From: Eubacteriales bacterium
Lineage (GTDB): Bacteria; Bacillota; Clostridia; Oscillospirales; QAKW01
Direction of reading: 5' to 3'
NCBI GenBank assembly: GCA_045546995.1
Contig: JAZQDW010000067.1
Span: forward strand, 1,864 to 65,863
Length of the DNA stretch: 64,000 bases
Position 1 is the first letter of the stretch. Every line of letters starts with the position of its first letter. Of the stretch, positions 1-64,000 are shown piece by piece. A program made the translations under genes and the position numbers. The notes under the pieces were generated by a model, which saw nothing but the letters and a program-made list of their open reading frames with translations, was not told where the DNA came from and did no database searches.

Positions 1-772
1 TAGGGTTGACACCTTTTTCCGCCGCCATTTTACGAATGAAATCCAGTCGCTCGCCGCCGATATATTCTGCCGGCAGGCGCTCGGGATACTCATAGCCACC
101 CTTACACAGACAAGCGTAAGAAACCAGCGGCATATTTTTATCGCACAGATAACGCAAGCGTTCTCTGTTGCAGATCTCATTAAAGGCATAGGTGGGCGCC
201 ACGGGATAGTTGGGGTGCAGATAGGTCAGACGCTGTTGCATCACGGTGAATTCCGTTTGTCCGTGGTCGGCGGCAATGGTATTGGCCTGCGCCAGCCGCC
301 AGGTATCGTAATTGCTGGCGCCGAGCGTGCGCACCTTCCCCTTTTCTACCAAACGGTGGAAGGCCTCCATCGTTTCGTCTTGCGGGGTATTCATATCATC
401 AGTATGGGCGTAGTACAGATCTATATAGTCGGTCTGCAGCTTCCGCAGGCTTTCATCCACCCAGTACTCGATCTGCTCTTTTTTAAGTCCCTGCCCCTTT
501 CCGTGGCGATCAAAGCCGACCTTGGTGGCCAAAACCACCTGATCACGGCATTTACGGGAAGCAAAGTATTTACCCAGCACCGTTTCGCTTTCATCGCCGG
601 TGCCGGCCCAATGAGCGTAGTTATTGGAGGTATCAATAAAATTACCGCCTTGCTCAAGATACAGGTCCAGCACCTCAAAGGCCTCTGCCTCGGAGGTGGT
701 GGTACCGAAATTCATCGCACCCAATGCAATCTGGGAAACGTTAAGTCCGTTGGGAAGAATGATCTTTTTCAT
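1..772 (-). CDS. aldo/keto reductase family oxidoreductase (C-terminus runs off window start)
   Basis: Absent from ORF track because edge-truncated. Reverse translation from ATG 772-770 reads MKKIILPNGLNVSQIALGAMNFGTTTSEAEAFEVLDLYLEQGGNFIDTSNNYAHW...YIDLYYAH. ORF 215..781(+) is its antisense shadow. Confidence 0.85.
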   Translation of the reverse strand, partial: MKKIILPNGLNVSQIALGAMNFGTTTSEAEAFEVLDLYLEQGGNFIDTSNNYAHWAGTGDESETVLGKYFASRKCRDQVVLATKVGFDRHGKGQGLKKEQIEYWVDESLRKLQTDYIDLYYAHTDDMNTPQDETMEAFHRLVEKGKVRTLGASNYDTWRLAQANTIAADHGQTEFTVMQQRLTYLHPNYPVAPTYAFNEICNRERLRYLCDKNMPLVSYACLCKGGYEYPERLPAEYIGGERLDFIRKMAAEKGVNP

Positions 773-790
773 ATTATTTAAGCCCTTTCT

Positions 791-3001
791 TTATTTAAAA
801 CGATCGATCACGTCGTCCTGCAATCGCTTGCAAAGATCGACAAACACGCCACTGTAGCCCGTGACCCGCACCCGCAGATCACGATGCTCGTAAGGTGATT
901 CTTGCGCGGACAGCAATTCGTCCAGTCCTGCGGCGGAAACCTGCGCGTGCAGGCCGCCACGGTTAAAGTACGTGCCCAGCATTGCCGCAAATACAGCCTT
1001 TCCCTGCTCGCCTTTATAATCAGCAGGATCCACGTCCAGATTCAGCGCCCCGGAAAGCAAAGCATCATGGGGCAAGGAGGCTACCGCCTCCAGCATTGCA
1101 ACCACACCGTTTTCACAGGCGCCGCACGATGGGCGGAGATTTTGAGAAAACGAGGTATGGGCACGCCGTCCGTCCGGTGTGGCGCCATATAATTGACCGG
1201 TCTTGAGATGCCAGGTATCACTCTGCAGGGTGGGAGAAAGAAACAGCCCCATTTCTTTTAAATACGGGCGACTTTTCTCCATCAAGAGATCGGAGTAGCT
1301 CCGCGCCAAACGATAGGCCCAATGATTAGATAAGACTGAACCGGAACCGTATTTTTCAACACTTCGGCACAAGGCAAGGATCTCAGGATATCCTTCAAAA
1401 TCGGCTTCTACCGCTTGTAAAAGTTCAGCAAGGGTCAGCCGCTTTTGACGAAATACAAGCTCGTCCACCGTGGTAAAGCAGTCTACCACCGTACCAAACA
1501 TATGGAAGGATTGCAAGCCCAAATAATATTTGGCCGAAGCCGTAAAGCTTTCGGCATTTTGCAAGGCATGTTCCGTAAAGCAATCCGTATAATTCAGCAA
1601 TGCCGACGGGCGTCGTTTACAAACACGTATATCGGTGGAAAAGCGGAGCAGTTTTGCATCCGCAAACTCCGCCATACAGGAAAGAAAACCATCAAAGACA
1701 TCATCTATCGTGGCGTTGGCGCCCAATTCCTGTAACACGTTCATAAAATCGTTGGGCCAGCTGTACTCGGCGTGCATACGGCGCAGTGGCTGGGAAAGCA
1801 ACGCGGTTTCCTCCGGCGTGGCCGTACCGAACTGCAGGGCTCTGGGACTGCTCTGCATCCAGGCGCAGTGATCCCCCAAGGTCGGCCAGTTACAGCCAAA
1901 ATGCTCGTAGCGCACCGCATCCTCCCACGGGATGCCCATACGCTGATAGGCTGCAAGAATGGTAGTATCGTTATAATACATCATCGCCGCGCTTTGCAAC
2001 GATTTTTCCGTCAGTACAGACCACAGTTCCGGATACAGCGTATCCATATCCTTAAAATATCGAACCACGATCACGGGATTTTTAAATTCGGGGCGGATGC
2101 AACGGGCAAATATTTCGGTCAGCTCGTTGACCGCCGGTCTGCCCTCGTTGTCCGTACCGGCAAGCAGTAAATACTGCGGCGCATCAAAATTTAAGATTCG
2201 AGAGAAGGTGGTGGAGTTGGTCTCATCCCCCAACTGATGCTCGCCTCTGCCCATGATCAGATTGTGCTTGCAATAATAATCGGTAATGAGCGCTGCCGCT
2301 TGTTCCCGGGTCAGGCGACCCTCGGCAATATCACGGCAATACAGCGGATACAAAATCTGATCCAGCCGTCCCACCGTCAACGTAGGATTTTCGGTAATAT
2401 AGGCGCAATCGATCAACGTGATGATCCACAATAGCTGCAAAGCCGCATAAAAGCTTTGCGGGGTGGCCGTTGCCGCCTCCTCCAAGGCCTGCGCCAGTGA
2501 GAGATTTCCCAGTGCTTTTGCCTGCTCGGCATAGCGAAGCATATACGAAGATATGGCATCATAGATCTCTACAATGCTCTCCAAAAAGATCCGTTTATCC
2601 TCATCCTGCTCACTGTCCAGACGTTCCAGCGCCAACTGACGCATTCCCCCAAGACCGTGCTGTACAACAAAATCCCAGGAATAGGTGCAATGACCTGACG
2701 GATACAGCACGCAACGGGAGGGATAATCCGGATGATGAATAAAGGCTTGAAATGCCGCCTCCTCCGTTTCGGTCAGTTCACGGTTGATGCAACGCCCCGC
2801 GATCAAGTCGTGAGGTTCCAACGGCACCGATACCCGTTGCAACAGGATCGATAAAAATTTTGCCGCCCGCTTGGGCTGCGGCAGGTTGGCATATTCACTT
2901 TTAATCTCGTTAAAAATCAAAAAACGTTCAGCCGTGGTGGCAAACAACGGCTGTTCGGTCAGCGCGATGATCGCCTCGTTGATATTACGGGTCAAATCCA
3001 T
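791..3001 (-). CDS. glycyl radical enzyme (pyruvate formate-lyase-like family)
   Basis: C-terminal glycyl radical motif RVRVTGYSGVF (Gly codon 857-859). Candidate Cys loop HFGCNWP about 345 aa upstream (Cys codon 1892-1894). Track start is GTG 3010; ATG 3001 has AAGGTG 6 nt upstream. Confidence 0.85.
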   Translation of the reverse strand: MDLTRNINEAIIALTEQPLFATTAERFLIFNEIKSEYANLPQPKRAAKFLSILLQRVSVPLEPHDLIAGRCINRELTETEEAAFQAFIHHPDYPSRCVLYPSGHCTYSWDFVVQHGLGGMRQLALERLDSEQDEDKRIFLESIVEIYDAISSYMLRYAEQAKALGNLSLAQALEEAATATPQSFYAALQLLWIITLIDCAYITENPTLTVGRLDQILYPLYCRDIAEGRLTREQAAALITDYYCKHNLIMGRGEHQLGDETNSTTFSRILNFDAPQYLLLAGTDNEGRPAVNELTEIFARCIRPEFKNPVIVVRYFKDMDTLYPELWSVLTEKSLQSAAMMYYNDTTILAAYQRMGIPWEDAVRYEHFGCNWPTLGDHCAWMQSSPRALQFGTATPEETALLSQPLRRMHAEYSWPNDFMNVLQELGANATIDDVFDGFLSCMAEFADAKLLRFSTDIRVCKRRPSALLNYTDCFTEHALQNAESFTASAKYYLGLQSFHMFGTVVDCFTTVDELVFRQKRLTLAELLQAVEADFEGYPEILALCRSVEKYGSGSVLSNHWAYRLARSYSDLLMEKSRPYLKEMGLFLSPTLQSDTWHLKTGQLYGATPDGRRAHTSFSQNLRPSCGACENGVVAMLEAVASLPHDALLSGALNLDVDPADYKGEQGKAVFAAMLGTYFNRGGLHAQVSAAGLDELLSAQESPYEHRDLRVRVTGYSGVFVDLCKRLQDDVIDRFK

Positions 3002-3011
3002 AGTATTCACC

Positions 3012-3947
3012 TTATAATACGTTGATCAGTATGATGCCGCCAAATGCTACGATCATACCCAATATACTTCTCTTTGTGATCTTTTCACCAAAAAACACCA
3101 TACCGGTCGCGCTGTTGATGATCAGGGCGCCGCCCTTCACGATCGGATAGAGTATCTGAGAGGGCATCCCCATCACACCCGTCGCCAAGGTTTGCAAAAA
3201 GTTGGTAGCAAACAAAAAGCTGGCCATAATACCGATGTGGATCCAGGTCGGACGCAAAGAAGCGCCAATGTTTTTACAGTACTCACGTCTATACGGCGCC
3301 GGTCGTTTCAACAAAAGCACCACCAGTATCATCAATACCGCAAGGAAACAACAAACGAAGGAATAAAAATGAAATACCGACATCGGATATACCGTTTCCC
3401 CTGCGAAGGCGCCACCCTCTTGGTAAAACTTGGTATAAAGTTGCTGTGAAAAGGAGATCATTCCGTCACCAAGCAACGCCATAATCAACCAAAGGATGCC
3501 GCCAAAGGTCTTTTTGGGTCCGGTTTTATTAAACTTTGAAAGAATGGCGGATGCGATTACGATCAGCGCAAAGCCTGCCATCTTGGGAAGTTTGATCGGC
3601 TCGGCAAAAAAGAATGCGCACAACACCGCCGGAATGATCGATCCCAATGTGAGCGTCACGTCCACCGTGACCAAAGCGTTATGTTGCACGGCAAGCATCC
3701 AGCCAATCAAAAATGCCAAATTTGCCAGACCCGATAGCAGACAAACGGCAAGCATACCGCCGCTCACGGGTATAGCGCCACCGTCAAACAGCATCAGCAC
3801 AAAGCCAATGGCCATACATATAGCCATACGGATGGTGCTGAATAGATATGCATCCTCCGTATGCGTTGCCTGAATGCTGACTTTTTTTCCACTGTATCCC
3901 TTTGCGGCGTTGAAAAACAGAGCCAGCAGAACCACCAGGTATACCAC
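3012..3947 (-). CDS. DMT/EamA-like polytopic membrane transporter
   Basis: About 10 hydrophobic segments. The track ORF (to 4346) has an implausible non-membrane N-extension. GTG 3947 is preceded by GGAGGA at 7 nt. Stop lies 1 nt from the GRE ORF, consistent with an operon. Confidence 0.65.
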   Translation of the reverse strand: MVYLVVLLALFFNAAKGYSGKKVSIQATHTEDAYLFSTIRMAICMAIGFVLMLFDGGAIPVSGGMLAVCLLSGLANLAFLIGWMLAVQHNALVTVDVTLTLGSIIPAVLCAFFFAEPIKLPKMAGFALIVIASAILSKFNKTGPKKTFGGILWLIMALLGDGMISFSQQLYTKFYQEGGAFAGETVYPMSVFHFYSFVCCFLAVLMILVVLLLKRPAPYRREYCKNIGASLRPTWIHIGIMASFLFATNFLQTLATGVMGMPSQILYPIVKGGALIINSATGMVFFGEKITKRSILGMIVAFGGIILINVL

Positions 3948-4076
3948 GACAATTTCCTCCAAAATGTGATATTCTGTCCTAATTGTAAATAAAACGCGGA
4001 AGCAGTTCCATATATTTTTGTATAAAATATGGATTTTTCTATACAAATATAGTATAATGAAAGAGAGGTGAGCAGG

Positions 4077-4898
4077 ATGCGTTACGTAGATATCAAAAAA
4101 CTCTGTCAAGAAGATCTGAACGTGCAAGGAGTGGAGATATTTCCCGAAATGTGGGCCCGACACAGGCAGTTTAACCAATATCAGACACGCCCCCGTCCCA
4201 CGTCGGCCCTGTTTTTGATCTGTACGGAGATTACGGTAACCTTTTTTCCCCGGGGCGAAGCGCCGATTACGGGAAAAATAGGAGACGTGATCTATATTCC
4301 CAAGGGCATCTGTTATCACGTCCACACATCCGATACACAAGATCAAGTGGCTACCTATACCGTCAATTTCGTTTTAAGCGCTGAAAAAGAGATCCTGCTT
4401 CAATCCAAAATCACCAAGCTCGCCACCTGTACCGACGGGCGTTTGGCGGCAAGCGCAGAACGATTACATCGGGCGATCTACGGACAGCCGGGACCCCAAA
4501 ACCTTGTAAAAATAAAATCTGCATTTTTCTCGCTGCTGGAGCTAATCTGCGAAGTGGCAAACGCCGATCGAGACAGCTATTATCCCATCCGTGCGGGCGT
4601 CAAAGCCCTGCAGACGGAATGGAACCAAAACCGAAAAGTGGAAGAATATGCTATTCTGTGCGGTATCTCTCCTGCTTATTTTTATCGTTGTTTTAAAAAT
4701 TGGTGCGGTCAAAGTCCGGTGGAATACCGAAACAGCCTGCGAATGCGCTATGCCGCCGACCTGTTGTCACACACCGATATGCAGATCGGTGAAATCGCCG
4801 CAATGGTGGGATTTGAAGACCCGTTTTATTTCAGTCGGATTTTCACGGCACAATTCGGTCGTTCTCCCAGACAGTACCGCCGCAATCGGGAACGGTAG
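4077..4898 (+). CDS. AraC family transcriptional regulator (cupin-like N-domain plus C-terminal HTH)
   Basis: C-terminal AraC HTH signature (...YFYRCFKNWCGQSPVEYRNSLRMRYAADLL...GFEDPFYFSRIFTAQFGRSPRQYR). Divergent from the transporter-GRE operon. Confidence 0.85.
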   Translation: MRYVDIKKLCQEDLNVQGVEIFPEMWARHRQFNQYQTRPRPTSALFLICTEITVTFFPRGEAPITGKIGDVIYIPKGICYHVHTSDTQDQVATYTVNFVLSAEKEILLQSKITKLATCTDGRLAASAERLHRAIYGQPGPQNLVKIKSAFFSLLELICEVANADRDSYYPIRAGVKALQTEWNQNRKVEEYAILCGISPAYFYRCFKNWCGQSPVEYRNSLRMRYAADLLSHTDMQIGEIAAMVGFEDPFYFSRIFTAQFGRSPRQYRRNRER

Positions 4899-4902
4899 CT
4901 CG

Positions 4903-5670
4903 CTATATCTTCTTTTGCTGCTTCAGCCAAATATAAGTCACCAAGGGCTCGGGCAGCAATTTCACACCCAATACCTGCAGACGAATACGAACATCGTGAA
5001 TAGACAGTTTTTTACGCTTACGCAGATCCTTGAGGGCAGTCTTAACAATCTGATCCGGAGTAAAAACAATATTATAGTAGGTTACCGCATCCACCTCTTT
5101 GGTTTTTGCGCGGTCAAAAAAGGGTGTTTGTACCCAGCCGGGACAAATGGCCATAACATGAATCCCACGGGGCTTCAGCTCGGCATACAAGCCTCTGCTG
5201 TAGCTGAGTACAAAGGCCTTCGTCGCGGCGTAGGTGTTCAGATACGGCACGCTTTGAAAAGCGGAGAGCGAATCGAGATTTAAAATGGTACTCCCCTTTC
5301 TCATATGCGGTAAACAAAGGCGGGTCATTCGCACCAGAGCGCGAACGTTTAGATCAATCATTCCCAGATCGTCCTCCAGCGGCACACTTTCTACGCCACC
5401 GAATTTTCCGTAGCCACTGCAATTAAGCAGCAATGAAACGTCGGGCCGGACGTCCTTTAAAAGTGTTTCCAAACGCGCAAAACCGGCCTCCTCCGTAAGA
5501 TCCATCGGCAACGGACGTACCTTTGCGCGGGTCAATGCATCCAGTGTCTCCAATTTGTCCGCACTGCGGGCGATGGCCCATATTTCGTCATATTCGTATT
5601 CCCGATCCAGCGCCAGTAAAAATTCACGTCCCATTCCGGTGCTGGCACCGGTGATCACAGCGATTTTCAT
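4903..5670 (-). CDS. SDR family short-chain dehydrogenase/reductase
   Basis: N-terminal TGASTGMG Rossmann motif and a YxxxK-type region (YAATKAFV). Confidence 0.85.
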   Translation of the reverse strand: MKIAVITGASTGMGREFLLALDREYEYDEIWAIARSADKLETLDALTRAKVRPLPMDLTEEAGFARLETLLKDVRPDVSLLLNCSGYGKFGGVESVPLEDDLGMIDLNVRALVRMTRLCLPHMRKGSTILNLDSLSAFQSVPYLNTYAATKAFVLSYSRGLYAELKPRGIHVMAICPGWVQTPFFDRAKTKEVDAVTYYNIVFTPDQIVKTALKDLRKRKKLSIHDVRIRLQVLGVKLLPEPLVTYIWLKQQKKI

Positions 5671-5728
5671 TTGAGTAATTCCCCCTGAAAAAAGGCAGTC
5701 TTTTATAACAAAAGACTGCCTTTCTTAT

Positions 5729-6682
5729 TTATTTGAGCATACCGAGATAGGCAGCGCCGATGATGCCGGCGTCATTGCCCAGAGTTGCCGTACGCAATTG
5801 GGTACGCTTTGCAAAGTTGCGGGCAAAATCGTTTTTATCCAAAAATGCCTCGATAGGATCGGTCAGCACCTTACCCTGACCGCAAATACCACCGCCGATG
5901 GACAGGATATCCGGCTGGAAGATATTGATCAGGTCGGTAATACCTTCGGCAATATAGGTGATATACCGATTGACCACCGCCTTGGCAGTGGAATCACCGT
6001 CGTGCATGGCGTCGAATACCATTTTGCCGTCTACGTTGTCAATGTTACCGTTGCACATCAGCCACAGCTTACTGCCCTCGTCACTCTTCATGGCCTTTTT
6101 GGCCTGACGAATCAGCGCGGAAGCGGAAGCATAAGCCTCCCAACAGCCGTGTCTGCCACAGGAACACTTCTCGCCGCCCTCACGAATGGCGATATGGCCC
6201 AGTTCGGCGCCGGCATAGTTACAGCCGACCAGCATTCTGTTATCCATAATCACGCCGCCACCGACACCGGTACCCAGTGTGATCATTACAAAGCTTTCCG
6301 CATCCTTACCGGAACCGGCCAGATACTCACCGTATGCAGCCGCATTGGCATCGTTGCCCACAAAACAATCGATACCCAACTGCTCTTTGATCATTGCAGC
6401 CACCGGAACATCGAAAAAGTCCAGATTAAAGGCCTGCACAACAATACCCTCTTTGGAATTGATGGCACCGGGAGAACCAACGCCCACACCGTCAACCTGA
6501 TCGGCGGTGATGCCTGCGTCTTCCATCGCCATTTTGGCGGCCTTAACCATATCAGCCACGATCTCCTCCGCAGGGCGGGGACAATTGGTCTTAACCTGAC
6601 CGCGGCCGATGATATTATAGTTTTCATCTACGACACCAACGGCAATGTTGGTACCGCCAAGATCAATACCTATTTTATACAT
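5729..6682 (-). CDS. glcK: ROK family glucokinase
   Basis: MYKIGIDLGGTNIAVGVV N-terminus and ROK zinc motif CSCGRHGCWEAYAS. Confidence 0.85.
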   Translation of the reverse strand: MYKIGIDLGGTNIAVGVVDENYNIIGRGQVKTNCPRPAEEIVADMVKAAKMAMEDAGITADQVDGVGVGSPGAINSKEGIVVQAFNLDFFDVPVAAMIKEQLGIDCFVGNDANAAAYGEYLAGSGKDAESFVMITLGTGVGGGVIMDNRMLVGCNYAGAELGHIAIREGGEKCSCGRHGCWEAYASASALIRQAKKAMKSDEGSKLWLMCNGNIDNVDGKMVFDAMHDGDSTAKAVVNRYITYIAEGITDLINIFQPDILSIGGGICGQGKVLTDPIEAFLDKNDFARNFAKRTQLRTATLGNDAGIIGAAYLGMLK

Positions 6683-6691
6683 AGATTACTC

Positions 6692-7753
6692 CTAAATATT
6701 TTCTTTGATCAGGATGCCTTCTTTTGCAGAACGGAAGGCAGCCTCCATAACCTTTGTGGATCGGCGAACGTGATCGGGCTGTACGACAACCTTGCTGTAA
6801 TCGCCGCTCTCAATGGCATCCGCCAGACGGATATGCAGTTCATGATTGCTGGTATGCTCGTCAATATCAATATGAGATTCTTCGGTACTGTCAGCAGGAC
6901 GGGCGGCCATGGTACGGGTGGGGCCGGCAGCGGTATAAATTACGCTGGCCTTCCAATCCATGGTGGTATCCAGTTCTCTGACAATATCCACGCCACTGCC
7001 CCAATCGGCAATCTTCATGGAGCCGGCATCACAATGCACCAACCAACGGGGAGAGGTCAGGAAATGGAAAGTGCCGATCTCAATGGTAACGCAGGTGCCG
7101 TTTTCAAACTTCATAAAAAGTTTGAAGTTGTCGTCAACCTCGGCGTATTTGAGATTGAACATCTGACAATACAACTCGGTAATGGGACAAGGGAACAGTT
7201 GAAGGATCTGATCGATCAAATGCACACCCCAATCAAACATCATACCGCCGCCCGCTTCTTTAGCGCAACGCCAGTCACCGGGAATACCTCTGGCGCCGTT
7301 CACACGGCTCTCAATAAAGAAAGGCTTACCAATGGTGCCTTCTTCCAGCACACGCTTGATGAGCAGATAATCTCTGTCCCAACGGCGGTTTTGATGAACG
7401 GTAAAGATCTTACCCGTCTCCTTGGAAACCGCCAATACCTCCTCCAGATCCTCGGAGGACAGCATGCAGGGCTTTTCGCACAGAACGTGCTTACCCGCTT
7501 TCATAGAACGAATGGCATAGTCCTTATGGAAATTGTTGGGAGTAGAAATGAGAACCAGATCGATCTCGGGATCCTGCAACAGACTCTCTGCATCAGGATA
7601 TACGATCAAGCCCATTTCCTTGATATTTTCATTCTTTTCGGGGTTGATGTCATAGGCACCCTTAACGGTGATCTGCGGCACTTTTTTATTAATAAGCTTT
7701 GTGTGCCAATTACCCATACCGCCAAAGCCGAAAATACCCATTGTGATACTCAT
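6692..7753 (-). CDS. Gfo/Idh/MocA family oxidoreductase
   Basis: N-terminal Rossmann GIFGFGGMG and the EKP motif (HVLCEKP). Confidence 0.85.
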   Translation of the reverse strand: MSITMGIFGFGGMGNWHTKLINKKVPQITVKGAYDINPEKNENIKEMGLIVYPDAESLLQDPEIDLVLISTPNNFHKDYAIRSMKAGKHVLCEKPCMLSSEDLEEVLAVSKETGKIFTVHQNRRWDRDYLLIKRVLEEGTIGKPFFIESRVNGARGIPGDWRCAKEAGGGMMFDWGVHLIDQILQLFPCPITELYCQMFNLKYAEVDDNFKLFMKFENGTCVTIEIGTFHFLTSPRWLVHCDAGSMKIADWGSGVDIVRELDTTMDWKASVIYTAAGPTRTMAARPADSTEESHIDIDEHTSNHELHIRLADAIESGDYSKVVVQPDHVRRSTKVMEAAFRSAKEGILIKENI

Positions 7754-7789
7754 AATAAATTACCTCGCTATTTTTAACTACCTTTTATA

Positions 7790-8755
7790 TTATGCCCAGA
7801 AAACGTCGGTCTGGATGGGATCCTTCATAACAACTTCCTTGAGCACGTCTACAGCCTTCTCCAGACCTTCCTCGGTGCTCATCATAGCATCCTCGTGCTC
7901 GATAGAGATGGCGCCGTCATAACCGATCAGTCGCAGGGCACTCATCATATCCTTCCAATCCTTCATATCGTGACCATAGCCCAAAGAACGGAAGTACCAA
8001 CGGCGCTCGGCCAGATTAGCAAAATCGCCGGTATCCAGCACGCCGTTTTTCTTAATTTCTTCCTCATCCAGGTAAACGTCCTTGGCATGGAAGTGATAAA
8101 TAGCGCCCTTCAGCTCCTTAATGGCGTAAACGGGATCGATGCCCTGCCAATACAGATGAGAGGGGTCGAAGTTGGCACCGATGATGTCGCCGACTGCGGC
8201 ACGCAGCTTAAGCAGGGTCTGGGGATTGTAAACACAAAAGCCGGGATGCATCTCAAAGGCGATCTTCTTAATACCGTGCGCCTTGGCAAATTCGGCCATT
8301 TCTTTCCAGTAGGCAATAACGATTTCCCACTGATAGTCCAGAATCTTAACAAAGTCGTTGGGCCAACGGCAGGTTACCCAGTTGGGATACTTGCTTCCTT
8401 CGCTGTCACCGGGGCAACCGGAAAAGCCGATAACGGTATCAACACCCATCGCCTCTGCAAACAGAATGGCACCCTTGAAATCCTCATGATACTCACTTGC
8501 AATTTTGGCATCGGGATGCACGGGGTTGCCGTGGCAGGAAACGGCGCTGATGGACAGGTTGTACTTGGCCAAAGTGTCCTTCATTGCCTGAATCTTCTCG
8601 GGCTGATCCATAATGGTCAAAGGATCGGTATGATGCTTACCGGTGGTGCCACCACAGGCAAGCTCAACCGCATCAACGCCCAGAGAATTGAGATACTTAC
8701 ACATCTCCTCAAAACTACGGTCACGGAATAATGCTGTAAAAACGCCGATCTTCAT
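7790..8755 (-). CDS. sugar phosphate isomerase/epimerase (xylose isomerase-like TIM barrel)
   Basis: MKIGVFTALF...VDAVELACGG pattern. ATG 8755 follows GGAGGA. The track start at 8782 adds 9 codons. Confidence 0.8.
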   Translation of the reverse strand: MKIGVFTALFRDRSFEEMCKYLNSLGVDAVELACGGTTGKHHTDPLTIMDQPEKIQAMKDTLAKYNLSISAVSCHGNPVHPDAKIASEYHEDFKGAILFAEAMGVDTVIGFSGCPGDSEGSKYPNWVTCRWPNDFVKILDYQWEIVIAYWKEMAEFAKAHGIKKIAFEMHPGFCVYNPQTLLKLRAAVGDIIGANFDPSHLYWQGIDPVYAIKELKGAIYHFHAKDVYLDEEEIKKNGVLDTGDFANLAERRWYFRSLGYGHDMKDWKDMMSALRLIGYDGAISIEHEDAMMSTEEGLEKAVDVLKEVVMKDPIQTDVFWA

Positions 8756-8957
8756 ATTGGAAGTTCCTCCTAAATTTAACATATTATAATTTTATTATAT
8801 TAAACAACAACGCGGATTGCAAGACAAAAACCGAAAAAAAGCAGACCTTTTTTGGCTTTTCCCTTATAATCGTCACATTTATTTGGACAATAAATAAAAA
8901 TGTGACCAAAAATGTAAAACAGGCCGCATCAATCGACGCAGCCTGTTTTTTTAAAAA

Positions 8958-10154
8958 TCAGTTTCCTTTTACCAGACGCTCGGTATCCAAAGCGATGGCC
9001 AGTTCCTCGTTGGTAGGAATAACGAAAGCGGCAACACGGCTGGCATCGGTGGTGATCTTCACGGCCTTGCCACGGCAATTGTTGGCCTCACTGTCCACCT
9101 CAACGCCCAAAAATGCAACCTGATTGAGGATATCGGCGCGCATAATGGGGTTGTTTTCGCCGACGCCGGCGGTAAATACTACGGCATCCAGACCACCCAT
9201 AACGGCAGCGTAGGAACCGATATATTTTACGATCTGATAATTGAACATATCCAGTGCCAACTGAGCGCGGTCATTGCCCTCATCGGCGGCCTTATCCAAA
9301 TCGCGGAAGTCGCTGGAGACGCCGCTGACACCCAGAACGCCGCACTTTTTATTGAGGAAATCGCCGATCTCATCCACGGAGATGTTAAATTTCTTCATAA
9401 TGAACGGCAGGATGGCCGGGTCGATATCACCGCAACGGGTGCCCATCAGCAGACCGGCAAGAGGCGTAAAGCCCATGGAGGTATCCACGCACTTACCGCC
9501 GTCAACGGCAGTAATGGAAGAGCCGTTACCCAGATGGCAGGTGACGATCTTCAGCTCTTTGGGATCTTTGCCCATCATTTCGGCGCATTTGGCGGCAACG
9601 TATTTATGAGAGGTGCCGTGAGCGCCGAAGCGGCGGATCCCGTGATCGGTATAATATTCATAAGGCAGCGCGTAAACACTGGCGACCTTGGGCATAGTTT
9701 GATGGAAGGAGGTGTCGAAAACGCAGATCTGCGGAATGCCCTCACCCATAACCTCAATACAGGCGCGGATGCCGGTAACAGCAGGCGGATTGTGAAGCGG
9801 TGCAAACTCGGTCAGCGTTTCCAGCGTTTTGATCTTTTCCTCGTCCATAATGCAGCTTTCGGGGAAGATCTCACCGCCGTTAACTACGCGGTGACCAACA
9901 GCAGAAATGTCGGAAACGTTTTCAATAACACCGTATTCGGCGTCGGTAAGATACTTCAGCACCAATTCGATGGCAACCTTATGGTTGGGCAAAGCGATCT
10001 CCATTTTGATCTCTTTATCGCCGGCCACGTGTTTGAAAGCGCCGTCAACGTTGATACGCTCGCACTGACCCTTGGCCAGAACAGCGTGATCCTCCATATT
10101 GATCAGCTGGTACTTCAAAGAAGAACTGCCGGCATTGATAACCAGAATTTTCAT
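8958..10154 (-). CDS. ackA: acetate kinase
   Basis: MKILVINAGSSSLKYQL N-terminus, full length of about 398 aa. Confidence 0.95.
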   Translation of the reverse strand: MKILVINAGSSSLKYQLINMEDHAVLAKGQCERINVDGAFKHVAGDKEIKMEIALPNHKVAIELVLKYLTDAEYGVIENVSDISAVGHRVVNGGEIFPESCIMDEEKIKTLETLTEFAPLHNPPAVTGIRACIEVMGEGIPQICVFDTSFHQTMPKVASVYALPYEYYTDHGIRRFGAHGTSHKYVAAKCAEMMGKDPKELKIVTCHLGNGSSITAVDGGKCVDTSMGFTPLAGLLMGTRCGDIDPAILPFIMKKFNISVDEIGDFLNKKCGVLGVSGVSSDFRDLDKAADEGNDRAQLALDMFNYQIVKYIGSYAAVMGGLDAVVFTAGVGENNPIMRADILNQVAFLGVEVDSEANNCRGKAVKITTDASRVAAFVIPTNEELAIALDTERLVKGN

Positions 10155-10249
10155 TTTTATTATCCTCCGTAAAAAATTTTACTTTAAAAACATCAATATG
10201 TATTATATAATAGAAATATCAGAGTTTCAAGTATCACAGGAGAAAAAAA

Positions 10250-11380
10250 TTGGTCAATTTTATTATTTGTGAATTTAATCCCTTCCACAACGGGCACGCC
10301 CATCTGTTAAAAGAGGTCCGCCCCCATCCCACCGTATGCATTATGAGTTCCCACGTGACCCAGCGCGGCGATATCGCCGTCACGGACAAATGGACCCGCG
10401 CCCACATGGCGTTGGAATGCGGCGCTGATCTTGTGCTGGAATTATCCGCCCCCTTTGCCATGGGCAACGCCCATACCTTCGCAGCAGGAGCCGCCGCCCT
10501 TGCGCGGGCCACGGGACTGCAAGGCCGTTTTTGCTACGGCACCGAAGGAGAGGTCCTGCCAACACTGCAACGCTTGGCCGCCATTGATGACAACCGATTG
10601 GATCCGACGGTGAAGGCCTTGCAGAAGCAGGGGTATTCCTACGCCAAGGCGTTGGCCACCGCCTACGAGCAGATCGATCCACAGGCGGCGACCGTCCTAT
10701 CCACGCCCAACAACGTTTTGGCTCTTGAATATTTGCGGGCCGCCCCTGACTTTGCGCATTTTTCCATTTCGAGAATAGGCGCCGCCCACGATTCGCCGGA
10801 CGGGCAAGACGGCTTTTGCTCTGCTTCCCTGCTACGTGAAAATATGAGTCAATACGCCGCCTTCACGCCGTCTGCCATACACGTTCTTTATCAAAAGATT
10901 TTAGACGAAGGATGCTTTCCCGATGTCAAAAAGAAAGATTTATTGTGGTTGCACGCCTTACGTGGGTTAACGGTGGAGCAATGGGACGAGATCGCCCCCG
11001 ACGGTATCGGCCGACGGTTTGCGCGAGCCGTACAAACCGCCGAAAGCGTCGAGCAATTATTAAGCGAAGTTAAAACCAAATGCTGTACCCACGCCTCCCT
11101 GCGCCGCCTGGCCATGAAAGCGTTTTTGGGTCTGCCACCCACCGACTCGCCCCAATACATCCGTGTATTGGGCGCCAACGCCGTCGGGAGAAAAATATTG
11201 TCCTCCATGCGCCCCACTCTGCCCGTTTTGACCAAGCCTGCCGCCGTGCGAGAATTATCCGCCGAAGCCTGCGCACTGATGGAGTACGAAAGCAGACTGA
11301 CAGATCATTTTATGTTTATGTTTCCCGCCCCCCGTGGCAAGGGAGCAGAATTTTTGACCTCACCCGTAATGGTGGATTAA
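10250..11380 (+). CDS. tmcAL: nucleotidyltransferase of the TmcAL (tRNA-Met cytidine acetate ligase) / UPF0348 family
   Basis: N-terminal IICEFNPFHNGHAHLL motif. TTG start 6 nt after AGGAGA. Confidence 0.7.
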   Translation: MVNFIICEFNPFHNGHAHLLKEVRPHPTVCIMSSHVTQRGDIAVTDKWTRAHMALECGADLVLELSAPFAMGNAHTFAAGAAALARATGLQGRFCYGTEGEVLPTLQRLAAIDDNRLDPTVKALQKQGYSYAKALATAYEQIDPQAATVLSTPNNVLALEYLRAAPDFAHFSISRIGAAHDSPDGQDGFCSASLLRENMSQYAAFTPSAIHVLYQKILDEGCFPDVKKKDLLWLHALRGLTVEQWDEIAPDGIGRRFARAVQTAESVEQLLSEVKTKCCTHASLRRLAMKAFLGLPPTDSPQYIRVLGANAVGRKILSSMRPTLPVLTKPAAVRELSAEACALMEYESRLTDHFMFMFPAPRGKGAEFLTSPVMVD

Positions 11381-11880
11381 TCGTCAAGACCGTGGTACCA
11401 AGCCAGTACGTCTGCAAGGTGCTTTTCATCCACAAAGTCGCCGCCGGCTCGGATGAGCTGTAGCATTGCGGCTTCCTTCTCATCCGCATTCTTTTTGGCG
11501 GACAGCATTTTGATCAGCATCCGGATCATCCACTTATGGAGGCCCCGCAATTTAGCGTGATCCATACCACCCTGCAAAGTAAACAGCGGCATAGCGTCCG
11601 GTAGTTTTTCCGCCGTACGGATCTCACTTAACAATTCGCCTGTCGGACACAGACCGACGGCACACAGAGCGGCAATGCTACAATGCTTTGCCGCTTTTTT
11701 GTATTCTTTAATATGAGAAGCAAACAACCACCCCATATAAATCGCAGGTTGCGTTTTATCCCCGGATTTGATATATTGAGACAGAGATACACATGGCAAA
11801 TCAAGCTTTTGTGACAGTAGCGCGGCATATCGGGCGGTATGTCCGGTTTCGGACGTGTATACGATGATTGCGGGTTTCAT
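11377..11880 (-). CDS. flavodoxin-like protein
   Basis: MKPAIIVYTSETGHTARYA N-terminus. The track ORF is extended 40 codons upstream without support. Confidence 0.65.
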   Translation of the reverse strand: MKPAIIVYTSETGHTARYAALLSQKLDLPCVSLSQYIKSGDKTQPAIYMGWLFASHIKEYKKAAKHCSIAALCAVGLCPTGELLSEIRTAEKLPDAMPLFTLQGGMDHAKLRGLHKWMIRMLIKMLSAKKNADEKEAAMLQLIRAGGDFVDEKHLADVLAWYHGLDD

Positions 11881-11893
11881 TTTATTCCTCTTT

Positions 11894-12751
11894 TCATTTA
11901 TAAATATATGTCGTATCCTGCTCCGGTACACCCAGATGCCGGGACGGAAGCTGACCGATGTATTTTTTGTATACGTTTGAAAAATACGAAAAATTTTCAA
12001 AGCCGCACATCACGGCGACCTGCTTGACAGAATATTTGCCGCTGCGCAGTAATCGCTCGGCATAGCCACAACGCACCGCTTGGATATACTGCAACGGCGT
12101 CAAACCAAGATATTGCTTAAAGGCCCGCGCAAAATAGTATTTACTGAAGCCTGCACACGCAGCCATTTCCTCCAACGTCAGTTTTTTACCAACGTTGTTT
12201 TTAACGTATTCCATCGCCTGGTGCATACATTTTGCCCGTTGATCGTGATGCGCGTGAGTAGTGCGCGGGCTGCTGTACTGCCGGCACAGCGCCAGCAACA
12301 GCTCCAGCACCGCACTCTTAATGGCGGTTTGCCGAAAAGGTCCGTTTTCCATATATTCGGTAACAACACGCTGATACAACACATTGATCTGCTTTTCACG
12401 CACGATGGGCTGAAAGTGAAGCGTCTGCTCGTTTATACCATTACTGCGGCAAAAACTGCTATCAATAATAAGACAATGATATTCCAATTGTTGTTGTACC
12501 GTGACCTGATGCACGGCAAAGGAGTCAATGACCGCAACATCACCGGCAGAAACAGGATAAGACGTGCCGTTGATATACACCGCGCCACTGCCCCGGATAA
12601 AATATAAGATTTCCGGATTTTCGTGAAAGTTACCCACCGCCGTCGTCGTTAGCCGATCCGTGTGAAAAATAAAGGGCAGTTGATGACCGAGCAAATGCGG
12701 CTCAAATTTAAAATCACGGGATGAGAGCAATATTTTGTTATCCATAAGCAA
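11894..12751 (-). CDS. AraC family transcriptional regulator
   Basis: Cupin-like N-domain plus C-terminal AraC HTH (GFSKYYFARAFKQYLGLTPLQY...GFENFSYFSNVYKKYIGQLP). Divergent from the GH20 gene. Confidence 0.85.
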   Translation of the reverse strand: MLMDNKILLSSRDFKFEPHLLGHQLPFIFHTDRLTTTAVGNFHENPEILYFIRGSGAVYINGTSYPVSAGDVAVIDSFAVHQVTVQQQLEYHCLIIDSSFCRSNGINEQTLHFQPIVREKQINVLYQRVVTEYMENGPFRQTAIKSAVLELLLALCRQYSSPRTTHAHHDQRAKCMHQAMEYVKNNVGKKLTLEEMAACAGFSKYYFARAFKQYLGLTPLQYIQAVRCGYAERLLRSGKYSVKQVAVMCGFENFSYFSNVYKKYIGQLPSRHLGVPEQDTTYIYK

Positions 12752-12828
12752 TATTCTCCATTTTCATTTACAAAATTATTATATATAATCGTATTAAAGA
12801 AATCAATAGAAATTAGGAGGTTTTCCAA

Positions 12829-14526
12829 ATGATCCATCTGATTCCGTCCGTAAAAGAATTGCAGTTTTTTAACGACGTCGTAGAAAAGAAAGCAATATTT
12901 TACAAATCCGATACCATAGATGCACGCATTGCAAAAGCGTTGCAAGCATTGCCCTTTGCCGAGGGCGGATTGCCCGTCAGCATAGTGTGCGGCGAGCAAG
13001 GCGAGGCCTATGAACTGAATGTTTCCAATCAAGGTGTTTCCATAAAAGCCGCCGGTCCCGCCGGTGCCTTTTATGCCGTACAGACCTTGCGGCAATTGTT
13101 TGAACAGGACCAACTTCCCTGCGTGAAAATCAAGGACGAGCCCGATTTCCCCTACCGCGGTTTTTATCACGACGTGACCCGCGGCAAGATCCCTACAATG
13201 GAAACGATGAAAAAGCTCATCGACGACATGGCCTACTACAAGATGAACGCCCTGCAATTGTACGTAGAGCATACCTACGAGTTTGAGGAATATAAAGACG
13301 TACACGCCAAGACGGGTTGTCTGACAGCCGCGCAGCTCAAAGAGCTGGACGCCTACTGTGCCGAGCGTTTTATCAGCTTTGAGCCGTCGCTGTCCACCTT
13401 CGGTCATCTCTTTGAGTTGCTCAATCAGGACAAATACGCGCACCTGCGTGTCAACAAGGGCGAATTGGCAAAAAATGCCTGGCATCACCGTATGGCCCAT
13501 CACACCATTGATCCCCTCCATCCTGAAAGCATCGAGATCATCAAAAGTCTGATCGACCAGTACGAGCCTAATTTTACCACCGATATCTTCAACATTTGCT
13601 GTGACGAGACCTTCGATTTGAAACACTACGGCAAAGAAGGCGAGGAGGTCGACACCGGCAAGCTGTACATTGATTTTGTCAAAAAGATCATTGCCCATCT
13701 GAAGGCGAAGGGCAAAACAGTTATGATGTGGGCCGATATTTTGCTGGAGCATCCCGAAGTGATCGAAGAATTACCCGAGGATACCATTTTTCTCAGTTGG
13801 CAATACGGCGCCGTCCCCAACGAGCAGAAGATCATCAAATTTAAGGATCTGGGGCGCACGCAGATCGTTTGCCCCGGCACCACCACCTGGAGCCGTCTGT
13901 GTGAGAACCCCAGTATTTCTCAACGCAACATCGCCAAAATGGCAGAATACGGCAAAAAGCACGGCGCTTTGGGTGTGCTGAATACCAACTGGGGTGATTA
14001 TGCCAACCCCTGTTCCCTGGAGCTGGCCATGTTCGGTATGATCTGGGGCGCAGAGAAGTCCTGGTCGGTCAACACACCTGCGGATGAAAAGTTCAATGAT
14101 GCCATCAACCATCTGTGCTATCACAACGATCATTTCACCGATTTGCTGTTTGAGCTGAACACCCTGCACAGTCTGGTCAACTGGAATGCATTTACACTGT
14201 GCTATCACGAAAAGCAAAACGGTCTGCCCACCGATCATCGCGGCATTGCCACCGTTAATATGGTTACCCTGCAGGACGGTTATCTGGCGCTGAAGAAAAA
14301 GCTGGACAAGGAGCCGGAAAGCCCGTTTATCACCGAAATGAAGGTGGCCGCCGAAGGTTTGTGCGTATTGACCGAGTTGACTGCCAAAATGATTGGCTAC
14401 AATCTGGAACGCGTAACCGACACCAAAGAATGGCTGGCAAAATACAGCAAGCTGTGGCTGGAGAAAAATCAACCCAACGAGCTGTACCGCATCGAAGAAA
14501 TGATCAATGATTGCGAAAATTACTGA
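12829..14526 (+). CDS. glycoside hydrolase family 20 beta-N-acetylhexosaminidase-like
   Basis: IKDEPDFPYRGFYHDVTRG...MNALQLYVEHTYEF pattern typical of GH20 catalytic domains. Confidence 0.75.
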   Translation: MIHLIPSVKELQFFNDVVEKKAIFYKSDTIDARIAKALQALPFAEGGLPVSIVCGEQGEAYELNVSNQGVSIKAAGPAGAFYAVQTLRQLFEQDQLPCVKIKDEPDFPYRGFYHDVTRGKIPTMETMKKLIDDMAYYKMNALQLYVEHTYEFEEYKDVHAKTGCLTAAQLKELDAYCAERFISFEPSLSTFGHLFELLNQDKYAHLRVNKGELAKNAWHHRMAHHTIDPLHPESIEIIKSLIDQYEPNFTTDIFNICCDETFDLKHYGKEGEEVDTGKLYIDFVKKIIAHLKAKGKTVMMWADILLEHPEVIEELPEDTIFLSWQYGAVPNEQKIIKFKDLGRTQIVCPGTTTWSRLCENPSISQRNIAKMAEYGKKHGALGVLNTNWGDYANPCSLELAMFGMIWGAEKSWSVNTPADEKFNDAINHLCYHNDHFTDLLFELNTLHSLVNWNAFTLCYHEKQNGLPTDHRGIATVNMVTLQDGYLALKKKLDKEPESPFITEMKVAAEGLCVLTELTAKMIGYNLERVTDTKEWLAKYSKLWLEKNQPNELYRIEEMINDCENY

Positions 14527-14543
14527 TTCTTAAAAACAATTTT

Positions 14544-14565
14544 TACTAATTGATAATAATTACTA
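14544..14565. promoter_or_regulatory. AT-rich imperfect palindrome, candidate Fur/PerR-family operator
   Basis: TACTAATTGATAATAATTACTA (16 of 22 positions self-complementary) abutting the -35 of the perR-rbr promoter. Confidence 0.35.
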
Positions 14566-14594
14566 TTGACAACAAGCCTCTGCTGTGATACAAT
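14566..14594 (+). promoter_or_regulatory. sigma-A type promoter of the perR-rbr operon
   Basis: TTGACA, 17-nt spacer, TACAAT, with TG at -15/-14. Confidence 0.7.
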
Positions 14595-14657
14595 GAAACC
14601 ATCAAGCAGAGGCTTGTTTCATTAACAAGCACATCAAACGAAAAGAGAGGTGACCAA

Positions 14658-15032
14658 ATGCGTCAAATCAGAAACACCCCCCAACGTGACATCGTTCGGG
14701 AAGCGATGCACGAAAACTACAACCATCCCACCGCTGAAGAGATTTTTGAAAAGATCCATCAAGAGCACCCCTCCATCAGCTTTGCCACCGTTTATCGCAA
14801 CCTGAATCTTTTGGCAGAGCAAGGGGAAATTTTACGGTTGCACATGCCGGAGGGTCCGGATCACTATGACTGCACCACTTCCCCACACTATCATTTCTTA
14901 TGCAGAAAATGCAATCGCATTCAGGACACAGACATCCCCTTTACGGAGGATTTTGATCACATTTGTCCCGAAGGATGCACAGCAGAGACTCACGTTTTGA
15001 CCTTAATCGGTCTATGCCAACATTGTAATTAA
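14658..15032 (+). CDS. perR: Fur family transcriptional regulator (PerR-like)
   Basis: TPQRDIV...HPTAEEIF...[10 protein letters not shown] winged helix and C-terminal CxxC...CxxC. Sits directly upstream of rubrerythrin. Confidence 0.8.
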
Positions 15033-15057
15033 TAATTTTTTTAAAGGAGCGTTTATT

Positions 15058-15594
15058 ATGAATTTGAAAGGTAGCAAAACCGAAAGAAACTTAATGGAGG
15101 CATTTGCCGGCGAAAGCATGGCCAGAAACAAATACACCTATTTTGCCTCCAAAGCAAAAAAAGATGGATACGAGCAGATCGCCGCGATCTTCCAGTCCAC
15201 TGCCGACAACGAAAAGGAGCACGCCAAGCTGTGGTTTAAACTGCTCAATGACGGTATCGGCTCTACCCTGGACAATCTGAGAGCTGCCGCCGCCGGCGAA
15301 AACGAAGAGTGGACCGATATGTATGCCAGAATGGCAAAAGAGGCCCACGAAGAAGGCTTTGAGGATATTGCCCGCCTGTTCGAGGGCGTAGCCGCCATTG
15401 AAAAAGAGCACGAAGAAAGATACCTGAAACTGGTTGAAAACATCGAAAACGGCAGTGTATTTAAGAAAGACAGCAAGGTCGTATGGATCTGCCGCAACTG
15501 CGGTCACATTGTTGACAGCATCGAAGCTCCCGAATCCTGCCCCGTCTGCGCCCATCCCCAGGCATACTTTGAGTTGCGCGTCATCAATTACTAA
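15058..15594 (+). CDS. rbr: rubrerythrin
   Basis: Ferritin-like ExxH repeats ([18 protein letters not shown]) plus a C-terminal rubredoxin CRNCG...CPVC. Confidence 0.95.
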
Positions 15595-15614
15595 AGACTT
15601 CTCCCCTCTTCCGG

Positions 15615-15647
15615 CCCCGTGCGTAAAAAGCACGGGGCTTTCCTTTT
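15615..15647 (+). terminator. intrinsic terminator after rbr
   Basis: CCCCGTGC/GCACGGGG stem followed by a T-rich tract. Confidence 0.6.
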
Positions 15648-15654
15648 ATAAAAA

Positions 15655-15697
15655 ACTGCCCCCGTTTATGCGTACAGCACAAACGGGGGCAGTTTTC
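15655..15697. terminator. bidirectional intrinsic terminator (rbr / CPBP gene)
   Basis: 13-bp stem ACTGCCCCCGTTT/AAACGGGGGCAGT flanked by an A-run and a T-run. Confidence 0.7.
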
Positions 15698-15714
15698 AAC
15701 TTTAAAAAATATCA

Positions 15715-16617
15715 TCACAAAATATAGGTAAAAACCATCTTCAAAATACAACCGGCCACAAACAACCACAAACTGATACTGCTCCAAGGAGAAGCCTTGG
15801 AACGGCGTTTGACGTAACGAAGTTTTCCGTGATTTCCACGCTCCGCAATCACCTTTTCCAGCATTTTCAGCACACCGATCAAAATCAAAAAGAGGATCGC
15901 AATGATGAAAATGACAAACAACGTATCTTCCAAAATATAAGTGATATAGTCCTGATGATAAGAGATCATCAACGCCACAAGATTGTTGAGGATATGGGCG
16001 ATCAACGCCGGCCAGACTGAATCAAACAGCAAGGTCAGCACGCCAAAGCACATACCGGCCACAAACAGCGACAGCATCGTGATGGGATTGGCGTGAAACA
16101 GCGCAAAAATCAACGAGGTGATGACCACGGCGCGCACGCTACCGTACTGCTCATACTCGCTCAGCGCCACGCCGCGCAATAACAGTTCCTCCGTCACGGC
16201 GGGCAAAAGCACCATCGTCAGCAATAAAACCAACGGATTCTGGGAGGAAAAACCAACCAACGCCGTGGGCTGCACGGTGGAATTGACCGAGGTGAATACC
16301 ACGGCGCCCAGCACGTTGAGCAAGCCGCAAATCAAACAGATCGCCACACCCATTAACAGTGTAAAAGGGATATATTTTACAGGCAACGAATGCAGGCGCA
16401 TAATGCTTTTGGCTTTTTTGCCGCTTTTCTTGATATAAATCAACATCGGAATGATAAAGATAAAAGCATAAACGAGCATTACGCCCCAATTACGCAGTTT
16501 CAGCCAACCGAAATGCTGCAATGCGCTGAGCGCCAGCAAAAGCGCTAATATAATCAGGCAGAGAAGGGATATTTTATTTTTTCGTGGTGCTGCTGCCATA
16601 TTATACCTCACAAGCAA
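15715..16617 (-). CDS. CPBP family intramembrane glutamic endopeptidase (CAAX protease-like)
   Basis: Multi-TM with EELLLRG and FALFH...HILNN motifs. Confidence 0.8.
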   Translation of the reverse strand: MLVRYNMAAAPRKNKISLLCLIILALLLALSALQHFGWLKLRNWGVMLVYAFIFIIPMLIYIKKSGKKAKSIMRLHSLPVKYIPFTLLMGVAICLICGLLNVLGAVVFTSVNSTVQPTALVGFSSQNPLVLLLTMVLLPAVTEELLLRGVALSEYEQYGSVRAVVITSLIFALFHANPITMLSLFVAGMCFGVLTLLFDSVWPALIAHILNNLVALMISYHQDYITYILEDTLFVIFIIAILFLILIGVLKMLEKVIAERGNHGKLRYVKRRSKASPWSSISLWLFVAGCILKMVFTYIL

Positions 16618-17149
16618 GCTCTTGTTTTAAAGCTTCCATTCTTTCTTTACCGCAAAGCGTCTCCACCAGTACCAGAGAAAATTCCATTGCCGTGGCCGCT
16701 GAGCGGGAGGTGATGATCTTCCCGGACTTGCAGACTGCCTTTTTACTGAGTTTGGCGCCAAGCAGTCCATCCTCCATACCGGGATAACAGGTTGCTTCCC
16801 GATCCATCAACAGAAACATACGTCCCAAAATGGTAGGGGCGGCACAAATGGCGGCAATCCACGCATCCTGCTTCTCCGCGCGACGAATCATATCCCGAAC
16901 GAAATGCGATTCTTCCAATCTTTGATAACCGGGATAGCCACCGGGCAGGATGAGCATTTCCATATCACGCAAATCATCTGTCACACGCTCCTCGGTGCAA
17001 TCAGCGACCACCGTAACACCGCGGGCACCCGTGACCTCCCGATTTCTGATACTGACCGTCTTTACCGGCACGTCACAGCGGCGCAACAAATCTACAGGCG
17101 TCAGCGCCTCCACCTCTTCAAAGCCGTCGGCAAGTAAAACGTAAACCAT
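16601..17149 (-). CDS. DJ-1/PfpI family protein
   Basis: VLLADGFEEVEALTPVDLLRR...AAICAAP nucleophile-elbow Cys. Confidence 0.85.
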   Translation of the reverse strand: MVYVLLADGFEEVEALTPVDLLRRCDVPVKTVSIRNREVTGARGVTVVADCTEERVTDDLRDMEMLILPGGYPGYQRLEESHFVRDMIRRAEKQDAWIAAICAAPTILGRMFLLMDREATCYPGMEDGLLGAKLSKKAVCKSGKIITSRSAATAMEFSLVLVETLCGKERMEALKQELACEV

Positions 17150-18012
17150 TATTTCTTCTCCATTTCAACCTCGTATTTATGAACGATCAGCGCCGGCGCA
17201 TAAGACATCTTGGCCTTCCGCAGGCCCTTCTCCCCTGAATCGTCCTCACGATTGATATATTCATATCCGTTACAATAAGCACGGACGAATTCACGATTGA
17301 TCATCGGATAGGCGCCGCGAACGTAATGAAGCGCCTTTTCCACGTGTACGCAATAGGTCTGCGCCGTGATCGGCTCGCCGTAGGAATAGGCAACGATATC
17401 GCCGCCCGCATACAGCACCAGTCCGTCCAGACCCATTTGCAAAAACTGCTGCAGTTCGAGTTCTGCCGCATCCAGCTCATCCTGTAAATTTTCGTCCAAT
17501 TCCCGTTCGGCCGCCCACATTTGATGAAAGCGCACCACGTCGGACAGGTTATCCGCTGTGATGGGGGCGACATACCAATCAGGATAATCCCGAACAAAGG
17601 CATTGATATGATTCCGCTTTGCCGCCAATTTTTTCCCGGTCAACTCCGCCAACGGCTCCCGCCGGTAGAGATAATCCGACCATCGGCGATCGTAAAAAGC
17701 GCGAATATGGGTAAAATACTGCTCCAAAAACGAAAAATCTTCGTTTTCGACGGCAAACATTGCCACCTTTTCCGTCGGATAAAGCTCGATCACCTTTTGC
17801 AGAGCCGCCGCGCGGTTTTTACCGATGGGCAACGAATACCGATCCCCCAACCGACAGACCAGGGTGTCCATCACGTTGGCCACCTCAATACCAAAGGTAT
17901 TACCCCAGGTATAAAGGTTTGCAAAGCTTTCCTCACAACTCTTATGTTTGGTTTCCGCCATGACGGCACGGATCCATTCACGGTCGGCAAGGGTCACCTT
18001 GTGAAAATCCAT
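17149..18012 (-). CDS. DUF2156-like protein (lysyl-PG synthase C-terminal-like / GNAT fold)
   Basis: Motifs FANLYTWG...KLAAKRNHINAF resemble the DUF2156 family. Assignment is from memory only. Confidence 0.5.
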   Translation of the reverse strand: MDFHKVTLADREWIRAVMAETKHKSCEESFANLYTWGNTFGIEVANVMDTLVCRLGDRYSLPIGKNRAAALQKVIELYPTEKVAMFAVENEDFSFLEQYFTHIRAFYDRRWSDYLYRREPLAELTGKKLAAKRNHINAFVRDYPDWYVAPITADNLSDVVRFHQMWAAERELDENLQDELDAAELELQQFLQMGLDGLVLYAGGDIVAYSYGEPITAQTYCVHVEKALHYVRGAYPMINREFVRAYCNGYEYINREDDSGEKGLRKAKMSYAPALIVHKYEVEMEKK

Positions 18013-18013
18013 C

Positions 18014-18688
18014 TTACAAAACCTCTTGTTTTACAATACTGTAGATCCGCTCGGCGTTTTCTTCGATGGAAAAGGCGTGAGTATCATCACACAGGCGTAC
18101 CACGCGCCAATCCCAATACTCACCGGCATACAACGCACTTTTTCTGCAAAAACGCAAATACTCGATATCCTTTTCGTGGATATCCTTTTTCCCCTCGTCT
18201 CCGTGATAGCGGCCGGTCATCAGCCGTTGGGAGATGTCGGGATCCATATCCAGATACAACGTGATATCCGGGCGAGGCAATCCCAGCAGGGTGTATTCAT
18301 ATTCCTCCAGCCACCGCAAAAAGGCATCCCATTCGTCGGCGGGCAGTTTGCCCATCTGATGGGTGGCGTTACTGGTGGTATAGCGATCGGCGATGATGAT
18401 GCCGCCGTTATTATAAAAATCCTGCCAGTATTTCTTATAGCTTGCAAACCGATCCACCGCATAAAACGAGGAGGCGGCATAAGCGTTGACGTCCTCCGGT
18501 CGGGTGCCGAATTCGCCGCCAAGATACATCTTAACCAATTCACTGGAACGCTCGTTATAATCGGGGAAGGTGATTTTTTTCACCTGCAACCCTTCCTCGG
18601 TCAGCCGTTGCGCCAGACGTGCGGCGTGTGTCCCCTTGCCACTACCGTCCAGACCCTCCAGCACGATCAATTTTCCCATATTACTCAC
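18014..18688 (-). CDS. tmk: thymidylate kinase-like (dTMP kinase)
   Basis: P-loop LEGLDGSGKGT. Adjacent to and overlapping thyX. Confidence 0.75.
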   Translation of the reverse strand: MSNMGKLIVLEGLDGSGKGTHAARLAQRLTEEGLQVKKITFPDYNERSSELVKMYLGGEFGTRPEDVNAYAASSFYAVDRFASYKKYWQDFYNNGGIIIADRYTTSNATHQMGKLPADEWDAFLRWLEEYEYTLLGLPRPDITLYLDMDPDISQRLMTGRYHGDEGKKDIHEKDIEYLRFCRKSALYAGEYWDWRVVRLCDDTHAFSIEENAERIYSIVKQEVL

Positions 18689-19412
18689 CCAAAAACTTTT
18701 CTTTCATTTCCTGCATTTTGCCGCAGGTCATCTTCCCCTCCGGACAACGGCCCTTCAGGCAGGGCGGACCGGCATAACGGAAGATCGTAGGCGCCACCTC
18801 TTTTACCAGCGCGCACATCTGTGTGGCCAGTTCTCTGATCTCCCACTGCGCGCGGTTACAGCACCGCAGGCGGAAGAAGTTGAGCAGGCTACGGGCGTTC
18901 ATCGTCATAATCATTTTGGTGGCGCAGGCGTTGGGCAAAACGAAACGGGCATCCTCGATCGCCTTTTTCTCTGCCGCCTTGGCATCCATCTGTCCGATAT
19001 ATTTTTGCTCCAGCGTAGCCGCCAGATCCTGATAAGCCGCAAAAATATCCTGCATAGTCTTTTCATATTTGGCCAGCGCCACGGCATCCTCGGCAATAGC
19101 GGGCGGCGTTACAAAGCTGAAAATATTTTCCTTAACGTATCGTTGGCTCTGCACGCTGAAGGAGGCGATACGGTGCCGTGTAATCTGCGCCAGCAACGCG
19201 CGGCTGACCCCCTCGATACCGAAGGTGAAGGTGATATGCTCAATGGGGCTTTCGTGACCCAAAGAGGCAAGCATCTCCAAAAACTTTTCCGTTTTTTCCG
19301 GCGTCAGACCCTCCATAACCGTATCAATATCTGCGCTGGCATAGCACAACTTGGCCGCCGCGGCAACGGTTTTTTCCCCGTCGGGGGTATAATTAAGCAG
19401 GGTTACCTTCAT
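18681..19412 (-). CDS. thyX: FAD-dependent thymidylate synthase
   Basis: ThyX motif RHRIASFSVQSQRY. Confidence 0.95.
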   Translation of the reverse strand: MKVTLLNYTPDGEKTVAAAAKLCYASADIDTVMEGLTPEKTEKFLEMLASLGHESPIEHITFTFGIEGVSRALLAQITRHRIASFSVQSQRYVKENIFSFVTPPAIAEDAVALAKYEKTMQDIFAAYQDLAATLEQKYIGQMDAKAAEKKAIEDARFVLPNACATKMIMTMNARSLLNFFRLRCCNRAQWEIRELATQMCALVKEVAPTIFRYAGPPCLKGRCPEGKMTCGKMQEMKEKFLGE

Positions 19413-20143
19413 TTTGCCTGCCTCCTTTGCTTTTTATATTTGTAAACGCTTACAAAAAACTTGGGCAGTTTCATCATTCGTTTGGCGCGCCAAGGTTCCT
19501 TAAGCAAGCGGTACAGCCATTCCAGACCCAGTTTAATAAAAATCTTGGGCGCCCGTTTTACCGTGCCGGCAAATACATCCAGACTACCGCCCAGACCCAT
19601 CATCAGGCTGATATTAAGTTCCGCCTTATGCTGCATCATCCACTGCTCCTGCTTAGGTACGCCCAGGCAAACGAACAGCGCATCGGTATCGGCGGCGTTG
19701 ATGGCATCTACCACCGGACCGTCCTCTTTGAAATAACCGTCCTGCACGCCGCAGATGATCAGATTGGGATGCGCCTGCTTCATCTTTTCAGCGGCGGCGG
19801 CGGCCACACCGGGCTTGGCCCCCAGCAAAAACAGGCGTTTTCCCTTACGTTCCATTTCAGCCAGCAGGTTCCACGCCAGATCGCAACCGGCCACCTTCTG
19901 CTTCAGCGGGGTGCCCAAAATCTGCGCGCCCTTGACCACACCGATTCCGTCCGGAATGATATAGTCGGCGCTGCCGATGATCTTGTGCACGCCCTCGTCC
20001 TCAACGCACAGTTGTAAAATTTCTGCATTGGGGGTGACGATCACCCGTTTATCTTTGGTGTCCAAAAAGGCGCTGACATCCTGCACCGCCTGTTCCATCG
20101 TAACGTTTTGAATGGGAATTCCCACAACATCAACTGTCATCAA
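19409..20143 (-). CDS. WecB/TagA/CpsF family glycosyltransferase
   Basis: IVTPNAEIL...IIPDGIGVV...LGVPKQE pattern. Confidence 0.8.
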   Translation of the reverse strand: MMTVDVVGIPIQNVTMEQAVQDVSAFLDTKDKRVIVTPNAEILQLCVEDEGVHKIIGSADYIIPDGIGVVKGAQILGTPLKQKVAGCDLAWNLLAEMERKGKRLFLLGAKPGVAAAAAEKMKQAHPNLIICGVQDGYFKEDGPVVDAINAADTDALFVCLGVPKQEQWMMQHKAELNISLMMGLGGSLDVFAGTVKRAPKIFIKLGLEWLYRLLKEPWRAKRMMKLPKFFVSVYKYKKQRRQAK

Positions 20144-20311
20144 AAATACACTCCTTTATGGGTGGACATACTTGTATTTATTATAACAAAATATCAAATA
20201 TATTGCAATAAATATAAAGAAAAATATAGGATATTCTTTTCTCTTTACAAAAGAACAAAGTTGTGCTATACTGTTTGGAGAGAAAAAACTTACAAAGGAG
20301 TTTGATATACT

Positions 20312-20608
20312 ATGGCAGCCGCAAAACAAAAATCCGAATTTTTCACCTATAAGGGTCTGCCCTTCGTTCGCAGCAAAAACTTTATTTACTACGGCAATCC
20401 CGGCGACAAGCACATTATTTTCATCAACATTCTGGAAACGGACGGCAGCGCCGAGGATCTGCCCACCCGCGTCAGCGTTGAATTATTGCTGACCGACGAG
20501 ACGTTACTTCCCAACGAGCGTTCGCTGAAGAAAAAGGAAAAAAGCTCGCTGTACGAAGCATTTGATCTGGGCCAGATCTGGTTGCAGAGAGCAAACAAGG
20601 CAAAATAA
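20312..20608 (+). CDS. hypothetical small protein (98 aa)
   Basis: ORF with its own terminator. No motif recognised. Confidence 0.5.
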   Translation: MAAAKQKSEFFTYKGLPFVRSKNFIYYGNPGDKHIIFINILETDGSAEDLPTRVSVELLLTDETLLPNERSLKKKEKSSLYEAFDLGQIWLQRANKAK

Positions 20609-20615
20609 TTAAAAA

Positions 20616-20642
20616 GGTGACGGGTTTCCGTCACCTTTTTTC
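20616..20642 (+). terminator. intrinsic terminator
   Basis: GGTGACGG/CCGTCACC stem followed by T7. Confidence 0.75.
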
Positions 20643-20703
20643 TTGCAAAAGCACCGAAGATCAGAGTACAATATATATAAGATTTCAAGAGAGGGCGTAC
20701 AGT

Positions 20704-21321
20704 ATGGCAACATATATTTTTATTATGGAGCTGATCGGTAGCGTGGCCTTTGCCATTTCGGGAGCCGTGCAGGCCATTCAGCACAAAATGGACGTATTCG
20801 GCGTAATGGTATTGGGGCTGGTCACCGCTGTGGGCGGCGGGATCGTACGTGACGTGATCATCGGTGACGTGCCGCCAAAAATGTTCCGCGATCCCACCTG
20901 CGCCATCGTAGCGCTGGTTACGTCGCTGATCGTCTTTTTCGTATTTCACCGCATCCAGTATGCAAAATGGGCGGAAAAACTGTTGTACGTCGCTGACAGT
21001 GTAGGGCTGGCGGTATTTACCGTAGTCGGTGTGGAGTGCGCCTATGTCATGGGACACAAATCGCTGACGCTGATGATCTTCGTCGGTGTAATCACCGGTG
21101 TGGGTGGCGGCCTCCTGCGGGACGTTTTTACCGGTACCATTCCCTATGTTTTCCGCAAACACGTCTACGCCACAGCTTCGCTGGCTGGAGTGCTGTCCAT
21201 TTGGCTCTGCTCCTTCGTCACCGATTTCACCGTTGCTATGGGTGTTGGTGCCGGAGTGATCGTCATCATCCGCTTGTTGGCCATCCTCCTCCACCTTAAT
21301 CTCCCCACCAGTCAAGAATAA
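20704..21321 (+). CDS. trimeric intracellular cation channel (UPF0126/YadS-like) membrane protein
   Basis: Duplicated glycine-rich motif VGGGIVRDV / VGGGLLRDV. ATG 20704 chosen; the track N-extension overlaps the upstream terminator. Confidence 0.75.
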   Translation: MATYIFIMELIGSVAFAISGAVQAIQHKMDVFGVMVLGLVTAVGGGIVRDVIIGDVPPKMFRDPTCAIVALVTSLIVFFVFHRIQYAKWAEKLLYVADSVGLAVFTVVGVECAYVMGHKSLTLMIFVGVITGVGGGLLRDVFTGTIPYVFRKHVYATASLAGVLSIWLCSFVTDFTVAMGVGAGVIVIIRLLAILLHLNLPTSQE

Positions 21322-21368
21322 AAAAGCCACTCTGTATAAAGTGTACCCTAAAGGGCAGTAATTCAAAA

Positions 21369-21400
21369 GGCAGAAACGATTAAATTCGTTTCTGCCTTTT
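21369..21400. terminator. bidirectional intrinsic terminator
   Basis: GGCAGAAACGA/TCGTTTCTGCC stem followed by a T-run. Confidence 0.7.
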
Positions 21401-21429
21401 ATCGTAAGGTTCAGCGTTTTATAATGTTT

Positions 21430-23214
21430 CTAATTGAAATCAAATGAAATTACAGGGATTTTTTTATGATTGCCCCAGTTATCAACGGGGATTAAAATAA
21501 GCTTATCAAATGTTTGATGAACGTTTATATGATAGGAGCGTTTTCGGTTATTTAAAATATGCAAAAGTTCATATTGACAACCATTTAATTCACCTATCAG
21601 TTTAAATTCCTTGCACAATGTTTTTGGCATACACATTTGTGGGCTGTCCAAACGATGATTGGCACGGGTTGAGTGTATGCGTTCGCAAACAGTTCCGGGA
21701 AGAGTATCACGATTTAAATCACTGCAAAACACAATATGTACAGCAGCTATGTTCGTTTGGCTGAAACTGTAACAGATTTGCTCGCCAGCATTTGCTATAT
21801 ATGAACAATTATTCTCGTCGGTATTATAAATACGATGTGCTCTATCCTGGCCATTCCTTATAACTTCGCTATTAATGTTAAGCTTGGCATTCAAACATAA
21901 TGAAGATATCTCTCTTGTTTTGGAAGGAAGAAAACAATCTTCATTCATAAGTAAATTCTGTAACAAATCAATTTTATTACAATATACATCGTGAGGGGTA
22001 AACCGATTTTTAACAGCAATAGATGCAGCTTTTCCTACGGCTTCTCCCAACAAAGCACACGTTGCCATAACACGGATACTACTCATCGCCGTATGTGTCA
22101 TACTGATGTTTCTTCCTGCAAAAAACAGATTTTCAACATTCTTTGAATACAAGGCCCGATAAGGTATTGAATAAGGTGCGGGTGTTGCATAATGAGTATT
22201 AGGAATCCCCTTATGGTAAAATCCCCCGGGGAAATGATCATCAAGGGGCCAACCTCCAAATGCAATTTCATCAGTAAAAATTTTTTCGTTACTGATGTCC
22301 TTCTGCGTAATCATATATTCACCGCACATTCTGCGAGATTCTCTTTTACCCGGTAAAAATCCCAAAAAGTCCAAATCCCATTTCGATGCATTATATTTTC
22401 CCGAGTTTTTTATATAATCCCATGTTCCTGTAGCAAGAGCAATAAGTTCATCTCTCAATTCTTCTGTATCATCAATGGTGTTTTTGTTGCCGCCTAACTC
22501 AAGATACCAGAAGTTTTCGGAGTCATTATATATATCCGGCCTTCTGTTTGTAAAGTCCTCCTCTGTCAGGGGTGTACTCCATAAAGGAGGAATAAATTCT
22601 ATATTTTGAGTGGTTTCACGCCCTTGAATCAAACAAGACATACCCATTGTCATCTCATCGGCAACTTTTGTTTCTGTACATTCTCCAAATTCACTGTCTG
22701 CCTCGCGTCCTATGCGAAACTGGGCATCGCAAAGAGGGGCAAGAATACTGTCGCCTGAACTATCACAAAAAAAGTGAGCCTTAACTTCATAAAAACATTG
22801 TGTTGTCATCTGATATCCAATAACCGTATTTATTTTAGTATCACGATTATATTTAAATTCGCCTTTTTCAACTGTTGCATCCATACAGGTGCAATTTAAA
22901 AGCAAGGTGATATTTTCTTCGCGCCGAACGAAATCATACAATACTGTATCCCATATTGCATAGCTTTTTGTCGGGTTTCGATATAGATTTTCCAAAGCGA
23001 TTTCTTCCAATATACCCGTTTCACGATTATCTCTGCCTTTTGCTCCACATATCCACATTCGTATTTCAGATGAAGCATTACCACCTAAAATGGGGCGTTC
23101 ATGCATAAGTACCACCTTTAGACCCTCTCTCGAAGCTGAAATTGCGGCAGCTATACCTGACATACCACCACCCACAACACACAAATCACAATCGATTAAT
23201 CTCTTTTTCAGCAA
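21430..23214 (-). CDS. FAD-dependent oxidoreductase (594 aa)
   Basis: N-terminal dinucleotide-binding CVVGGGMSGIAAA. The gene is visibly more AT-rich than its surroundings. Confidence 0.75.
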   Translation of the reverse strand: MLKKRLIDCDLCVVGGGMSGIAAAISASREGLKVVLMHERPILGGNASSEIRMWICGAKGRDNRETGILEEIALENLYRNPTKSYAIWDTVLYDFVRREENITLLLNCTCMDATVEKGEFKYNRDTKINTVIGYQMTTQCFYEVKAHFFCDSSGDSILAPLCDAQFRIGREADSEFGECTETKVADEMTMGMSCLIQGRETTQNIEFIPPLWSTPLTEEDFTNRRPDIYNDSENFWYLELGGNKNTIDDTEELRDELIALATGTWDYIKNSGKYNASKWDLDFLGFLPGKRESRRMCGEYMITQKDISNEKIFTDEIAFGGWPLDDHFPGGFYHKGIPNTHYATPAPYSIPYRALYSKNVENLFFAGRNISMTHTAMSSIRVMATCALLGEAVGKAASIAVKNRFTPHDVYCNKIDLLQNLLMNEDCFLPSKTREISSLCLNAKLNINSEVIRNGQDRAHRIYNTDENNCSYIANAGEQICYSFSQTNIAAVHIVFCSDLNRDTLPGTVCERIHSTRANHRLDSPQMCMPKTLCKEFKLIGELNGCQYELLHILNNRKRSYHINVHQTFDKLILIPVDNWGNHKKIPVISFDFN

Positions 23215-23328
23215 AGCAATATTCCTCCTCTGATTGACAAAATTGTTATTTGTAGTATAATTGTATTATATTTCTGATGAATTTTCTATGAATAAAACGC
23301 CAAAAAATATAAAGAAAATGCAAACTAT

Positions 23329-24141
23329 ATGAATAATCTTATTAAAAATATCGCTTCATACCTCAATTATCTGAACAAGGAATGCGGATTAATTGTTTCC
23401 GTACACTTTAGGAAAGATGTGTTTAACCATATACACGATAGTTTGGCATCAATCATTTTGCCTTACAACCGCCACACAAACTCATATTGTGTAATGGTAA
23501 AAAACGCAAATCACAACAAATGTTTACTGAATCAGAAAACAATTTTAACAAAATGCCAAAAAGGAGAAGCTTTTTGCCATATTTGTCACGCAGAAGTGCA
23601 TGAATACATATATCCCATTTGCAAAAATGATAATACGGTAGGGTTTATTGCTGTCAGCGGATACAGAAGGAATGATCCAACTGAATGTAATATTTTAAAT
23701 TACAATTTATGGAAAAGTGCCCTTGGCACAGAAATTCCTTTAAAAATATGTAATTCGGTTATTCCACCGCTTAGCACTATGCTTGAATGTGCGTTGCATA
23801 CATATTGGGTAGAAAATGGTGATGAATATAATCAAATATTGCAATTATTATATGAATATCACTCAAATATTACCCTTTCTGATTTAACGCAACATTTTCA
23901 CAGAAGTAAATCGAATATCAGCCATCTGTTTAAGAAAGAAAACGGTATGACCATTCGTGCCTACTGCAACAAGCTAAAGCTGGAAGATGCAAAAAAACTT
24001 CTTTTAGAAACAGATATCCCTATTACGGAAGTTGCACTGAATGTTGGGTTTAATGATACAAGCTATTTTATTCATCTTTTCAAAAACAAGTATGGAATAT
24101 CACCGCTTCAATATCGAAAAGCAAATAAATATACAAAATAA
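23329..24141 (+). CDS. AraC family regulator with Cys-containing N-terminal sensor domain (PocR-like?)
   Basis: C-terminal AraC HTH (GFNDTSYFIHLFKNKYGISPLQYRK). AT-rich. Divergent from the FAD oxidoreductase. Confidence 0.75.
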   Translation: MNNLIKNIASYLNYLNKECGLIVSVHFRKDVFNHIHDSLASIILPYNRHTNSYCVMVKNANHNKCLLNQKTILTKCQKGEAFCHICHAEVHEYIYPICKNDNTVGFIAVSGYRRNDPTECNILNYNLWKSALGTEIPLKICNSVIPPLSTMLECALHTYWVENGDEYNQILQLLYEYHSNITLSDLTQHFHRSKSNISHLFKKENGMTIRAYCNKLKLEDAKKLLLETDIPITEVALNVGFNDTSYFIHLFKNKYGISPLQYRKANKYTK

Positions 24142-24186
24142 CGAGAGGTTTAGTGGCAATATTAAAAATAAATATTCATATATAGT

Positions 24187-24220
24187 AAAACGTGAATGCG
24201 AAACACCGCATTCACGTTTT
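24187..24220. terminator. bidirectional intrinsic terminator
   Basis: 12-bp stem AACGTGAATGCG/CGCATTCACGTT flanked by A- and T-runs. Confidence 0.7.
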
Positions 24221-24257
24221 ATTATTATTTAGAGTCCCCTCATACAGAGTAGCTTTT

Positions 24258-25475
24258 TTATGGATTTTCTTTACGAAGGATGTCCATAGGACTCAGAGGT
24301 ATACTGCAGGGCATATACAACAGTTGTTGCGAATGAGGGGCATCGGGTACGCTCTCCCCCTCCTCCGTCACAAGACTTTCCACCCGTAAGGCAAAATCGT
24401 CCCGATGGGGGGAAAGCACCTCCAGCATATCCCCCACGGCAAATTTATTTTTCTGTCGGATCAGCGCCACGCCGTCCTTCCACGATTCCACCGTTGCCAC
24501 CACGTCGTAGGGACGGATATAACCGCCGTCCAGCGGGTTAAAGCCGTCCTCTCCCATCGGAGCGTAATAAAAGCCGGTGGAAAAATCCCGATGCGAGGCC
24601 TTTCCGGCCTGTATCAGATAACGTTCTCCGTTTTCAAGCATACCGCGGGCGCAATATTCGTCAATGGCCTGCCGATACGCCTTGACGGTGGTGGCAACGT
24701 AATAAAAGGTTTTCATCCGTCCTTCGATCTTAAAGCTGTCCACGCCGGCCTCGATCAGCTCGTCCACGTGCTGTACCATACAAAGATCCTTGGAGTTGAA
24801 AATATACGTTCCTTTACCGTCCTGCTCCACGGGAAAATACTGGCCCTCCCGTTTGGCCTCGGTCATCGTATATTCCCAGCGGCAGGGTTGGGCGCAGGCG
24901 CCCCGATTGGCATCCCGCCCCGTCAAAAAGGCGGACAAATGGCACCGTCCCGATACCGACATACACATAGCGCCGTGGACAAAGCACTCGATCTCCAGTT
25001 TGTCCCCCACGGCGGCGCGGATGGCGCGAATCTGCTCCAACGACACCTCCCTAGCCAACACCACACGGGTGGCCCCCAGCGCGGCATATTGCAGCGCCGT
25101 GACAGCGTTGGTGATATTGGCCTGGGTCGAAACGTGGATCGCCACGTTGGGAGCATACTGTTTTGCCAGCGCCATCACACCGATATCCGCAATGATAAAC
25201 GCATCCGGGCCGATGGCGGCCATCGTTTTGAAAAATTCCGGCAGACGCGCGGTTTCCTGTTCGGTGGGATAGGTGTTGACCGTGACGTACACCTTGACTC
25301 CTTGACCGTGGCACAGCGTAATTGCCTGCCGCAACTCGTCCAGATCAAAATTGCCAGCCGCGGCACGCATACCGAATTCACGGTACGCCAAGTATACCGC
25401 GTCAGCGCCGTAAGCAAGAGCGTATTCCAATCGGGTCATATCCCCTACCGGCGCCAAAAGTTCAGGTCGTTTCAT
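24258..25475 (-). CDS. peptidase U32 family protein
   Basis: MKRPELLAPVG...GADAVY...VYVTVN pattern. ATG 25475 chosen. Confidence 0.8.
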   Translation of the reverse strand: MKRPELLAPVGDMTRLEYALAYGADAVYLAYREFGMRAAAGNFDLDELRQAITLCHGQGVKVYVTVNTYPTEQETARLPEFFKTMAAIGPDAFIIADIGVMALAKQYAPNVAIHVSTQANITNAVTALQYAALGATRVVLAREVSLEQIRAIRAAVGDKLEIECFVHGAMCMSVSGRCHLSAFLTGRDANRGACAQPCRWEYTMTEAKREGQYFPVEQDGKGTYIFNSKDLCMVQHVDELIEAGVDSFKIEGRMKTFYYVATTVKAYRQAIDEYCARGMLENGERYLIQAGKASHRDFSTGFYYAPMGEDGFNPLDGGYIRPYDVVATVESWKDGVALIRQKNKFAVGDMLEVLSPHRDDFALRVESLVTEEGESVPDAPHSQQLLYMPCSIPLSPMDILRKENP

Positions 25476-25534
25476 ATTCTTCCTCACAATCAAAGCACTC
25501 CGATGAAACGCCATCGGAGTGCCTTTGTTTTATT

Positions 25535-26827
25535 TTACGATACGGTACTGGTTCCGCCGGTGCCGTTGCCCGCTTTTTTAACATTGGAGAGATGCTCGCT
25601 GTAGGTTTTGGAGAAGAGCGTGCCCTCGGATGAGGCAACGAAGAAATAATAATCCGTATCTGCCGGATCCAGCGCCGCCTTAATGGCATCCAGACCGGGA
25701 CAGGAAATGGGACCGGGCGGCAAGCCTTTGTTGATATAAGTATTATAAGGATTGTTCATTTCGGTATCGGCGTAGGACAATACCGGTTTCCGTTCGGGCA
25801 GAACGTACTGCACTGTGGCGCAGGACTCAAGATAAGGATAGGTCTCCGAATCAAGACGGTTATAGAATACACTGGCCACCTTGGGGAATTCCTTACTGTT
25901 GGCGCCCTCCCGTTCAACGATGGAGGCCATGGTAATGATCTCGTCCAAGGTATACTTACTCTTACTGAGCAGTTTTGCGATCTCGTCCTTCTCGATCTTC
26001 TTTTTGAAGTTATCGAGCATAGTGGTGATCATACCGACCTCATCCCCCAGATATACCTCGTAGGTATCGGGGAACAAATAGCCCTCCAGGCGGTTGTTCC
26101 GCTTGGGAAGTCCCTCCAAAAAGGCATAATCAAACTTGTGATCGGCCAAAACCTTTTCCAGCACCGCACGATCTGCCTGCGCCTCGCTGACCAGCAGATC
26201 CACGATCTCCCGTTGTTCCATACCCTCGGTAATGGTGATCTTGACCACATCCCGCTTTTCACTGTTTTTCTTCAAAGCGGTAATGATCTCTTTATAACAC
26301 ATATTGGAATTCAACTCGTACTCACCGTACTGAAAGCCGGTGGTCTTTTTGAATTTACAATATCCCTGAAAGGCAAGAGACGAGTCGATAACGCCGTTGT
26401 TTTTCAGTACCTCACCGATCTGCTTGGCAGAGGCACCCTTGGGCACGGTGACCACGATCACCTCATCCTCTTTGACAAAGGCGTTGATATCGTTGGCGGC
26501 CACGACGATGCACCAGGTGATCAGTACCGAAATGGTAACCAATACAACATAAAAAATGATATGCTTTGTAAATTTAATCATATTCTTTTTTGAAAATAAC
26601 TCCGCAAAGTCAAAACGTTCTTTTTCCGCATTATGCGCCACCGTTTCGGGCACTGCCCGTGTATGGCGACGAATCCGTTCCCGATCCCCCAGGCGCACAG
26701 GCCGTGTTTCGGACGAGGTATGACCGCTGCGGCGATAACTGCCGGCCGGCTGATCGCCGTTATTGCGTCGCCCCGTGTAGGAACCGGTGGATGCCCTGCG
26801 CGGTGTTTGATTATTTTGATCGCTCAC
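25535..26827 (-). CDS. mltG: endolytic transglycosylase MltG (YceG-like)
   Basis: Single TM then a YceG domain with EGYLFPDTYEV. GTG 26827 lies 8 nt after AAGGAGG; the track start is 26887. Confidence 0.8.
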   Translation of the reverse strand: MSDQNNQTPRRASTGSYTGRRNNGDQPAGSYRRSGHTSSETRPVRLGDRERIRRHTRAVPETVAHNAEKERFDFAELFSKKNMIKFTKHIIFYVVLVTISVLITWCIVVAANDINAFVKEDEVIVVTVPKGASAKQIGEVLKNNGVIDSSLAFQGYCKFKKTTGFQYGEYELNSNMCYKEIITALKKNSEKRDVVKITITEGMEQREIVDLLVSEAQADRAVLEKVLADHKFDYAFLEGLPKRNNRLEGYLFPDTYEVYLGDEVGMITTMLDNFKKKIEKDEIAKLLSKSKYTLDEIITMASIVEREGANSKEFPKVASVFYNRLDSETYPYLESCATVQYVLPERKPVLSYADTEMNNPYNTYINKGLPPGPISCPGLDAIKAALDPADTDYYFFVASSEGTLFSKTYSEHLSNVKKAGNGTGGTSTVS

Positions 26828-26954
26828 GACATTGACCTCCTTTGCACGATTACAATTATTATATAATATATTTTTGAATTTGTCCACACTTTTGCCAATT
26901 CTTTCACCAATCCTTTACTTTCTCATACACTGAAAAGTGAAGGAGTGATCGTTT

Positions 26955-28010
26955 ATGCATACATTTCTCGCCGCCAACACGGCAAACGGCTTTTACAGTC
27001 TGTTTGACGAGTTGTGCAGGCAGACAGACCATAATATATTGCTGATCAAAGGAGGGCCGGGTACCGGCAAAAGTACCCTGATGCGTACCATCGCTGACGC
27101 CGCCGAGCAGAAAGGGTATCGGGTGGAGCGCATTCACTGCTCCTCCGACCATAACTCGCTGGACGGTGTGGTGGTGACGGAAAAACGGCTGATCCTGTTG
27201 GACGCCACCCCACCCCACTGCGTAGATCCGAAATATCCCGGAGCAGTGGAGCAAATCCTGCCGCTGGGAGAATATTGGGATCGAAGCAAGTTGATCCCCC
27301 ACCGTCGAAAAATCATCCGACTGACGGAAGAGATCCATCACTTGTTTACCCGCATTTATCGGTTATTACACGGCGTGGGAACGTTGCAACAATACAGCGA
27401 CGGTTTACTGGAGCCGACGTTTGATACACTGCGGGGCGAAAAAGCCGTACAGAAGATCCTGTCCCGACAAGCGGCCACCGATCAACATCGAACGGCCACC
27501 GTCACGAAACGCTTTCTTTCCGCCATTACCGCAGAGGGGCACGTTTTGTTCGAGGATGCCTTTGCAAATTGCCGCAACGTTGTGATGATCGAGGACAGTT
27601 TTGACGACGGACATCGGCTGACTGCCCTGTTTGATGCACGATTGCTCGCCTTAGGGTATGACCGGACGGTGTTTTGTGATCCGTTGTTACCGCAAAGGAT
27701 CGACCACATTTACGTCCCTGCGCTGGATCTGGGCATTCTGCGGCAAAACAGCCGCCTGCAATGGAAACAACCCCTTTCGGTCGAGCGTACCATTCATATG
27801 CGACAGCTGAGCGATCACGAACAACTCTCCGAAATCAAAAACAAACTGCAATTTGCCAAAAAACTGTGCCGAAGTATCTATGATGAGGTAGCAGAGTTGA
27901 TGGCAAGCGAAAAAGCTTTACACGATGAATTAGAACAATGTTATATAGAGGCAATGGACTTTGACGCCTTACAAGAGAAAGCGGATGAATTGCGGTCGAC
28001 GTTGCTGTAA
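26955..28010 (+). CDS. P-loop ATPase, function unknown
   Basis: Walker A GGPGTGKST. No further assignment. Confidence 0.6.
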   Translation: MHTFLAANTANGFYSLFDELCRQTDHNILLIKGGPGTGKSTLMRTIADAAEQKGYRVERIHCSSDHNSLDGVVVTEKRLILLDATPPHCVDPKYPGAVEQILPLGEYWDRSKLIPHRRKIIRLTEEIHHLFTRIYRLLHGVGTLQQYSDGLLEPTFDTLRGEKAVQKILSRQAATDQHRTATVTKRFLSAITAEGHVLFEDAFANCRNVVMIEDSFDDGHRLTALFDARLLALGYDRTVFCDPLLPQRIDHIYVPALDLGILRQNSRLQWKQPLSVERTIHMRQLSDHEQLSEIKNKLQFAKKLCRSIYDEVAELMASEKALHDELEQCYIEAMDFDALQEKADELRSTLL

Positions 28011-28041
28011 AAAAGACAAGGGAATGTTTTTCCCTTGTCTT

Positions 28042-29901
28042 TTATTCTTCTTCCAGTTCCAGCCATTCATCGGTCAGATCTGAAATTTTTTGCTTATTTT
28101 CTGCCAAAGCATCACAGAACTGTTGCAGTTTTTGATAGTCGTTTTCGCCGGCGGACAGTTTCGCCTCCAGTTCGGCGTTTTCCTGCTCCAGCGCCTCCAT
28201 TTCCCGCTCAATGGCCGCAAGACGGGCACGGCGTTTGGCCAAACGGGCGCGTTCCTTTTTATCCTTATGATAGGAGGTATTGTCTGTCGACTTTTTCTCT
28301 GTCGGTTCCTTCGACGGAGCGATGAAGGTATTTTGATATTCCTCCAAACTTGCAAACCGTTGCAGGCCGGCAGGTGTCATACAATAGATGGCCGTGGGTA
28401 CACGGGAAAGCAGATATCGGTCATGAGAGATCATCAACAGCGTTCCCTCATAGGCCGCCAGCGCATCCTCCAGATTTTCACGGCTGGCCAGGTCCAGATG
28501 GTTGGTCGGCTCGTCCAGCATCAAAACGTTATCTCCATCCCGCATCAGGCGGGCAAAGCTGACGCCGGCCTTCTGTCCGCCGCTAAGGGTGGAAATGGGC
28601 GCAAAAACCGCCTCCCCCTTCAGTTGAACGGCTGCCAGCAGATCACGGATCACGCCGTCGGCATCGCCCACGTGATCTTCTCTTATTTGCTCCAGCGGCG
28701 TAAGAGACGGGTCAAGAGCAGCACCGTGCTGATCGAAATAACCGATCTCAACACCTTTGCCCCAACAGATCTCTTTACCTTCCGATTGCAAAAGACGGTT
28801 AAAAAGCGTGGTCTTTCCGACGCCGTTTTGTCCCACCAAAGCAATTTTTTCACCTCGTTTAATTTCTATTTCGATTTTTTTACACAGTTCCCGCTCGCCG
28901 ATGGTCAGCGACATCGGTTGCACTGAAAGCACGTCAAAGCCGCTTTTCCGTGTGACGGAAAAAGAAAACCGCATTCCACGGTGCGCCGGCGGCGGAAGTT
29001 GTGGAATTTCCAGCTTTTCCAACTGTTTGCGGCGGCTCTTGGCCATAGCAGAGGTGGAGGCGCGTACCAGATTGCGCGCCACGTAATCCTCCAGTTGCGC
29101 CTTTTGCAGCATTGCCTTATCATATTCACGCCGCAGGGTCAGGCACCGCTCTTCCCGCAGCGTCTTATATTTGGAATAATTTCCGGGGTAGCAGACCAGA
29201 TGGGGCTGTTCCACTTCCCAGATTTGACTGACGGTGCGGTCGAGAAAATAGCGATCATGGGAGACCATCAGCACCGCGCCCTTATATTCCGCCAAAAAGT
29301 CCTCCAAAAAATGCAAGGTGGCAAAATCCAAATGGTTGGTCGGCTCGTCCAGCATCAACAGCTCCGGGGCGCTGAGAAGTAATTTACCCAAAGACAAGCG
29401 AACACGCTCACCGCCCGAAAGGTGATCCACCACCCGATCCCACCACGAGGCATCAAAGCCAAGACCGGTCAGTACACGGGCGATACGCACGTCGATATTA
29501 TAGCCGTCGGCGGCCTCAAACTGCTGTGTCAGGCTCTGCAAACGGTGTAACAGCACGGCGTCCTCCGCCTCTCCCGCGCCAAGCTGACGGCGGCACTGCT
29601 CCATCTGTTCCTCAATGGTCAGAGTGTCGGCAAAGACGCTACGCATTTCGGCGATCACAGTATTGCCGCTGGAAAGGGGCGTGTTTTGCCGCAAATAGCC
29701 CACCCGCACGTTTTTACCCAAGATCACCTCACCGCCGTCAGCAGGCAATAATCCGGCGATCACATTGAGCAGGGTGGATTTACCGGCGCCGTTGATACCG
29801 ATCATACCGATGCGGTCCCCTTCCTCGATCTTGGCATTGATGGAGGAAAGGACGGTATGCTCACCGTAGCTTTTTTCAATTTCCTTAAGTGTTAATATCA
29901 T
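28042..29901 (-). CDS. ABC-F family ATPase (tandem ABC domains, no TM)
   Basis: Two Walker A sites (GINGAGKST, GQNGVGKTT), two LSGG signatures, C-terminal coiled-coil tail. Confidence 0.9.
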   Translation of the reverse strand: MILTLKEIEKSYGEHTVLSSINAKIEEGDRIGMIGINGAGKSTLLNVIAGLLPADGGEVILGKNVRVGYLRQNTPLSSGNTVIAEMRSVFADTLTIEEQMEQCRRQLGAGEAEDAVLLHRLQSLTQQFEAADGYNIDVRIARVLTGLGFDASWWDRVVDHLSGGERVRLSLGKLLLSAPELLMLDEPTNHLDFATLHFLEDFLAEYKGAVLMVSHDRYFLDRTVSQIWEVEQPHLVCYPGNYSKYKTLREERCLTLRREYDKAMLQKAQLEDYVARNLVRASTSAMAKSRRKQLEKLEIPQLPPPAHRGMRFSFSVTRKSGFDVLSVQPMSLTIGERELCKKIEIEIKRGEKIALVGQNGVGKTTLFNRLLQSEGKEICWGKGVEIGYFDQHGAALDPSLTPLEQIREDHVGDADGVIRDLLAAVQLKGEAVFAPISTLSGGQKAGVSFARLMRDGDNVLMLDEPTNHLDLASRENLEDALAAYEGTLLMISHDRYLLSRVPTAIYCMTPAGLQRFASLEEYQNTFIAPSKEPTEKKSTDNTSYHKDKKERARLAKRRARLAAIEREMEALEQENAELEAKLSAGENDYQKLQQFCDALAENKQKISDLTDEWLELEEE

Positions 29902-30431
29902 AAAGGGTACTCCAAAACATAGGTGGTGATTTGGTGATATTCGGCCGTAGCCTTAATAACAAAACCGCGGGAAAGATACATCTGCAGATGCTGATCACCG
30001 AAGATCTCGGTCAGCGGGGTCAGCCTCTCCCGTCTGCAATAGGCAATAAAATGATCGATCATTTTACCCGCCCAGCCCTGACCGCGATGGTCGGGAGCCA
30101 CCGCCATAATGTCAAGCACCGCAAAATCTCGGTAATAATATTGATCCAAAATCTGAAAACGATTCAGTTCCTCCAGCGCGGGCGGACAGTCAAAATCCTC
30201 CTCCGGCGGGCTATCCCAGCGATACAGGCATAGCACACCCTCCAATGCATCGGATGGCGTGTAAAGCAATAGCTCTTTACAGTTCGAAAGATAGCCGTAA
30301 AAGAACTGATACAGCCATTGCCGTCCGTCGGAATGGCCGCGCAGGCAATGAGCAAAAGCAGGGTCGCCAAAAAAGCCATCGGCAAACAGCTTTGCCGCCG
30401 TTTCGATTTGTTGCTCCTGCAATAATTGCAT
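29898..30431 (-). CDS. GNAT family N-acetyltransferase
   Basis: Acetyl-CoA binding-like HRGQGWAGKM. 4-nt overlap with the ABC-F gene. Confidence 0.7.
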   Translation of the reverse strand: MQLLQEQQIETAAKLFADGFFGDPAFAHCLRGHSDGRQWLYQFFYGYLSNCKELLLYTPSDALEGVLCLYRWDSPPEEDFDCPPALEELNRFQILDQYYYRDFAVLDIMAVAPDHRGQGWAGKMIDHFIAYCRRERLTPLTEIFGDQHLQMYLSRGFVIKATAEYHQITTYVLEYPL

Positions 30432-30535
30432 CCAAACGCCCTCCTTTTTTCATAATAAACTCATTATAACACATTCTGCGTCGGTATAAAACAGTTTTTT
30501 TGAGAAAAACTAACAGAAATCGAAGGAGGGATCGA

Positions 30536-31810
30536 ATGAAATATACGATTGCAAAAATCAATGCACAAATGATCTTAGACAGCCGAGGGATGCCGACCGT
30601 GCAGGCACGGGTAGAAACGAGTGACGGCGCCCTGGGTGTGGCGGCCGTTCCCAGCGGCGCCTCCACCGGAAAATATGAAGCGGTGGAAAAGCGAGACAAG
30701 CGGGAGGCATTCGGCGGCAAAGGGGTAAGCGATGCCATCGGAGGGATTTATGAAGAGATCGCTCCGGCGCTGGAAGGCAAAAACATTTTTGCCCAATGGG
30801 AGCTGGACCGTGCCATGATCGAGCTGGACGGAACCCCCGGCAAGGAGCGACTGGGAGCCAATGCCATACTGGCCGTTTCGCTGGCCTGCGCCCGCGCGGC
30901 GGCCGCCGCCAAGCAAAGTCCCCTGTTCCGTTATCTGGGAGGCCTGGATGCCTGCATTATGCCGGTACCGATGATGAACATTCTCAACGGCGGCGCGCAC
31001 GCTTCCAATGCCTTGGACTTTCAGGAATTTATGATTATGCCGGTAGGCGCGGACAGCTTTAGCGACGGACTGCAGATGGGGGTTGGCGTTTATCACGCCT
31101 TACGGCGATTATTAAAGGAAAAAGGGCTTTCCACCGCCGTGGGCGACGAGGGTGGCTTTGCCCCCGAGATTGACAGCGAATATACCGCCCTGGAGCTGCT
31201 TTGCGATGCGGTCACAGCCGCCGGATACCGCCCCGGAGAGGACGTGGTGTTTGCGCTGGACGCCGCCGCCTCGGAATGGATCAAGGGAGATCACTACCAT
31301 CTGCCCAAGGCGGATCGGGAAATACAGGAGGCAGAACTTATGGAGCAGTATCGCCGTCTGTGCAGCGCTTTTCCCATTCGTTCTATTGAAGATCCCTTTG
31401 GGGAGGAATCCTTTGACGGATTTCGGCAGTTGACCCATCATTTTGCCGGTCAGGTGCAGATCGTGGGAGATGATCTATTCGTCACCAACCCCAACCGTCT
31501 GCTACACGGCATTCAAAGCAGAAGCGCCAATGCCATTCTGATCAAACCCAATCAGGTGGGCACACTGAGCGAAACGATGGAAACAGTGCGGCTGGCCAAA
31601 CGGCACGGATATCGCTGCATTATGTCCCATCGCAGCGGCGAAACGGAGGACACCACCATTGCTGACCTTGCCGTAGCGTTGGGATGCGGTCAGATCAAGA
31701 CCGGCGCCCCCGCCAGAAGCGAGCGTGTCTGCAAATACAACCGTCTGCTGCGCATCGAGCAAATGTTGGGAAGCAGCGCCTACTATCCCGGACGGAGTGT
31801 GATGAACTGA
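30536..31810 (+). CDS. eno: enolase (phosphopyruvate hydratase)
   Basis: ILDSRG...VPSGASTG...SHRSGETED...[12 protein letters not shown] 30536 after GAAGGAGGG. Confidence 0.9.
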
Positions 31811-32487
31811 TGTGTGAAATGGATACGCCGGAAGAGGCGCCCCTTTCCCCTGCGGAGGACAATGGAATCATTACCACGGCCGGCGGGATTCAGGCGTTGA
31901 CCATCATCGGCCAAATCGAAGGGCATTATATTTTGCCCGGACAAAACAAAACCACCAAATACGAGCACGTATTGCCCGCGCTGGTGGAGATGGAGGAAAA
32001 CGAAGCCGTCAAGGGTCTGTTGATCTTGCTGAACACGGTGGGCGGCGACGTGGAGGCGGGGCTGGCCATTGCAGAGATGATCGCCTCCATGACCAAGCCC
32101 ACCGTTTCCCTGGTGCTTGGCGGTGGCCACTCCATCGGCGTACCGCTGGCGGTGGCGGCAAAGCGCTCCTTTATCGTCCCCAGCGCCACCATGACCATGC
32201 ATCCGGTACGCACTACAGGGCTGGTCATCGGTGTGCCGCAGACCTTCCGTTTTTTTGACAAGATGCAGGACCGCATCTCCGATTTTATCTGCGCCCATTC
32301 CAATATTTCCCGTTCCGTCTTACAGCAAATGATCCGCAACGTAGGAGAGCTTGTCAACGACATGGGAACGGTTTTGGACGGTCGGCAGGCGGTGGAATAC
32401 GGTCTGATCGATGCCGCCGGCGGATTGGGCGAGGCATTGGATGCACTGTACGAAATGATCGGTACGGCGGATGAGCAGAAAAGCTGA
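31810..32487 (+). CDS. ClpP-fold serine protease family protein (TepA-like)
   Basis: [14 protein letters not shown]...GGGHSIG...TMHPV pattern. The ATG overlaps the eno stop (tgATG). Confidence 0.65.
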
Positions 32488-32561
32488 CGGAGCAATAACC
32501 GCCTATCTTACCTTGTAATTATGCACAATTTTAAAATGCTTTTCTTGTACACTTTTTCATA

Positions 32562-32590
32562 TTGTATAGGTTGGTAAAATATGGTAAAAT
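32562..32590 (+). promoter_or_regulatory. candidate sigma-A promoter of the leader
   Basis: TTGTAT, 17-nt spacer, TAAAAT, with TGg extended -10. Conserved in the right copy. Confidence 0.55.
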
Positions 32591-32624
32591 AAAATTACAG
32601 AAATCTATGAAAGAGGTGAGCCCC

Positions 32625-32693
32625 ATGGTAATAGACTGTTCCGTGATCGGTTGCAGTTCCTTTCGTGCGGCTCATTTTTCTTTCCACCGGTAG
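32625..32693 (+). CDS. 22-aa small ORF MVIDCSVIGCSSFRAAHFSFHR (leader peptide or small peptide candidate)
   Basis: AAAGAGGTG SD 6 nt upstream. Conserved in the second copy as MAIDCSVIGCSSFRAAHFSFHR. Coding status unproven. Confidence 0.4.
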   Translation: MVIDCSVIGCSSFRAAHFSFHR

Positions 32694-32709
32694 AACCAAA
32701 CAAGCCAAA

Positions 32710-32743
32710 GCGCAAGGGGGCTGTAGCCACCCTTGCGCTTTTT
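32710..32743 (+). terminator. intrinsic terminator between the leader ORF and the rhs gene
   Basis: GCGCAAGGG...CCCTTGCGC stem with inner GGCT/AGCC extension, then T5. The rhs ATG lies 35 nt downstream with no promoter recognised in between. Confidence 0.7.
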
Positions 32744-32777
32744 ACATATTCATTATTGCTTAGAAAGGAGCAAAAAA

Positions 32778-35700
32778 ATGAAAACAAAGTTATGGCTACG
32801 CAGTATTTCTTGGCTTGTTTGTTTACTGCTGATCACTCAATGCTGTACTTTTGCGGTTTCTGCCGAAACGGAAACTGTAGCCACTGAAGCAACAGAAGAG
32901 CCTGTGCAGATCGAAGGCGAGTTGATCCAAAAGCGCACGGCGAATGAAAAATACTTTATGCGCAGTGACCAAAGTATTCTGGCGGCGGTTTATCCGAATG
33001 CCGTTCATTATAAGGACGTGGATGGCACCTGGAAAGAGATCGACAACCGCTTAACTGAATCCACCGATGGTGCAGAGACGGTATTTTCCAACACCGTCAA
33101 TGCGCTGAACGTCAAATTTGCCAAAAAAGCAAAAGATGGTAAGTTGGTGAAGCTTCATTATGAAGATACCAAAATTGCTTGGTACTTAAATGGCGCCGCC
33201 AAAACCACCGCCACCCCATTGGAAAACGACTGGCCGGAGCAAACGGATCCTACGGCAGTGATTGGCAATCAATCCGCCGTCTTATATGAAAATATTTTAC
33301 CGAAAGTAGATCTGGAATATCTGCTCATCGGTGATGAACTGAAGGAAAATATTGTCTTAAAAGACCGCACGGCCATAGGTACCTACACCTTTACCTATGA
33401 AACGGGCGCGCTTACAATGACCCTTTCCGACAATATGATCACTCTTTGGCAAGGGGATAAGGCGGTTCTGTTTTTGAACGCGCCTCTGATGACCGATGCC
33501 GCCGGCAACACAAGTGATGCCATTACGCTTTCTTTGCGGCCGGAAAAGGAAAACGAAAATAATCACGTTTATACGGTTTCCGTCACCCCCGATGCCGAAT
33601 GGCTGAACGCCGCCAGGCGTGTATATCCCGTCAAGGTGGATCCTTCCCTGACCACCGAGCAGACCTATGAAAACATAATGGACACCTACGTCAGCAAGTT
33701 GGCTCCCGGGTCTAATTATACAGATGAGATCACGTTCCGTGTTGGCAAGGATGCATCCACCAATGATGTCTATCGGGCGTTTCTAAAGTTTGATCTTCCC
33801 ACGGATATCGGCGAAAGCGATCGTGTGGTAAATGCTACCCTAAATCTGTATCCCGATCCACGATTGACCCATCTGGATACCCTGAATGCCATGGCATCAC
33901 AGCGTCCCGTGTTGCAGGCGCACGCCGTCCAAGAGACGTGGGCTACAAACGAGATCACGTGGGGCAATCAACCCGAGACGGACAGCGATATGCTGGATTA
34001 TGAGATCGTTGAGGCCAAAAACGGCTCAGAAGATGCCACCCGTTGGTACGGATGGAATATTACCTCCTTGGTGGATGATTGGTATACCTCCGGTGTCAAT
34101 AACGGTGTGATGCTGAAACTGGATAATGAATCCGGTTATACCGGCAATACGGTTGCCAAATTCTGTTCTTCGGAATTTAATTTGCTGGAAGATGATAATT
34201 CAATCGTATTCCCCTTGGTCAGTATTACCTATCTTAATATGCTGGGTCTGGAGGACTATTGGACGTATCATTCTTTGGATGCCGGCGTGGGCGGTACTGC
34301 CTACGTCAATGATTTTACCGGTGGCCTGACGATCGTGACTCCTGTGGCATCGGTAGACAGCGCTCACACGCCGCTGAACGTGTCGCTGGTCTATTCTCCC
34401 GGCTCTAACGATGCAAGCATCAATGCGCTGAACGTGGGCAATCATTTTATGCTCAATCTGCAGTGCTACGTAAAGCCGGTCACGATCGGCGACGTTCAAA
34501 AATATAAATACGTCGATGGGGACGGCACCACCCACTATTTTGCACAAAAAAATAATAAATGGACGGATGAAAGCGGCCAGGACCTGACCCTATCAATGGG
34601 CGACGGATATTATACCATACGGGATAAAAAAGATAATCTCCTGCGCTTTTATGCAGATACCGGCCGCCTGTGTAATATTAAAGACAGCGTGGGCAATAAT
34701 ACCCAATTGTATTATACGGTGGTGAACGGAAAATACTATCTCTCCTCCGTCACCAACGGTACCCACACCATCACCTTTACCCGTGACAGTAACAACCGTT
34801 TGTCGCGCGTGTATTATCCCGATGCCGACGGAACCAACGATCAGCGCTTTGCACAGATCACCTATACGGCATCTAAAAATGGCATTTACCATTTGACACA
34901 ATATATTCAGCAGGGCACCACATTGACCCCGACCCACATCGTCAGCTTCCCCTGTGATCATAACGTGGTCAGTCGGATCATCAGTTGTCCGTATGATGCA
35001 GATCGGGCAGATGGTGCCGCATTAAGCGGAACGGCATTGATCTTCGGTTATACCAACGAAGGGAATCTGTCTGAGCACCGTCGACGTATCACCTCTTATA
35101 AGATGGTGCCTTACGTAAACGGCACCCTGCAATCCAATCAACCGGAATACCATTATGCGGTCACTTATCATCGCAATGCTACGCGTTTTACCTCTCAAAT
35201 TGCAGGAGATAGCGGTGTATTTAGTAATGAACTCTACACCTTTGATGCATTGGGCAGAACACGCTCGGCCCAGGATCAGGACGGCTATGCCACCTATCAG
35301 GAGCACGGCATCAGCGGTGGCGCCAAGAATAAGGTCACCTTTACCTCCGATACACGCCGCCACGTTGCAAATCTTCTGAAAAATCACAGCTTTGAAAAGG
35401 GCGATGCCACCACCCTGACCCAATGGGCAAAAATCGGCAACAGCGGCGATAATGCAGCCATTAAAGGGACTGCCGATAACGAGCCGGTCTTTGTCGGCAC
35501 AAAGGCAATGAAGGTATATAAAAATGATGCCGCCCAAACCGTCAATTCCTCGGTGCGGCAGGCCATTACGCTGACAAAGGGCAAAAAATATACCCTCTCC
35601 GCCTATGTCTACACCGATTTGACCACCCTTTCCACTTCCGGCTATACCGGCGCATTTTTGTGCGTAGAAACGGCGGATTATTCACCCCAGAGCTATTGTC

Positions 35701-38700
35701 ACAATATTATCAGTGACGGCGCTTGGTCACGCCATTTTGTCACCATCGACCTGACCGGGAACGTGGATATGGCAACCAGTGAAACGTTTTACGTTTATCT
35801 TGGTATTGAGCGAGCAAAGGGTGCGGTATATTTTGACGGTGTCCAACTGGAAGAGGGCGGCTCGGTCAATTCCTATAACCTGATCGAAAACGCCGGCTTT
35901 GAGGACAGCACGGACACCGCCTGGATCGGTACCGAGCTGCAAAGCGGCGATGGCCGCACCACCGATTCCTCCCGTGTGGGATACTTCTATAAAATGGTCG
36001 GCAACAGTAAAACGTCCAAAAAGCTGGCCCGGACCGTCACCGTCAGCGGTAAACAGGGCGATGGCATAACGGCAGGTGCCTTTATTCGCAACTTCGGCCT
36101 GCCCAATAAGGATACCTATCATAACGGCACCAAACAGGATTGTGCCATCACGTTGGAAATTTGCCATTCCGACGGTTCCTCCCAATTTGTCACCCAAAGT
36201 GCGGAAAATGAGGTCGATCATTGGCAATACGTTTGCCTGGGAGCTGTTGCCGAGGAGAATTATACACAGCTTAAACTGTATCTAAAGTTCATTTATAACG
36301 GCAATACCGCATATTTTGATGACGTCGGTCTGTATCGGGACACCTTCGGGCAAAGCCTGACCTACGATGAAAAGGGCAACGTTACCACCGTGGTAGATAT
36401 GGCCAATAATACCAAAAACATCATCACCGACGGTAATAACGATATGACCTCCTATACGGACGGCGAGGGCAACGAGTATACCTTCGAGTATGACGGTGGA
36501 AACAGTGCGACGAAAAAGCATCTGCTGACCAAGGTGACCGATCCTTTGGACGATCAAACGGCATATACGTATGATGCAAAGGGCAACGTTACCAAGACCA
36601 CCTTAACGGATGCGGCGGGTAATATGACGATGTCCGCCTCCACCGCCTATACGGCAGATGGACATTACGTTGCAAGTCAGACGGATGCGGCAGGTATGTC
36701 CATTCGTTATAATCGTTCAACCGTGGACGGACGGGTAAATGACGTTCGTGCACCGTTGCCCGACGGTTATGATCTTAAAACTAGTTATACCTACGATCCG
36801 CTTACCAAGGAGACGGTGGGCGTTGAAGTGGCAACCGATATTCCCTACGGTGGCGAACACCGTTCTTTGCCCGCCAACGTAACCTATGCTTATGACCGTG
36901 GCAATTTGACGGATATCGTCCGTAAGGCTGACACAACCAAGCAGATGGGCTATCATATGACCTACGATAACGTTGGCAAACGCACCGGCGTGTATTGGTC
37001 GGGCAAAACCAACACCCAATCGCTGTTGCAATCCGCCACTTATAAAGATTTTGGTGCAGTGGATACCGTTACCTACGGCAATGGCCAAACCTTGTCTTAT
37101 ACCTACAACAACGCAGGCTTGGTCACTGAAAAGGCATATAATAATACGCCGGTGGTAAAATACGACTACAATGCAAACTATGCCCTCGGTGCCGCCGCCT
37201 ATTATCGCCCGGTCAGCAACACCTGGGAGCGTACCAACTACTTTTATGACCTGGCAGGCCGGATCTCCGAAACTAAGGATACCCGCGGTCTCAGCACCGG
37301 CGCCTATTCGTATGATAAAAACAATCGTCTGCTCTCCTATCGGTCGGTCTTGGAGGATGCCCACGTAGATCTTGGGTATACTACGCGCTATACCTATTTG
37401 GCCGATAACACGCTCAAATCCATCTGTCTGGATCCCGATGGCGGATATGAAAGCGGTACGATGCGGTACGGCTATGATGGGATCGGGCGACTGTATATCA
37501 AGAGATTATCGCTGGATAGTATGGACAATTCTTTCAGAATAGACTATACTTATAAGCAGAATGAGGACGGTTCCCGTACCACCCGACCTTCCACTACCTC
37601 TTACAAGGGTATATACAATGGTACCACCGTGGAGGGTTCGTACTACAGCACCTATTATGACGACGGCAAAATTGCCTCTCATCGGGTCATCGATAACAAC
37701 GGTACAAAAACCACGGCATTTGAATATGATGCATTGGGGCAACTTACTTCCACCGATGACGGCACCGACGAATACACCTATTCCTACGATGCCGGTGGCA
37801 ACCTCACCGCAAAAACCTTCACCACTTCGGCAGATGACAGCGATTATACTGCCACCTATACCTACGACAGCAACTTTTCCGACCTGTTGACCGGATATGC
37901 CAAAACCGAGGACGGTGTCACCACCACCCGCACCTATAATTATACTGCGAGCAATGGTACCAAATTTGTCAATCCCGTTTCCATTACCGAAACCAACGGC
38001 ACCACCAGCAGTGTGATGCAGCTTGGTTGGCGGCAGGGCCGGACGTTGGAAAGCATTACCACCGATGCCGGTACCGTTCGCTATGAGTACAATGAAAACG
38101 GTCAGCGTATTTTGCGACAACTGGTCAACGGCGCCAAACGGGAATACTATTACAACGGCACGCAGTTGGAGTATATCAAGATCCTTACGGCGGCGGGTAA
38201 CCTGACAAGCACGATGCGTTATATTTATAATGCAAACGGTCAGGCGGAATATATTCTGTACATTACCAAAGGCAATGCAAAAACTCCCGCGGCCTACAAC
38301 CTGTACTACATTCTGCGAGATAACACGGGCGTGATCCAAAAGCTCATCAAGGTGCGCGCGGCAAGTTCTACCTCTGTCACCCCCACCTTGTCCGTGGCAG
38401 TGGAATATAAGTACGACCCCTACGGTAAGCTTCTGTCTATCACCAAGGCCAGCGGCGAGAGCGTTGGCACCTACAACCCCCTCGTTTATAAGGACTATAT
38501 CTGGGACAGCGAGACTGATTGGTACTACTGCAACAGCCGTTATTACGATCCCGAAACGGGCAGATGGATCAATGCGGATGCATATTTAACTACGGAACAA
38601 AGTATTACCGATACCAATATGTTTTTGTATTGCGGAAATAATCCTGTTCTTTTTGAAGATGCTAGTGGAAATAGGTACGCTGTTTCCGCTTCGCAAATAG

Positions 38701-39188
38701 AAGACGAAACATGGGAGGAGAGAGGCTATTCATGTGATCATATGAATAAGCAAAGTGGTCGTGGGCTCAATCCATCCCACAGAGAAGAACTTCCGACAGG
38801 AGAACGACTCATATATTATACAGTTGGAAACAGCAAGGTTGTTACACCGAAATCTTTAGGAAAAAATACAATTATTATCAAGGATGTGAGAAATAATAGC
38901 CTTGACCCAGGAAATGCAAATATGCAAATTGTAGATTCGTACAAATACACTCGTCGTCAAAATGAATTAAGGATTAATATTCTTAATAGTATGCTACATT
39001 ATTGCCAAAGAGTTCCAAATTCCGGTAATGGATGGATTAGAAGTGTTCCATCGATGCTGTGGGAGTGGGATTTGCACAATTTGGCACACGACTTGTATCT
39101 TAAGCGATCAAGTAGCGGAAGCGTTGATCTTGATAATAAATCAGAAGATTGGGGGATCATTCAACATATATGGTACGCAATTTCTTGA
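32778..39188 (+). CDS. Rhs/YD-repeat polymorphic toxin, Sec-signal, WapA-like (2136 aa)
   Basis: Signal peptide MKTKLWLRSISWLVCLLLITQCCTFAVSA. DNRLRE-like and two CBM-like regions. Many YD repeats (YxYDxxGN/R). Core end ...RYYDPETGRWINAD...LYCGNNPVLFEDASG, followed by a 170-aa unassigned AT-rich tip. Confidence 0.9.
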   Translation: MKTKLWLRSISWLVCLLLITQCCTFAVSAETETVATEATEEPVQIEGELIQKRTANEKYFMRSDQSILAAVYPNAVHYKDVDGTWKEIDNRLTESTDGAETVFSNTVNALNVKFAKKAKDGKLVKLHYEDTKIAWYLNGAAKTTATPLENDWPEQTDPTAVIGNQSAVLYENILPKVDLEYLLIGDELKENIVLKDRTAIGTYTFTYETGALTMTLSDNMITLWQGDKAVLFLNAPLMTDAAGNTSDAITLSLRPEKENENNHVYTVSVTPDAEWLNAARRVYPVKVDPSLTTEQTYENIMDTYVSKLAPGSNYTDEITFRVGKDASTNDVYRAFLKFDLPTDIGESDRVVNATLNLYPDPRLTHLDTLNAMASQRPVLQAHAVQETWATNEITWGNQPETDSDMLDYEIVEAKNGSEDATRWYGWNITSLVDDWYTSGVNNGVMLKLDNESGYTGNTVAKFCSSEFNLLEDDNSIVFPLVSITYLNMLGLEDYWTYHSLDAGVGGTAYVNDFTGGLTIVTPVASVDSAHTPLNVSLVYSPGSNDASINALNVGNHFMLNLQCYVKPVTIGDVQKYKYVDGDGTTHYFAQKNNKWTDESGQDLTLSMGDGYYTIRDKKDNLLRFYADTGRLCNIKDSVGNNTQLYYTVVNGKYYLSSVTNGTHTITFTRDSNNRLSRVYYPDADGTNDQRFAQITYTASKNGIYHLTQYIQQGTTLTPTHIVSFPCDHNVVSRIISCPYDADRADGAALSGTALIFGYTNEGNLSEHRRRITSYKMVPYVNGTLQSNQPEYHYAVTYHRNATRFTSQIAGDSGVFSNELYTFDALGRTRSAQDQDGYATYQEHGISGGAKNKVTFTSDTRRHVANLLKNHSFEKGDATTLTQWAKIGNSGDNAAIKGTADNEPVFVGTKAMKVYKNDAAQTVNSSVRQAITLTKGKKYTLSAYVYTDLTTLSTSGYTGAFLCVETADYSPQSYCHNIISDGAWSRHFVTIDLTGNVDMATSETFYVYLGIERAKGAVYFDGVQLEEGGSVNSYNLIENAGFEDSTDTAWIGTELQSGDGRTTDSSRVGYFYKMVGNSKTSKKLARTVTVSGKQGDGITAGAFIRNFGLPNKDTYHNGTKQDCAITLEICHSDGSSQFVTQSAENEVDHWQYVCLGAVAEENYTQLKLYLKFIYNGNTAYFDDVGLYRDTFGQSLTYDEKGNVTTVVDMANNTKNIITDGNNDMTSYTDGEGNEYTFEYDGGNSATKKHLLTKVTDPLDDQTAYTYDAKGNVTKTTLTDAAGNMTMSASTAYTADGHYVASQTDAAGMSIRYNRSTVDGRVNDVRAPLPDGYDLKTSYTYDPLTKETVGVEVATDIPYGGEHRSLPANVTYAYDRGNLTDIVRKADTTKQMGYHMTYDNVGKRTGVYWSGKTNTQSLLQSATYKDFGAVDTVTYGNGQTLSYTYNNAGLVTEKAYNNTPVVKYDYNANYALGAAAYYRPVSNTWERTNYFYDLAGRISETKDTRGLSTGAYSYDKNNRLLSYRSVLEDAHVDLGYTTRYTYLADNTLKSICLDPDGGYESGTMRYGYDGIGRLYIKRLSLDSMDNSFRIDYTYKQNEDGSRTTRPSTTSYKGIYNGTTVEGSYYSTYYDDGKIASHRVIDNNGTKTTAFEYDALGQLTSTDDGTDEYTYSYDAGGNLTAKTFTTSADDSDYTATYTYDSNFSDLLTGYAKTEDGVTTTRTYNYTASNGTKFVNPVSITETNGTTSSVMQLGWRQGRTLESITTDAGTVRYEYNENGQRILRQLVNGAKREYYYNGTQLEYIKILTAAGNLTSTMRYIYNANGQAEYILYITKGNAKTPAAYNLYYILRDNTGVIQKLIKVRAASSTSVTPTLSVAVEYKYDPYGKLLSITKASGESVGTYNPLVYKDYIWDSETDWYYCNSRYYDPETGRWINADAYLTTEQSITDTNMFLYCGNNPVLFEDASGNRYAVSASQIEDETWEERGYSCDHMNKQSGRGLNPSHREELPTGERLIYYTVGNSKVVTPKSLGKNTIIIKDVRNNSLDPGNANMQIVDSYKYTRRQNELRINILNSMLHYCQRVPNSGNGWIRSVPSMLWEWDLHNLAHDLYLKRSSSGSVDLDNKSEDWGIIQHIWYAIS

Positions 39189-39994
39189 AAACCGCGTTTT
39201 CGGCGGTCAACATTATTTTGTATATAGTACTGATGCTTCCATTGATAGCATTTCCGATCCTTTTGTTCTTTCCCTATATATTTGAAGCAAACCTGTACTT
39301 TTCAACCATCTATTACTATCTGCTATCAGGACAGATCGAACTCTTTTTGCTTTTGGTTATTTTACTGCTGTTCTTTTTTATAAAAATCATTCGTCGGGAA
39401 AAAGTTTATTATTTATTCTCATCGCTGTTGCTGATAGCAAATTGCATTTTTGACGTTTTGACTTGGAACAAACCATTGCACGCGGTTGGAATTATCGTCA
39501 AACTGTTGATTGCGATCTCATTTTTTGTTGAAGGATGGAGGGCGCGCGGAGATTATTTCTCAAAGCACAGGAAAAACTTGCGTTTTTCTGTTTGTTGGGG
39601 TAGTGTGTTGTTTTTTGCCGGCTTTTTGCAATATATGTTGCTGAAATTTGAGCAAGGTCCCATTCTCATTTTTGCGGTCGCCATCTTATTTGTTGTCGGA
39701 CAAGCAATTTGGTTCATCTGTCAGCACATGTCCGCAAGGGATGTTGGTTACATTTGGCTTGGCTCGACATTTGTATGGGGGCTCCTTTCTTCTTGGTTAT
39801 CGTTGCTGCTGTATAAGCCGTTTCCATATTGGTTTGATGTTTCCGAAGATTATATGAATGAAAAATTTTGGCCGTTTTTTGTTTTCCAAATCCTTCATTT
39901 GGTAACAATGGGCATTGTGTGGTGCATCAAGGCAAGAGGCGGTTCTAAGAAAACAGAAAGAAATAACACAGGGGACGATTCTCTTGTCTCCTGA
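39170..39994 (+). CDS. polytopic membrane protein, putative cognate immunity protein
   Basis: Overlaps the rhs stop by 19 nt. AT-rich like the toxin tip. About 8 hydrophobic segments. Start choice uncertain (TTG 39149, ATG 39170 or ATG 39233). Confidence 0.55.
   Translation: MVRNFLKTAFSAVNIILYIVLMLPLIAFPILLFFPYIFEANLYFSTIYYYLLSGQIELFLLLVILLLFFFIKIIRREKVYYLFSSLLLIANCIFDVLTWNKPLHAVGIIVKLLIAISFFVEGWRARGDYFSKHRKNLRFSVCWGSVLFFAGFLQYMLLKFEQGPILIFAVAILFVVGQAIWFICQHMSARDVGYIWLGSTFVWGLLSSWLSLLLYKPFPYWFDVSEDYMNEKFWPFFVFQILHLVTMGIVWCIKARGGSKKTERNNTGDDSLVS
39967..39991 (+). repeat. REP-like element (degenerate core GGGGACGATTCT, mixed arms)
   Basis: cacaGGGGACGATTCTcttgtctcc. Supplies the last codons and the stop of the immunity gene. 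Confidence 0.7.
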
Positions 39995-40052
39995 CCTGTT
40001 GACCGGCTATGCTAAAACCGAGGGCGGTGTCACCCCCACCTTGTCCGTGGCA
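39993..40052 (+). pseudogene. orphan rhs fragment A
   Basis: Matches rhs 37881..37922 joined to 38382..38399 at a shared GTCACC, equivalent to an in-frame 459-bp deletion. Ends at a REP-like element. Confidence 0.8.
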
Positions 40053-40063
40053 AATTGCAAGGG

Positions 40064-40088
40064 AACACAGGGGACGGTTCTGTGTGTT
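40064..40088 (+). repeat. REP-like element, stem version 2 (ACACAG/CTGTGT)
   Basis: aacacagGGGACGGTTCTgtgtgtt. Confidence 0.8.
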
Positions 40089-40089
40089 G

Positions 40090-40249
40090 ACGGGCGTGAT
40101 CCAAAAGCTCATCAAGGTGCGGGCGGCAAGCTCTACCTCGGTCACCCCCACCTTGTCCGTGGCGGTGGAATATAAGTACGACCCCTACGGTAAGCTTCTG
40201 TCTATCACCAAGGCCAGCGGCGAGAGTGTGGGCACCTACAACCCCCTCG
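40090..40249 (+). pseudogene. orphan rhs fragment B
   Basis: 160 bp matching rhs 38325..38484 with 6 mismatches by hand alignment. Homology stops exactly at the next REP-like element. Confidence 0.85.
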
Positions 40250-40281
40250 GGGGGGACAAGGGGACGGTTCTCTTGTCCCCC
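40249..40281 (+). repeat. REP-like element, stem version 1 (GGGGGACAAG/CTTGTCCCCC)
   Basis: gggggggacaagGGGACGGTTCTcttgtccccc. Confidence 0.85.
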
Positions 40282-40330
40282 GGCTCCTTAACAAACGGAA
40301 ATACAACAAATAGCTTTGGTGTAAAATTGC

Positions 40331-40368
40331 AACACAGGGGACCAACACAGGGGACGGTTCTATGTGTT
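40331..40368 (+). repeat. REP-like element, version 2, with a partial 5' duplication
   Basis: aacacaggggacc then aacacagGGGACGGTTCTatgtgtt. The 3' flank runs into the -35 of the RAYT-like gene. Confidence 0.8.
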
Positions 40369-40395
40369 GACGATTTTAGTTTGCTATGTTACAAT
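40367..40395 (+). promoter_or_regulatory. candidate promoter of the RAYT-like gene 1
   Basis: TTGACG, 17-nt spacer, TACAAT, with TGt extended -10. The -35 overlaps the end of the REP-like element. Confidence 0.55.
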
Positions 40396-40412
40396 CAAAT
40401 TGGTGATGCGAT

Positions 40413-41159
40413 ATGCCAAGACAGGCGAGACAGAAAAGCGAAAGCAGAATCTACCATGTAATGCTTCGCGGAATCAATCAACAACAAATTTTTGAGGATT
40501 CAGAAGATTATGATAAGTTCCTCAATATTATGAAAGACTGTAAGGCAATATGCGAATTTAAGCTATTTGCATATTGCCTTATGAGAAATCATATTCATTT
40601 ACTTATTAAAGAGTGCAAAGAGCCGTTGGAACAAATATTTAAACGAATCTGCGGACGATTTGTATACTGGTATAATATCAAGTACCGACGTACAGGCCAC
40701 TTGTTTCAGGATCGTTTTAAAAGCGAGCCGGTGGATTCGGAGAAGTATTTCTTCACCGTACTGCGCTATATCCACCAAAACCCTACCAAGGCAGGTATTT
40801 GTAAGTGTGTTGAGGACTATGCCTACAGCAGTTATTCGGAATATACTGGTATAAGCAGACTTGTTGACACAGAATATGTTTGGGCACTGACTACGCTTGA
40901 AGATTTTGTTGGCCTTAATCATGAAACAGTTGACACGCCCTGTTTGGATGTTTCCGAGAAAGTCATTGCGCGCGTAACGGACGAACAAGCAAGAGCAATC
41001 ATCAAAAAGATCGCGCGGTGTGACAACGTTTCGGATTTCCAAAACTTAGATCTTGTGACCAGGGATAAATGTTTGAAAAAGTTTAGAGACAAAGGAATTT
41101 CAATCAGACAGCTAAGCAGATTAACGGGCATCAGTTTTAGTATTGTGAGAAAATTCTAA
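40413..41159 (+). CDS. RAYT-type (IS200-like Y1/HUH) transposase-like protein with C-terminal HTH
   Basis: HUH motif NHIHLLI. Tyr motif LRYIHQNP. GHLFQDRFKS. C-terminal GISIRQLSRLTGIS helix-turn-helix. Confidence 0.8.
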   Translation: MPRQARQKSESRIYHVMLRGINQQQIFEDSEDYDKFLNIMKDCKAICEFKLFAYCLMRNHIHLLIKECKEPLEQIFKRICGRFVYWYNIKYRRTGHLFQDRFKSEPVDSEKYFFTVLRYIHQNPTKAGICKCVEDYAYSSYSEYTGISRLVDTEYVWALTTLEDFVGLNHETVDTPCLDVSEKVIARVTDEQARAIIKKIARCDNVSDFQNLDLVTRDKCLKKFRDKGISIRQLSRLTGISFSIVRKF

Positions 41160-41160
41160 T

Positions 41161-41216
41161 CACACACAGAACCGTCCCCTGTGTTCTATCACACACAGAA
41201 CCGTCCCCTGTGTTCT
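41161..41216 (-). repeat. two tandem REP-like elements (version 2) inverted relative to the upstream copies
   Basis: cacacacAGAACCGTCCCCtgtgttct repeated with a 29-bp period, starting 2 nt after the RAYT stop. Confidence 0.85.
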
Positions 41217-41399
41217 AATATTAACTGTTCTGTTAATCCAAGGTATCATCTGTATAATTCGGTTTTTCAAAAAGTAAATAATAGGTAGGATACAGAGGAT
41301 GGCTTCCAGATTGGCAACTCGTAATCTCAACAACAAAAATAGGGACGATTCTCCATTAAAAAGGAACTTTTATGTGACAATCAAGGAACGGACAATCAA

Positions 41400-41461
41400 G
41401 GGACAGTTCTTTGCCTCGGAAAAACTTAAACAGGGGGACAAGGGGACGGTTTTCTTGTCTC
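41400..41461 (+). repeat. direct-repeat copy 1 (gggacagttctttgcctcggaaaaacttaaacaggg) fused to a version-1 REP-like element
   Basis: 36-nt block repeated at 42577..42612 with 1 mismatch. REP gggggacaagGGGACGGTTTTcttgtctc at 41433..41461. Confidence 0.75.
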
Positions 41462-41480
41462 GAACAAAGGAGATGTTGCT

Positions 41481-42566
41481 ATGATAAAAAAACGAATGGT
41501 CTGCATATGTGCTATTATGTTGCTGTTGTTTTCTTCTTGTGGAAGCACAAATATAGTAGATCGTTTTGCCGAAACGGAACTGACAAAAGAAATCGCACAA
41601 ACCATTGTGCATTCTTTTAATTCTGCTCAGATTGATCAACCTTTTTCAACATCAGATGTTGTTCCCTATGAAATGGCATTTAAGTATTTTCGTTATTTTG
41701 GATTTTATAATGAAAAGGGTGAAATGCGCCCACAAGTGGTTTCATATCAAGATGGCTTGAAATACAAGGTGCCACGCAAAGTGGTGGATACGTATTTGAG
41801 TTCAAAGTTTAATACGACTCCAAGCGCCAAAAGCATTTCATGCTATGATGCACAGAGCGACTCTTATGTGATCGCACCCGTAGACAGTTATGCCGGAAAA
41901 ATAACGATTGATTCCATTGATAAGCTGGATAACAACCAATATCAAATCCACGCAACTGTGCAAGATGAACCGACAGAAACTCTTTTTTCTTTTGAGCAAA
42001 CGTTTACAATTGAGTATAACGGGTCATTTAAGTTTTTATCCTTTGAAGAAAAAGAGAAGGCATTTCAAGAGTTGACGGCAGAGGAACAAAAACTTTTATC
42101 GTATATTAATGATTATTATTTCTTTGATACACGTCAGTATTATGATGAAGATCACAAGATTCCTTATGACGTTGCTTTTAAGTGTTTTGCCATCTACGGT
42201 TTTTGGGATAACAATGGGGCTCTGCGCAAGGAATTAAAGCAGTATGCCACCGGAAATGAATACGAAGATCCATATAATATTCCTGCGAAAATAGTAGATG
42301 ACTTTGTCGCTTCAAGGTTTGACGTAGAGATAGATCGATCCAATATTGAAAATTACAATAAAGAAAGCGACTCATATCTCATTCTACCGAACGCTGCAGA
42401 TGGGCACGATTTTGCAGAATTGATAAGTTATGAACGTTCCGGAAACATCTATAGGATTATTGTAAATCAGCGGAATTGGTTAGATCCGAATTTGGTTGAA
42501 AAGCAAATGTTTCGTCTTGAAATAAATGACGAGAACTGCAAATATCTTGCTTTTACCAAGATTTGA
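41481..42566 (+). CDS. lipoprotein with internal two-fold duplication, function unknown (possible orphan immunity protein)
   Basis: Lipobox LLLFSSCGS. Two ~170-aa repeats (PYEMAFKYFRYFGFYNEKGEMR... and PYDVAFKCFAIYGFWDNNGALR...). AT-rich. Confidence 0.65.
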   Translation: MIKKRMVCICAIMLLLFSSCGSTNIVDRFAETELTKEIAQTIVHSFNSAQIDQPFSTSDVVPYEMAFKYFRYFGFYNEKGEMRPQVVSYQDGLKYKVPRKVVDTYLSSKFNTTPSAKSISCYDAQSDSYVIAPVDSYAGKITIDSIDKLDNNQYQIHATVQDEPTETLFSFEQTFTIEYNGSFKFLSFEEKEKAFQELTAEEQKLLSYINDYYFFDTRQYYDEDHKIPYDVAFKCFAIYGFWDNNGALRKELKQYATGNEYEDPYNIPAKIVDDFVASRFDVEIDRSNIENYNKESDSYLILPNAADGHDFAELISYERSGNIYRIIVNQRNWLDPNLVEKQMFRLEINDENCKYLAFTKI

Positions 42567-42572
42567 AAGAGA

Positions 42573-42639
42573 CAATGGGACAGTTCTTTGCCTCGGGAAA
42601 ACTTAAACAGGGCGGGAGATTTTCTCCCGCCCTGTTTTT
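42573..42639 (+). repeat. direct-repeat copy 2 plus terminator hairpin; left copy of the nested inverted repeat (partner 50712..50782)
   Basis: gggacagttctttgcctcgggaaaacttaaaCAGGGCGGGAGAttttTCTCCCGCCCTGttttt. The hairpin works as a bidirectional terminator for the lipoprotein and nitroreductase genes. Confidence 0.8.
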
Positions 42640-43165
42640 ATTTATAGCTGACAAGTTCGTCCAGGGATTTGCGCTTTTTGGGGCGAAGCTTGTCTCCCTC
42701 GGCGGCGTAGCCTAACGTGATGACCAACCGCACCGGCGTGTTCAGATCGCAGGCCGTGCGGATCTTTTGATCGTCAAACCAGCCGAGGATACAGGTGGAC
42801 AAGCCCTGCGCCGTTGCCTCGGCGGTAAGATAGGCACTGAGAATGCCGATATCAATGGAACGGTAATCGTTCCCCTTGAGTTTGGCCCCAACGGCGGCTG
42901 TGCGCACGTAGGGGCGTTCGCTGATAACGATCAGTACGGGGGCTTTGGCGGCAAATTTATTCATTCCCATACCCATAGTAGCGCCGGCCACGGTACGGGC
43001 AGTATCACCGGTACATACTGTTATATGATAGGGCTGACCGTTGCAGGCAGAGGGAGCAAGGCGCGCCGCCTGCAGCACCGCCTCCAGCTTGTCCTGTTCC
43101 ACCGACCGATCGGCATCATAAGCGCGGCAGGACTGCCGCAGACGTGCGATCTCTGAAAAATTCAT
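42638..43165 (-). CDS. nitroreductase family protein
   Basis: RQSCRAY...APSACNGQP motif. Confidence 0.8.
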   Translation of the reverse strand: MNFSEIARLRQSCRAYDADRSVEQDKLEAVLQAARLAPSACNGQPYHITVCTGDTARTVAGATMGMGMNKFAAKAPVLIVISERPYVRTAAVGAKLKGNDYRSIDIGILSAYLTAEATAQGLSTCILGWFDDQKIRTACDLNTPVRLVITLGYAAEGDKLRPKKRKSLDELVSYK

Positions 43166-44031
43166 AGTTCTTTCTCCTTTCGGGCGGCGATAAATGCCGT
43201 AATTTCTTCGAGTCGGCGTTTGCCTTCCGCCACACCCTCGTCATACACGCGCTGCAGGACGGCCGGGTCGTGCTCGATATGCCCGATCTGCAGGGGCGCA
43301 GACGGACGAATGACCAAAGCCTTCCCTGCCCTCTCCAGCGTTTCGATATAAGCAAGAGTTTCGTTATACACCGTATGGCGCTGTTGCATCGCCCGAACAA
43401 TGCCGGGATGCTTTCGCAACAGCAGGCGCATCAACGGCACCAGCTTGTTGGGTTTTTTACGGTATCCGTCGGGTCGGGTCAAGATGATGATATTATGCCC
43501 ATATCCCCGCTCCTCCAAAAACCGAATGGGAATAGAATCGGCAATACCGCCGTCCAGATACGTCCTTCCTTCCAGTTTGACCGGCGTGGATACCAACGGC
43601 ATCGAGGCAGAAGCACGCATCCATTCCAGCCCTTCCCGATCGCTACGCTCCAGCTTACGGTAGGTCGGCGCACCGCTGATCGTTTCGGTGCAGACCACGT
43701 AAAATTCGGTGGGATCGGCGGCAAAGGCATCGTTATCAAAGGGATCCAGCGTTTCGGGCAGCTCCCGATAGCAAAAATCTGCGCCGTACAAGTCCCCTGT
43801 TTTGATCAACGAGCGAAAGCTGCAAAACCGTGGGTCCTTACAATATTTTTTATTATAACGCAGTACCCGACCGATCTGTCGAGATTTATAATTACATCCA
43901 AAGGCCGCCCCTGCCGAAACGCCCACAATGGCATCCACCGACAGGCCTGCCGTCAGCATTACGTCCAGCACACCGGCCGTAAACAGACCGCGCATGGCGC
44001 CGCCTTCCAAAACCATACCTGTTTTCATCAT
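43162..44031 (-). CDS. patatin-like phospholipase
   Basis: GGAMRG oxyanion motif and GVSAG nucleophile elbow. Confidence 0.85.
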   Translation of the reverse strand: MMKTGMVLEGGAMRGLFTAGVLDVMLTAGLSVDAIVGVSAGAAFGCNYKSRQIGRVLRYNKKYCKDPRFCSFRSLIKTGDLYGADFCYRELPETLDPFDNDAFAADPTEFYVVCTETISGAPTYRKLERSDREGLEWMRASASMPLVSTPVKLEGRTYLDGGIADSIPIRFLEERGYGHNIIILTRPDGYRKKPNKLVPLMRLLLRKHPGIVRAMQQRHTVYNETLAYIETLERAGKALVIRPSAPLQIGHIEHDPAVLQRVYDEGVAEGKRRLEEITAFIAARKEKEL

Positions 44032-45767
44032 TCTTCTGCGATCAGATCATTATCACGGAATTGCAGAGCGTATAGATCCTTATACGTTCCGCCGGCTGCC
44101 ATCAATTCCTCGTGGGTGCCCCGTTGGGTGATCTTTCCGTCAACTACCACGGCGATCTCGTCCGCATTGCGGATGGTGGACAGACGATGGGCGACCACCA
44201 GAGTGGTACGGCCCTTACACAACTCATCGAGCGCCTGCTGGATCAATACCTCGGTGGTATTATCCAGCGCGCTGGTGGCCTCGTCCAAAATCAAAATGGC
44301 CGGATCCTTCAAAAACACGCGAGCGATGCTCAACCGTTGCTTTTGACCGCCGGAAAGCTTTACGCCACGTTCACCGATCTCGGTATCATAGCCGTTTTCC
44401 AGCGTCATCACGTAATCGTGAATTTTGGCCTGTTTGGCGGCGGTGATCATCTCCTCCTCGGTGGCGTCGGGGCGACCGTACATAATGTTCTCCCGAATGG
44501 TGCCCACAAACAAAAATACGTCCTGCTGTACGATGCCGATATTCCGCCGCACCGAATCCAGCGTCAGTTTGCGCAGGTCGGTGCCGTCAATGCAGATACT
44601 GCCGCCATCCTCCCCGAGCTGATAAAAGTTGGGCAAAAGATGGCACAGGGTGGTTTTACCGCCGCCCGAGGGGCCGACCAACGCCAGCTTACGGCCGGGG
44701 GCCAGATGCAGATCAATATGATGCAGTACCTCATTTTCCTCTTCATAGGCGTAGCAAACGTCCTTGAATTCGATCTCACCACGGACGTTTTCCAACGGTA
44801 TCGCATCGGGAGCATCCTGCTCGGCCGGCTCCTCCATGACCTCCACAAAGCGTTTAAAGCCGCTGACACCGTTTTGAAATTGCTCCATGAAGCCGATAAG
44901 GGTAGTCACGGGGTTGATAAACAAATTGACCGATACGATAAAGGTGGAATAATCACCGAAGGAGATCCGTCCGGCGTAGAGAAACAGGCCGCCGGCAATC
45001 AGAATAAACACGTTAAATACGTCGGTCACAAAGGTGGTGGAGGAATGAAACTTCGCCATGGCGTGATACGCCCGACGGGAGGAATCCACAAATTCCTCAT
45101 CCCCCACCCCGAATTTTTCGATTTCACGCTCGGCATTGGTATAGGCCTTCGTCACGCGGATGCCGGTGACACTGCTTTCCACCGCCGCATTGATGGTGGC
45201 ATTGCTTTTGCGCCGATCATCAAAGGCCAGGCGCATTGCCTTGCGATAATGCATAGTCACCGCCATCAAAATGGGCACGCAGGTGAAGATGATCAGCGTC
45301 AATATCCAATCAATGGACATCAGATAGGCAAAGGACAGCACGATCATCACCGTACAGATCAGCAGATTTTCCGGGCCGTGATGCGCCAGTTCGCACACCT
45401 CGAACAGATCGCTGGTGATACGGGTCATAATTCGTCCCGTTTCGTTTTGATCGTAAAAGCGGAACGGCAGTCTTTCCAGATGGGCAAACAGATCCTTCCG
45501 CATCTGCGACTGCATCCGTACGCCGATGACGTGGCCATAATATTGCACAAAATACCGCAAAAACATCCGCACCACGTACAGCGCCAGCACGATAACGCCG
45601 GCAATAACGATAGTGGTATACATCTTTTGCGGGATATATTCATTGAGCATCTTATTGGTGACGATGGGATAGACCATACCGATCACCGAGATCATCAGCG
45701 CCGCCAGCATATCGAATATCAGCATTTTAATATGCGGTTTATAGTAGGCGATAAAACGTTTAAGCAT
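44028..45767 (-). CDS. ABC transporter, fused permease/ATPase (MsbA-like exporter)
   Basis: 6-TM N-domain. Walker A GPSGGGKTT, LSGGQKQR, ILILDEATSALD. ATG 45767 after AGGAGG. Confidence 0.9.
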   Translation of the reverse strand: MLKRFIAYYKPHIKMLIFDMLAALMISVIGMVYPIVTNKMLNEYIPQKMYTTIVIAGVIVLALYVVRMFLRYFVQYYGHVIGVRMQSQMRKDLFAHLERLPFRFYDQNETGRIMTRITSDLFEVCELAHHGPENLLICTVMIVLSFAYLMSIDWILTLIIFTCVPILMAVTMHYRKAMRLAFDDRRKSNATINAAVESSVTGIRVTKAYTNAEREIEKFGVGDEEFVDSSRRAYHAMAKFHSSTTFVTDVFNVFILIAGGLFLYAGRISFGDYSTFIVSVNLFINPVTTLIGFMEQFQNGVSGFKRFVEVMEEPAEQDAPDAIPLENVRGEIEFKDVCYAYEEENEVLHHIDLHLAPGRKLALVGPSGGGKTTLCHLLPNFYQLGEDGGSICIDGTDLRKLTLDSVRRNIGIVQQDVFLFVGTIRENIMYGRPDATEEEMITAAKQAKIHDYVMTLENGYDTEIGERGVKLSGGQKQRLSIARVFLKDPAILILDEATSALDNTTEVLIQQALDELCKGRTTLVVAHRLSTIRNADEIAVVVDGKITQRGTHEELMAAGGTYKDLYALQFRDNDLIAEE

Positions 45768-46041
45768 CTGATTCCTCCTGTCTTGTTCATTGATCACGTC
45801 GATTTATTCTTATAAGTTAATTATAAAAAAATTATAACATATTGCGCAAAAGTTTTGCAATAAAAAGTAGGCAAAGCGCACTTAAAAAAAGAAAGCCAAC
45901 AGCCGTCGTATCTCATCAAGGTGCAAGAGGGTTTATGCACGGCTATGCCGTGATGATATGCGGGGCCTGCGGCTTGGATAAAAAAAGAACAGCTAAACGG
46001 TGCGTAAAGCATGATAAGAAAAGCGATTAGGTGCGTAAATC

Positions 46042-46518
46042 CTATCTTTGATTGAATGTAGATAACTCCTCACACTTGGGATATCTTTTCAGATAGCCAT
46101 CTATGATAGCCTTATCCCTACTAATAATGAGAGTCCACGAACTGTCACAAGGGACAATTTCTACAGAGGAAAGCGGATGTTGGAGAGATACTGGATTTTG
46201 ATAATACCCATTATAATCTTCGGCAGACGGCAATGGATATTTTAAGACTTCTTCAACTGTGATATTTTTAGGAAAACCGCAAAAACATCCCCAAATCCAT
46301 TGAAAATCCTCTTGTTCAATTATAGCAGATAATTCATCACCCGAAAACCAACAATACTCTTGATCAAGCAGTTTTTTGATATCCTTATTCCGTGGATAAC
46401 ATACACCATCCGTAATAAGCCAATTATATTGCAGTTGTGCATTGTTAATTGCCTGAAAAACCTTGCTCATATAAGTGTAGTATTTATGATTTCTCCTATC
46501 AACAATGCCATATGTCAT
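46042..46518 (-). CDS. hypothetical protein (158 aa), AT-rich islet
   Basis: ATG overlaps the stop of the upstream four-helix-bundle gene (ATGA). No motif assigned with confidence (possibly DUF2691-like, from memory). Confidence 0.55.
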   Translation of the reverse strand: MTYGIVDRRNHKYYTYMSKVFQAINNAQLQYNWLITDGVCYPRNKDIKKLLDQEYCWFSGDELSAIIEQEDFQWIWGCFCGFPKNITVEEVLKYPLPSAEDYNGYYQNPVSLQHPLSSVEIVPCDSSWTLIISRDKAIIDGYLKRYPKCEELSTFNQR

Positions 46519-46868
46519 CTTACATTCTCCTTTGCAGTTCGGCAGGATGCGATCAGCATTGCTCTTAACGAAGTACACTTTGCAGAAAGTGTTTTATAAG
46601 TTTGTTCGTCAATGTATTTTGTTCTGTACAAAAGTTCAAGCCAGTAACCTGTTTCGCTTGCTTCTTTTAAGGCGATTTCAAGCTTGGAAATAAAATCCTT
46701 CTTGCCTTGTGCATACTGTGTTTCGTGGATGTTGGCACCAATGCTTGTACCACTTCTGCCGATTTGATTGGAAACGATAGATTCCTTGACAGATTTTAAT
46801 TTTTTTACCAATTCAATTATATCAACTGAGAATTCCATAGAAAGTTCCCTAAGTTTTGATTCTGACAT
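46515..46868 (-). CDS. four-helix-bundle protein (23S rRNA intervening-sequence protein / Avd-like family)
   Basis: MSESKLRELSMEFSVDIIELVKKL...IGRSGTSIGANIHETQ...ALKEASETGYWLELL is typical of this family. Confidence 0.7.
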   Translation of the reverse strand: MSESKLRELSMEFSVDIIELVKKLKSVKESIVSNQIGRSGTSIGANIHETQYAQGKKDFISKLEIALKEASETGYWLELLYRTKYIDEQTYKTLSAKCTSLRAMLIASCRTAKENVR

Positions 46869-46923
46869 AATATACACCTCGCTTTTCAATATTATATCGC
46901 ATAATTGGATTGTTTGTAAATAA

Positions 46924-47052
46924 GTGATAAGTGATGCAGCTACGCTGTGATAGGTGATGCGATGCGTTCCATTCACGCGCCGCAGGCGTGCATCACGGGC
47001 GACGCCTGCATCACGCACGCAGTGCGCATCACGTTCCGAAGGAACGCATCAC
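46924..47052. repeat. mirror array of heptamer GTGATGC / GCATCAC interleaved with unique short GC hairpins
   Basis: Left half: GTGAT at 46924, 46931, 46947, 46954. Right half: GCATCAC at 46990, 47008, 47026, 47046 (18-20 bp period). Spacers are CGCCgcaGGCG, GGCGaCGCC, GCACgcaGTGC, GTTCCgaaGGAAC. Confidence 0.7.
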
Positions 47053-47053
47053 G

Positions 47054-47096
47054 CAAAGAAACCTGATTTGTCTGGTAGACAAATCAGGTTTCTTTG
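47054..47096. other. 20-bp perfect-stem hairpin abutting the tRNA-Val(GAC) 3' end
   Basis: CAAAGAAACCTGATTTGTCT ggt AGACAAATCAGGTTTCTTTG. Confidence 0.7.
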
Positions 47097-47097
47097 T

Positions 47098-47173
47098 TGG
47101 TGGGAGTAACAGGACTCGAACCTGTGACCCCTTGCACGTCAAGCAAGTGCTCTACCAGCTGAGCTATACTTCC
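47098..47173 (-). tRNA. tRNA-Val (anticodon GAC), with encoded CCA
   Basis: Cloverleaf read by eye. Anticodon loop TTGACGT. GTTCGAGTC T-loop. One A3:C70 mismatch in the acceptor stem. Confidence 0.8.
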
Positions 47174-47188
47174 ATTTTGTACTATGTT

Positions 47189-47216
47189 ATTATATCACAC
47201 TTTTTTGAAAATGCAA
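47189..47216 (-). promoter_or_regulatory. candidate separate promoter for tRNA-Val(GAC)
   Basis: On the minus strand: TTGCAT, 16-nt spacer, TATAAT, with TGa extended -10. Confidence 0.45.
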
Positions 47217-47295
47217 TACCTTTTTTAAAAAAGTGATCGAAAGTCGCTGTATCGCCTGCGGCGAGACAGCTCTGCGCGAACTGCAGACTGCGACC

Positions 47296-47333
47296 AAAAG
47301 AAAAAGCATCCCGATAGGGATGCTTTTTCTTTT
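47296..47333 (-). terminator. long hairpin terminator after the three-tRNA unit
   Basis: AAAAGAAAAAGCATCCC gata GGGATGCTTTTTCTTTT, a 17-bp stem. Confidence 0.6.
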
Positions 47334-47408
47334 GGTGGAAGTTACAGGGCTCGAACCTGTGACCCTCTGCTTGTAAGGCAGATGCTCTCCCAGCTGAGCT
47401 AAACTTCC
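47333..47408 (-). tRNA. tRNA-Val (anticodon TAC), with encoded CCA
   Basis: Perfect acceptor stem GGAAGTT/AACTTCC. Anticodon loop CTTACAA. Confidence 0.85.
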
Positions 47409-47416
47409 GTGGGATA

Positions 47417-47491
47417 TGGTGACCCGGACGGGAATCGAACCCGTGTTACCGCCGTGAAAGGGCGGTGTCTTAACCGCTTGACCACCGGGCC
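47417..47491 (-). tRNA. tRNA-Glu (anticodon TTC), with encoded CCA
   Basis: GGCCCGGTGGTCAAGCGGTTAAGAC...CTTTCAC anticodon loop...GGTTCGATTCC. Confidence 0.85.
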
Positions 47492-47495
47492 AAAA

Positions 47496-47572
47496 TGGTA
47501 GCGGCAGCGGGATTCGAACCTGCGACCAATCGGGTATGAACCGAGTACTCTAGCCAACTGAGCTATGCCGCC
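47496..47572 (-). tRNA. tRNA-Met (anticodon CAT, elongator-like), with encoded CCA
   Basis: GGCGGCATAGCTCAGTTGGCTAGAG...TTCATAC anticodon loop. Lacks the initiator features. Confidence 0.8.
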
Positions 47573-47610
47573 ATATATTCGGCCGCTTGATTTCTCAACG
47601 GCGCTCGTAT

Positions 47611-47639
47611 ATCTTACTACAACTCGGCAACTTTGTCAA
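47611..47639 (-). promoter_or_regulatory. candidate promoter of the tRNA operon
   Basis: On the minus strand: TTGACA, 17-nt spacer, TAAGAT. Confidence 0.55.
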
Positions 47640-47657
47640 CAGTTTTTTAAAAAAAAA

Positions 47658-47685
47658 TTGATTTTTTTCATTTATATGGTATAAT
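47658..47685 (+). promoter_or_regulatory. candidate promoter of dusB
   Basis: TTGATT, 16-nt spacer, TATAAT, with TGg extended -10. Confidence 0.55.
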
Positions 47686-47718
47686 GTTAGCGCAATCAAC
47701 AGGAAATGGTATGGATAT

Positions 47719-48675
47719 ATGACGTTTAAACAACAACCGATCTTTTTAGGCCCGATGGCGGGCAACGGCGATTACGCCTTTCGGCGGATCTGCAAGGAGG
47801 CGGGCGCCGATTTTGTAGTCACCGAAATGATCAGCGCAAAGGCCGTATTTTACCACGACAAAAAAACAAAGTTATTGGCTAACATACGGGCGGATGAGCG
47901 ACCCTGTTTTTTACAGTTGTTCGGCTCGGAGGAACAATGTCTGGACTACGCCGTTAAGGAGCTGGAGGAGGAATTTTCTCCCGAAGGCTTTGACATCAAT
48001 ATGGGTTGCCCTGCCCCCAAGATCTTCAACAACGGTGAGGGCAGTGCCCTATTGCAGGATCTGCGCAAGGCAGAACGAGTGCTGGGCGCCGTGCGGCGCG
48101 CCACAAAGTTGCCCGTAAGCGTCAAAATGCGGCTGGGCGTGGCAACGGGAGATTACGTTGCCGTGGAGGCAGCAAAGTGCTTTGAGGCGGCCGGCGCGGA
48201 TTTTTTGGCCGTACACGGCCGTTACAGAGAGCAATATTACAGCGGCAAAGCGGATTGGAACAAAATCGCCCCCGTCAAGGCCGCCGTCAACATCCCCGTC
48301 ATTGCCAACGGCGATATTACCACGGTGCAAGACTATCGGGACGTTTTGAAGGTCACCGGTGCCGACGGCATTATGGTGGCAAGAGGCGCGTTGGGCGACC
48401 CCCATTTATTCACCCGTCTTGCCGCCTGGAGAGACAGCGGCGCCGTGCTTGCCCCCCAACCCCTTGCCCAACGGCTGGAGACCGCCCTGCAGCAGTTGGA
48501 TCTGGCCATTGCCGACAAGGGCGAAAAGGCGGCTGTTTTGGAAATGCGTAAGCATCTTTTATGGTACGTTAAAGGCGTCCGCGGCGCCGCCGCTTATAAA
48601 AACCGATGCTGTAAGGTCACCACGCGGGCTGAATGCGTGGCGTTATTGACCCAAATTGCAGAGAACAACAAATAA
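47719..48675 (+). CDS. dusB: tRNA-dihydrouridine synthase
   Basis: LGPMAG...FDINMGCPAPK catalytic Cys region. Confidence 0.9.
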   Translation: MTFKQQPIFLGPMAGNGDYAFRRICKEAGADFVVTEMISAKAVFYHDKKTKLLANIRADERPCFLQLFGSEEQCLDYAVKELEEEFSPEGFDINMGCPAPKIFNNGEGSALLQDLRKAERVLGAVRRATKLPVSVKMRLGVATGDYVAVEAAKCFEAAGADFLAVHGRYREQYYSGKADWNKIAPVKAAVNIPVIANGDITTVQDYRDVLKVTGADGIMVARGALGDPHLFTRLAAWRDSGAVLAPQPLAQRLETALQQLDLAIADKGEKAAVLEMRKHLLWYVKGVRGAAAYKNRCCKVTTRAECVALLTQIAENNK

Positions 48676-48676
48676 A

Positions 48677-48722
48677 GCAGGCTGTCAAAGTGGTGAAACG
48701 ACTTTTTGACAGCCCGCTTTTT
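48677..48722. terminator. bidirectional terminator (dusB / cupin gene)
   Basis: GGCTGTCAAA/TTTGACAGCC stem followed by a T-run. Confidence 0.65.
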
Positions 48723-49122
48723 ATTTACATAGAGCGACGATCTGCGCCTTTTGCTCCTCGGTAAGATCCACAATGGGAGAATTGGACAGGCCCGTTTCAA
48801 TATTTTCTACCACCACGACGGCGGTGCCGGGCTCCAGAATATGGGTGTGCCACACGCCTTTTTTGACGTTGTAATATTGCAATGGCTCCATAGACACGCC
48901 GTGGATCTCCCCCGGAGCATCCCCGTCCCCTGCTTCAATCAACGTACATTTGCCCTGCAGCAGAATAAATACCTCGTCGGTCAGCGTATGCTTTTGCAGG
49001 TAGGAAACGCCGTCCGGGGAAGTTTTGTAGCTATCCTTTAAGATGGCGGCGGTCCAGCCACCGAATTCCACCAAACGCTTGTACCCCTCTCCCGGATGGG
49101 AAACGATCTCGATCATTGCCAT
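48721..49122 (-). CDS. cupin domain protein (133 aa)
   Basis: ATG 49122 after AAGGAGGG. Beta-rich cupin-like sequence with HTH...E. The track ORF extension to 49431 is unsupported. Confidence 0.6.
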   Translation of the reverse strand: MAMIEIVSHPGEGYKRLVEFGGWTAAILKDSYKTSPDGVSYLQKHTLTDEVFILLQGKCTLIEAGDGDAPGEIHGVSMEPLQYYNVKKGVWHTHILEPGTAVVVVENIETGLSNSPIVDLTEEQKAQIVALCK

Positions 49123-49221
49123 ATTAAACCCTCCTTTTTTAATATTATACACAACGGAGGGAAGATTGACAAGTACCGCGGGATATGATATCATATTAAA
49201 GTTTTTAAAGGAGAGTGTAAA

Positions 49222-49827
49222 ATGAGCATTTTTGAGATACTGGTACTGGGCGTCGCCTTTTCCATGGACGCCTTTGCCGTAGCCATCTGCAAGGGTTTGT
49301 CCGTGCAAAAGATGAAACTGCAGCACGCACTGACCGTCGGCGCATACTTTGGTATTTTTCAGGGTGTGATGCCCGCCCTTGGCTATTTGATGGCATTTAA
49401 ATTTGAAAGAATGATCAATTCCTTTTCCCACTGGATCGCCTTTGTTCTATTGGCGTTAATCGGCGCCAATATGATCAAGGAGGCGCTGGACAAGGAGGAG
49501 GAGTGCTGTAACGCCTCCTTTGGCTTCCGCACCATGCTGCCGCTGGCCGTTGCCACCAGCATCGATGCATTGGTGGGCGGCGTTAGCTTCGCCTTTGCCG
49601 GGATGACCCCCGCTTTTTTATTGGTGGCCGTATCCACCATTGCGGTCATGACCTTCACCTTCTCCGCCATTGGTGTAAAGGTGGGCAATATGTTTGGCGC
49701 AAAATACAAAAACAAGGCCGAGCTGGCCGGCGGCATTGCGTTGATCGTTATCGGCATCAACGTGGTGCTCAACCGTTACGGCATCGGCAGTGATGCGCTG
49801 ATTGAATGGATTAAAGGATTGTTTTAA
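49222..49827 (+). CDS. mntP: manganese efflux pump MntP
   Basis: Duplicated DAFAVA / DALVGG motifs in a 6-TM protein. Confidence 0.85.
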   Translation: MSIFEILVLGVAFSMDAFAVAICKGLSVQKMKLQHALTVGAYFGIFQGVMPALGYLMAFKFERMINSFSHWIAFVLLALIGANMIKEALDKEEECCNASFGFRTMLPLAVATSIDALVGGVSFAFAGMTPAFLLVAVSTIAVMTFTFSAIGVKVGNMFGAKYKNKAELAGGIALIVIGINVVLNRYGIGSDALIEWIKGLF

Positions 49828-49828
49828 G

Positions 49829-50647
49829 ATGGAGCATTTTATTTGTCCGGTTTGCGGAGAAAACTTAACAGAGAGCGCACACGAGTTTCGTTGCGGCAAC
49901 AACCATTGCTTTGACCGGGCTAAAAGCGGATACGTAAATCTCCTGCGCAGTCAGGTCTCGGGCAAAAAGCGGCACGGCGACGACAAGCTGATGATTCGCG
50001 CCCGCACCGATTTTTTGGAAAAAGGATACTATCAACCGCTGTTGGACGGCATTTTGGAAATTTGTGACCGTCTACAGGACAGAAAGGTACATATCTGTGA
50101 CATTGGTTGCGGTGAAGGATGGTACACCGACGGTGTTTTCCGTCATCTGCGGACGCAGGACAAGGTGGTACAGATGGAGGGCATCGACATTTCCAAGGAT
50201 GCGCTGACCGCCGCCGCCAAACGCAACGAAAAGATCGGCTTTGCCGTGGCCAGCATTTCCGCCCTGCCCATTGCCGACGAAAGCGTAGATCTGCTGCTGA
50301 ATTTATTTGCGCCCTTTGACGAGGGCGAATATGCCCGTGTGCTGAAAAAGGGCGGCATCTGGCTGAAAGCCATTCCGTTGGAGCGACATCTGTTCGGTCT
50401 GAAGGCCGCCATCTATGAAAGGCCATATGAAAACGAGGTCAAAACAGAGGAGCATCCCGGCTTTACGTTAACAGAAACCAAGAAGATCCGCTATAGCATC
50501 ACCTTGAGCGGCGAGGACAAGGGTAATTTATTCCGTATGACCCCCTATTACTACAAAACCGGCAAAGAGGATCAGCAGAAACTGGAAAATGCGGAAAGTA
50601 TTACCACAGAGATCGAGTTTGCCCTGTTGTGCTATCAAAAGCAGTGA
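49829..50647 (+). CDS. SAM-dependent rRNA methyltransferase, RlmA(I)/RrmA-like
   Basis: N-terminal Zn ribbon CPVCGENL...CGNNHCFD and SAM motif DIGCGEGWY. Confidence 0.75.
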   Translation: MEHFICPVCGENLTESAHEFRCGNNHCFDRAKSGYVNLLRSQVSGKKRHGDDKLMIRARTDFLEKGYYQPLLDGILEICDRLQDRKVHICDIGCGEGWYTDGVFRHLRTQDKVVQMEGIDISKDALTAAAKRNEKIGFAVASISALPIADESVDLLLNLFAPFDEGEYARVLKKGGIWLKAIPLERHLFGLKAAIYERPYENEVKTEEHPGFTLTETKKIRYSITLSGEDKGNLFRMTPYYYKTGKEDQQKLENAESITTEIEFALLCYQKQ

Positions 50648-50676
50648 GGATATGCCGATAACAGAAGATACCACTT

Positions 50677-50708
50677 CCCCCTTATTCAAAATAAGGGGGC
50701 TCTTTTTT
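50677..50708 (+). terminator. intrinsic terminator
   Basis: CCCCCTTAT/ATAAGGGGG stem followed by a T-run. Confidence 0.75.
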
Positions 50709-50711
50709 GCT

Positions 50712-50782
50712 CAAAAACAGGGCGGGAGAAAATCTCCCGCCCCGTTTAAGTTTTTCTAAGTCAGAGAACCGTCCCCTGATTG
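50712..50782 (-). repeat. right copy of the nested inverted repeat (hairpin plus aaaacttaaac block plus REP-like core)
   Basis: Its reverse complement caatcaGGGGACGGTTCTctgacttagaaaaacttaaacggggcgggagattttctcccgccctgttttt aligns to 42573..42639. The 42-nt inner block has 2 mismatches. Confidence 0.8.
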
Positions 50783-51306
50783 CCCTTGATCAACTGTTGA
50801 ATTATAGTTTCCTCTTGTGATCCCATAGATAACTGCGTAATATCTTTTATACTAATATAACTCTTGCCGTCTTCGTTTCCATCAACATCAAATTGTTTTA
50901 TAACACAGATATCATGTAGTACAGAATCGACTTTACCAATAACATCCCATTCGCCACTGCTAAGCAATTCCAAAGATACAAGTTGTTTTTTATTTTGAGC
51001 AAAATTCAACAACGACATTAAAGCATTTTCTTGAAATTCTATATCAATCTCAGGCAAAGCTTTTGTTTGCATCAATTTCTGCATTCGTTGATTGTAACAA
51101 CTATCAAGTTCTATACGAAAAACATCTCCAACACTTTTGAGCATAATGCCATCATAATTTCCGTCCGGTAGCAGAAGATACATAACAAACCACTCTGCAT
51201 CTACATACAGCACTTTGCCAAATAAAAATTTGGAGGTGTTATACCCGTTTGTGTATACCGAAGCAAAAATGTTTTTATCACGAATCTCTTTTAAAGTAAT
51301 CAACAT
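50761..51306 (-). CDS. hypothetical cytoplasmic protein (181 aa), possible orphan immunity protein
   Basis: AAGGAGA SD 7 nt upstream. AT-rich. The last 7 codons and the stop lie in a REP-like element. Confidence 0.6.
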   Translation of the reverse strand: MLITLKEIRDKNIFASVYTNGYNTSKFLFGKVLYVDAEWFVMYLLLPDGNYDGIMLKSVGDVFRIELDSCYNQRMQKLMQTKALPEIDIEFQENALMSLLNFAQNKKQLVSLELLSSGEWDVIGKVDSVLHDICVIKQFDVDGNEDGKSYISIKDITQLSMGSQEETIIQQLIKGNQGTVL

Positions 51307-51340
51307 ATCTTATTCTCCTTATGTAGTAATAATTTTCTGC

Positions 51341-51400
51341 GCAAGGGACAAGGGAGGGACAAGAGGACAGAGGGACAAGGGGACGGTTCTCTTGTCCCCC
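51341..51400 (+). repeat. REP-like element (version 1) with an iterated GGGACAAG 5' arm
   Basis: gcaagggacaagggagggacaagaggacagagggacaagGGGACGGTTCTcttgtccccc. Confidence 0.8.
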
Positions 51401-51513
51401 TGGCCAAAATTACTTTACACGGTTAAGTTTATACAATATCCTTTTCCCCAAGTTCCTATCAAAAGTTTGGTATCATGATCATAAAACTCGGCAAAACAGC
51501 CGTGATCTATCTC

Positions 51514-51545
51514 GGGGAGACAAGGGGACGGTTCTCTTGTCTCCT
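51514..51545 (+). repeat. REP-like element (version 1)
   Basis: ggggagacaagGGGACGGTTCTcttgtctcc followed by T7. Lies 5 nt from the RAYT-like gene 2 stop. Confidence 0.85.
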
Positions 51546-51549
51546 TTTT

Positions 51550-52293
51550 TTAAATGTTTGATTCTACAATTTTCTTAGAAATACCAGTTAATCGAGCAAT
51601 TTGCCTTATCGATAAACCTTTGTTATGCAATTTGCTAATATAGAAATTACGTTTTTCTTTATCAAGTTTTTGAAAATCTGCTGCTGTCTTACATTTTGTG
51701 CTTTTCAATATAATCGTTTTTGCTTCAGCATCTGTCAAGCGATAATGTTCATCCATTTCTAAACAATTATCCGCATTTTCTTCTCTGTGATACTCAATAA
51801 ATTGATCCTTCGTAATCATCGAAAGAGCAAAACTTGTATCAACAAAAACCGGAGTTCCTAAATATTCTTTTATGCTACTGTTGGCGTATTCCTCTGCCTT
51901 TATGCATATCCCTGCCTTCACAGGATTCTGATGAATATACCGCAACACCGTGAGAAAATAGCTATCATCCTCAACAGGTTCACTCTTGAATCGATCCTGA
52001 AACAAATGTCCACAGCGGTGATATTTCCAGTTATACCAATAAACATAACTCCCGGCAATTCGTTTAAATATGGCGCTTAATTCTTCTGCGCCTTCTCGCA
52101 ACAGAATATGTATATGATTCCCCATCAAGCAATACGCATATACTGTATATCCGCATAATTCCTTATATAGGGCAAGTGTTTCAACAAATCTTTGACAATC
52201 TTCTCCATCCTCAAATATCTGTTGACGATTGATTCCTCTCAATATTATGTGGTATATTCCACTATCGCTCTTTTTTCGTGCTTGACGTGGCAT
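51550..52293 (-). CDS. RAYT-type (IS200-like Y1/HUH) transposase-like protein with C-terminal HTH, diverged paralog
   Basis: NHIHILL, LRYIHQNP, GHLFQDRFKS, GLSIRQIARLTGIS. N-terminal domain about 64% identical to the 40413..41159 product by hand alignment, C-terminal part lower. Confidence 0.8.
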   Translation of the reverse strand: MPRQARKKSDSGIYHIILRGINRQQIFEDGEDCQRFVETLALYKELCGYTVYAYCLMGNHIHILLREGAEELSAIFKRIAGSYVYWYNWKYHRCGHLFQDRFKSEPVEDDSYFLTVLRYIHQNPVKAGICIKAEEYANSSIKEYLGTPVFVDTSFALSMITKDQFIEYHREENADNCLEMDEHYRLTDAEAKTIILKSTKCKTAADFQKLDKEKRNFYISKLHNKGLSIRQIARLTGISKKIVESNI

Positions 52294-52310
52294 AACTATC
52301 ACCCAATTTG

Positions 52311-52339
52311 ATAATACATCATCATCTATTTTTTGTCAA
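52311..52339 (-). promoter_or_regulatory. candidate promoter of the RAYT-like gene 2
   Basis: On the minus strand: TTGACA, 17-nt spacer, TATTAT. The -35 directly follows a REP hairpin plus T5. Confidence 0.55.
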
Positions 52340-52345
52340 GAAAAA

Positions 52346-52435
52346 GGGGACAAGAGAACCGTCCCCTTGTCTCCCAGAGAACCGTCCCCTTGTCTCCCGA
52401 GAAAAAGGGGACAAGAGAACCGTCCCCTTGTCTCC
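52346..52435 (-). repeat. three REP-like elements (version 1) in inverted orientation
   Basis: Complement cores AGAACCGTCCCC at 52355, 52378 and 52416. On the minus strand two of them read as hairpin plus T5. Confidence 0.85.
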
Positions 52436-52662
52436 TAAATATAATAGTCCCCTTGCGTTGTTTTGACAATCAATCGGGAATCTGTTGTGAATTTAGCAAC
52501 GCTCGGTTGCACCATATCGGAGAAACGCGAAACGTGCTCTCCCGTTTTTTTGTCATATAAATTCGCGCTGCCGCCGCAACAACAAAAATATTTCTCATTA
52601 TGCGCGATGTGATATGATTTCTTGAAAGTAAATAGAATCTCTTTTTTATCAATCACTTTCAT
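52435..52662 (-). CDS. 75-aa ORF, probably a truncated gene remnant
   Basis: AAGGAGG upstream (a GTG at 52656 is better spaced). The ORF ends exactly at the REP cluster boundary. No motif recognised. Confidence 0.35.
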   Translation of the reverse strand: MKVIDKKEILFTFKKSYHIAHNEKYFCCCGGSANLYDKKTGEHVSRFSDMVQPSVAKFTTDSRLIVKTTQGDYYI

Positions 52663-52711
52663 TCCCTCCTTACCATAATCCGCCCATTTGTATATCCCAT
52701 TTTACAAATCA

Positions 52712-52723
52712 TGGGACGGTTCC
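52712..52723 (+). repeat. degenerate REP-like core
   Basis: tGGGACGGTTCC followed by ctgattg (compare 50777..50783). Confidence 0.5.
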
Positions 52724-52737
52724 CTGATTGACTCCTG

Positions 52738-53079
52738 CTATGTCTTTTCGTTTTGACTTGACCATCCGCATTGATCACAACAAATCACATTGTTTCGCAT
52801 GGTGACAGTACCAAATAAAATGCGCGTCGTTCCCAAAGTAACACGTTCCTTTTGTGGGTCAGCCAAATGTTTGTGCCATACTTTATGCGTTTTGGCACCG
52901 CAATTCGGACAAACTTTAAATCGACGTTCAAAAAGTATATGTTGAACAAAGATCGTAATTGCAATCATCACAAATAAAACTCCAGCCGCAATGATGGATG
53001 CTTTAAGTCCGAAAACTTGTTTAATAATGCCCAAAATCACGAACATAAATAATGGAAATAGTAGTTTGTTGTTCTTCAT
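52738..53079 (-). CDS. small membrane protein with C-terminal zinc ribbon (113 aa)
   Basis: Two hydrophobic helices then CPNCG...CDQCG. AT-rich. Confidence 0.55.
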   Translation of the reverse strand: MKNNKLLFPLFMFVILGIIKQVFGLKASIIAAGVLFVMIAITIFVQHILFERRFKVCPNCGAKTHKVWHKHLADPQKERVTLGTTRILFGTVTMRNNVICCDQCGWSSQNEKT

Positions 53080-53088
53080 TGGAAACTA

Positions 53089-53388
53089 TCACTCCTCAGA
53101 TTCTATGTTCTTCTTTTGCCAGCGTATAAGTGCATAACTCATAGAAAGAAAGCAGAAATATGTTGTAATCATGAATACGATGGGCATCTCCGGAAATCGG
53201 TGATTTAAAATTGCATGTACGATTATTGCGGGAATCATATGTAAAAAAGTATAACCAATAGATCCCCACCATAGTTTAAAACTTTTATGGGGATAATATA
53301 TATAATTGTACAGCCAAACAAAAAGACTAAAAATATGAATAATTGGTATCCACATAATTTTCTTTTGCGTACTAATCGAAATTTTCAT
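53089..53388 (-). CDS. small polytopic membrane protein (99 aa)
   Basis: ATG 53388 after GAGGAGAAAAG. The track N-extension is a translated REP element. Confidence 0.55.
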   Translation of the reverse strand: MKISISTQKKIMWIPIIHIFSLFVWLYNYIYYPHKSFKLWWGSIGYTFLHMIPAIIVHAILNHRFPEMPIVFMITTYFCFLSMSYALIRWQKKNIESEE

Positions 53389-53402
53389 TTCTTTTCTCCT
53401 CA

Positions 53403-53429
53403 GAGACAAGGGGACGGTTCTCTTGTCCC
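53403..53429 (+). repeat. REP-like element (version 1) between the right leader and the first gene
   Basis: gagacaagGGGACGGTTCTcttgtccc. Confidence 0.85.
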
Positions 53430-53440
53430 ATAATAAAAAC

Positions 53441-53668
53441 AATATGTAAAAAGCGCAAGGGTGGCTACAGCCCCTTGCGCTTTGGCTTGTTTGGTTCTAC
53501 CGGTGGAAAGAAAAATGAGCCGCACGAAAGGAACTGCAACCGATCACGGAACAGTCTATTGCCATGAGACCCACCTCTTTCATAGATTTCTGTAATTTTA
53601 TTTTACCATATTTCACCAACCTATACAATATGAAAAAGTATACAAAAAAGACATTTTGAAATTGTGCA
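53441..53668 (-). repeat. leader module, right copy of the ~229-bp inverted repeat
   Basis: See 32522..32750. Promoter equivalents at 53600..53628, terminator at 53448..53480. Confidence 0.9.
53497..53565 (-). CDS. 22-aa small ORF MAIDCSVIGCSSFRAAHFSFHR (second copy)
   Basis: Same SD and spacing as the left copy. One amino-acid difference (V2A). Confidence 0.4.
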   Translation of the reverse strand: MAIDCSVIGCSSFRAAHFSFHR

Positions 53669-53770
53669 CTATTGCACGGTTGTTTTGGCACAGAACAACG
53701 AAAAATGATGACGTTGCGCCAGATGTATATCCTCGCCGTTTTTGCGCAAACTAACTTACGGGGTGAAAAA

Positions 53771-54205
53771 ATGAAAGCTATCAACGATGAAGCAATGCTG
53801 CAATATATCAACAAGGCCGGCGAAACCGGTGTGCGCAGTATCCGCAACGTGTTGAATATTGCCAAGGGAGAGGGGTTGCGGCGACAGCTCAAAGAGCAAC
53901 AAATCGAGTACGGCGAGATCTACGCCCAAAGCCGGCAAATGCTCCGACGAAAAGGACGGGAGCCGAGTCATCTGAGCCGACGGGCAAAGTTGAATCTGAA
54001 AATGGGCGTTGCCATGGGCACGATGACCAACCGTTCCCCTTCCAAAATTGCCGAAATGATGATCCGGGGCAACACGATGGGGCTGACCAAAAGCATTCAG
54101 ACCCTGAATCATTATAATGGCAACAGCGAGAGCGTGCGAGCATTGGCCGTCAAGCTGTTGCGCACCGAGCAGGCCAACATTGATGCACTGAAATCCTTTT
54201 TGTGA
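53771..54205 (+). CDS. hypothetical helical protein (144 aa)
   Basis: ATG after GGGGTGA. No family assigned. Confidence 0.5.
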   Translation: MKAINDEAMLQYINKAGETGVRSIRNVLNIAKGEGLRRQLKEQQIEYGEIYAQSRQMLRRKGREPSHLSRRAKLNLKMGVAMGTMTNRSPSKIAEMMIRGNTMGLTKSIQTLNHYNGNSESVRALAVKLLRTEQANIDALKSFL

Positions 54206-54235
54206 TTGACGGCAACCGCCTTTTAAGCTATAATA

Positions 54236-54267
54236 AATACTGCGGGCGACCGCAGTATTTATTTTTT
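54236..54267 (+). terminator. intrinsic terminator
   Basis: AATACTGCGG/CCGCAGTATT stem followed by a T-run. Confidence 0.75.
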
Positions 54268-54280
54268 GAGGTGGCAAGAC

Positions 54281-54823
54281 ATGGCGCATCCGTTAAAGCA
54301 TTTTGCCGTCATCACCCGACATCGGCACAAGGTGATGGCGCATTGTTGGAAGGCAGGCATTTTCTGGCAAGGGCTGGGACACGATCTGTCCAAATACGCA
54401 CCGGTGGAGTTTATTCCCGGCGCCAGATATTATCAGGGCAGCCGTTCGCCCAACGAAAAAGAACGGGAACTGTTTGGCTACAGCCGCGCCTGGATGCACC
54501 ACAAGGGCCGCAACCGCCATCATTTTGAATACTGGACCGACTATAATCCCAAAACACGCACCATGGAGCCGGTGGAAATGCCCGACCGTTTTATCATCGA
54601 AATGTTTTGTGATCGGGTGGCCGCCAGCAAGATCTACGGCGGCAAAAAATATACCGACGATTACGCCCTGAACTATTATCTGCGGGGCTGTGATACCCGC
54701 CGCATCCATCCAAACACCGCCACAAAGCTGGAATTTTTATTGCGGCATCTGGCAGAAAAGGGAGAAAAGGCCACCTTTGCTCTGATCCGAAAAGCAAGAA
54801 AAACGGGCCTGCCCCAAAAATGA
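54281..54823 (+). CDS. DUF5662-like protein (His-rich, HD-like?)
   Basis: HFAVITRHRHKVM...LGHDLSKY...WMHHKGRNRHHFEYW. Family name from memory. Confidence 0.5.
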   Translation: MAHPLKHFAVITRHRHKVMAHCWKAGIFWQGLGHDLSKYAPVEFIPGARYYQGSRSPNEKERELFGYSRAWMHHKGRNRHHFEYWTDYNPKTRTMEPVEMPDRFIIEMFCDRVAASKIYGGKKYTDDYALNYYLRGCDTRRIHPNTATKLEFLLRHLAEKGEKATFALIRKARKTGLPQK

Positions 54824-54828
54824 TAGAA

Positions 54829-54857
54829 CAACGCCCCTGCTGTTGCAGGGGCGTTTG
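54829..54857. terminator. bidirectional terminator
   Basis: AACGCCCCTGC/GCAGGGGCGTT stem. Confidence 0.7.
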
Positions 54858-54860
54858 ATA

Positions 54861-56078
54861 TTATAAGGTGATTTTTTTGAAGGTCTTTTTGCCGCGTTTG
54901 ACGACCAGACCGTCAGCAAAGGCATCCTTGGGGAAGGTGGCGCGGAAATCGGTGACCTTTGCACCGTCTACGCTGACACCGCCCTGCTCGACAGCGCGTC
55001 TGCCCTCGCTACGGGTAGAGACCAAACCGCCCTTAACCAGCACGGAAATGATATCGATCACACCGTCGGTAAAGTCCTCGTCGCTCAAAGCGGCGGAAGG
55101 CATATTGGCGGCGTCGCCTGCGCTGAAGATGGCGCGGGCAGCGGTTTGCGCCTTGACAGCCTCTTCCTCGCCGTGCACCAGCTTGGTCAGCTCGTAGGCC
55201 AAGATCTCTTTAGCGGTATTCAACTGACTGCCCTCCCAGGCATCCATCTTGACGATTTCCTCCAGAGGCAGGAAGGTGAGCATACGAATACATTTGAGAA
55301 CGTCGTCATCCCCAACGTTTCTCCAATACTGATAGAAATCGTAGGGAGAGGTCTTATTGGGATCCAGCCACACGGCGCCGCCGGCAGTCTTACCCATCTT
55401 TTTACCCTCGGAATTGAGCAGCAGGGTGATGGTCATGGCATCAGCCTCACCGCCCAGCTTACGGCGGATCAGTTCTCTGCCGCCCAGCATATTGCTCCAC
55501 TGATCGTCGCCACCGAACTGCAGATTACAACCCAGCGTCTGATACATATGATAAAAGTCATAGCTCTGCATGATCATATAGTTGAACTCAAGGAAGGACA
55601 AGCCTTTCTCCATCCGCTGCTTATAGCACTCGGCGCGCAGCATATTGTTGACCGAGAAGCAAGCGCCGACCTCACGCAGCAGATCCACGTATTTCAGTTC
55701 CAACAGCCAATCGGCGTTATTGACCATAATGGCCTTACCCTCGCCAAATTCAATAAAGCGCTCCATCTGCTTTTTAAAGCAATCGCAGTTGTGCTGAATG
55801 GTCTCCGCCGTCATCATAGAACGCATATCGGTACGGCCGCTGGGGTCACCGATATGACCGGTGCCGCCGCCGATGAGGGCAATGGGGCGGTTGCCTGCCT
55901 GCTGCAATCTTTTCATCAGGCACAGCGCCATAAAGTGGCCCACGTGCAAGCTGTCCGCCGTGGGATCAAAACCAATATAAAATACAGCCTTACCGCTGTT
56001 GACAAGTTCTCTTACCTTTTCTTCGTCAGTCACCTGGGCGATGAGGCCGCGGGCGACCAATTCTTCATAAATCTGCAT
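54861..56078 (-). CDS. tyrS: tyrosine--tRNA ligase
   Basis: HVGH (HIGH) motif, KMGKT (KMSKS) motif, C-terminal S4 domain. Confidence 0.95.
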   Translation of the reverse strand: MQIYEELVARGLIAQVTDEEKVRELVNSGKAVFYIGFDPTADSLHVGHFMALCLMKRLQQAGNRPIALIGGGTGHIGDPSGRTDMRSMMTAETIQHNCDCFKKQMERFIEFGEGKAIMVNNADWLLELKYVDLLREVGACFSVNNMLRAECYKQRMEKGLSFLEFNYMIMQSYDFYHMYQTLGCNLQFGGDDQWSNMLGGRELIRRKLGGEADAMTITLLLNSEGKKMGKTAGGAVWLDPNKTSPYDFYQYWRNVGDDDVLKCIRMLTFLPLEEIVKMDAWEGSQLNTAKEILAYELTKLVHGEEEAVKAQTAARAIFSAGDAANMPSAALSDEDFTDGVIDIISVLVKGGLVSTRSEGRRAVEQGGVSVDGAKVTDFRATFPKDAFADGLVVKRGKKTFKKITL

Positions 56079-56210
56079 CTGTCTTCTCCTTATTACATCA
56101 TTAAATTATATTATAAGAATTATCATTTCTTTTGTCAACTCTTTTTATGGTTGATTTCCGGGAGCAAATGGGCTATAATACTTTGGTAAAGATTTGAAAG
56201 GAGCAAATGA

Positions 56211-56768
56211 ATGAAACGTTGGTCGCTTATACGAAAACTGTTTTGGATCTTTTTTAAGATCGGCGCCTTTACCTTCGGCGGCGGATACGCCATGATCCCG
56301 CTGATCCAGAAGGAAGTGGTGGAAAACAACCAATGGATCACCGATGACGACATTTTGGACATCATCGCCATTGCCGAATCCACCCCCGGACCCATCGCCA
56401 TCAATTCGGCCACCTTTGTAGGCTATAAGATAGCCGGCTTTTGGGGGGCGGCGGCCGCCACAACGGGCGTGGTGCTCCCCTCTTTTGTGATCATTTTGGC
56501 CATTTCCTTTGTACTGAATCAATTTCAGAATCTAAAGGCGGTCAAATACGCCTTTTTCGGCATCCGCGCCGGTGTGCTGGCCCTGTTGATCAAGGCGCTG
56601 TGGAGCATGTATACCAAGTGCCCCAAAGGGATCCTTACCTACTGCCTGATGGCCGCCGCATTTATTGCCGTAGCCGTATTTGATATCGGCGTACTGTGGG
56701 TGATCCTGGGTTGCGCCGTCGCCGGTATCATCGTCGCTCTCATCACGGAAAGGAGGGCGAAAGCATGA
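56211..56768 (+). CDS. chromate transporter family protein (half-size, N-type)
   Basis: FGGGYAMIPL...ESTPGPIAIN. Confidence 0.8.
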   Translation: MKRWSLIRKLFWIFFKIGAFTFGGGYAMIPLIQKEVVENNQWITDDDILDIIAIAESTPGPIAINSATFVGYKIAGFWGAAAATTGVVLPSFVIILAISFVLNQFQNLKAVKYAFFGIRAGVLALLIKALWSMYTKCPKGILTYCLMAAAFIAVAVFDIGVLWVILGCAVAGIIVALITERRAKA

Positions 56769-57361
56769 TCTTTTTAGAGTTGTTTCTGACCTTCTTTATG
56801 ATCGGCGCCTTTACGGTGGGCGGCGGATACGCCATGCTCCCCTTCATTCAATCCGAGGTATTGGCCAAGGGTTGGATGGAGAATGAGGTTCTGACCAACT
56901 TTATTGCCGTCAGTGAGTCCACCCCCGGCCCCTTCGCCATCAACATTTCCACCTACATCGGCGCCGTTAAGGGAGGCGAGGCATTGGGCATCGGCGGCAG
57001 CTTTTTAGGCTCCTTTTGCGCCACCATGGGCGTAGTGCTCCCCTCGTTTATCATCATTTTAATCGTTGCCCGTATCTTTGAGGCGTTTAAGACCAACAAA
57101 TACGTCAAGGGCGCCATGACCGGTCTGCGGCCCGCAGTAGTGGGACTGATCGGCGCGGCTATCATTTCGGTAGCGTTGACCGTGTTTTTCCCCGATGGGC
57201 TGAATCTAACCGTTTTCAAGGAGGTCACCACCTATATTTCCTTGGCCGTCTTTGCCGTGATGACGGTACTGGCCTTCAAAAAGGTACATCCCATTATCAT
57301 TATCTGCATTTCCGCCGTGATCGGCATCGCGGCAGGCTATGCCCTGCAATTACCTATGTAA
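56765..57361 (+). CDS. chromate transporter family protein (half-size, second subunit)
   Basis: VGGGYAMLPF...ESTPGPFAIN. ATGA overlap with the previous gene. Confidence 0.8.
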   Translation: MIFLELFLTFFMIGAFTVGGGYAMLPFIQSEVLAKGWMENEVLTNFIAVSESTPGPFAINISTYIGAVKGGEALGIGGSFLGSFCATMGVVLPSFIIILIVARIFEAFKTNKYVKGAMTGLRPAVVGLIGAAIISVALTVFFPDGLNLTVFKEVTTYISLAVFAVMTVLAFKKVHPIIIICISAVIGIAAGYALQLPM

Positions 57362-57380
57362 AATTTTAAAGGACACACCG

Positions 57381-57419
57381 CAGAGAGACACTTCGTAAAG
57401 AAGTCGTCTCTCTGTTTTT
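57381..57419 (+). terminator. intrinsic terminator
   Basis: CAGAGAGAC...GTCTCTCTG stem followed by T5. Confidence 0.75.
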
Positions 57420-57533
57420 ATATAAAAATGACACTTTACGCAAAAGCGAAAGTGTCATAGTGGGTTACGTATTTTAAAGCATATATAAAAGTTACTTGCC
57501 GAAAACAAGAAATTTATTTTTCGGCAGGTTTAA

Positions 57534-57706
57534 GTGATATTGCAAACTACCGTTTGCAGTGATATTTTGCCTTGCGGCAAAGTGAGATAAAAGCCTGCGG
57601 CTTTTGTGATATTATATTCGCTCCACAACTCGGCGAAGCCGAATATCACACGGCATAACCGTATATCACTGCGAAGCAATATCACTCGCCTTTAGGCGAA
57701 TATAAC
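57534..57706. repeat. mirror array of heptamer GTGATAT / ATATCAC interleaved with unique short hairpins
   Basis: GTGATAT at 57534, 57559 and 57606; GTGAGAT at 57582. ATATCAC at 57643, 57663 and 57679; ATATAAC at 57700. Each unit carries a different 9-19 nt palindrome. Confidence 0.7.
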
Positions 57707-57752
57707 TGCGGCACCTTCCTTACGGAGGGTGCCGCCAGTGTGTCCTTTTTAT

Positions 57753-58475
57753 TTATTGCATCATAGTGTCCAACAGGGACGAAGCGAAAAGATAATTCAT
57801 CTCCCGCTTGGGATGATTGATGTAATTGGCCAGCAGATCGGTGGTGTCCACCCCCAGGGCGGCCAACCGTTTCCATTTGGCATAGACGTCGCAAACAGGC
57901 ACGTCATACTCTGCCGCCACGGCCTTCGCCGCATCAATATAGCGATCCAGCACCCCTGCATTTTGCCGCTCGGCCACCTTACCTGCAAACTCACGCAGGT
58001 TTTCCCACGGGATATGACAGCTGACCTCGGTGTTTTGCATATTGGGGGTCATAAAGATCACCTCACCGCCGTCGGCCTTGAGCTTTTCAAAAATGCCGGC
58101 AAGGGCGGTGGTGTAACGATCTAATTTATCAAGGCCCTGGGCGTTGTCATTCAGACCGAAGCAAACCACCGTAAGGTCCGGATGATGAGACAGCACGTCC
58201 CGTTCCAGCCGTTCCAACGCTCTGGGGGCATTATCGCCACTGATGCCCGCATTGATGATATTCACCGGGCTTTCGGGGAACAGCAGCGTCAACATATCAT
58301 AAAGATACTTATGATATGCACTGGATTTATCAAATACGGTCTCAAGATTTCCATCGTTTTTGTAGTAGACCTCAAAGCAACCCTGAGTCACACTGTCCCC
58401 CAAAAAGGCAATGGTGGGCGTAGGTCTACCCTGGCGATCGCGCCCCTTGGCAGCCAGTTTTTCCATTATTTTCAT
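57753..58475 (-). CDS. SGNH/GDSL hydrolase family protein
   Basis: FLGDSVTQG block I and a GLNDN block. ATG 58475 after AAGGAG. The track N-extension overlaps the upstream gene. Confidence 0.8.
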   Translation of the reverse strand: MKIMEKLAAKGRDRQGRPTPTIAFLGDSVTQGCFEVYYKNDGNLETVFDKSSAYHKYLYDMLTLLFPESPVNIINAGISGDNAPRALERLERDVLSHHPDLTVVCFGLNDNAQGLDKLDRYTTALAGIFEKLKADGGEVIFMTPNMQNTEVSCHIPWENLREFAGKVAERQNAGVLDRYIDAAKAVAAEYDVPVCDVYAKWKRLAALGVDTTDLLANYINHPKREMNYLFASSLLDTMMQ

Positions 58476-58485
58476 AAAAAACTCC

Positions 58486-59058
58486 TTATTCGGGTTTGGT
58501 TTCCAATTGCAGAGGAAAATCGCCCAATTTGTTGACCTTAAATCCGTTTTGCTTGTACGTCTCGTAATCAAAGGCTTCCAGCTCGTCAATGGCCAATTTG
58601 TGGAACTCATAAAAATTATGCCACCATTCATAGCCACTGCCAAGTTCTGCATTGAGATAGGCGTCTGCAATATCACAGCCCATGGCAGGCGCCACATAAA
58701 AGGCTCCCATGGCCAATACGTTAACACCGTTGCCCGTGATGGCGCGCAACGCTGCCGGCACACTTTCTACTACGCCGGCATGGACGTGAGGGCATTTGCT
58801 GGCCGCAATATGGATACCCATACCGGTACCGCAAAACAGCAACGCTCTTTCAAACTCCCCTTCACTGATCATCGCGCCCGCCCGCAGGCCTACACGATGA
58901 AACATCAAGTCGGTATCGTCCGGATCGCTATCGGCGCGAACGCCCACGTCCGTCACCTTCCATCCCTTTGCCTGCAGATGGGCGACCACCGCCTCCTTCA
59001 GCGGAAATCCGGCAAAATCAGCGCCAACCAAAATATATTTATCCTTTACTGTCTTCAT
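58486..59058 (-). CDS. RpiB/LacA/LacB family sugar-phosphate isomerase with C-terminal extension
   Basis: LFCGTGMGIHIAASK motif. Confidence 0.75.
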   Translation of the reverse strand: MKTVKDKYILVGADFAGFPLKEAVVAHLQAKGWKVTDVGVRADSDPDDTDLMFHRVGLRAGAMISEGEFERALLFCGTGMGIHIAASKCPHVHAGVVESVPAALRAITGNGVNVLAMGAFYVAPAMGCDIADAYLNAELGSGYEWWHNFYEFHKLAIDELEAFDYETYKQNGFKVNKLGDFPLQLETKPE

Positions 59059-59203
59059 AAAACGTTCTCCTTTCCAAGTACTGACTCAATTATAAAATGA
59101 ATTGCCTGTAAAATCAAGCATATTCTTTTACTTTGCTCCCTTGCAATCACAATCGCTCTATGGTACAATAATGACAATTTGCCAAAGAAGAGAGGGTGTT
59201 TGT

Positions 59204-60583
59204 ATGGCCGGTCGTTTTTTCGGTGATCGACAGTTTTATAAAAAGATCATCTATCTGATGATTCCCATCATGATCCAGAACGGAATTACCAACTTCGTCA
59301 ATATGCTGGATAATATCATGGTTGGCCGTGTGGGCACAGCAGAAATGACGGGTGTTGCCGTCAGTAACCAATTGTTGTTCGTATTTAATTTGTGCATTTT
59401 CGGCGCCATCAGCGGCGCCGGCATTTTCGGCGCTCAATTTTTCGGTAAGGGCGACCAAAAAGGTGTGCGGCACACCTTCCGCTTTAAACTGATTTTTTGC
59501 ACTCTCATCACCGTCGGCGCTATCGCTTTGCTGTTTTTCGGTGCGGATGCGCTGATCGGTCTGTACCTCAAAGGAGAGGGCAACGCCGCCGATATTGCCG
59601 CCACGCTGGCCTACGCCAAAGAGTATTTATTCATTATGCTGATCGGTTTGTTCCCCTACAGCATCGCGCAGTGTTATTCCGGTACCCTGCGTGAATCGGG
59701 CGAGACCGTATTGCCCATGGTGGCAGGCGTAACCGCCGTTTTGGTCAATCTCGTTTTAAATTACGTATTGATCTTCGGTAATTTCGGCGCTCCGAAATTG
59801 GGTGTGGCGGGCGCCGCCATCGCCACGGCAATCTCCCGTTTTGTCGAATGCGGCATCGTAATGATATGGACCCGTATGCAGGCAAAGCGATTTCCGTTTA
59901 TCCTTGGGACCTATCGCAGTATGTACGTACCGATGGCTCTGGTCAAACAAATTTTCGCCAAAGGTTTGCCACTGATGGCAAACGAGGTAATGTGGGCGGC
60001 CGGTATCGCGCTGATCAATCAATGCTATTCGGTACGGGGACTGGACGTGGTAACCGCCACCAACATCTCGCAGACCTTTTGGAACGTGTTTTCCGTCGCC
60101 TTTATGGCGGTGGGCGTTGCTATCGGCATCGTCGTCGGTCAAATGCTGGGCGCCGGCGAAACGGAGGAGGCAAAGCTGGCCGCCTCCCGTATGATTACCT
60201 TTTCCATTCTGCTTTCTGCGGCAATGGGGCTGTGCTATTGCGTTGCCGCCATTTGGATCCCCGCCGCATACAACACCACCGACGATATTCGTCAAATGGC
60301 CACCCGCATTATGCAGATCAGCGCCCTGGCCATGCCGCTGGATGCCTGCGCCCATGCCAGTTATTTCACCCTGCGCTCGGGAGGAAAGACCTTTATCACC
60401 TTTATCTTTGACAGCGGATACGTTTGGCTGTTTCATTTACCGGTAGCCGCGCTGTTGGTGTATTGCACCGACCTGCCCATTTTACCACTGTATCTGATCT
60501 GTCAGCTGTTGTTGATTTTCAAAAGTATTCTCGGCCTTGTGTTCGTTGCCAAAGGCAACTGGGCCAACCGTATCGTTGCATAA
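59204..60583 (+). CDS. MATE family efflux transporter
   Basis: 12-TM profile. N-terminal IPIMIQNGITNFVNMLDNIMVG. Confidence 0.85.
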   Translation: MAGRFFGDRQFYKKIIYLMIPIMIQNGITNFVNMLDNIMVGRVGTAEMTGVAVSNQLLFVFNLCIFGAISGAGIFGAQFFGKGDQKGVRHTFRFKLIFCTLITVGAIALLFFGADALIGLYLKGEGNAADIAATLAYAKEYLFIMLIGLFPYSIAQCYSGTLRESGETVLPMVAGVTAVLVNLVLNYVLIFGNFGAPKLGVAGAAIATAISRFVECGIVMIWTRMQAKRFPFILGTYRSMYVPMALVKQIFAKGLPLMANEVMWAAGIALINQCYSVRGLDVVTATNISQTFWNVFSVAFMAVGVAIGIVVGQMLGAGETEEAKLAASRMITFSILLSAAMGLCYCVAAIWIPAAYNTTDDIRQMATRIMQISALAMPLDACAHASYFTLRSGGKTFITFIFDSGYVWLFHLPVAALLVYCTDLPILPLYLICQLLLIFKSILGLVFVAKGNWANRIVA

Positions 60584-60617
60584 AATAAAAGGAGCAAGTT
60601 TTTGCTCCTTTTATTTT
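60584..60617. terminator. bidirectional terminator
   Basis: AAAAGGAGCAA/TTGCTCCTTTT stem. Confidence 0.75.
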
Positions 60618-61077
60618 ATTCAGGATAATTCATACGGTCCACGTTCCAGTTTGCTAAAACCATTTTCATTTCAGCGGCAATGTCCTTGGCTCCGGGTAGA
60701 TCGTGCTCCTTATAATTGCCACACTCCTCTTTTTTACTGCCGGGAATCGCGCCCACAAAGCCGCTGATAAAATCCACCGATGCCTGCACCAAAGCAAGAG
60801 CATCTGCGTAACTGACCGTGTCCCGCAGCAGAAGATAAAACCCGGTACGACAGCCCATGGGCCCGACGTAGATCACCTGCTCACCCAGTGTGCTGTTGCG
60901 GGCGTAGGTGGCAAATAAATGCTCGAAAGTGTGCATGGCGCCGTTGGAAAGATAATCACCGCCGTTGGGCAGTTTCATCCGAATATCATAGGTCACCACG
61001 TCCCCGTCCACACGGGAGATATACATTCCACGGGTCAGGGTATCGTGATTGATGGTAAAGCTGGCAATTTTTTTCAT
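60616..61077 (-). CDS. luxS: S-ribosylhomocysteine lyase
   Basis: HTFEHL metal motif and GCRTGFY. Confidence 0.95.
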   Translation of the reverse strand: MKKIASFTINHDTLTRGMYISRVDGDVVTYDIRMKLPNGGDYLSNGAMHTFEHLFATYARNSTLGEQVIYVGPMGCRTGFYLLLRDTVSYADALALVQASVDFISGFVGAIPGSKKEECGNYKEHDLPGAKDIAAEMKMVLANWNVDRMNYPE

Positions 61078-61188
61078 ACTTCATTCTCCTTTGTATATTT
61101 TATTGTAGCACGGTTGTCTGTCCGTGTCAATCTTCCCCCTTGCAATACGAGTGCAGATATAGTAAAATAAGGCAAAGGAGAACGGGAT

Positions 61189-61842
61189 ATGTATTATTTA
61201 TTTGATTTGGACGGCACGCTGACCAAGCCGGAAACGGGCATCACCAATTCCATCAAGTATGCCCTGCAAAAATTTGATATTACCGAAGAGGATATGGATA
61301 AATTGCGGTTGTGCATCGGACCGCCGCTGATCGACTCGTTTGAAACGTTCTGGCACTTTCCCCGTCCCAAGGCCGAGCAGGCCGTGGCGTATTATCGGGA
61401 GTATTTTGCCGTAAAAGGATTGTTTGAAAACGAGGTATACGAGGGCATCCCCACGCTGCTGCAACGGCTGTCCGCCAAGGGTGGAAAGCTGATTTTGGCC
61501 ACCTCCAAGCCGGAGGAATACGCCGCGCAGATCTTAGATCATTTCGGTCTGCTGTCCTATTTTACGGCGGTCGTGGGCAACACCTTAAAAGAAGAGCGTC
61601 CCAAGAAAGAGGACGTGCTGGCCCACATTTTAACGTTGTTTCCCGACATCAGCAAGGAAAACGCCATTATGATCGGCGACCGAAAATACGATATCATCGG
61701 CGCCGCCCGTATGGGTCTGCCCTCGGTGGGTGTGCTGTACGGCTATGGCGACAGAGCAGAAATGAAAGCGGCAGGCGCCACCGATATATGTGAAACCGTG
61801 GCTGACCTGCAGGAATTTTTACTGGAAAGGACCAAATTATGA
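61189..61842 (+). CDS. HAD family hydrolase (phosphoglycolate phosphatase-like)
   Basis: DLDGTL motif I, TSK motif II, GDRKYD motif IV. Confidence 0.8.
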
Positions 61843-62282
61843 GAGCAGTTGTAACCCGTGTCAAAGAGGCATCCGTCACCATTGACGGTACGGTAAACGG
61901 CGCCATTGGCAAAGGATATTTGATTTTGTTGGGCATTGCCCCCACCGATACGGAGGCGCAGGCTGATTGGCTGGCCGATCGGATCGTGGGATGCCGTGTA
62001 TTTGAGGACGAAAACGGAAAAATGAATTTATCCCTGGGTCAGATAGAAGGCGCGCTGTTGGTGGTATCCCAGTTCACCCTGTACGCCGATCTGAAAAGCC
62101 GCCGTCCCGGCTTTACCGGCGCCGCCCGACCCGACATTGCCGAGCCGCTGTACCGTTATTTTTTGAAAGCGTTGGCCGCAAAGGGCTTTACCGTGGCGCA
62201 CGGTGAATTTGGCGCAGATATGCAGGTCTACTCCATCAACGATGGGCCGGTGACCCTGCTGTTTGACAGTGAAAACAAATAA
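61839..62282 (+). CDS. dtd: D-aminoacyl-tRNA deacylase
   Basis: MRAVVTRV...SQFTLYAD...GPVTLL. Confidence 0.95.
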
Positions 62283-62320
62283 ACAGAAGCCGCTTGTCAC
62301 AAAACAAGCGGCTTCTGTTT
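62281..62320. terminator. bidirectional terminator
   Basis: 17-bp stem AAACAGAAGCCGCTTGT/ACAAGCGGCTTCTGTTT. Confidence 0.8.
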
Positions 62321-63161
62321 ACAGATCGTCATAAGGGTGCTCGGGCAAAATGTTTTCAAAAATATAGGTGCTTACGTATTGTTTAGCCAAGCGCAGCTGT
62401 TCTTCCGTACGGATGGTCCAGCCGGCGGTGGCCGCACCCAGCATTTTACAAACGCCGAAGGCCAGCGCATTGGTGTCCATCACGTCATAGCTGATAAAAT
62501 CGGGGCGTGCCAGAAAATTAAAAAGCAACCAGCCCGAGAGGATATTTAAAAATTTGCGGTCCTTTTTTTCGTGTACCAGAAAATTACGCGAAAGCTGTCC
62601 GCGACAGATGGAGGCATGATGCAGGCGGTACCACCACAGCACCGGCGGATAAAAGGACTGAATGATATATTTTCCGTGGTATTCCCGCAGAATCCGATCT
62701 GCCGCCGCGCAGAGGGCGGCGCTGTTTCCGCGGACACATTTAAATTCCAACAAAAGGGGCACGTCGCCATCCACCAGTTTCAGCACCTGCTGCAACGTAG
62801 GAATGGTCTGATCGGTACCGTCCAGATGCAGCGCCTGCAATTCGGCCAAAGTGGATCCTTCTATCGACAGATCCTGCTCACACAAGCGACCGGTGGTATC
62901 ATCGTGAAAGACTACCACGTGACCATCCTTGGTCAAATGGATATCCGTTTCAATGCAAAACCCCAGCTTTTTTGCAAGCAAAAAGGCATTGATCGAGTTT
63001 TCGGGGGCGCCCATTTCCCGATTATGAAGTCCACGGTGCGCCACGTACATTCCGCGCATCAACACCCTGTCCCCATGGCGACGCAGGGCGGGAAAAATCA
63101 AAAACAAATACAGCAAAAAAACTGCGACGATCACAATGACCGCAACTGTCATAGCCATCAC
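62319..63161 (-). CDS. glycerophosphodiester phosphodiesterase family protein with N-terminal TM anchor
   Basis: VAHRG...ENS...ETDIHLTKDGHVVVFHD. Confidence 0.85.
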   Translation of the reverse strand: MMAMTVAVIVIVAVFLLYLFLIFPALRRHGDRVLMRGMYVAHRGLHNREMGAPENSINAFLLAKKLGFCIETDIHLTKDGHVVVFHDDTTGRLCEQDLSIEGSTLAELQALHLDGTDQTIPTLQQVLKLVDGDVPLLLEFKCVRGNSAALCAAADRILREYHGKYIIQSFYPPVLWWYRLHHASICRGQLSRNFLVHEKKDRKFLNILSGWLLFNFLARPDFISYDVMDTNALAFGVCKMLGAATAGWTIRTEEQLRLAKQYVSTYIFENILPEHPYDDL

Positions 63162-63292
63162 CTACCTTATTATGTATTGTATCAGTTTATGCGGAAATAT
63201 GCAAGTCGGCATTGTATTTTTACGCAAATTATGATACACTTTGAAAAAGACCGATATACACGGCCGACCACAGCCGAGAAAGGAGGCACGCC

Positions 63293-64000
63293 ATGCGTTT
63301 AAGCGGCATCACCATCCCCGTCGACCAACATCAGGACATCATTGCCGCCGCAACCAAAAAATGCGGCAGAAAGCCCACGAGCGTCCGCATTCTGAAGCGG
63401 TCCGTTGATGCGCGAAAAGCGCCCGTACGCTTTGTTTACAACCTGGAAGCCACGTTTGACGGCGTTCCGTTGCCACCCATCGAGCGTCTGCAGGTACCGC
63501 AAAAGAAAGCGGAGAGACGACCGGTGGTCATCGGCTTCGGCCCGTGCGGAATGTTTGCCGCATTAATATTGGCGCAGGCAGGATTACGCCCCATTGTACT
63601 GGAACGGGGCAAAAGCGTTAATCAGCGGCAAAAGGATATCGATGCGTTTTGGAAGGGCGGTCCCCTACTGCCTCACAGTAACGTGCAGTTTGGCGAAGGC
63701 GGCGCCGGAACCTTTTCCGACGGCAAGCTGACCACCCTCATCGGCAGTCCTCTTTGCGCCGAAGTGTTGGAAACCTTTATTGAGTGCGGTGCGCCCGAGG
63801 AGATCCGATGGCTGTCCAAGCCACATATCGGCACGGACGTTTTGCGACAGGTAGTGACAAATCTGCGGCAGAAAATCATTGCTCTGGGCGGGGAGATCCG
63901 CTTTGAAACGCAGGTTACCGAACTCATTACCCAAAACGGCATTCTGCAGGGTGTGGTGGCCGGTGAGGTCATCCCGGCCAAACAGGTCGTTTTGGCCATC
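63293..64000 (+). CDS. FAD-dependent protein (COG2509-like NAD(FAD)-utilizing dehydrogenase), 3' end off window
   Basis: Absent from the track (edge-truncated). AGGAGG then ATG 63293. MRLSGITIPV...VVIGFGPCGMFAAL...FGEGGAGTFSDGKL. Confidence 0.75.
   Translation, partial: MRLSGITIPVDQHQDIIAAATKKCGRKPTSVRILKRSVDARKAPVRFVYNLEATFDGVPLPPIERLQVPQKKAERRPVVIGFGPCGMFAALILAQAGLRPIVLERGKSVNQRQKDIDAFWKGGPLLPHSNVQFGEGGAGTFSDGKLTTLIGSPLCAEVLETFIECGAPEEIRWLSKPHIGTDVLRQVVTNLRQKIIALGGEIRFETQVTELITQNGILQGVVAGEVIPAKQVVLAI

Follow-up and report, generated by a model that had tools for sequence, protein, structure and literature searches.

Two intact genes for Y1/HUH nucleases, absent from the preliminary description of this DNA, were found among hairpin repeats in the window, the term used here for the whole 64-kb stretch analysed (Table 1). 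The products of both genes match Pfam Y1_Tnp with E-values of about 1e-13 and are mutually 53% identical. In protein A, the HUH motif is at H60-I-H62 and Y119 lies in the sequence YIHQNP; H60, H62, Y119 and N123-P124 were invariant in 46 sequences. Solo, tandem and arm-swapped copies of the hairpin are scattered in the intergenic DNA around the two genes.

Table 1. Y1/HUH genes and hairpin copies in the 64-kb window (CM, covariance model; V1 to V3, stem versions)
Feature	Position	Strand	Evidence and remarks
Arm-swapped copy: V2 left arm, loop GGGACGATTCT, V1 right arm	39962..39992	+	CM 17.9 bits; overlaps stop of ORF 39149-39994
Solo V2 hairpin	40061..40091	+	CM 35.4 bits; fold -4.2 kcal/mol, z = -1.1
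Solo V1 hairpin	40251..40281	+	CM 36.0 bits; ssDNA fold -11.8 kcal/mol, z = -3.5; begins exactly at end of rhs gene homology
Partial V2 (left arm + GGGAC), directly 5' of full upstream copy	40331..40342	+	Sequence
V2 hairpin 5' of gene A	40341..40371	+	CM 36.2 bits; core 62 nt before ATG
Gene A, RAYT-type Y1/HUH nuclease, 248 aa	40413..41159	+	Pfam Y1_Tnp E=9e-14
Two tandem V2 hairpins 3' of gene A	41159..41217	-	Identical 29-nt units; CM 25.9 and 32.9 bits; inverted relative to V2 copy upstream of gene A
Arm-swapped degenerate copy: V3 left arm, loop GGGACAGTTCT, tail TTGCCTCGG-AAAAACTTAAAC	41390..41420	+	CM 14.2 bits; also found in direct- and inverted-repeat lists
Solo V1 hairpin, loop GGGACGGTTTT	41433..41463	+	CM 25.8 bits
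Degenerate V1-like copy, AAAAACTTAAAC tail and intrinsic terminator (42605-42637)	42567..42637	+	CM only 9.9 bits
V3-like CAATCAG-GGGACGGTTCT-CTGACTT, AAAAACTTAAAC tail and terminator	50713..50785	-	CM 28.9 bits; overlaps stop of ORF 50761-51306
Left-arm fragment stutter (51342-51371), then solo V1 hairpin (51370-51400)	51342..51400	+	CM 35.9 bits
V1 hairpin just 3' of gene B, inverted relative to the gene, then T run	51515..51545	+	CM 37.3 bits; inverted repeats, 95-97% complementary to copies upstream of gene B
Gene B, RAYT-type, 250-aa ORF	51550..52302	-	Likely start ATG at 52293; 53% identical to A
V1 hairpin 5' of gene B	52345-52375	-	CM 35.6 bits
Partial copy without right arm, 5' of gene B	52376-52398	-	CM 18.6 bits
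Second V1 hairpin 5' of gene B	52406-52436	-	CM 36.5 bits
Solo V3 hairpin AATCAt-GGGACGGTTCC-cTGATT	52703..52733	+	CM 25.9 bits; fold -5.5 kcal/mol, z = -2.5
Solo V1 hairpin	53401..53431	+	CM 35.5 bits

The only match to either protein found in the PDB by sequence was 4er8, the TnpAREP of Escherichia coli. When an AF2 model of protein A (pLDDT 87.5) was used to query Foldseek, the best match was again TnpAREP (4er8_A; E=1.6e-8, TM 0.80), and the transposases of ISDra2, IS608 and IS200 came next. Scores against the NCBIfam equivalog NF047646, REP_Tyr_transpos, were 75.8 bits for protein A and 67.9 bits for protein B, both below the cutoff of 80, which counts against the RAYT-based interpretation reached below. 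Each protein carries a C-terminal extension of approximately 100 aa that is helical and weakly HTH-like, with a pLDDT of 91 over the last 63 aa of the model. Pfam matches to this extension were confined to sub-threshold hits to HTH_7, HTH_23 and HTH_38, and a Foldseek search with it returned nothing significant, the ParB HTH and DnaA domain IV appearing at TM 0.51-0.56 with E>1. The closest named homologues come from Oscillospiraceae/Ruminococcaceae MAGs. Judged by the architecture of their sequences, proteins A and B appear to fit TnpAY1 subclass 2.1, which corresponds to the TIRYT proteins and to RAYT Group 1.

Thirteen exact copies of the 9-mer core GGGACGGTT were found in the window, all within 40071-53419, compared with a chance expectation of 0.5 (2x64000/4^9, assuming uniform composition). 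When one mismatch was allowed there were 32 matches; shuffled sequences gave 14.0±3.8, and 32 was reached in 0/100 shuffles. A covariance model (CM) trained on 148 copies, which were mostly foreign and included two from the window, identified 16 window copies at E<=0.025, of which 13 had E<1e-5 and the best 2e-10, E-values that are rough because the calibration was short. The match to the hairpin is strand-specific. All of these copies are confined to 39962-53431, with none in the other 50 kb of the window, and such a cluster of 16 copies in 14 kb around the genes, in place of a dispersed set, counts against a REP-like reading. In one of the other stretches described below (L063), 10 copies were seen in 8 kb.

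Three versions of the stem are present in the window. V1 has the arms GAGACAAG/CTTGTCTC and is written out as GGGACAAG-GGGACGGTTCT-CTTGTCCC, V2 has the arms ACACAG/CTGTGT and is written out as ACACAG-GGGACGGTT-CTGTGT, and the arms of V3 are CAATCAG/CTGATTG. The preliminary description had proposed two covarying versions, V1 and V2; both are real and do covary, but the count of two overlooked V3, which is found at 52703-52733 and, on the minus strand, at 50755-50785, and the left arm of which recurs at 41390. Because no third Y1 gene was found when one was looked for in the window, V3 is without a partner there. The V1 copies previously placed at 40252-40279, 51372-51398 and 53405-53429 are all present, as are the V2 copies at 40066-40086 and 40346-40366 and the two in 41161-41216, though the second of these V2 copies has a mismatch in one arm (CTATGT) and the last two are on the minus strand. 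As V2 contains a CA/TG repeat, its loop could be drawn with 9 or 13 nt, and the one register common to V1, V2 and V3 has a loop of 11 nt, GGGACGGTTCT, with a nearly invariant G just before it. In three V1 copies (53402 and, on the minus strand, 52346 and 52407), a left arm with GAGAC faces a right arm with GTCCC, leaving an A.C mismatch.

Folded as single-stranded DNA, the V1 copies reached -9 to -12 kcal/mol (z = -3.5 to -5) and V3 reached -5.5 kcal/mol, while V2 was weak at about -4 kcal/mol (z of roughly -1 to -2), which counts against the interpretation reached below. The previously suggested pair of mutually exclusive hairpins is available to V1, for which an alternative GGGGAC/GTCCCC fold has -5.7 kcal/mol compared with -10.9 kcal/mol for the main fold, but this does not extend to the other versions; V2 has no alternative of this kind (0 kcal/mol).

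Four copies (39962, 41390, 42567 and 50755) combine arms or tails in unexpected ways. The first had been described, as 39967..39991, as joining a V2 left arm to a V1 right arm and hence unable to pair. Its composition is as stated, but it does fold, in an alternative register, CAGGGGAC/GTCTCCTG, at -5.5 kcal/mol (z = -2.9). The suggestion that this copy is a recombinant fits well, as the other three are also arm-swapped. Those three have the AAAAACTTAAAC tail in common but different left arms, and the segments 42567..42637 and 50713..50785 form the two arms of a 63-nt inverted repeat that are 89% complementary. A search for homologues of ORF 50761-51306, the stop of which is overlapped by the second of these segments, found none. 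The breakpoints of the partial copies lie between the end of the left arm and that of the loop, and as they fall at many positions rather than at a single site, a unique cleavage site cannot be read from them, which also counts against that interpretation. GC skew was too flat at 36-52 kb to tie the orientation of the copies to the direction of replication.

To obtain a larger set of copies, one genome per species was scanned for the pattern AGGGGACGGTTCTNT, which constrains stem position 2 in one or more copies of each stretch and leaves positions 3-8 free. At least 120 stretches were returned. Those listed are mostly from Clostridia (Acutalibacteraceae, Lachnospiraceae, Oscillospiraceae, Syntrophomonas), and the others are from Bacilli, Negativicutes, Atribacterota, Aminicenantes, Omnitrophota, Bacteroidales and Actinomycetota. 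Some single matches that lack complementary arms are probably due to chance. The motif is also present in complete genomes, among them those of Neobacillus sp. PS3-12 (NZ_CP133268.1) and Sporomusa malonica DSM 5090 (NZ_CP155572.1). Among these stretches there are 268 GGGACGGTTC cores, and at least 113 different left arms were counted over stem positions 3-7.

In 272 unique copies aligned in the 11-nt-loop register, Watson-Crick pairing was 59-80% at stem positions 2-7, and in four shifted registers it was at most 53%. Mutual information was 0.32-0.63 bit at stem positions 3-7, and the mean number of paired positions was 3.88, compared with 1.94±0.07 when the right arms were permuted. In an alignment without gaps that contained each distinct arm once, the covariation score was 0.495; shuffling gave 0.203±0.014 (0/500 reached the observed value) and sliding the partners gave at most 0.198. 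Likewise, 308 cells were changed on both sides compared with 152±12 after shuffling. The proposal that the loop stays constant while both arms change together therefore holds over at least 113 arms that covary on one loop, and the independent variation of the arms that would have spoken against it was not seen in the larger set. At least five of six Watson-Crick pairs at stem positions 3-8 were present in 111/268 foreign copies, where permutation predicts 8.6. Together with the excess of exact cores and the CM E-values in the window, this refutes an origin in chance or sequence composition, to which we attach practically no weight; in its favour is only that the one-mismatch matches to GGGACGGTT outside 39.9-53.5 kb are without complementary flanking arms. 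Neither a GT[AG]G foot nor any other base conserved beyond stem position 8 was found in the 272 copies, and GTAG precedes the hairpin in no window copy. G.T and A.C stem mismatches are equally frequent, so that nothing in the stems points to one functional strand, and this also counts against a single-stranded target.

Each of the two Y1/HUH genes in the window is bracketed by its own stem version in the arrangement '-> gene <-', gene A by V2 and gene B by V1. On the coding strand of gene A, one V2 copy precedes the ATG and two in the opposite orientation lie just past the stop, while gene B has two full and one partial V1 copies upstream and one inverted V1 copy downstream. The same arrangement with locus-specific arms was found in 7/8 of the listed genome stretches that hold a gene A homologue, among them one from Atribacterota (L072). 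The exception is a contig from Saccharibacteria (L114), with a single copy on one side. In a Prevotella stretch (L078), inverted copies are present downstream of the gene only, and V3-type arms, which have no gene of their own in the window, flank homologues in two stretches (L075 and L129).

A set of 80 metagenome loci picked by protein similarity alone (45-62% identity) gave a comparable picture. The core, with at most one mismatch, is on both sides of the gene as '-> gene <-' in 31/80 and on one side only in 14, many of the remaining loci having no flanking sequence. Upstream and downstream arms agree at 5.94/8 bases within a locus and at 2.94/8 between loci, 34 REPtrons carry 22 arm types, and in most loci 61-75 nt separate the upstream core from the ATG. 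Where the exact core is missing, related loops (GGGGACGGGGTTG, GGGGACAGGTA, GGGACGGTGGTT) are found on complementary arms, often ending in TTGACA. More distant homologues retain GGGGAC, in agreement with the GGGGWSAS motif described for TIRYT flanks (PMC3733652), and differ in the 3' half of their loops (GGGGACGGGGTTG and GGGGACAGGTA are examples), and GGGAC is located 40-90 nt 5' of the ATG in 49/66 loci with enough upstream sequence. Neighbouring cores no more than 150 nt apart are convergent in 44 cases, divergent in one and tandem in 55. In some families (L070, L085, L080), the core is inside a long perfect palindrome or an inverted repeat that is not self-complementary, which counts against a general role for a hairpin with the motif in its loop. 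As is usual for RAYTs (PMC5581495), the gene is seldom carried by plasmids (28/72,556 records) or phages (1 record).

The best promoter-like site of both genes starts at, or a few bases past, the right arm of the proximal upstream hairpin. For gene A this is TTGACG-17-TACAAT at 40367-40395, with the right arm of the upstream V2 copy running into the -35 box, and for gene B it is TTGACA-17-TATTAT at 52339-52311. Such a position is what would be expected if the repeats acted only as duplex DNA, serving as TIRs or as operators to which the C-terminal HTH-like domain, perhaps dimeric, binds, with regulation of the gene as the main function. Each arm would then be a half-site, and the potential to form a hairpin would be a by-product of a palindromic binding site. 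The fixed distance of the upstream copy from the ATG, the extra helical domain with its weak HTH matches, the equal frequency of G.T and A.C mismatches and the earlier description of the flanks as TIRs (PMC3733652) agree with this. So do differences between proteins associated with the loop types GGGACGGTTC and GGGACGGGGTT, which fall in the HTH helix (residues 235, 241, 242) as well as in the Y1 domain (76, 77, 96), in a comparison that is confounded by phylogeny. However, the solo copies are remote from any RAYT promoter, tandem arrays exist that consist of arm plus loop with no right arm, and it is the asymmetric 11-nt centre that is invariant while the putative half-sites vary. Moreover, single-stranded hairpins are the targets of the family to which the catalytic domain belongs (4er8, 2vjv, 2xm3). 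We therefore consider it unlikely that the repeats act as duplex sites alone, though an operator role may well coexist with the explanation that we prefer.

A role in RNA, as intrinsic terminators or as stabilisers of transcript 3' ends, appears very improbable. T runs follow the three V1 copies flanking gene B and are reported by a simple terminator scan, and two degenerate copies stand right after stop codons and ahead of real terminators. Intrinsic terminators consist of a GC-rich stem, a loop of 3-8 nt and a U run immediately 3', and they need no invariant loop sequence. The loop here is 11-13 nt, T runs are found at the V1 copies flanking gene B but at none of the V2 or V3 copies, and the copies follow no consistent orientation with respect to the genes beside them. 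G.U-compatible mismatches are not in excess on either strand, and a search of Rfam returned no family at the hairpins.

The most probable explanation is that two RAYT-type Y1/HUH nucleases acting on single-stranded DNA have these hairpins as their cognate repeats, in a REPtron- or TIRtron-like arrangement, and the best reading of the locus is a REP/RAYT-like system in which the loop, and not a GTAG foot, is the sequence determinant. It had been proposed that the structure together with the loop is recognized, as in REP/RAYT and IS200/IS605 systems, and every indirect test supports this: two RAYT-type genes lie among the copies, each bracketed by its own stem version, and the loop recurs on different stems in the flanks of homologous genes from other phyla. 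From this we infer binding and its strand specificity, as well as a cleavage position, mobility of the copies and autoregulation. In single-stranded DNA, the arms would pair and display the conserved 11-13 nt loop (G)GGGACGGTTCT, which the conserved Y1 domain would read base-specifically before cutting and rejoining the DNA in or beside it. The stem would serve as a scaffold, and as it need only pair, compensatory drift could make it specific to each paralogue. Since the upstream copy overlaps the -35 box, binding there, possibly via the C-terminal HTH-like domain, would also occlude the promoter and so autoregulate the gene.

The arm-swapped copies hint at an exchange at or in the loop. It is conceivable, although we regard it as rather doubtful, that the loop not only is recognized but is also where cleavage and strand exchange take place, in which case a relative of the Y1 transposases would be using the architecture of a Rep origin. 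Recombination in the loop would then swap arms between families, and could explain both the four chimeric copies and the partial copies that end in the loop. If so, the repeats would be a mechanistically distinct class of REP and the long-missing substrate of TnpAY1 subclass 2.1.

Among the domesticated HUH nucleases, RAYT Group 1 ranks with the largest groups, and to our knowledge neither a DNA substrate nor a function has been assigned to it. The hairpin described here, in which the loop (G)GGGACGGTTCT is invariant and the stem of 6-9 bp covaries freely, is a candidate for this substrate and adjoins genes of this kind in Bacillota, Atribacterota, Bacteroidota and other phyla. It would suggest that REP-like systems can place the sequence determinant in the loop instead of in a GTAG foot. 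As two paralogues and two stems are present in one locus, they provide natural specificity pairs with which loop recognition could be separated from stem recognition. The repeats also break metagenome assemblies and create spurious ORFs, so the CM would be of use in annotating Clostridia from gut and rumen.

Both the protein family and the G-rich sequences that flank its genes are already known. Compared with the RAYT, REPIN and TIRYT literature that we searched, what is new is that the motif is a hairpin loop with arms covarying over more than 100 versions, that the loop GGGACGGTTCT is common to many phyla, and that two adjacent paralogues each have their own stem. The '-> gene <-' rule, the overlap with the -35 box and the 44:1 bias towards convergent doublets are likewise new relative to that literature. 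A string search of the literature for the motif on either strand returned only unrelated primer coincidences, nothing on this hairpin class was found in later RAYT, REPIN and TIRYT papers, and no such hairpin is in the supplements of Quentin.

The closest solved protein is the E. coli TnpAREP of the REP/BIME system (RAYT Group 2, 4ER8), and the two systems also share a gene bracketed by inverted palindromes, extragenic solo copies and a separate repeat family for each paralogue. They differ in that the repeats here have no 5' GTAG foot and the determinant is in a large loop, and in that the proteins have an extra C-terminal domain and score under the NCBIfam equivalog cutoff. In canonical REPs, the GT[AG]G foot is read by E. 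coli TnpAREP and the loop is only structural (PMC8266576, PMC3479197). The small REPs of Group 3 RAYTs in Stenotrophomonas maltophilia and Marinomonas resemble the present hairpins in their short perfect stems (Corneloup 2021, PMC8266576), and certain bases of their loops are indispensable for cleavage (PMC8266576). However, Group 3 REPs need one or two loop positions together with GTAG, whereas here the whole 11-13 nt loop is conserved from phylum to phylum and GTAG is absent.

With the IS200/IS605 elements (IS608, ISDra2) the locus shares a Y1 transposase fold, which in those elements recognizes subterminal hairpins in single-stranded DNA. The ends of those elements are on the same strand and have a 5' guide tetranucleotide, while the copies here are inverted and no guide is conserved; in addition, IS200/IS605 elements occur as near-identical copies, and the two genes here are only 53% identical. 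The origins of rolling-circle Rep proteins carry a nonanucleotide that is conserved, lies in the loop on a variable stem and is nicked by an HUH enzyme. An invariant loop, a freely varying stem and an HUH nuclease are therefore common to both, but the enzyme class there is Rep and not Y1 transposase-like, and here there is no replicon and a nick in the loop is hypothetical.

The nearest known relatives appear to be the TIRYTs. Group 1 RAYTs fall almost entirely (291/292 sequences) in TnpAY1 subclass 2.1 (PMC6006769; PMC5581495), which is the second-largest subclass, present in approximately 15% of strains (PMC6006769), and for which neither automatic nor manual searches found REP-like sequences (Quentin 2018, PMC6006769). 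Proteins A and B share with it the Y1/HUH core, the class-2 Y---NP motif and a C-terminal extension of approximately 100 aa; this extension is Bac_DnaA_C-, HTH_23- or HTH_28-like in subclass 2.1 and TIRYT proteins, and resembles HTH domains only weakly in A and B. The wide, patchy taxonomic spread, which includes Clostridia, and the rarity on plasmids are also shared. TIRYT genes are flanked by inverted repeats that share GGGGWSAS, are in some cases self-complementary and are moderately repeated (Di Nocera 2013, PMC3733652), and a gene between inverted repeats with a G-rich motif is what was found here, with GGGGACGG in the window and GGGGACAG in relatives. Compared with GGGG[AT][CG]A[CG], GGGGACGG agrees at 7/8 positions, with G for A at position 7, and GGGGACAG, in four homologues (L182, L188, L192, L200), agrees at 8/8. 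The published flanks are TIRs of which only some are 'partly or wholly self-complementary', whereas each flank here is a hairpin with the conserved motif in its loop and arms that covary over more than 100 versions.

Downstream of the Rhs/YD-repeat toxin ORF, copies of the hairpin alternate with fragments of the 3' part of rhs (39993-40249 region). One downstream fragment is 96% identical to 38325-38484 inside rhs, while in another 37881-37928 has been fused to 38375-38399 over a 13-nt microhomology. The rhs homology ends exactly where a hairpin of stem version V1 begins, at 40250. Hairpins also supply the ends of ORFs. The last codons and stop codon of the ORF at 39149-39994 come from the hairpin copy at 39962-39994, and those of the ORF at 50761-51306 come from the copy at 50755-50785. 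When 5.8 billion proteins were searched with the latter ORF, no homologue other than itself was returned.

In each arm of a 63-nt inverted repeat, a degenerate hairpin is combined with both the tail AAAACTTAAAC and an intrinsic terminator. The 8-kb segment between the arms contains housekeeping-type genes, namely an ABC transporter, four tRNAs, a dus-like gene and a methyltransferase, and both of the RAYT genes, A and B, lie outside it, facing inwards. The window also includes a match to the Gut-1 RNA (Rfam RF01706, 59 bits), which suggests that the organism is gut-associated.

Features associated with the hairpin repeats and RNA genes in the window and in L043
Feature	Position	Strand	Details
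Rhs/YD-repeat toxin ORF	32733-39188	+	2151 aa
Fragments of rhs 3' part, downstream of the rhs ORF	39993-40052 and 40090-40249
Stutter / partial hairpin copies	51342-51371; 40331-40342; 52376-52398(-)
63-nt inverted repeat, two arms	42577-42639 and 50713-50775		89% complementary
Four tRNA genes and Gut-1 RNA	47101-47572 (-) and 57638-57708 (-)
L043 arrays of 21-nt units	4449-4563 and 5711-5783		6 units on one side, 4 on the other

The metagenome contigs that carry homologues of the RAYT-type gene (proteins P0002-P0120, loci L121-L200) are mostly only 0.8-3 kb long. As this is approximately the size of such a gene together with its flanking hairpins, it suggests that the hairpin repeats are places where assemblies break.

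Four stretches of other genomes that carry the loop core (L085, L070, L080 and L079) have two cores arranged head-to-head that pair together within a single long and perfect palindrome such as GGGACGGTTCTGTTCGCGAACAGAACCGTCCC; these dimers do not display the core in a loop.

In the window, stuttered left-arm fragments, or stuttered units of the arm with part of the loop, lie immediately 5' of full hairpins. Numerous other genomes show this 5' pattern too, and their break points are scattered between the arm and the loop's end. In L043, from a Clostridiales MAG, arrays of 21-nt units made up of arm and loop are present on both sides of the homologous gene, and these arrays resemble a BIME-like cluster.

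Follow-up and report, generated by a model that had tools for sequence, protein, structure and literature searches.

Clostridia RAYT-like genes with promoters joined to REP hairpins and a C-terminal helix that co-varies with the REP stem

The closest well-described relatives of the genes considered here are found in E. coli, where TnpA_REP is encoded as a single Y1/HUH ORF between inverted REPs, an arrangement known as the REPtron, and where each paralogue is associated with its own REP family (Nunvar 2010; Ton-Hoang 2012; Messing 2012). A second close group is subclass 2.1 of the TnpA_Y1 proteins, which have a RAYT-like core followed by a C-terminal HTH that was described as HTH_23/HTH_28/DnaA_C-like (Quentin et al., 2018; PMC6006769). 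The same paper equates this subclass with the TIRYT proteins and TIRtrons of Di Nocera et al. (2013; PMC3733652). No REP-like hairpins were found beside subclass 2.1 genes in either PMC6006769 or PMC3733652, and whether the HTH recognizes a DNA target was left open (Quentin et al., 2018). The HTH extension on RAYT-like Y1 proteins is therefore already described (PMC6006769) and is not a new finding of this work. Here we looked at two RAYT-like genes that are encoded in a 64 kb window, which is the whole stretch of DNA that was analyzed, and at related loci from genomes and metagenomes.

Gene 1 (40413..41159, + strand) encodes a 248 amino acid protein of the Y1/HUH type, with the HUH histidines at H60/H62 and the catalytic tyrosine in the motif Y119-IHQNP. 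Gene 2 (51550..52293, − strand) encodes a paralogue of 247 amino acids, counted from MPRQAR, and the two proteins are 53% identical. Y1_Tnp (PF01797) spans residues 12-123 in both proteins (Pfam, E ~1e-13), with scores of 52 and 52.9 bits that are above the gathering cut-off of 23, and an alignment of 31 sequences shows that H60, H62, Y119 and Q122-N123-P124 are invariant. The nearest solved structure by sequence is 4ER8, the E. coli TnpA_REP bound to its REP hairpin (E 1.7e-4), which is also the best PDB match of the predicted fold (Foldseek E 6e-9, TM 0.81), so that the N-terminal domain resembles the E. coli protein both in sequence and in fold. As in the E. coli REPtron, each window gene consists of one Y1/HUH ORF between inverted REPs, and the two paralogues are associated with separate REP families. 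The differences from TnpA_REP are several. Both window proteins score under the cut-off of 80 of the NCBIfam RAYT equivalog NF047646 (75.8 and 67.9 bits) and both add a 60 amino acid HTH domain; the upstream REP embeds the promoter; and the REPs are without the GTAG tag and have a loop, GGGGACGGTTCT, that is nearly invariant in the relatives while the stems are variable. The only CGTC in the window REPs is seen inside the loop, on the opposite strand.

The likeness to subclass 2.1 and the TIRYT proteins is in the C-terminal HTH and in a serine motif after the catalytic tyrosine (Y136, S139, and S140), which is consistent with membership in this subclass. A further probable parallel is that inverted repeats on both sides of the gene carry a GGGG-rich motif at a constant spacing from the ORF; the window repeat motif GGGGACGG matches GGGGWSAS at 7 of 8 positions and its distance to the ORF is fixed. 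What sets the window genes apart from subclass 2.1 is that their flanks are clear multi-copy REP hairpins, that the -35 lies in the repeat and that the last helix of the protein co-varies with the stem. A search for homologues gave 7152 proteins at E <= 1e-10, nearly all of ~248 amino acids; in JGI they carry the label 'REP element-mobilizing transposase RayT', and those relatives that have a name belong to Oscillospiraceae/Ruminococcaceae. The ORF list shows no TnpB-sized (~400 amino acid) long ORF abutting gene 1 or gene 2, and the units do not resemble an autonomous IS200/IS605 element, which would have its two end hairpins in direct orientation, near-identical copies and often a tnpB gene, as the flanking REPs are inverted and the two copies are just 53% identical.

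The REP core AGGGGACGGTTCT is present in the window in 17 copies (<=2 mismatches), against 1.04 expected in 64 kb. All of them fall in two clusters around the two genes (39970-42587 and 50765-53421), every copy being within ~1.5 kb of gene 1 or gene 2. By their stems they form two main families, with some degenerate ATCA-type remnants: the ACACA/TGTGT family flanks gene 1, and the GACAAG/CTTGTC family flanks gene 2 and is also present near gene 1. Both genes sit between inverted REP hairpins, as do the genes in most of the related loci. The cognate hairpin on the 5' side of gene 1 (40343..40369, + strand; DNA fold -5.5 kcal/mol) has a 7-bp stem made of the 5' arm CAACACA (40343-40349) and the 3' arm TGTGTTG (40363-40369), which enclose a 13-nt loop, GGGGACGGTTCTA (40350-40362), and its stem co-varies across loci. 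On the 3' side of gene 1, two inverted cognate REPs with the CACA stem (41161..41213, − strand; hairpins 41164-41184 and 41193-41213) begin 2 nt after the stop codon. The cognate hairpin 5' of gene 2 (52344..52373, − strand), with a GACAAG stem and the loop GGGACGGTTCT, is terminator-like and is followed by a T5 run (52345-52341, − strand), and two extra GACAAG-type REPs, one full and one truncated, lie upstream of it (52378..52432, − strand). An inverted cognate REP with the stem GAGACAAG (51514..51546, + strand) is found 3 nt past the stop codon of gene 2; a T-run follows it on the + strand, which makes it terminator-like for converging transcription. Two more REPs are located upstream of gene 1 (40063..40281, + strand), one of the CACA type (40063-40090) and one of the GACAAG type (40251-40281), and between them lies a second, 160-nt copy of the end of the RHS gene core. 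No Rfam family covers the REPs, and the sole above-threshold matches in the window are four tRNAs at 47.1-47.6 kb.

Each gene is preceded by a promoter-like site. For gene 1 it consists of a TTGACG -35 (40367-40372), a 17-nt spacer with a TG extension (40387-40388) and a TACAAT -10 (40390-40395); the site (40367..40395, + strand) matches at 10/12 positions and is the sole one to reach at least 10/12 in a promoter scan across 39800-41600. For gene 2 it consists of TTGACA (52339-52334), 17 nt and TATTAT (52316-52311), and this site (52311..52339, − strand) scores 11/12, the best in 51300-52700. The coordinates and sequences that the initial annotation gave for both promoters and both protein ends proved accurate. 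It had also proposed that both genes take their -35 from the flank of a REP hairpin. The promoter of gene 1 is indeed joined to the REP, but its TTG belongs to the stem and not to the flank, being the last three base pairs of CAACACA/TGTGTTG. In gene 2 a ~9-10-bp G+C-rich stem is followed by T5, one C and TTGACA, and the -35 begins 9 nt after the stem, past the T-run. The further suggestion that a terminator-like REP insulates each gene from upstream transcription agrees with gene 2, which has the G+C-rich stem and the T5, but not with gene 1, whose upstream REP was not flagged by the terminator scan: its A/T-rich stem of 7 bp is weak, its loop has 13 nt and no T-run follows. The string caaattgg(g)tgat after the -10 was said to be shared, and it does occur in both genes; in relatives only GGTGAT is conserved and the rest is not. 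We therefore discarded caaattggtgat, or its caaatt part, as a shared operator-like element, since the conserved part is the ribosome-binding site. GGTGAT sits 5-6 nt from the ATG, which identifies it as the Shine-Dalgarno sequence (gene 1, 40402..40407, + strand, 5 nt before the ATG and 6 nt past the -10; gene 2, 52303-52298, − strand). With 17 nt between the end of the -10 and the ATG, transcription would be expected to start at the Shine-Dalgarno sequence or slightly upstream of it, and the leader predicted for gene 1 is ~10-12 nt long.

The joining of promoter and REP is not a local accident of this window. We compared 80 genome loci with protein identity of 46-75%, from Oscillospiraceae, Acutalibacteraceae, Peptococcaceae, Sporomusa, Lucifera, Heliorestis, and Syntrophomonas (counts out of 81 include the window genes), with an independent metagenome set for which 80 loci were fetched and promoter measures were taken over 74. 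A promoter match of at least 10/12 is seen in 61/81 genome and 40/74 metagenome loci, whereas only 4% of control windows from the same loci (n = 400) reach this score, and a TG-extended -10 is present in 54/81 and 47/74, respectively. The REP core lies 12-17 nt on the 5' side of the -35 in 59/81 genome loci and 11-17 nt in 56/74 metagenome loci, so that about three quarters of 155 related loci have a REP core at 11-17 nt from a near-consensus promoter. The ATG follows the end of the -10 after a similarly constrained interval, 16-20 nt in 65/81 genome loci and 16-21 nt in 57/74 metagenome loci. Between one and six bases of the -35 are inside the REP 3' arm in 36 of 60 loci, and in most relatives the stop codon is followed by an inverted REP at a distance of about 0-28 nt. 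The layout of gene 2, with a longer stem and a T-run before the -35, is found in a minority of loci (also L030, L041, L071, L139, and L154). The promoter is thus physically joined to the REP, as first proposed, and this weld is conserved across Bacillota relatives.

The hairpin itself is also maintained. Compensated stem variants exist, such as CAATCA/TGATTG, AAGACA/TGTCTT, AACACA/TGTGTT, and TGTCAA/TTGACA, and in the gap-free subset of one REP alignment (A5) 87.8% of cells are paired, one stem pair switches between G-C (12 sequences) and C-G (8 sequences), and none of 500 shuffles reached the observed value. The outermost pairs keep to AA/TT(G), which allows them to serve at the same time as the start of TTGACA. 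By searching the window and the genome loci for REP modules with a complete promoter, 57 were found, 46 of them before full-length RAYT ORFs, 2 before truncated RAYT copies and 9 as orphan fragments with no convincing gene. We considered that the REPs might act as mobile promoters; among these 57 modules there was no sign of any that drives a non-RAYT gene.

Both proteins end in G(I/L)SIRQ(L/I)(S/A)RLTGIS. In the AlphaFold2 model of the protein (pLDDT 87 over the whole chain), a flexible linker at about residues 175-188 is followed by five helices, which in gene 1 make up a C-terminal domain of residues ~190-248 (40980..41156, + strand). The last two helices, 231-238 and 242-246, form the predicted HTH, and its recognition helix ends the protein. 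In gene 1 this helix covers residues 242-248 (41136-41156, + strand) with F242 and R246, and in gene 2 it reads SKKIVESNI (51579-51553, − strand), with K and E at the same two specificity positions. The initial annotation had read the C-terminal end as an HTH; the model now gives a confidently predicted helical domain that ends in such a motif. Its assignment to a sigma-r4 or DnaA-C type was not borne out, as no Pfam HTH family is above cut-off for either protein and a Foldseek search of the domain against the PDB gave nothing significant (best TM ~0.5, to DnaA domain IV and Spo0J). Sub-threshold matches to HTH_3, HTH_58, HTH_7, and HTH_23 were found for 12-14 of 18 C-termini, with a best E of 2e-5. 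When the domain was searched against 1.8 billion representatives, 402 clusters were found, nearly all of them fragments or ~250 amino acid proteins with the domain at the C-terminal end, and the domain is essentially confined to the family of gene 1 and gene 2.

The strongest indication of what the HTH may do comes from comparing the protein with the REP beside its promoter. A stem class was assigned to each locus from the stem of the promoter-adjacent REP by a simple regular expression (with a few exceptions, e.g., L087), and the normalized mutual information with this class was calculated for every protein column. Position 246 reaches 0.96 and position 242 reaches 0.92, followed by 0.59 (position 248) and 0.43 for the next-best columns, and across the Y1 domain the means of ten-residue windows are only 0.03-0.18. 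In the genome set, CACA stems go with F at 242 and R at 246 (R in 16/16), GACA stems with K and E (E in 22/24) and ATCA stems with Y and Q (both in 11/11). When the rule learnt on genomes was applied to the metagenome loci, CACA predicted R in 20/21 cases, and GACA predicted E in 14/15 and K in 15/15. A stem class new to the metagenome set, (A/G)GCA, has W at 246 in 3/3 loci, and stems with a pyrimidine before CA have R/L residues. The two window genes follow the same rule, gene 1 having F/R with CACA stems and gene 2 having K/E with GACAAG stems, and they are two orthogonal helix/stem pairs with one common loop.

This covariation is not a marker of clades, because the stem classes are interleaved on the tree and protein identities are equal within and between them. 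On a tree of residues 1-238 the stem class has to change 19 times (Fitch), against the 3 changes that monophyletic classes would require; proteins of one class share 53.9% identity outside the helix, and those of different classes 53.4%; and the nearest-neighbor protein belongs to another stem class in 29/95 cases. Some proteins that are 84-89% identical (L006/L016, L008/L011, and L011/L014) have different helices together with different stems, with most of the divergence in the final 8-35 residues. Residues 242 and 246 are separated by a single helical turn (i, i+4) and so would point to one side of the helix. Arginine with C:G, glutamate with G:C and glutamine with A:T are standard readout pairs of recognition helices. 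Since 242 and 246 track the stem and the rest of the protein is without such a signal, the HTH most likely reads the REP stem. The idea of the initial annotation that the HTH could bind REP DNA therefore gains support from a correlation that is independent of phylogeny.

The reading that fits these data best, to which we give a probability of about 60%, is that of a compact REPtron in which the HTH sets the REP specificity and its binding at the REP-embedded -35 autorepresses the gene. The unit of a Clostridia-type genome would then consist of a cognate REP, a sigma-A promoter, a ~10-nt leader, a 248 amino acid RAYT-like ORF and an inverted REP. The choice of stem would be fixed by residues 242/246, with F/R for CACA, K/E for GACA, Y/Q for ATCA and W246 for (A/G)GCA, and paralogues in the same genome would stay faithful to their own REP family despite the common loop. 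We infer that the HTH physically binds the stem duplex, which may be met either as double-stranded DNA or as an extruded hairpin; in the duplex the arms would form an inverted repeat 13 bp apart, which would suit a dimer. In the majority layout, including gene 1, where the -35 is inside or against the 3' arm, the bound protein would exclude RNA polymerase. Repression of the gene would be expected from such binding, since the near-consensus promoter has its -35 within or directly beside the cognate stem. In gene 2, with its minority layout, the REP and its T-run may additionally serve as an upstream terminator; 9 nt separate the stem from the -35, and a simple block of the promoter is less evident in this case.

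In other IS families, autoregulation through a transposase promoter that lies within a terminal repeat is well known. Reportedly, a transposase promoter in the terminal inverted repeat autoregulates in this way in IS1, where InsA acts at IRL. The window genes would resemble this type in having the -35 within an element end that is recognized by their own protein, so that one binding event would have two roles. The IS1 type differs in that its enzymes are DDE transposases acting on duplex repeats, whereas here we find a hairpin REP, a single-strand Y1 enzyme and a separate HTH for a duplex readout. The left-end hairpin of IS200 is said to be a terminator against read-through; gene 2 is similar, with a G+C-rich hairpin and a T-run before its promoter, unlike gene 1, which is of the majority type and is without a T-run.

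Other explanations can be proposed for the same data. The main rival is that the HTH recognizes the REPs in order to target the Y1 nuclease to them and has no part in regulation, the promoter being nearby simply from compactness, as at the left ends of IS200/IS608. The covariation speaks to recognition and not to repression, the unit is extremely compact at both ends, and the stem of gene 2, like that of about 6 other loci, does not overlap the -35. Yet such a reading leaves aside that the spacing from the core to the -35 is fixed to a few bases among proteins that are just 46-75% identical, and that the outermost stem pairs do not vary beyond AA/TT(G) and so double as the -35; moreover, a near-consensus TG-extended promoter on a nuclease gene would normally need repression. 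Recognition alone is for these reasons unlikely in our view, while still a serious possibility. One may also ask whether TTGACA is a promoter element at all. It could be the tail of the REP or a cleavage/target motif of the Y1 enzyme, with the true promoter located elsewhere, as IS200/IS605 transposases cleave short motifs beside their hairpins and 45/206 REP copies away from RAYT starts carry TTGAC directly after the stem. This would be very improbable: TTGAC is missing from most of the other REPs, downstream cognate copies included, and a TG-extended -10 at 17 +/- 1 nt, together with a fixed Shine-Dalgarno sequence and ATG, is found solely at the ORF-proximal copy, so that a cleavage motif fits the data poorly.

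The covariation itself might also have arisen by hitch-hiking, if the 3' end of the gene recombines with the adjacent REPs or is converted by a paralogue, and residues 242/246 have no role in base readout. The helix codons are <30 bp from the downstream REP, so that co-transfer could add to the correlation, and the divergent block between L011 and L014 is the last ~35 residues, like a module swap. Against this, the stem class was scored on the upstream REP, which is ~750 bp away across a conserved ORF and matches the helix nevertheless; hitch-hiking may thus contribute without explaining the match. Upstream and downstream stem classes agree in 74/103 loci, and among the disagreements between main classes the helix goes with the upstream REP in L044 and L069 and with the downstream one in L113, without a consistent preference for the downstream side. 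The signal is also limited to two columns, i and i+4, and does not extend over a whole swapped block, and the pairings of residue and base are chemically sensible, which leaves this origin improbable. The explanation to which we give the least credence of all is that the C-terminal HTH is related to DnaA. It is suggested in the literature, and the best structural likeness, a weak one with TM ~0.5, is to the DnaA DNA-binding domains 3pvp and 1j1v, although these matches are not significant (E above 3). Bac_DnaA_C is absent from the Pfam results for the whole proteins and from the 25 families listed for the 18 C-termini, and a conserved host target would not explain a recognition helix that varies with the local REP stem.

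We return to the REPtron in which the HTH reads the stem and represses its own gene. The two genes belong to a known class, and what is new is the weld of REP and promoter and the recognition code, namely the covariation of residues 242/246 with the stem. In the full-text literature we found no description of a REP-embedded RAYT promoter or of a helix/stem covariation. A passage in PMC8049555 attributes a speculation on promoters and transcription factors, made for REPINs and RAYTs, to Bertels and Rainey (2011).

A wider and more speculative option is that the REP/RAYT pairs of Clostridia are orthogonal, reprogrammable modules with a two-residue code, where recombination at the 3' end of the gene, over the last ~8-35 codons, would retarget the RAYT, and where the RAYT would be both an autoregulated nuclease and the transcription factor of a regulon. 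As many REP copies carry a -35 hexamer, the RAYT would then act on a REP-marked regulon. We regard this as rather unlikely; if true, it would be a concrete version of the Bertels and Rainey (2011) idea, in the form in which the passage in PMC8049555 presents it.

REPs and RAYTs are widespread, and it matters by what means a RAYT selects the REPs that belong to it, what keeps its expression in bounds and what role the HTH plays in subclass 2.1. The covariation gives a cheap and specific prediction for the first of these, that changing two residues should change the stem preference, and the conserved layout of a REP in the promoter offers a concrete model for autoregulation. It also follows that the abundant 'transposase' annotations of gut Clostridia are REP-associated genes, with hairpins that earlier surveys missed beside subclass 2.1.

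The gene upstream of gene 1, the RAYT gene at 40413-41159 (+), encodes an RHS-repeat protein of 2151 aa (32733-39188, + strand; RHS_repeat, E 9e-22) with N-terminal CBM96 and CBM_4_9 domains. The end of the RHS core (38325-38484) is duplicated at 40090-40249 as a 160-nt copy that is 96% identical (..VEYKYDPYGKLLSITKASGESVGTYNPL). The exact borders of this duplicate are a CACA-type REP on one side and a GACAAG-type REP on the other, and the sequence at the CACA-type junction passes from ..GTGTGTTG directly into ACGGGC. The duplicate looks like an orphan RHS tip that was cut by REPs.

A chimeric REP is found at 39958-39996, where it overlaps the 3' end of a 281-aa membrane-protein ORF (39149-39994). 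It combines a CACA-type 5' arm (AACAC), the core AGGGGACGATTCT with one mismatch and a GACAAG-type 3' arm (CTTGTCTCC), and its arms are unable to form a hairpin. Remnants of ATCA-type REPs, with CAATCA or AAATCA arms, are located at 41393-41410, 50765-50782 (-) and 52705-52735 (+); the remnant at 52711 is followed by TGATTGACT. The window contains no Y/Q-type RAYT, so a third paralogue may lie in another part of the genome, or the genome may have lost it.

Another repeat, 36 nt long (GGGACAGTTCTTTGCCTCGG(G)AAAAACTTAAACAGGG), consists of a degenerate REP core and a conserved tail. Two of its copies (41400-41435 and 42577-42612) bracket a 361-aa ORF (41481-42566), which has a lipoprotein-like N-terminus and gave zero Pfam matches, while the third copy, near 50765, is inverted (50740-50777, -). 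Between the two RAYT loci there are also four clustered tRNA genes (47101-47572, - strand).

In several genomes (related RAYT loci L002, L009 and L010, with REP copies followed by (T/A)GCGTGAA(A/C)C) the core GGGGACGGTT runs into a different conserved tail (..GCGTGAAACC..) that replaces the 3' arm. Such a combination of core and tail may represent a second kind of element having the same core. In some relatives (L044, L067) the RAYT ORF extends into the downstream REP, whose arm thus supplies the stop codon and the codons just ahead of it.

In most loci (the window, 40396-40412 and 52310-52294, and L001-L160) only 16-20 nt separate the end of the -10 from the ATG, so the mRNA is predicted to begin at the Shine-Dalgarno or immediately ahead of it. 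The leader of the RAYT mRNA would be unusually short, about 10 nt, and this feature is conserved. The RAYT promoter, in part or as a whole, is sometimes duplicated together with the REP in REP arrays of related loci, as in L005, L006 (-1591), L016 (+2440), L031 (-146), L032, L038 (-184), L074 and L079; in L038 the duplication also takes in the first ~18 codons. Since REPs are copied with the promoter in these arrays, the copied unit can reach past the hairpin into the RAYT promoter.

Follow-up and report, generated by a model that had tools for sequence, protein, structure and literature searches.

An array of short heptamers and GC hairpins in two inverted arms (array 1; 46924-47052, read on the minus strand) lies in the 64-kb window, by which we mean the whole stretch of DNA analysed, and extends from the terminator of a tRNA-Val gene up to the -35 element of a four-helix-bundle (4HB) gene of family PF05635. 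The first-pass annotation had described a mirror-symmetric heptamer/hairpin array between a tRNA and an Avd-like gene, and each of the elements that it named is in place.

The tRNA-Val(gac) gene (47098..47173, minus strand), found by ARAGORN and scoring 67 bits with the Rfam tRNA model, lies directly upstream of the cassette. Next comes a perfect hairpin with 20-bp arms and A-/T-rich flanks (47054..47096), which resembles a bidirectional terminator and forms the first part of the conserved cassette module; homology within the close clade begins at about 47100. The tRNA-proximal arm (arm A; 46976..47052, minus strand) carries four copies of GTGATGC, and a GC mini-hairpin comes after each of them. 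On the minus strand, starting at 47052, the units are GTGATGC-GTTCCttcGGAAC, GTGATGC-GCACtgcGTGC, GTGATGC-AGGCgtcGCCC and GTGATGC-ACGCCtgcGGCGcGT, with periods of 20, 18 and 18, and are succeeded by a half-motif, GTGAATG (46970-46976, minus strand). The centre, GGAACGCATC (46961..46970, minus strand), is a perfect 10-nt complement of GATGCGTTCC at 47041-47050, which comprises the first heptamer and the 5' arm of the first hairpin. The promoter-proximal arm has the opposite polarity (arm B; 46924..46960, minus strand) and consists of GCATCAC-CTATCAC, AGCgtaGCT and GCATCAC-TTATCAC. In the clade of the window the arm-B hairpins have mostly been lost, with the heptamers themselves kept and abutting, whereas other clades retain three hairpins in this arm. 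Array 1 contains six exact GTGATGC/GCATCAC heptamers and two variants in all. A sigma-70-type promoter, TTTACA-N18-TATAAT (46891..46920, minus strand; 11 of 12 consensus positions), follows, and its -35 begins 2 nt past the last heptamer.

The 4HB gene (46515..46868, minus strand) encodes a 117-residue protein of the Avd-like/23S rRNA IVS protein family, with matches to PF05635 (9e-28), TIGR02436 (5e-31) and PDB 2RLD (7e-29), the last being the closest solved relative, an entry with five chains. The ATG of the next gene, a variable passenger with a weak DUF2691 match (46042..46518, minus strand), overlaps the 4HB stop codon (ATGA). Right after the passenger lies a conserved 3' segment with two TTTACGCACC repeats (45984..46040, minus strand), which is also present at loci L202, L220 and L238; the passenger itself is not shared by close-clade cassettes. 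An identical-protein look-up returned no record of the window's 4HB and TyrS proteins.

Two arrays in the window and their relation to Gut-1

The heptamer GCATCAC occurs 23 times on the two strands of the window, against 9.35 ± 3.07 in dinucleotide shuffles, and six of these copies fall within 122 bp at array 1. It is one of two heptamers tied for the highest local count in the window (six copies per ~130 bp), the other being part of REP-like hairpins near 52345. A detector that requires at least three identical heptamers with hairpin-forming spacers between them matched only array 1 and a second array at ~57530-57710 within the window, and no arrays in 1.26 Mb of other Clostridia loci. The 80 TyrS-anchored genome loci (75-82% identical) that served as a negative control contained no arrays, and viral contigs scanned for three copies of GCATCAC yielded only coding tandem repeats (periods 18/21), none with hairpin spacers. 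The non-random character claimed in the first pass is thus borne out both by the enrichment over shuffles and by the two detector matches. We give practically no credence to chance low-complexity sequence or a decaying, functionless tandem repeat: the small size of the array and the Tandem Repeats Finder result, a 16-nt repeat only, would suit such an origin, which is however excluded by the enrichment statistics and already refuted by the retention of the architecture in over 70 loci whose proteins are 69-93% identical. The single similar units once noted at 47232-47249 and 45940-45970 are not supported, since the array profile described below detects neither and the window has 214 occurrences of GTGAT/ATCAC alone.

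Two coding readings were rejected. Mini-ORFs with GTGATG/ATGATG tandem starts, and with the TGA of the next heptamer as stop, fit the 20-nt unit only, the 18-nt units being out of frame, and have no RBS; peptide-coding frames with repeated 'ASR' or 'HH' lack the context of a start or an RBS and extend into the tRNA. A resemblance of the heptamer to the K-turn/box C motif (RUGAUGA) comes with no apparent matching CUGA partner or 3-nt bulge geometry.

The second array (57532..57708) is solo and has the same architecture in a GTGATAT dialect. With the Rfam Gut-1 model (RF01706), whose gathering threshold is 50 bits, its halves score 59.1 bits (57638-57708, minus strand) and 40.7 bits (57532-57617, plus strand); the 57638-57708 half clears the threshold and is a member of the family, and the array as a whole is a genuine pair of Gut-1 motifs, inverted relative to each other. 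It has no 4HB gene, the window holding only one. Array 1 scores 24.7 bits with the Gut-1 covariance model (47003-47074, minus strand; E = 0.007 on a 261-nt stretch), below the 50-bit threshold, and is connected to the family via intermediates and a common genomic context. A profile HMM built from 45 related arrays recovers array 1 with E = 1.3e-19 (47053-46926) and array 2 with E = 1.7e-6, with no matches in 1.26 Mb of control DNA. Half-arrays at 4HB-linked loci score 29-44 bits with Gut-1, the right arms matching on the opposite strand, and the Gut-1 seed sequence BAAZ01025322, which corresponds to locus L284, comprises a tRNA-Arg, a terminator, Gut-1 (59.1 bits), a -35/-10 pair and a 4HB gene.

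Like Gut-1, array 1 has consecutive short GC hairpins of free sequence (three in succession), with a conserved (G/A)UGAnnn heptamer after each, directly behind a terminator. The difference lies in the heptamer, GUGA(A/U)AU in Gut-1 and GUGAUGC in array 1, so that in comparison with (G/A)UGAnAU only positions 5-7 differ (AUGC versus A/UAU). The first-pass annotation had suggested a new small repeat class and had itself named a match to a described family as the finding that would speak to the contrary; Gut-1 is such a family. Because the sister array passes the Gut-1 threshold, the profile joins both arrays and the seed context is identical, a new class can be set aside, and the assignment of array 1 as a diverged heptamer dialect (GTGATGC/GCATCAC) of the Gut-1 family is well supported by these sequence comparisons.

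Gut-1 was described in 2010 from human and animal gut Clostridia (Weinberg et al., PMC2864571), in the form of one arm only, and was graded 'RNA? Y' on covariation (NUM_COV 18). Neither PMC2864571 nor the portions of its supplement covered here mention the mirror partner, the tRNA linkage, the -35 contact or the 4HB cassette. No functional study was found in the literature on Gut-1/RF01706 or on PF05635 four-helix-bundle proteins with tRNA.

Cassette context of the arrays

Comparison across loci gives good support to the reading of the array as the conserved module at the 5' end of an accessory cassette that is multi-copy in gut Clostridia. The order is terminator hairpin, array, promoter, 4HB gene and translationally coupled variable passenger, with the short 3' segment in some copies. 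Across ~80 metagenome loci a tRNA or tmRNA terminator always precedes the array and the 4HB -35 usually adjoins it; the upstream stable-RNA gene in relatives may be any tRNA or tmRNA, on the same strand and ending 230-290 nt before the ATG. In the close clade, the homologous stretch has the 3' end of the tRNA and the stop codon of the 4HB gene as its exact limits. The 4HB gene is followed by a highly variable one (GNAT, nucleotidyltransferase, methyltransferase, phosphatase, EEP and others). Homologues of the 4HB protein number about 8000, mostly on very short contigs; those in plasmid and phage collections are all below 60% identity, and a Monoglobus homologue belongs to a type I R-M operon that has no array.

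In 38 of the 65 distinct arrays scored, the distance from the last heptamer to the start of the -35 is -1 to +2 nt, a count that misses several of the remaining 27, the window clade included, whose degenerate last heptamers the regex could not match. About 12-14 of the 65 (~20%) have no promoter between array and RBS, the latter lying 17-33 nt past the last heptamer, so that the array must be part of a transcript at these loci. Solo and tandem arrays are found too, among them ones without a 4HB gene, as are arrays behind the passenger gene, and no further 4HB genes are found downstream of extra arrays.

These arrangements bear on the possibility that the array is a cis site for cassette mobility or recombination, comparable to an integron attC, the end of a transposon or a REP/BIME element. 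When the DNA is single-stranded, the arms and hairpins would make up a site that is defined by its structure, variable in sequence and equipped with inverse core heptamers. A recombinase or HUH enzyme whose gene lies elsewhere would recognise this site, perhaps with the help of the 4HB protein, and insert or exchange cassettes behind tRNA genes. The distribution is suggestive: the module occurs in differing genomic contexts, behind many different tRNAs within one close clade, and it is present or absent at orthologous loci. In the comparison of the orthologous region, proposed in the first pass, the Dus/tRNA Met-Glu-Val(tac) loci of relatives proved to be without the extra tRNA, the array and the 4HB gene. 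Individual loci add a duplicated tRNA 3' end (L201 and L203), a tRNA-Gly on both sides of the cassette (L253 and L264) and an integrase fragment beside the same tRNA-Val (L287). The solo, tandem and passenger-trailing arrays, the resemblance of the passenger genes to integron cargo, the almost exclusively Watson–Crick stems with GNA triloops, and the precedents for DNA hairpin targeting in DGRs and group IIC introns point in the same direction. We nevertheless consider a mobility site somewhat unlikely, as the cassette has no linked recombinase, additional arrays have no more 4HB genes behind them, the Y1 transposase nearby is accompanied by REP hairpins of its own that are unrelated to the array, and neither a target-site duplication, a sharp array-to-array junction nor a circular form has been seen. 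The conserved -35 contact is also not required by a mobility site, an objection softened by the fact that transposon ends often overlap promoters.

Heptamer dialects, hairpins and the candidate roles of the array

One dialect is common to all 8-10 heptamers of an array, and it agrees between the two arms in 72 of 72 informative loci (39 G/C, 33 A/T, none mixed). The seventh heptamer position has no pairwise covariation (UA 24, UG 11, CA 6), which favours a common reader over base pairing between the arms. The dialect goes with the N-terminus of the 4HB protein, M(S/A)ESKLR occurring with GTGATG and MKENKL(A/V) with ATGATG (MI ~0.9 bit); synonymous sites are saturated within each N-terminal type, and the correlation may reflect just two old lineages or physical linkage. 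Locus L241 is a recombinant, in which the protein type follows the promoter-proximal heptamer only.

Between 57 and 68% of the spacers form hairpins, against 4-16% in shuffles. The 985 stem pairs comprise 928 Watson–Crick, 7 GT, 1 AC and 49 other pairs, and many of the latter appear, from example spacers, to be tandem G.A. Triloops are TTC, TGC or TAC in arm A and GAA, AAA, GCA or GTA on the same strand of arm B (TNC/GNA overall), and many of the hairpins are minimal GCGAAGC-type units. Nearly all arrays match their own profile on the opposite strand. A long-range complement of at least 9 nt at the centre, of differing sequence, is present in 26 of 44 arrays and in 3 of 880 shuffles, and of the 14 pairs called by RNAalifold, 9 show compensatory changes. 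Run on the MAFFT alignment, this program recovered the hairpins only partly, because the variable stems are not structurally aligned, and unit-wise parsing was used instead. The first-pass view of a conserved heptamer with free hairpin sequence agrees with the variation of stems across arrays; its statement that every hairpin is different is correct within array 1, but homologous arrays of close relatives share hairpins, with changes mostly in the loops. A protein-binding array and a junction-forming structure in RNA or DNA, both put forward at the outset, are the mechanisms that remain live.

We prefer, tentatively and short of calling it probable, a reading in which the heptamers of this 5' module are a predicted landing pad for a cassette-encoded oligomer that controls the adjacent promoter. 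The heptamers would be the sequence-specific contacts of a multi-site pad, and their reader is probably the 4HB protein, the sole conserved candidate in the cassette. Since the last heptamer touches the -35, occupancy of the pad would set, and probably repress, cassette transcription, and would shield it from the strong upstream tRNA unit. The hairpins would act as structure-only spacers, folding out when the region is unwound or single-stranded and gathering the heptamers. The agreement of dialects, the tracking of the N-terminus, the -35 adjacency and the retention of heptamers where hairpins are lost all favour protein sites. The near-pure Watson–Crick stems, the GNA/TNC triloops and the reverse-complement symmetry are more in keeping with DNA hairpins than with one RNA molecule, and the position between an intrinsic terminator and a promoter likewise suggests DNA rather than RNA. 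A parallel is known from DGRs, whose target sites depend on a hairpin or cruciform in the DNA; its GC stem is free in sequence, its GRNA loop is strand-specific, and it may contact Avd (PMC3240598). Counting against a landing pad are the promoter-less loci (~20%), the solo and tandem arrays without a 4HB gene, and stems of 3-7 bp, which are too short for extrusion from relaxed duplex DNA. The 4HB family is not known to bind DNA sequence-specifically, and the binding of bAvd to nucleic acids is non-specific.

Weinberg et al. considered Gut-1 certain to be an RNA, which also counts against the landing pad and is in keeping with the current Rfam reading (sRNA). On that reading the array would enter a transcript, either because transcription runs through the tRNA terminator or because the array belongs to a 5' leader, and would fold into a multi-hairpin RNA in which a closing stem of 10-13 bp encloses three hairpins and three more follow. 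This RNA could then act in the processing or stability of the 4HB mRNA, or serve as a scaffold for the 4HB oligomer, as Avd-RT binds DGR RNA. The published covariation, the compensatory changes, the conserved long-range complement and a fold z-score of -8.1 agree with an RNA, as do the loci where the array is inside the transcript and the 30-nt inverted repeats around the 4HB gene in L203; elsewhere, 4HB genes reside within rRNA intervening sequences. Most arrays, however, sit past an intrinsic terminator and ahead of a promoter, G.U pairs are nearly absent from the stems, and many of the hairpins are 2-3 bp GC stems with UUC loops, weak as RNA. The mirror-image motif on both strands places one arm in the wrong sense in any transcript, and no antisense promoter was found. 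A structured RNA, like a mobility site, seems to us somewhat unlikely.

A simpler protein-site reading is a plain double-stranded operator for a host or trans-acting repressor, with the palindromic spacers incidental; that such an operator needs no hairpins also counts against the landing pad. The model is omega of pSM19035, a ribbon-helix-helix (RHH) protein that binds arrays of at least two contiguous WATCACW heptads. The ATCAC core is common to both, TATCACA and TATCACT of arm B fit WATCACW, the two abutting di-heptads of this arm fit in part, the heptamers lie about two helical turns apart and the last of them is at the -35. Yet most heptamers (GCATCAC, ACATCAT) are spaced apart and break the W flanks, the cassette has no RHH gene, and the palindromes of the spacers exceed chance by far and are preserved through compensatory change; we judge an operator of this kind very unlikely.

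The Gut-1 motif has stood as an orphan since 2010, assigned to no organism, context or function. The context supplied here is that of Gut-1-type inverted pairs behind tRNA/tmRNA terminators, touching the promoter of a very abundant 4HB gene with a variable passenger. The function of the motif and of the non-DGR 4HB family is now directly testable, and the question is raised whether Gut-1 is RNA at all.

Comparison with known systems

As first claimed, the array is unlike CRISPR, which has direct repeats of about 23-50 nt and non-palindromic spacers of similar length, in that its 7-nt repeats occur in both orientations and its 9-17-nt spacers are palindromic. With REP/BIME elements and their RAYT transposases it shares small, multi-copy palindromic units in inverted orientation, intergenic and behind terminators, with a short conserved motif beside a hairpin. 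In REPs, however, the hairpin sequence itself is conserved, whereas the array conserves the heptamer only; its hairpins differ within and between arrays, again in line with the initial description, and the RAYT-like Y1_Tnp gene of the window is flanked by different REPs.

Omega operators, plasmid iterons and parC-type centromeres resemble the array in having 7-bp sites in both orientations just ahead of a promoter or overlapping it, with an ATCAC core. Unlike them, the array has heptads that are mostly 9-17 bp palindromes apart and is chromosomal and tRNA-linked, and no RHH, Rep or ParR gene accompanies it. DGR target sites share an Avd-family protein and GC-rich DNA hairpins with free stems and a strand-specific, purine-rich G(R)NA loop, but have hairpins of 7-10 bp with tetraloops, as against 3-7 bp with triloops here (PMC3240598). 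Unlike a DGR site, the array has many hairpins interleaved with heptamers; the neighbours of the window's 4HB gene are a DUF2691-like gene and an ABC transporter, and the 4HB partner gene varies across loci and is never a reverse transcriptase.

Integron attC sites have, like the array, a conserved structure with free sequence and inverse 7-bp cores on two halves, and their cassettes, like those described here, carry short promoter-less variable genes of similar functional types. The attC cores, GTTRRRY/RYYYAAC, are absent from the array, attC folds into one bulged stem instead of several hairpins and follows each cassette, whereas the array is upstream of a promoter-bearing 4HB gene, and the cassette has no IntI or other integrase. 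It is conceivable, though we think it unlikely, that Gut-1-type double arrays and 4HB genes make up an unrecognised tRNA/tmRNA-targeting cassette system, with a structure-defined attachment and control site in single-stranded DNA, heptamer dialects that differ by clade and are read by the 4HB oligomer, and diverse passengers (acetyl-, nucleotidyl- and methyltransferases, phosphatases and small unknowns) that are captured and expressed behind this site. Such a system would be a possible new cassette platform in gut Clostridia and, by analogy, a functional counterpart of integrons that is mechanistically unrelated to them.

Array 1 and its kinship to Gut-1

The mirror-symmetric array that the first-pass annotation placed at 46924-47052 is present with the sequence described. 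In minus-strand sense, tRNA-Val(gac) (47173-47098) is directly followed by a terminator-like hairpin with perfect 20-bp arms (47096-47054) and by arm A, the tRNA-proximal half of array 1, in which four GTGATGC heptamers each precede their own, differing small GC hairpin (periods of 20, 18 and 18). The half-motif GTGAATG and the centre GGAACGCATC lead into arm B of opposite polarity (GCATCAC-CTATCAC, small hairpin, GCATCAC-TTATCAC), and a near-consensus promoter (TTTACA-N18-TATAAT) starts 2 bases past it. The heptamers cluster far more tightly than chance would give: of 23 GCATCAC copies in the window (whole-window shuffle mean, 9.35), six are packed into 122 bp, and just one other heptamer in the window shares this highest local count. 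A detector requiring at least three identical heptamers with hairpin spacers finds only array 1 and array 2 in the window, and no array in 1.26 Mb of other Clostridia DNA.

Array 2 (~57530-57710), located by a scan for locally clustered heptamers, has the design of array 1 with the heptamer GTGATAT/ATATCAC. Its right arm matches the Rfam motif Gut-1 (RF01706) above threshold (59.1 bits, threshold 50, minus strand) and its left arm, read on the plus strand, reaches 40.7 bits; array 1 reaches only 24.7 bits. The Gut-1 consensus, three short hairpins with GUGAAAU after each, shares the architecture of array 1 and differs in its heptamer. The 2010 description of Gut-1, based on human-gut metagenomes, rated it 'certainly RNA' and gives no organism, context or function (PMC2864571); a literature search found no study of it after 2010. 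A profile HMM trained on 45 arrays linked to four-helix-bundle (4HB) genes, those of the window's clade excluded, matches array 1 (E=1.3e-19) and array 2 (E=1.7e-6), with no match in control loci. The profile also matches nearly every array on the other strand, a measure of the mirror symmetry.

L284, a fecal scaffold, differs little from the Gut-1 seed BAAZ01025322, a contig that stops short of the 4HB gene. It carries, in order, tRNA-Arg, a terminator, Gut-1 (59.1 bits), -35/-10 elements and a 4HB gene, the product of which is 59% identical to that of the window. The Gut-1 family therefore forms the front part of 4HB cassettes. Array 1, for which a new small repeat class had been suggested, is instead a new dialect of a described, functionally orphan motif.

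The 4HB gene and its cassette

The 4HB product (46515..46868, minus strand; 117 aa) is a four-helix-bundle protein of the Avd/23S-rRNA-IVS family (PF05635, 9e-28; TIGR02436, 5e-31), and its closest solved relative, 2RLD, was deposited with five chains. There are ~8000 homologues at E<=1e-10; the best among the matches listed are 88-94% identical and lie mostly on contigs of ~1 kb or less, a multi-copy signature. A ~590-bp module, comprising the terminator hairpin, array, promoter and 4HB gene, recurs in three long contigs with unrelated neighbourhoods. By BLASTN, homology to the window module runs from ~47100, the base after the tRNA, through the 4HB stop codon (46515), and the gene that follows in the window (46042..46518, minus strand) has no counterpart in these modules.

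The array architecture lies upstream of the 4HB gene in almost all of 80 metagenome loci compared (4HB genes 69-91% identical to that of the window). The first arm is built of four (G/A)TGATGY heptamers and their short hairpins. In the centre, the 3' arm of the first hairpin recurs and is followed by CATC. In the second arm, RCATCA(C/T) separates three 6-7 bp hairpins, and the last heptamer lies at the -35. The start of the gene after 4HB usually overlaps the 4HB stop codon, and its identity is extremely variable: GNAT acetyltransferases, nucleotidyltransferases (including AadA-like), a SAM methyltransferase, a histidine phosphatase, EEP nuclease/phosphatase, DUF218, a P-loop kinase and many small unknowns. 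Directly 3' of the last gene and ahead of a terminator is a ~55-nt conserved segment with two TTTACGCACC direct repeats, common to different 4HB clades (window 45984-46040; L202 10591-10648; L220 1083-1140; L238 655-705), which may be the cassette's 3' boundary or a second cis site. Solo and tandem arrays are also seen, as are arrays 3' of a passenger gene; no additional 4HB gene comes after these extra arrays. Array 1 is real and conserved, a Gut-1 relative within a tRNA-linked 4HB cassette.

Two other 4HB genes have different surroundings. At L203 (9060-9520), a second, distant copy (49% identity), without a heptamer array, is enclosed by 30-nt inverted repeats (GTTGACAGTTGACAGTGGAAAGTGGACAGTT and its complement) that are reminiscent of rRNA intervening-sequence stems. 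In Monoglobus pectinilyticus (L285; NZ_OY725736, 80876-81193), an unannotated homologue (48% identity) lies between hsdS and hsdR inside a type I restriction-modification operon, array and tRNA both being absent.

Constraints on the array and a candidate reader

Each array uses one heptamer form, and the two arms agree in every locus (39 G/C, 33 A/T, 0 mixed); canonical Gut-1 arrays add the dialects GTGATAT and GTGAAAT. At the seventh heptamer position there is no pairwise arm-to-arm covariation (UA 24, UG 11, CA 6), which fits a single motif reader better than base pairing between the arms. Counting at least four Watson–Crick pairs as a hairpin, 57% of distinct arm A spacers and 68% of those in arm B form one (shuffles, 4% and 16%). 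The stems vary in sequence among loci with compensatory changes and are almost purely Watson–Crick (928 pairs, with 7 G.T, 1 A.C and 49 'other', many of the last apparently tandem G.A in arm B, judged from example spacers). The loops are polar, on the same strand TTC/TGC/TAC in arm A and GAA/AAA/GCA/GTA in arm B, and many hairpin units are of the minimal GCGAAGC/GCTTCGC type, which is exceptionally stable as DNA and weak as RNA. A long-range complement of 9-13 nt, in three different sequence versions, joins the first heptamer and first-hairpin arm to the centre in 26 of 44 arrays (3 of 880 shuffles). In the window's clade the arm B hairpins are lost and the heptamers kept.

By the scoring used, 38 of 65 distinct arrays have a -35 that begins -1 to +2 nt from their last heptamer; several of the other 27 escaped only because their last heptamers are too degenerate for the regex. 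Some 20% of arrays have no promoter, an RBS following within 17-33 nt, and are therefore transcribed. The dialect covaries with the 4HB N-terminus (GTGATG with M(S/A)ESKLR, ATGATG with MKENKL(A/V)), mutual information being ~0.9 bit for residues 2, 4 and 7 and no more than 0.37 at any other; within each N-terminal type synonymous codons are fully scrambled, and in the recombinant locus L241 the 4HB type goes with the promoter-proximal heptamer. The correlation is confounded by lineage and linkage.

We favour a reading in which the array would act as a multi-site landing pad for a cassette-encoded oligomer, the sole candidate being 4HB. This oligomer would read the heptamers, the promoter-proximal site would control transcription, and the hairpins would be structure-only spacers, relevant on DNA unwinding. 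The landing pad would account for the shared dialect, the -35 contact, heptamers kept despite hairpin loss and the N-terminal covariation and, with reading at the DNA level, for the Watson–Crick stems, polar loops and strand symmetry. Its weak points are the promoter-less transcribed arrays, the solo arrays and the short stems. A close rival is the structured RNA of the Rfam view, favoured by the stem covariation, the long-range complement and the promoter-less loci.

Insertion-like placement at tRNA genes and likeness to known systems

Where upstream DNA is long enough, a tRNA on the same strand, of nearly any kind, or a tmRNA ends 230-290 nt ahead of the 4HB start. At the orthologous loci of relatives (Dus 84% and 76% identical), the Met-Glu-Val(tac) tRNA operon and its terminator are retained, and tRNA-Val(gac), array and 4HB gene are missing; a counterpart of array 2, sought downstream of chromate-transporter genes in relatives, is likewise absent. 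The cassette is therefore an accessory element that resembles an insertion into the 3' flanks of tRNAs. The extra tRNA-Val(gac) may have come with it, since the relatives lack both; a promoter-like site (TTGCAT-N17-TATAAT) belongs to this tRNA, and a terminator divides it from the Met-Glu-Val(tac) operon (region 47174-47332). In L287 (1-210), from the nearest relative that offers data (Dus 84% identical), a fragment of a phage-integrase-family gene adjoins the tRNA-Val(tac) 3' flank in the position of the window's cassette. This flank is a hotspot for different insertions.

In L201 (6078-6221) and L203 (9598-9777), the complete tRNA is separated from the cassette by a 120-165 nt insert. The insert closes with the last ~21 nt of the tRNA repeated, also holds an antisense T-arm copy (CAGGACTCGAACC) and a CCGGGGGC-loop hairpin, and looks like a scar of integration into the tRNA 3' end. 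In L253 and L264 (2638-2713 and ~3440-3515), tRNA-Gly(gcc) lies directly before the array and again directly after the 4HB gene, bracketing the cassette. These duplicated and flanking tRNA sequences, the insertion-like distribution and the integron-like passenger cargo favour a second close rival, in which the array would be a structure-defined recombination or mobility site.

Against the searchable literature, the two-armed architecture, the tRNA/tmRNA linkage, the 4HB promoter contact, the variable-cargo cassette and the doubt whether Gut-1 is an RNA all appear to be new. Elsewhere in the window (51330-52440), inverted copies of a 26-40 nt REP-like hairpin, GGGGACAAGAGAACCGTCCCCTTGTCTCC, lie on either side of a gene for an IS200-like Y1 transposase (51550-52302, minus strand; PF01797, 5e-14; C-terminal HTH). 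This matches the classic RAYT/REP arrangement, is missing from the syntenic loci L286, L288 and L289, and shows no sequence relationship with the heptamer arrays. The landing-pad reading of the array, with its GC stems of free sequence and strand-specific loops, echoes the DGR target hairpin, which combines a free-sequence GC stem and a strand-specific GRNA loop with action at the DNA level and possible contact with Avd (PMC3240598).
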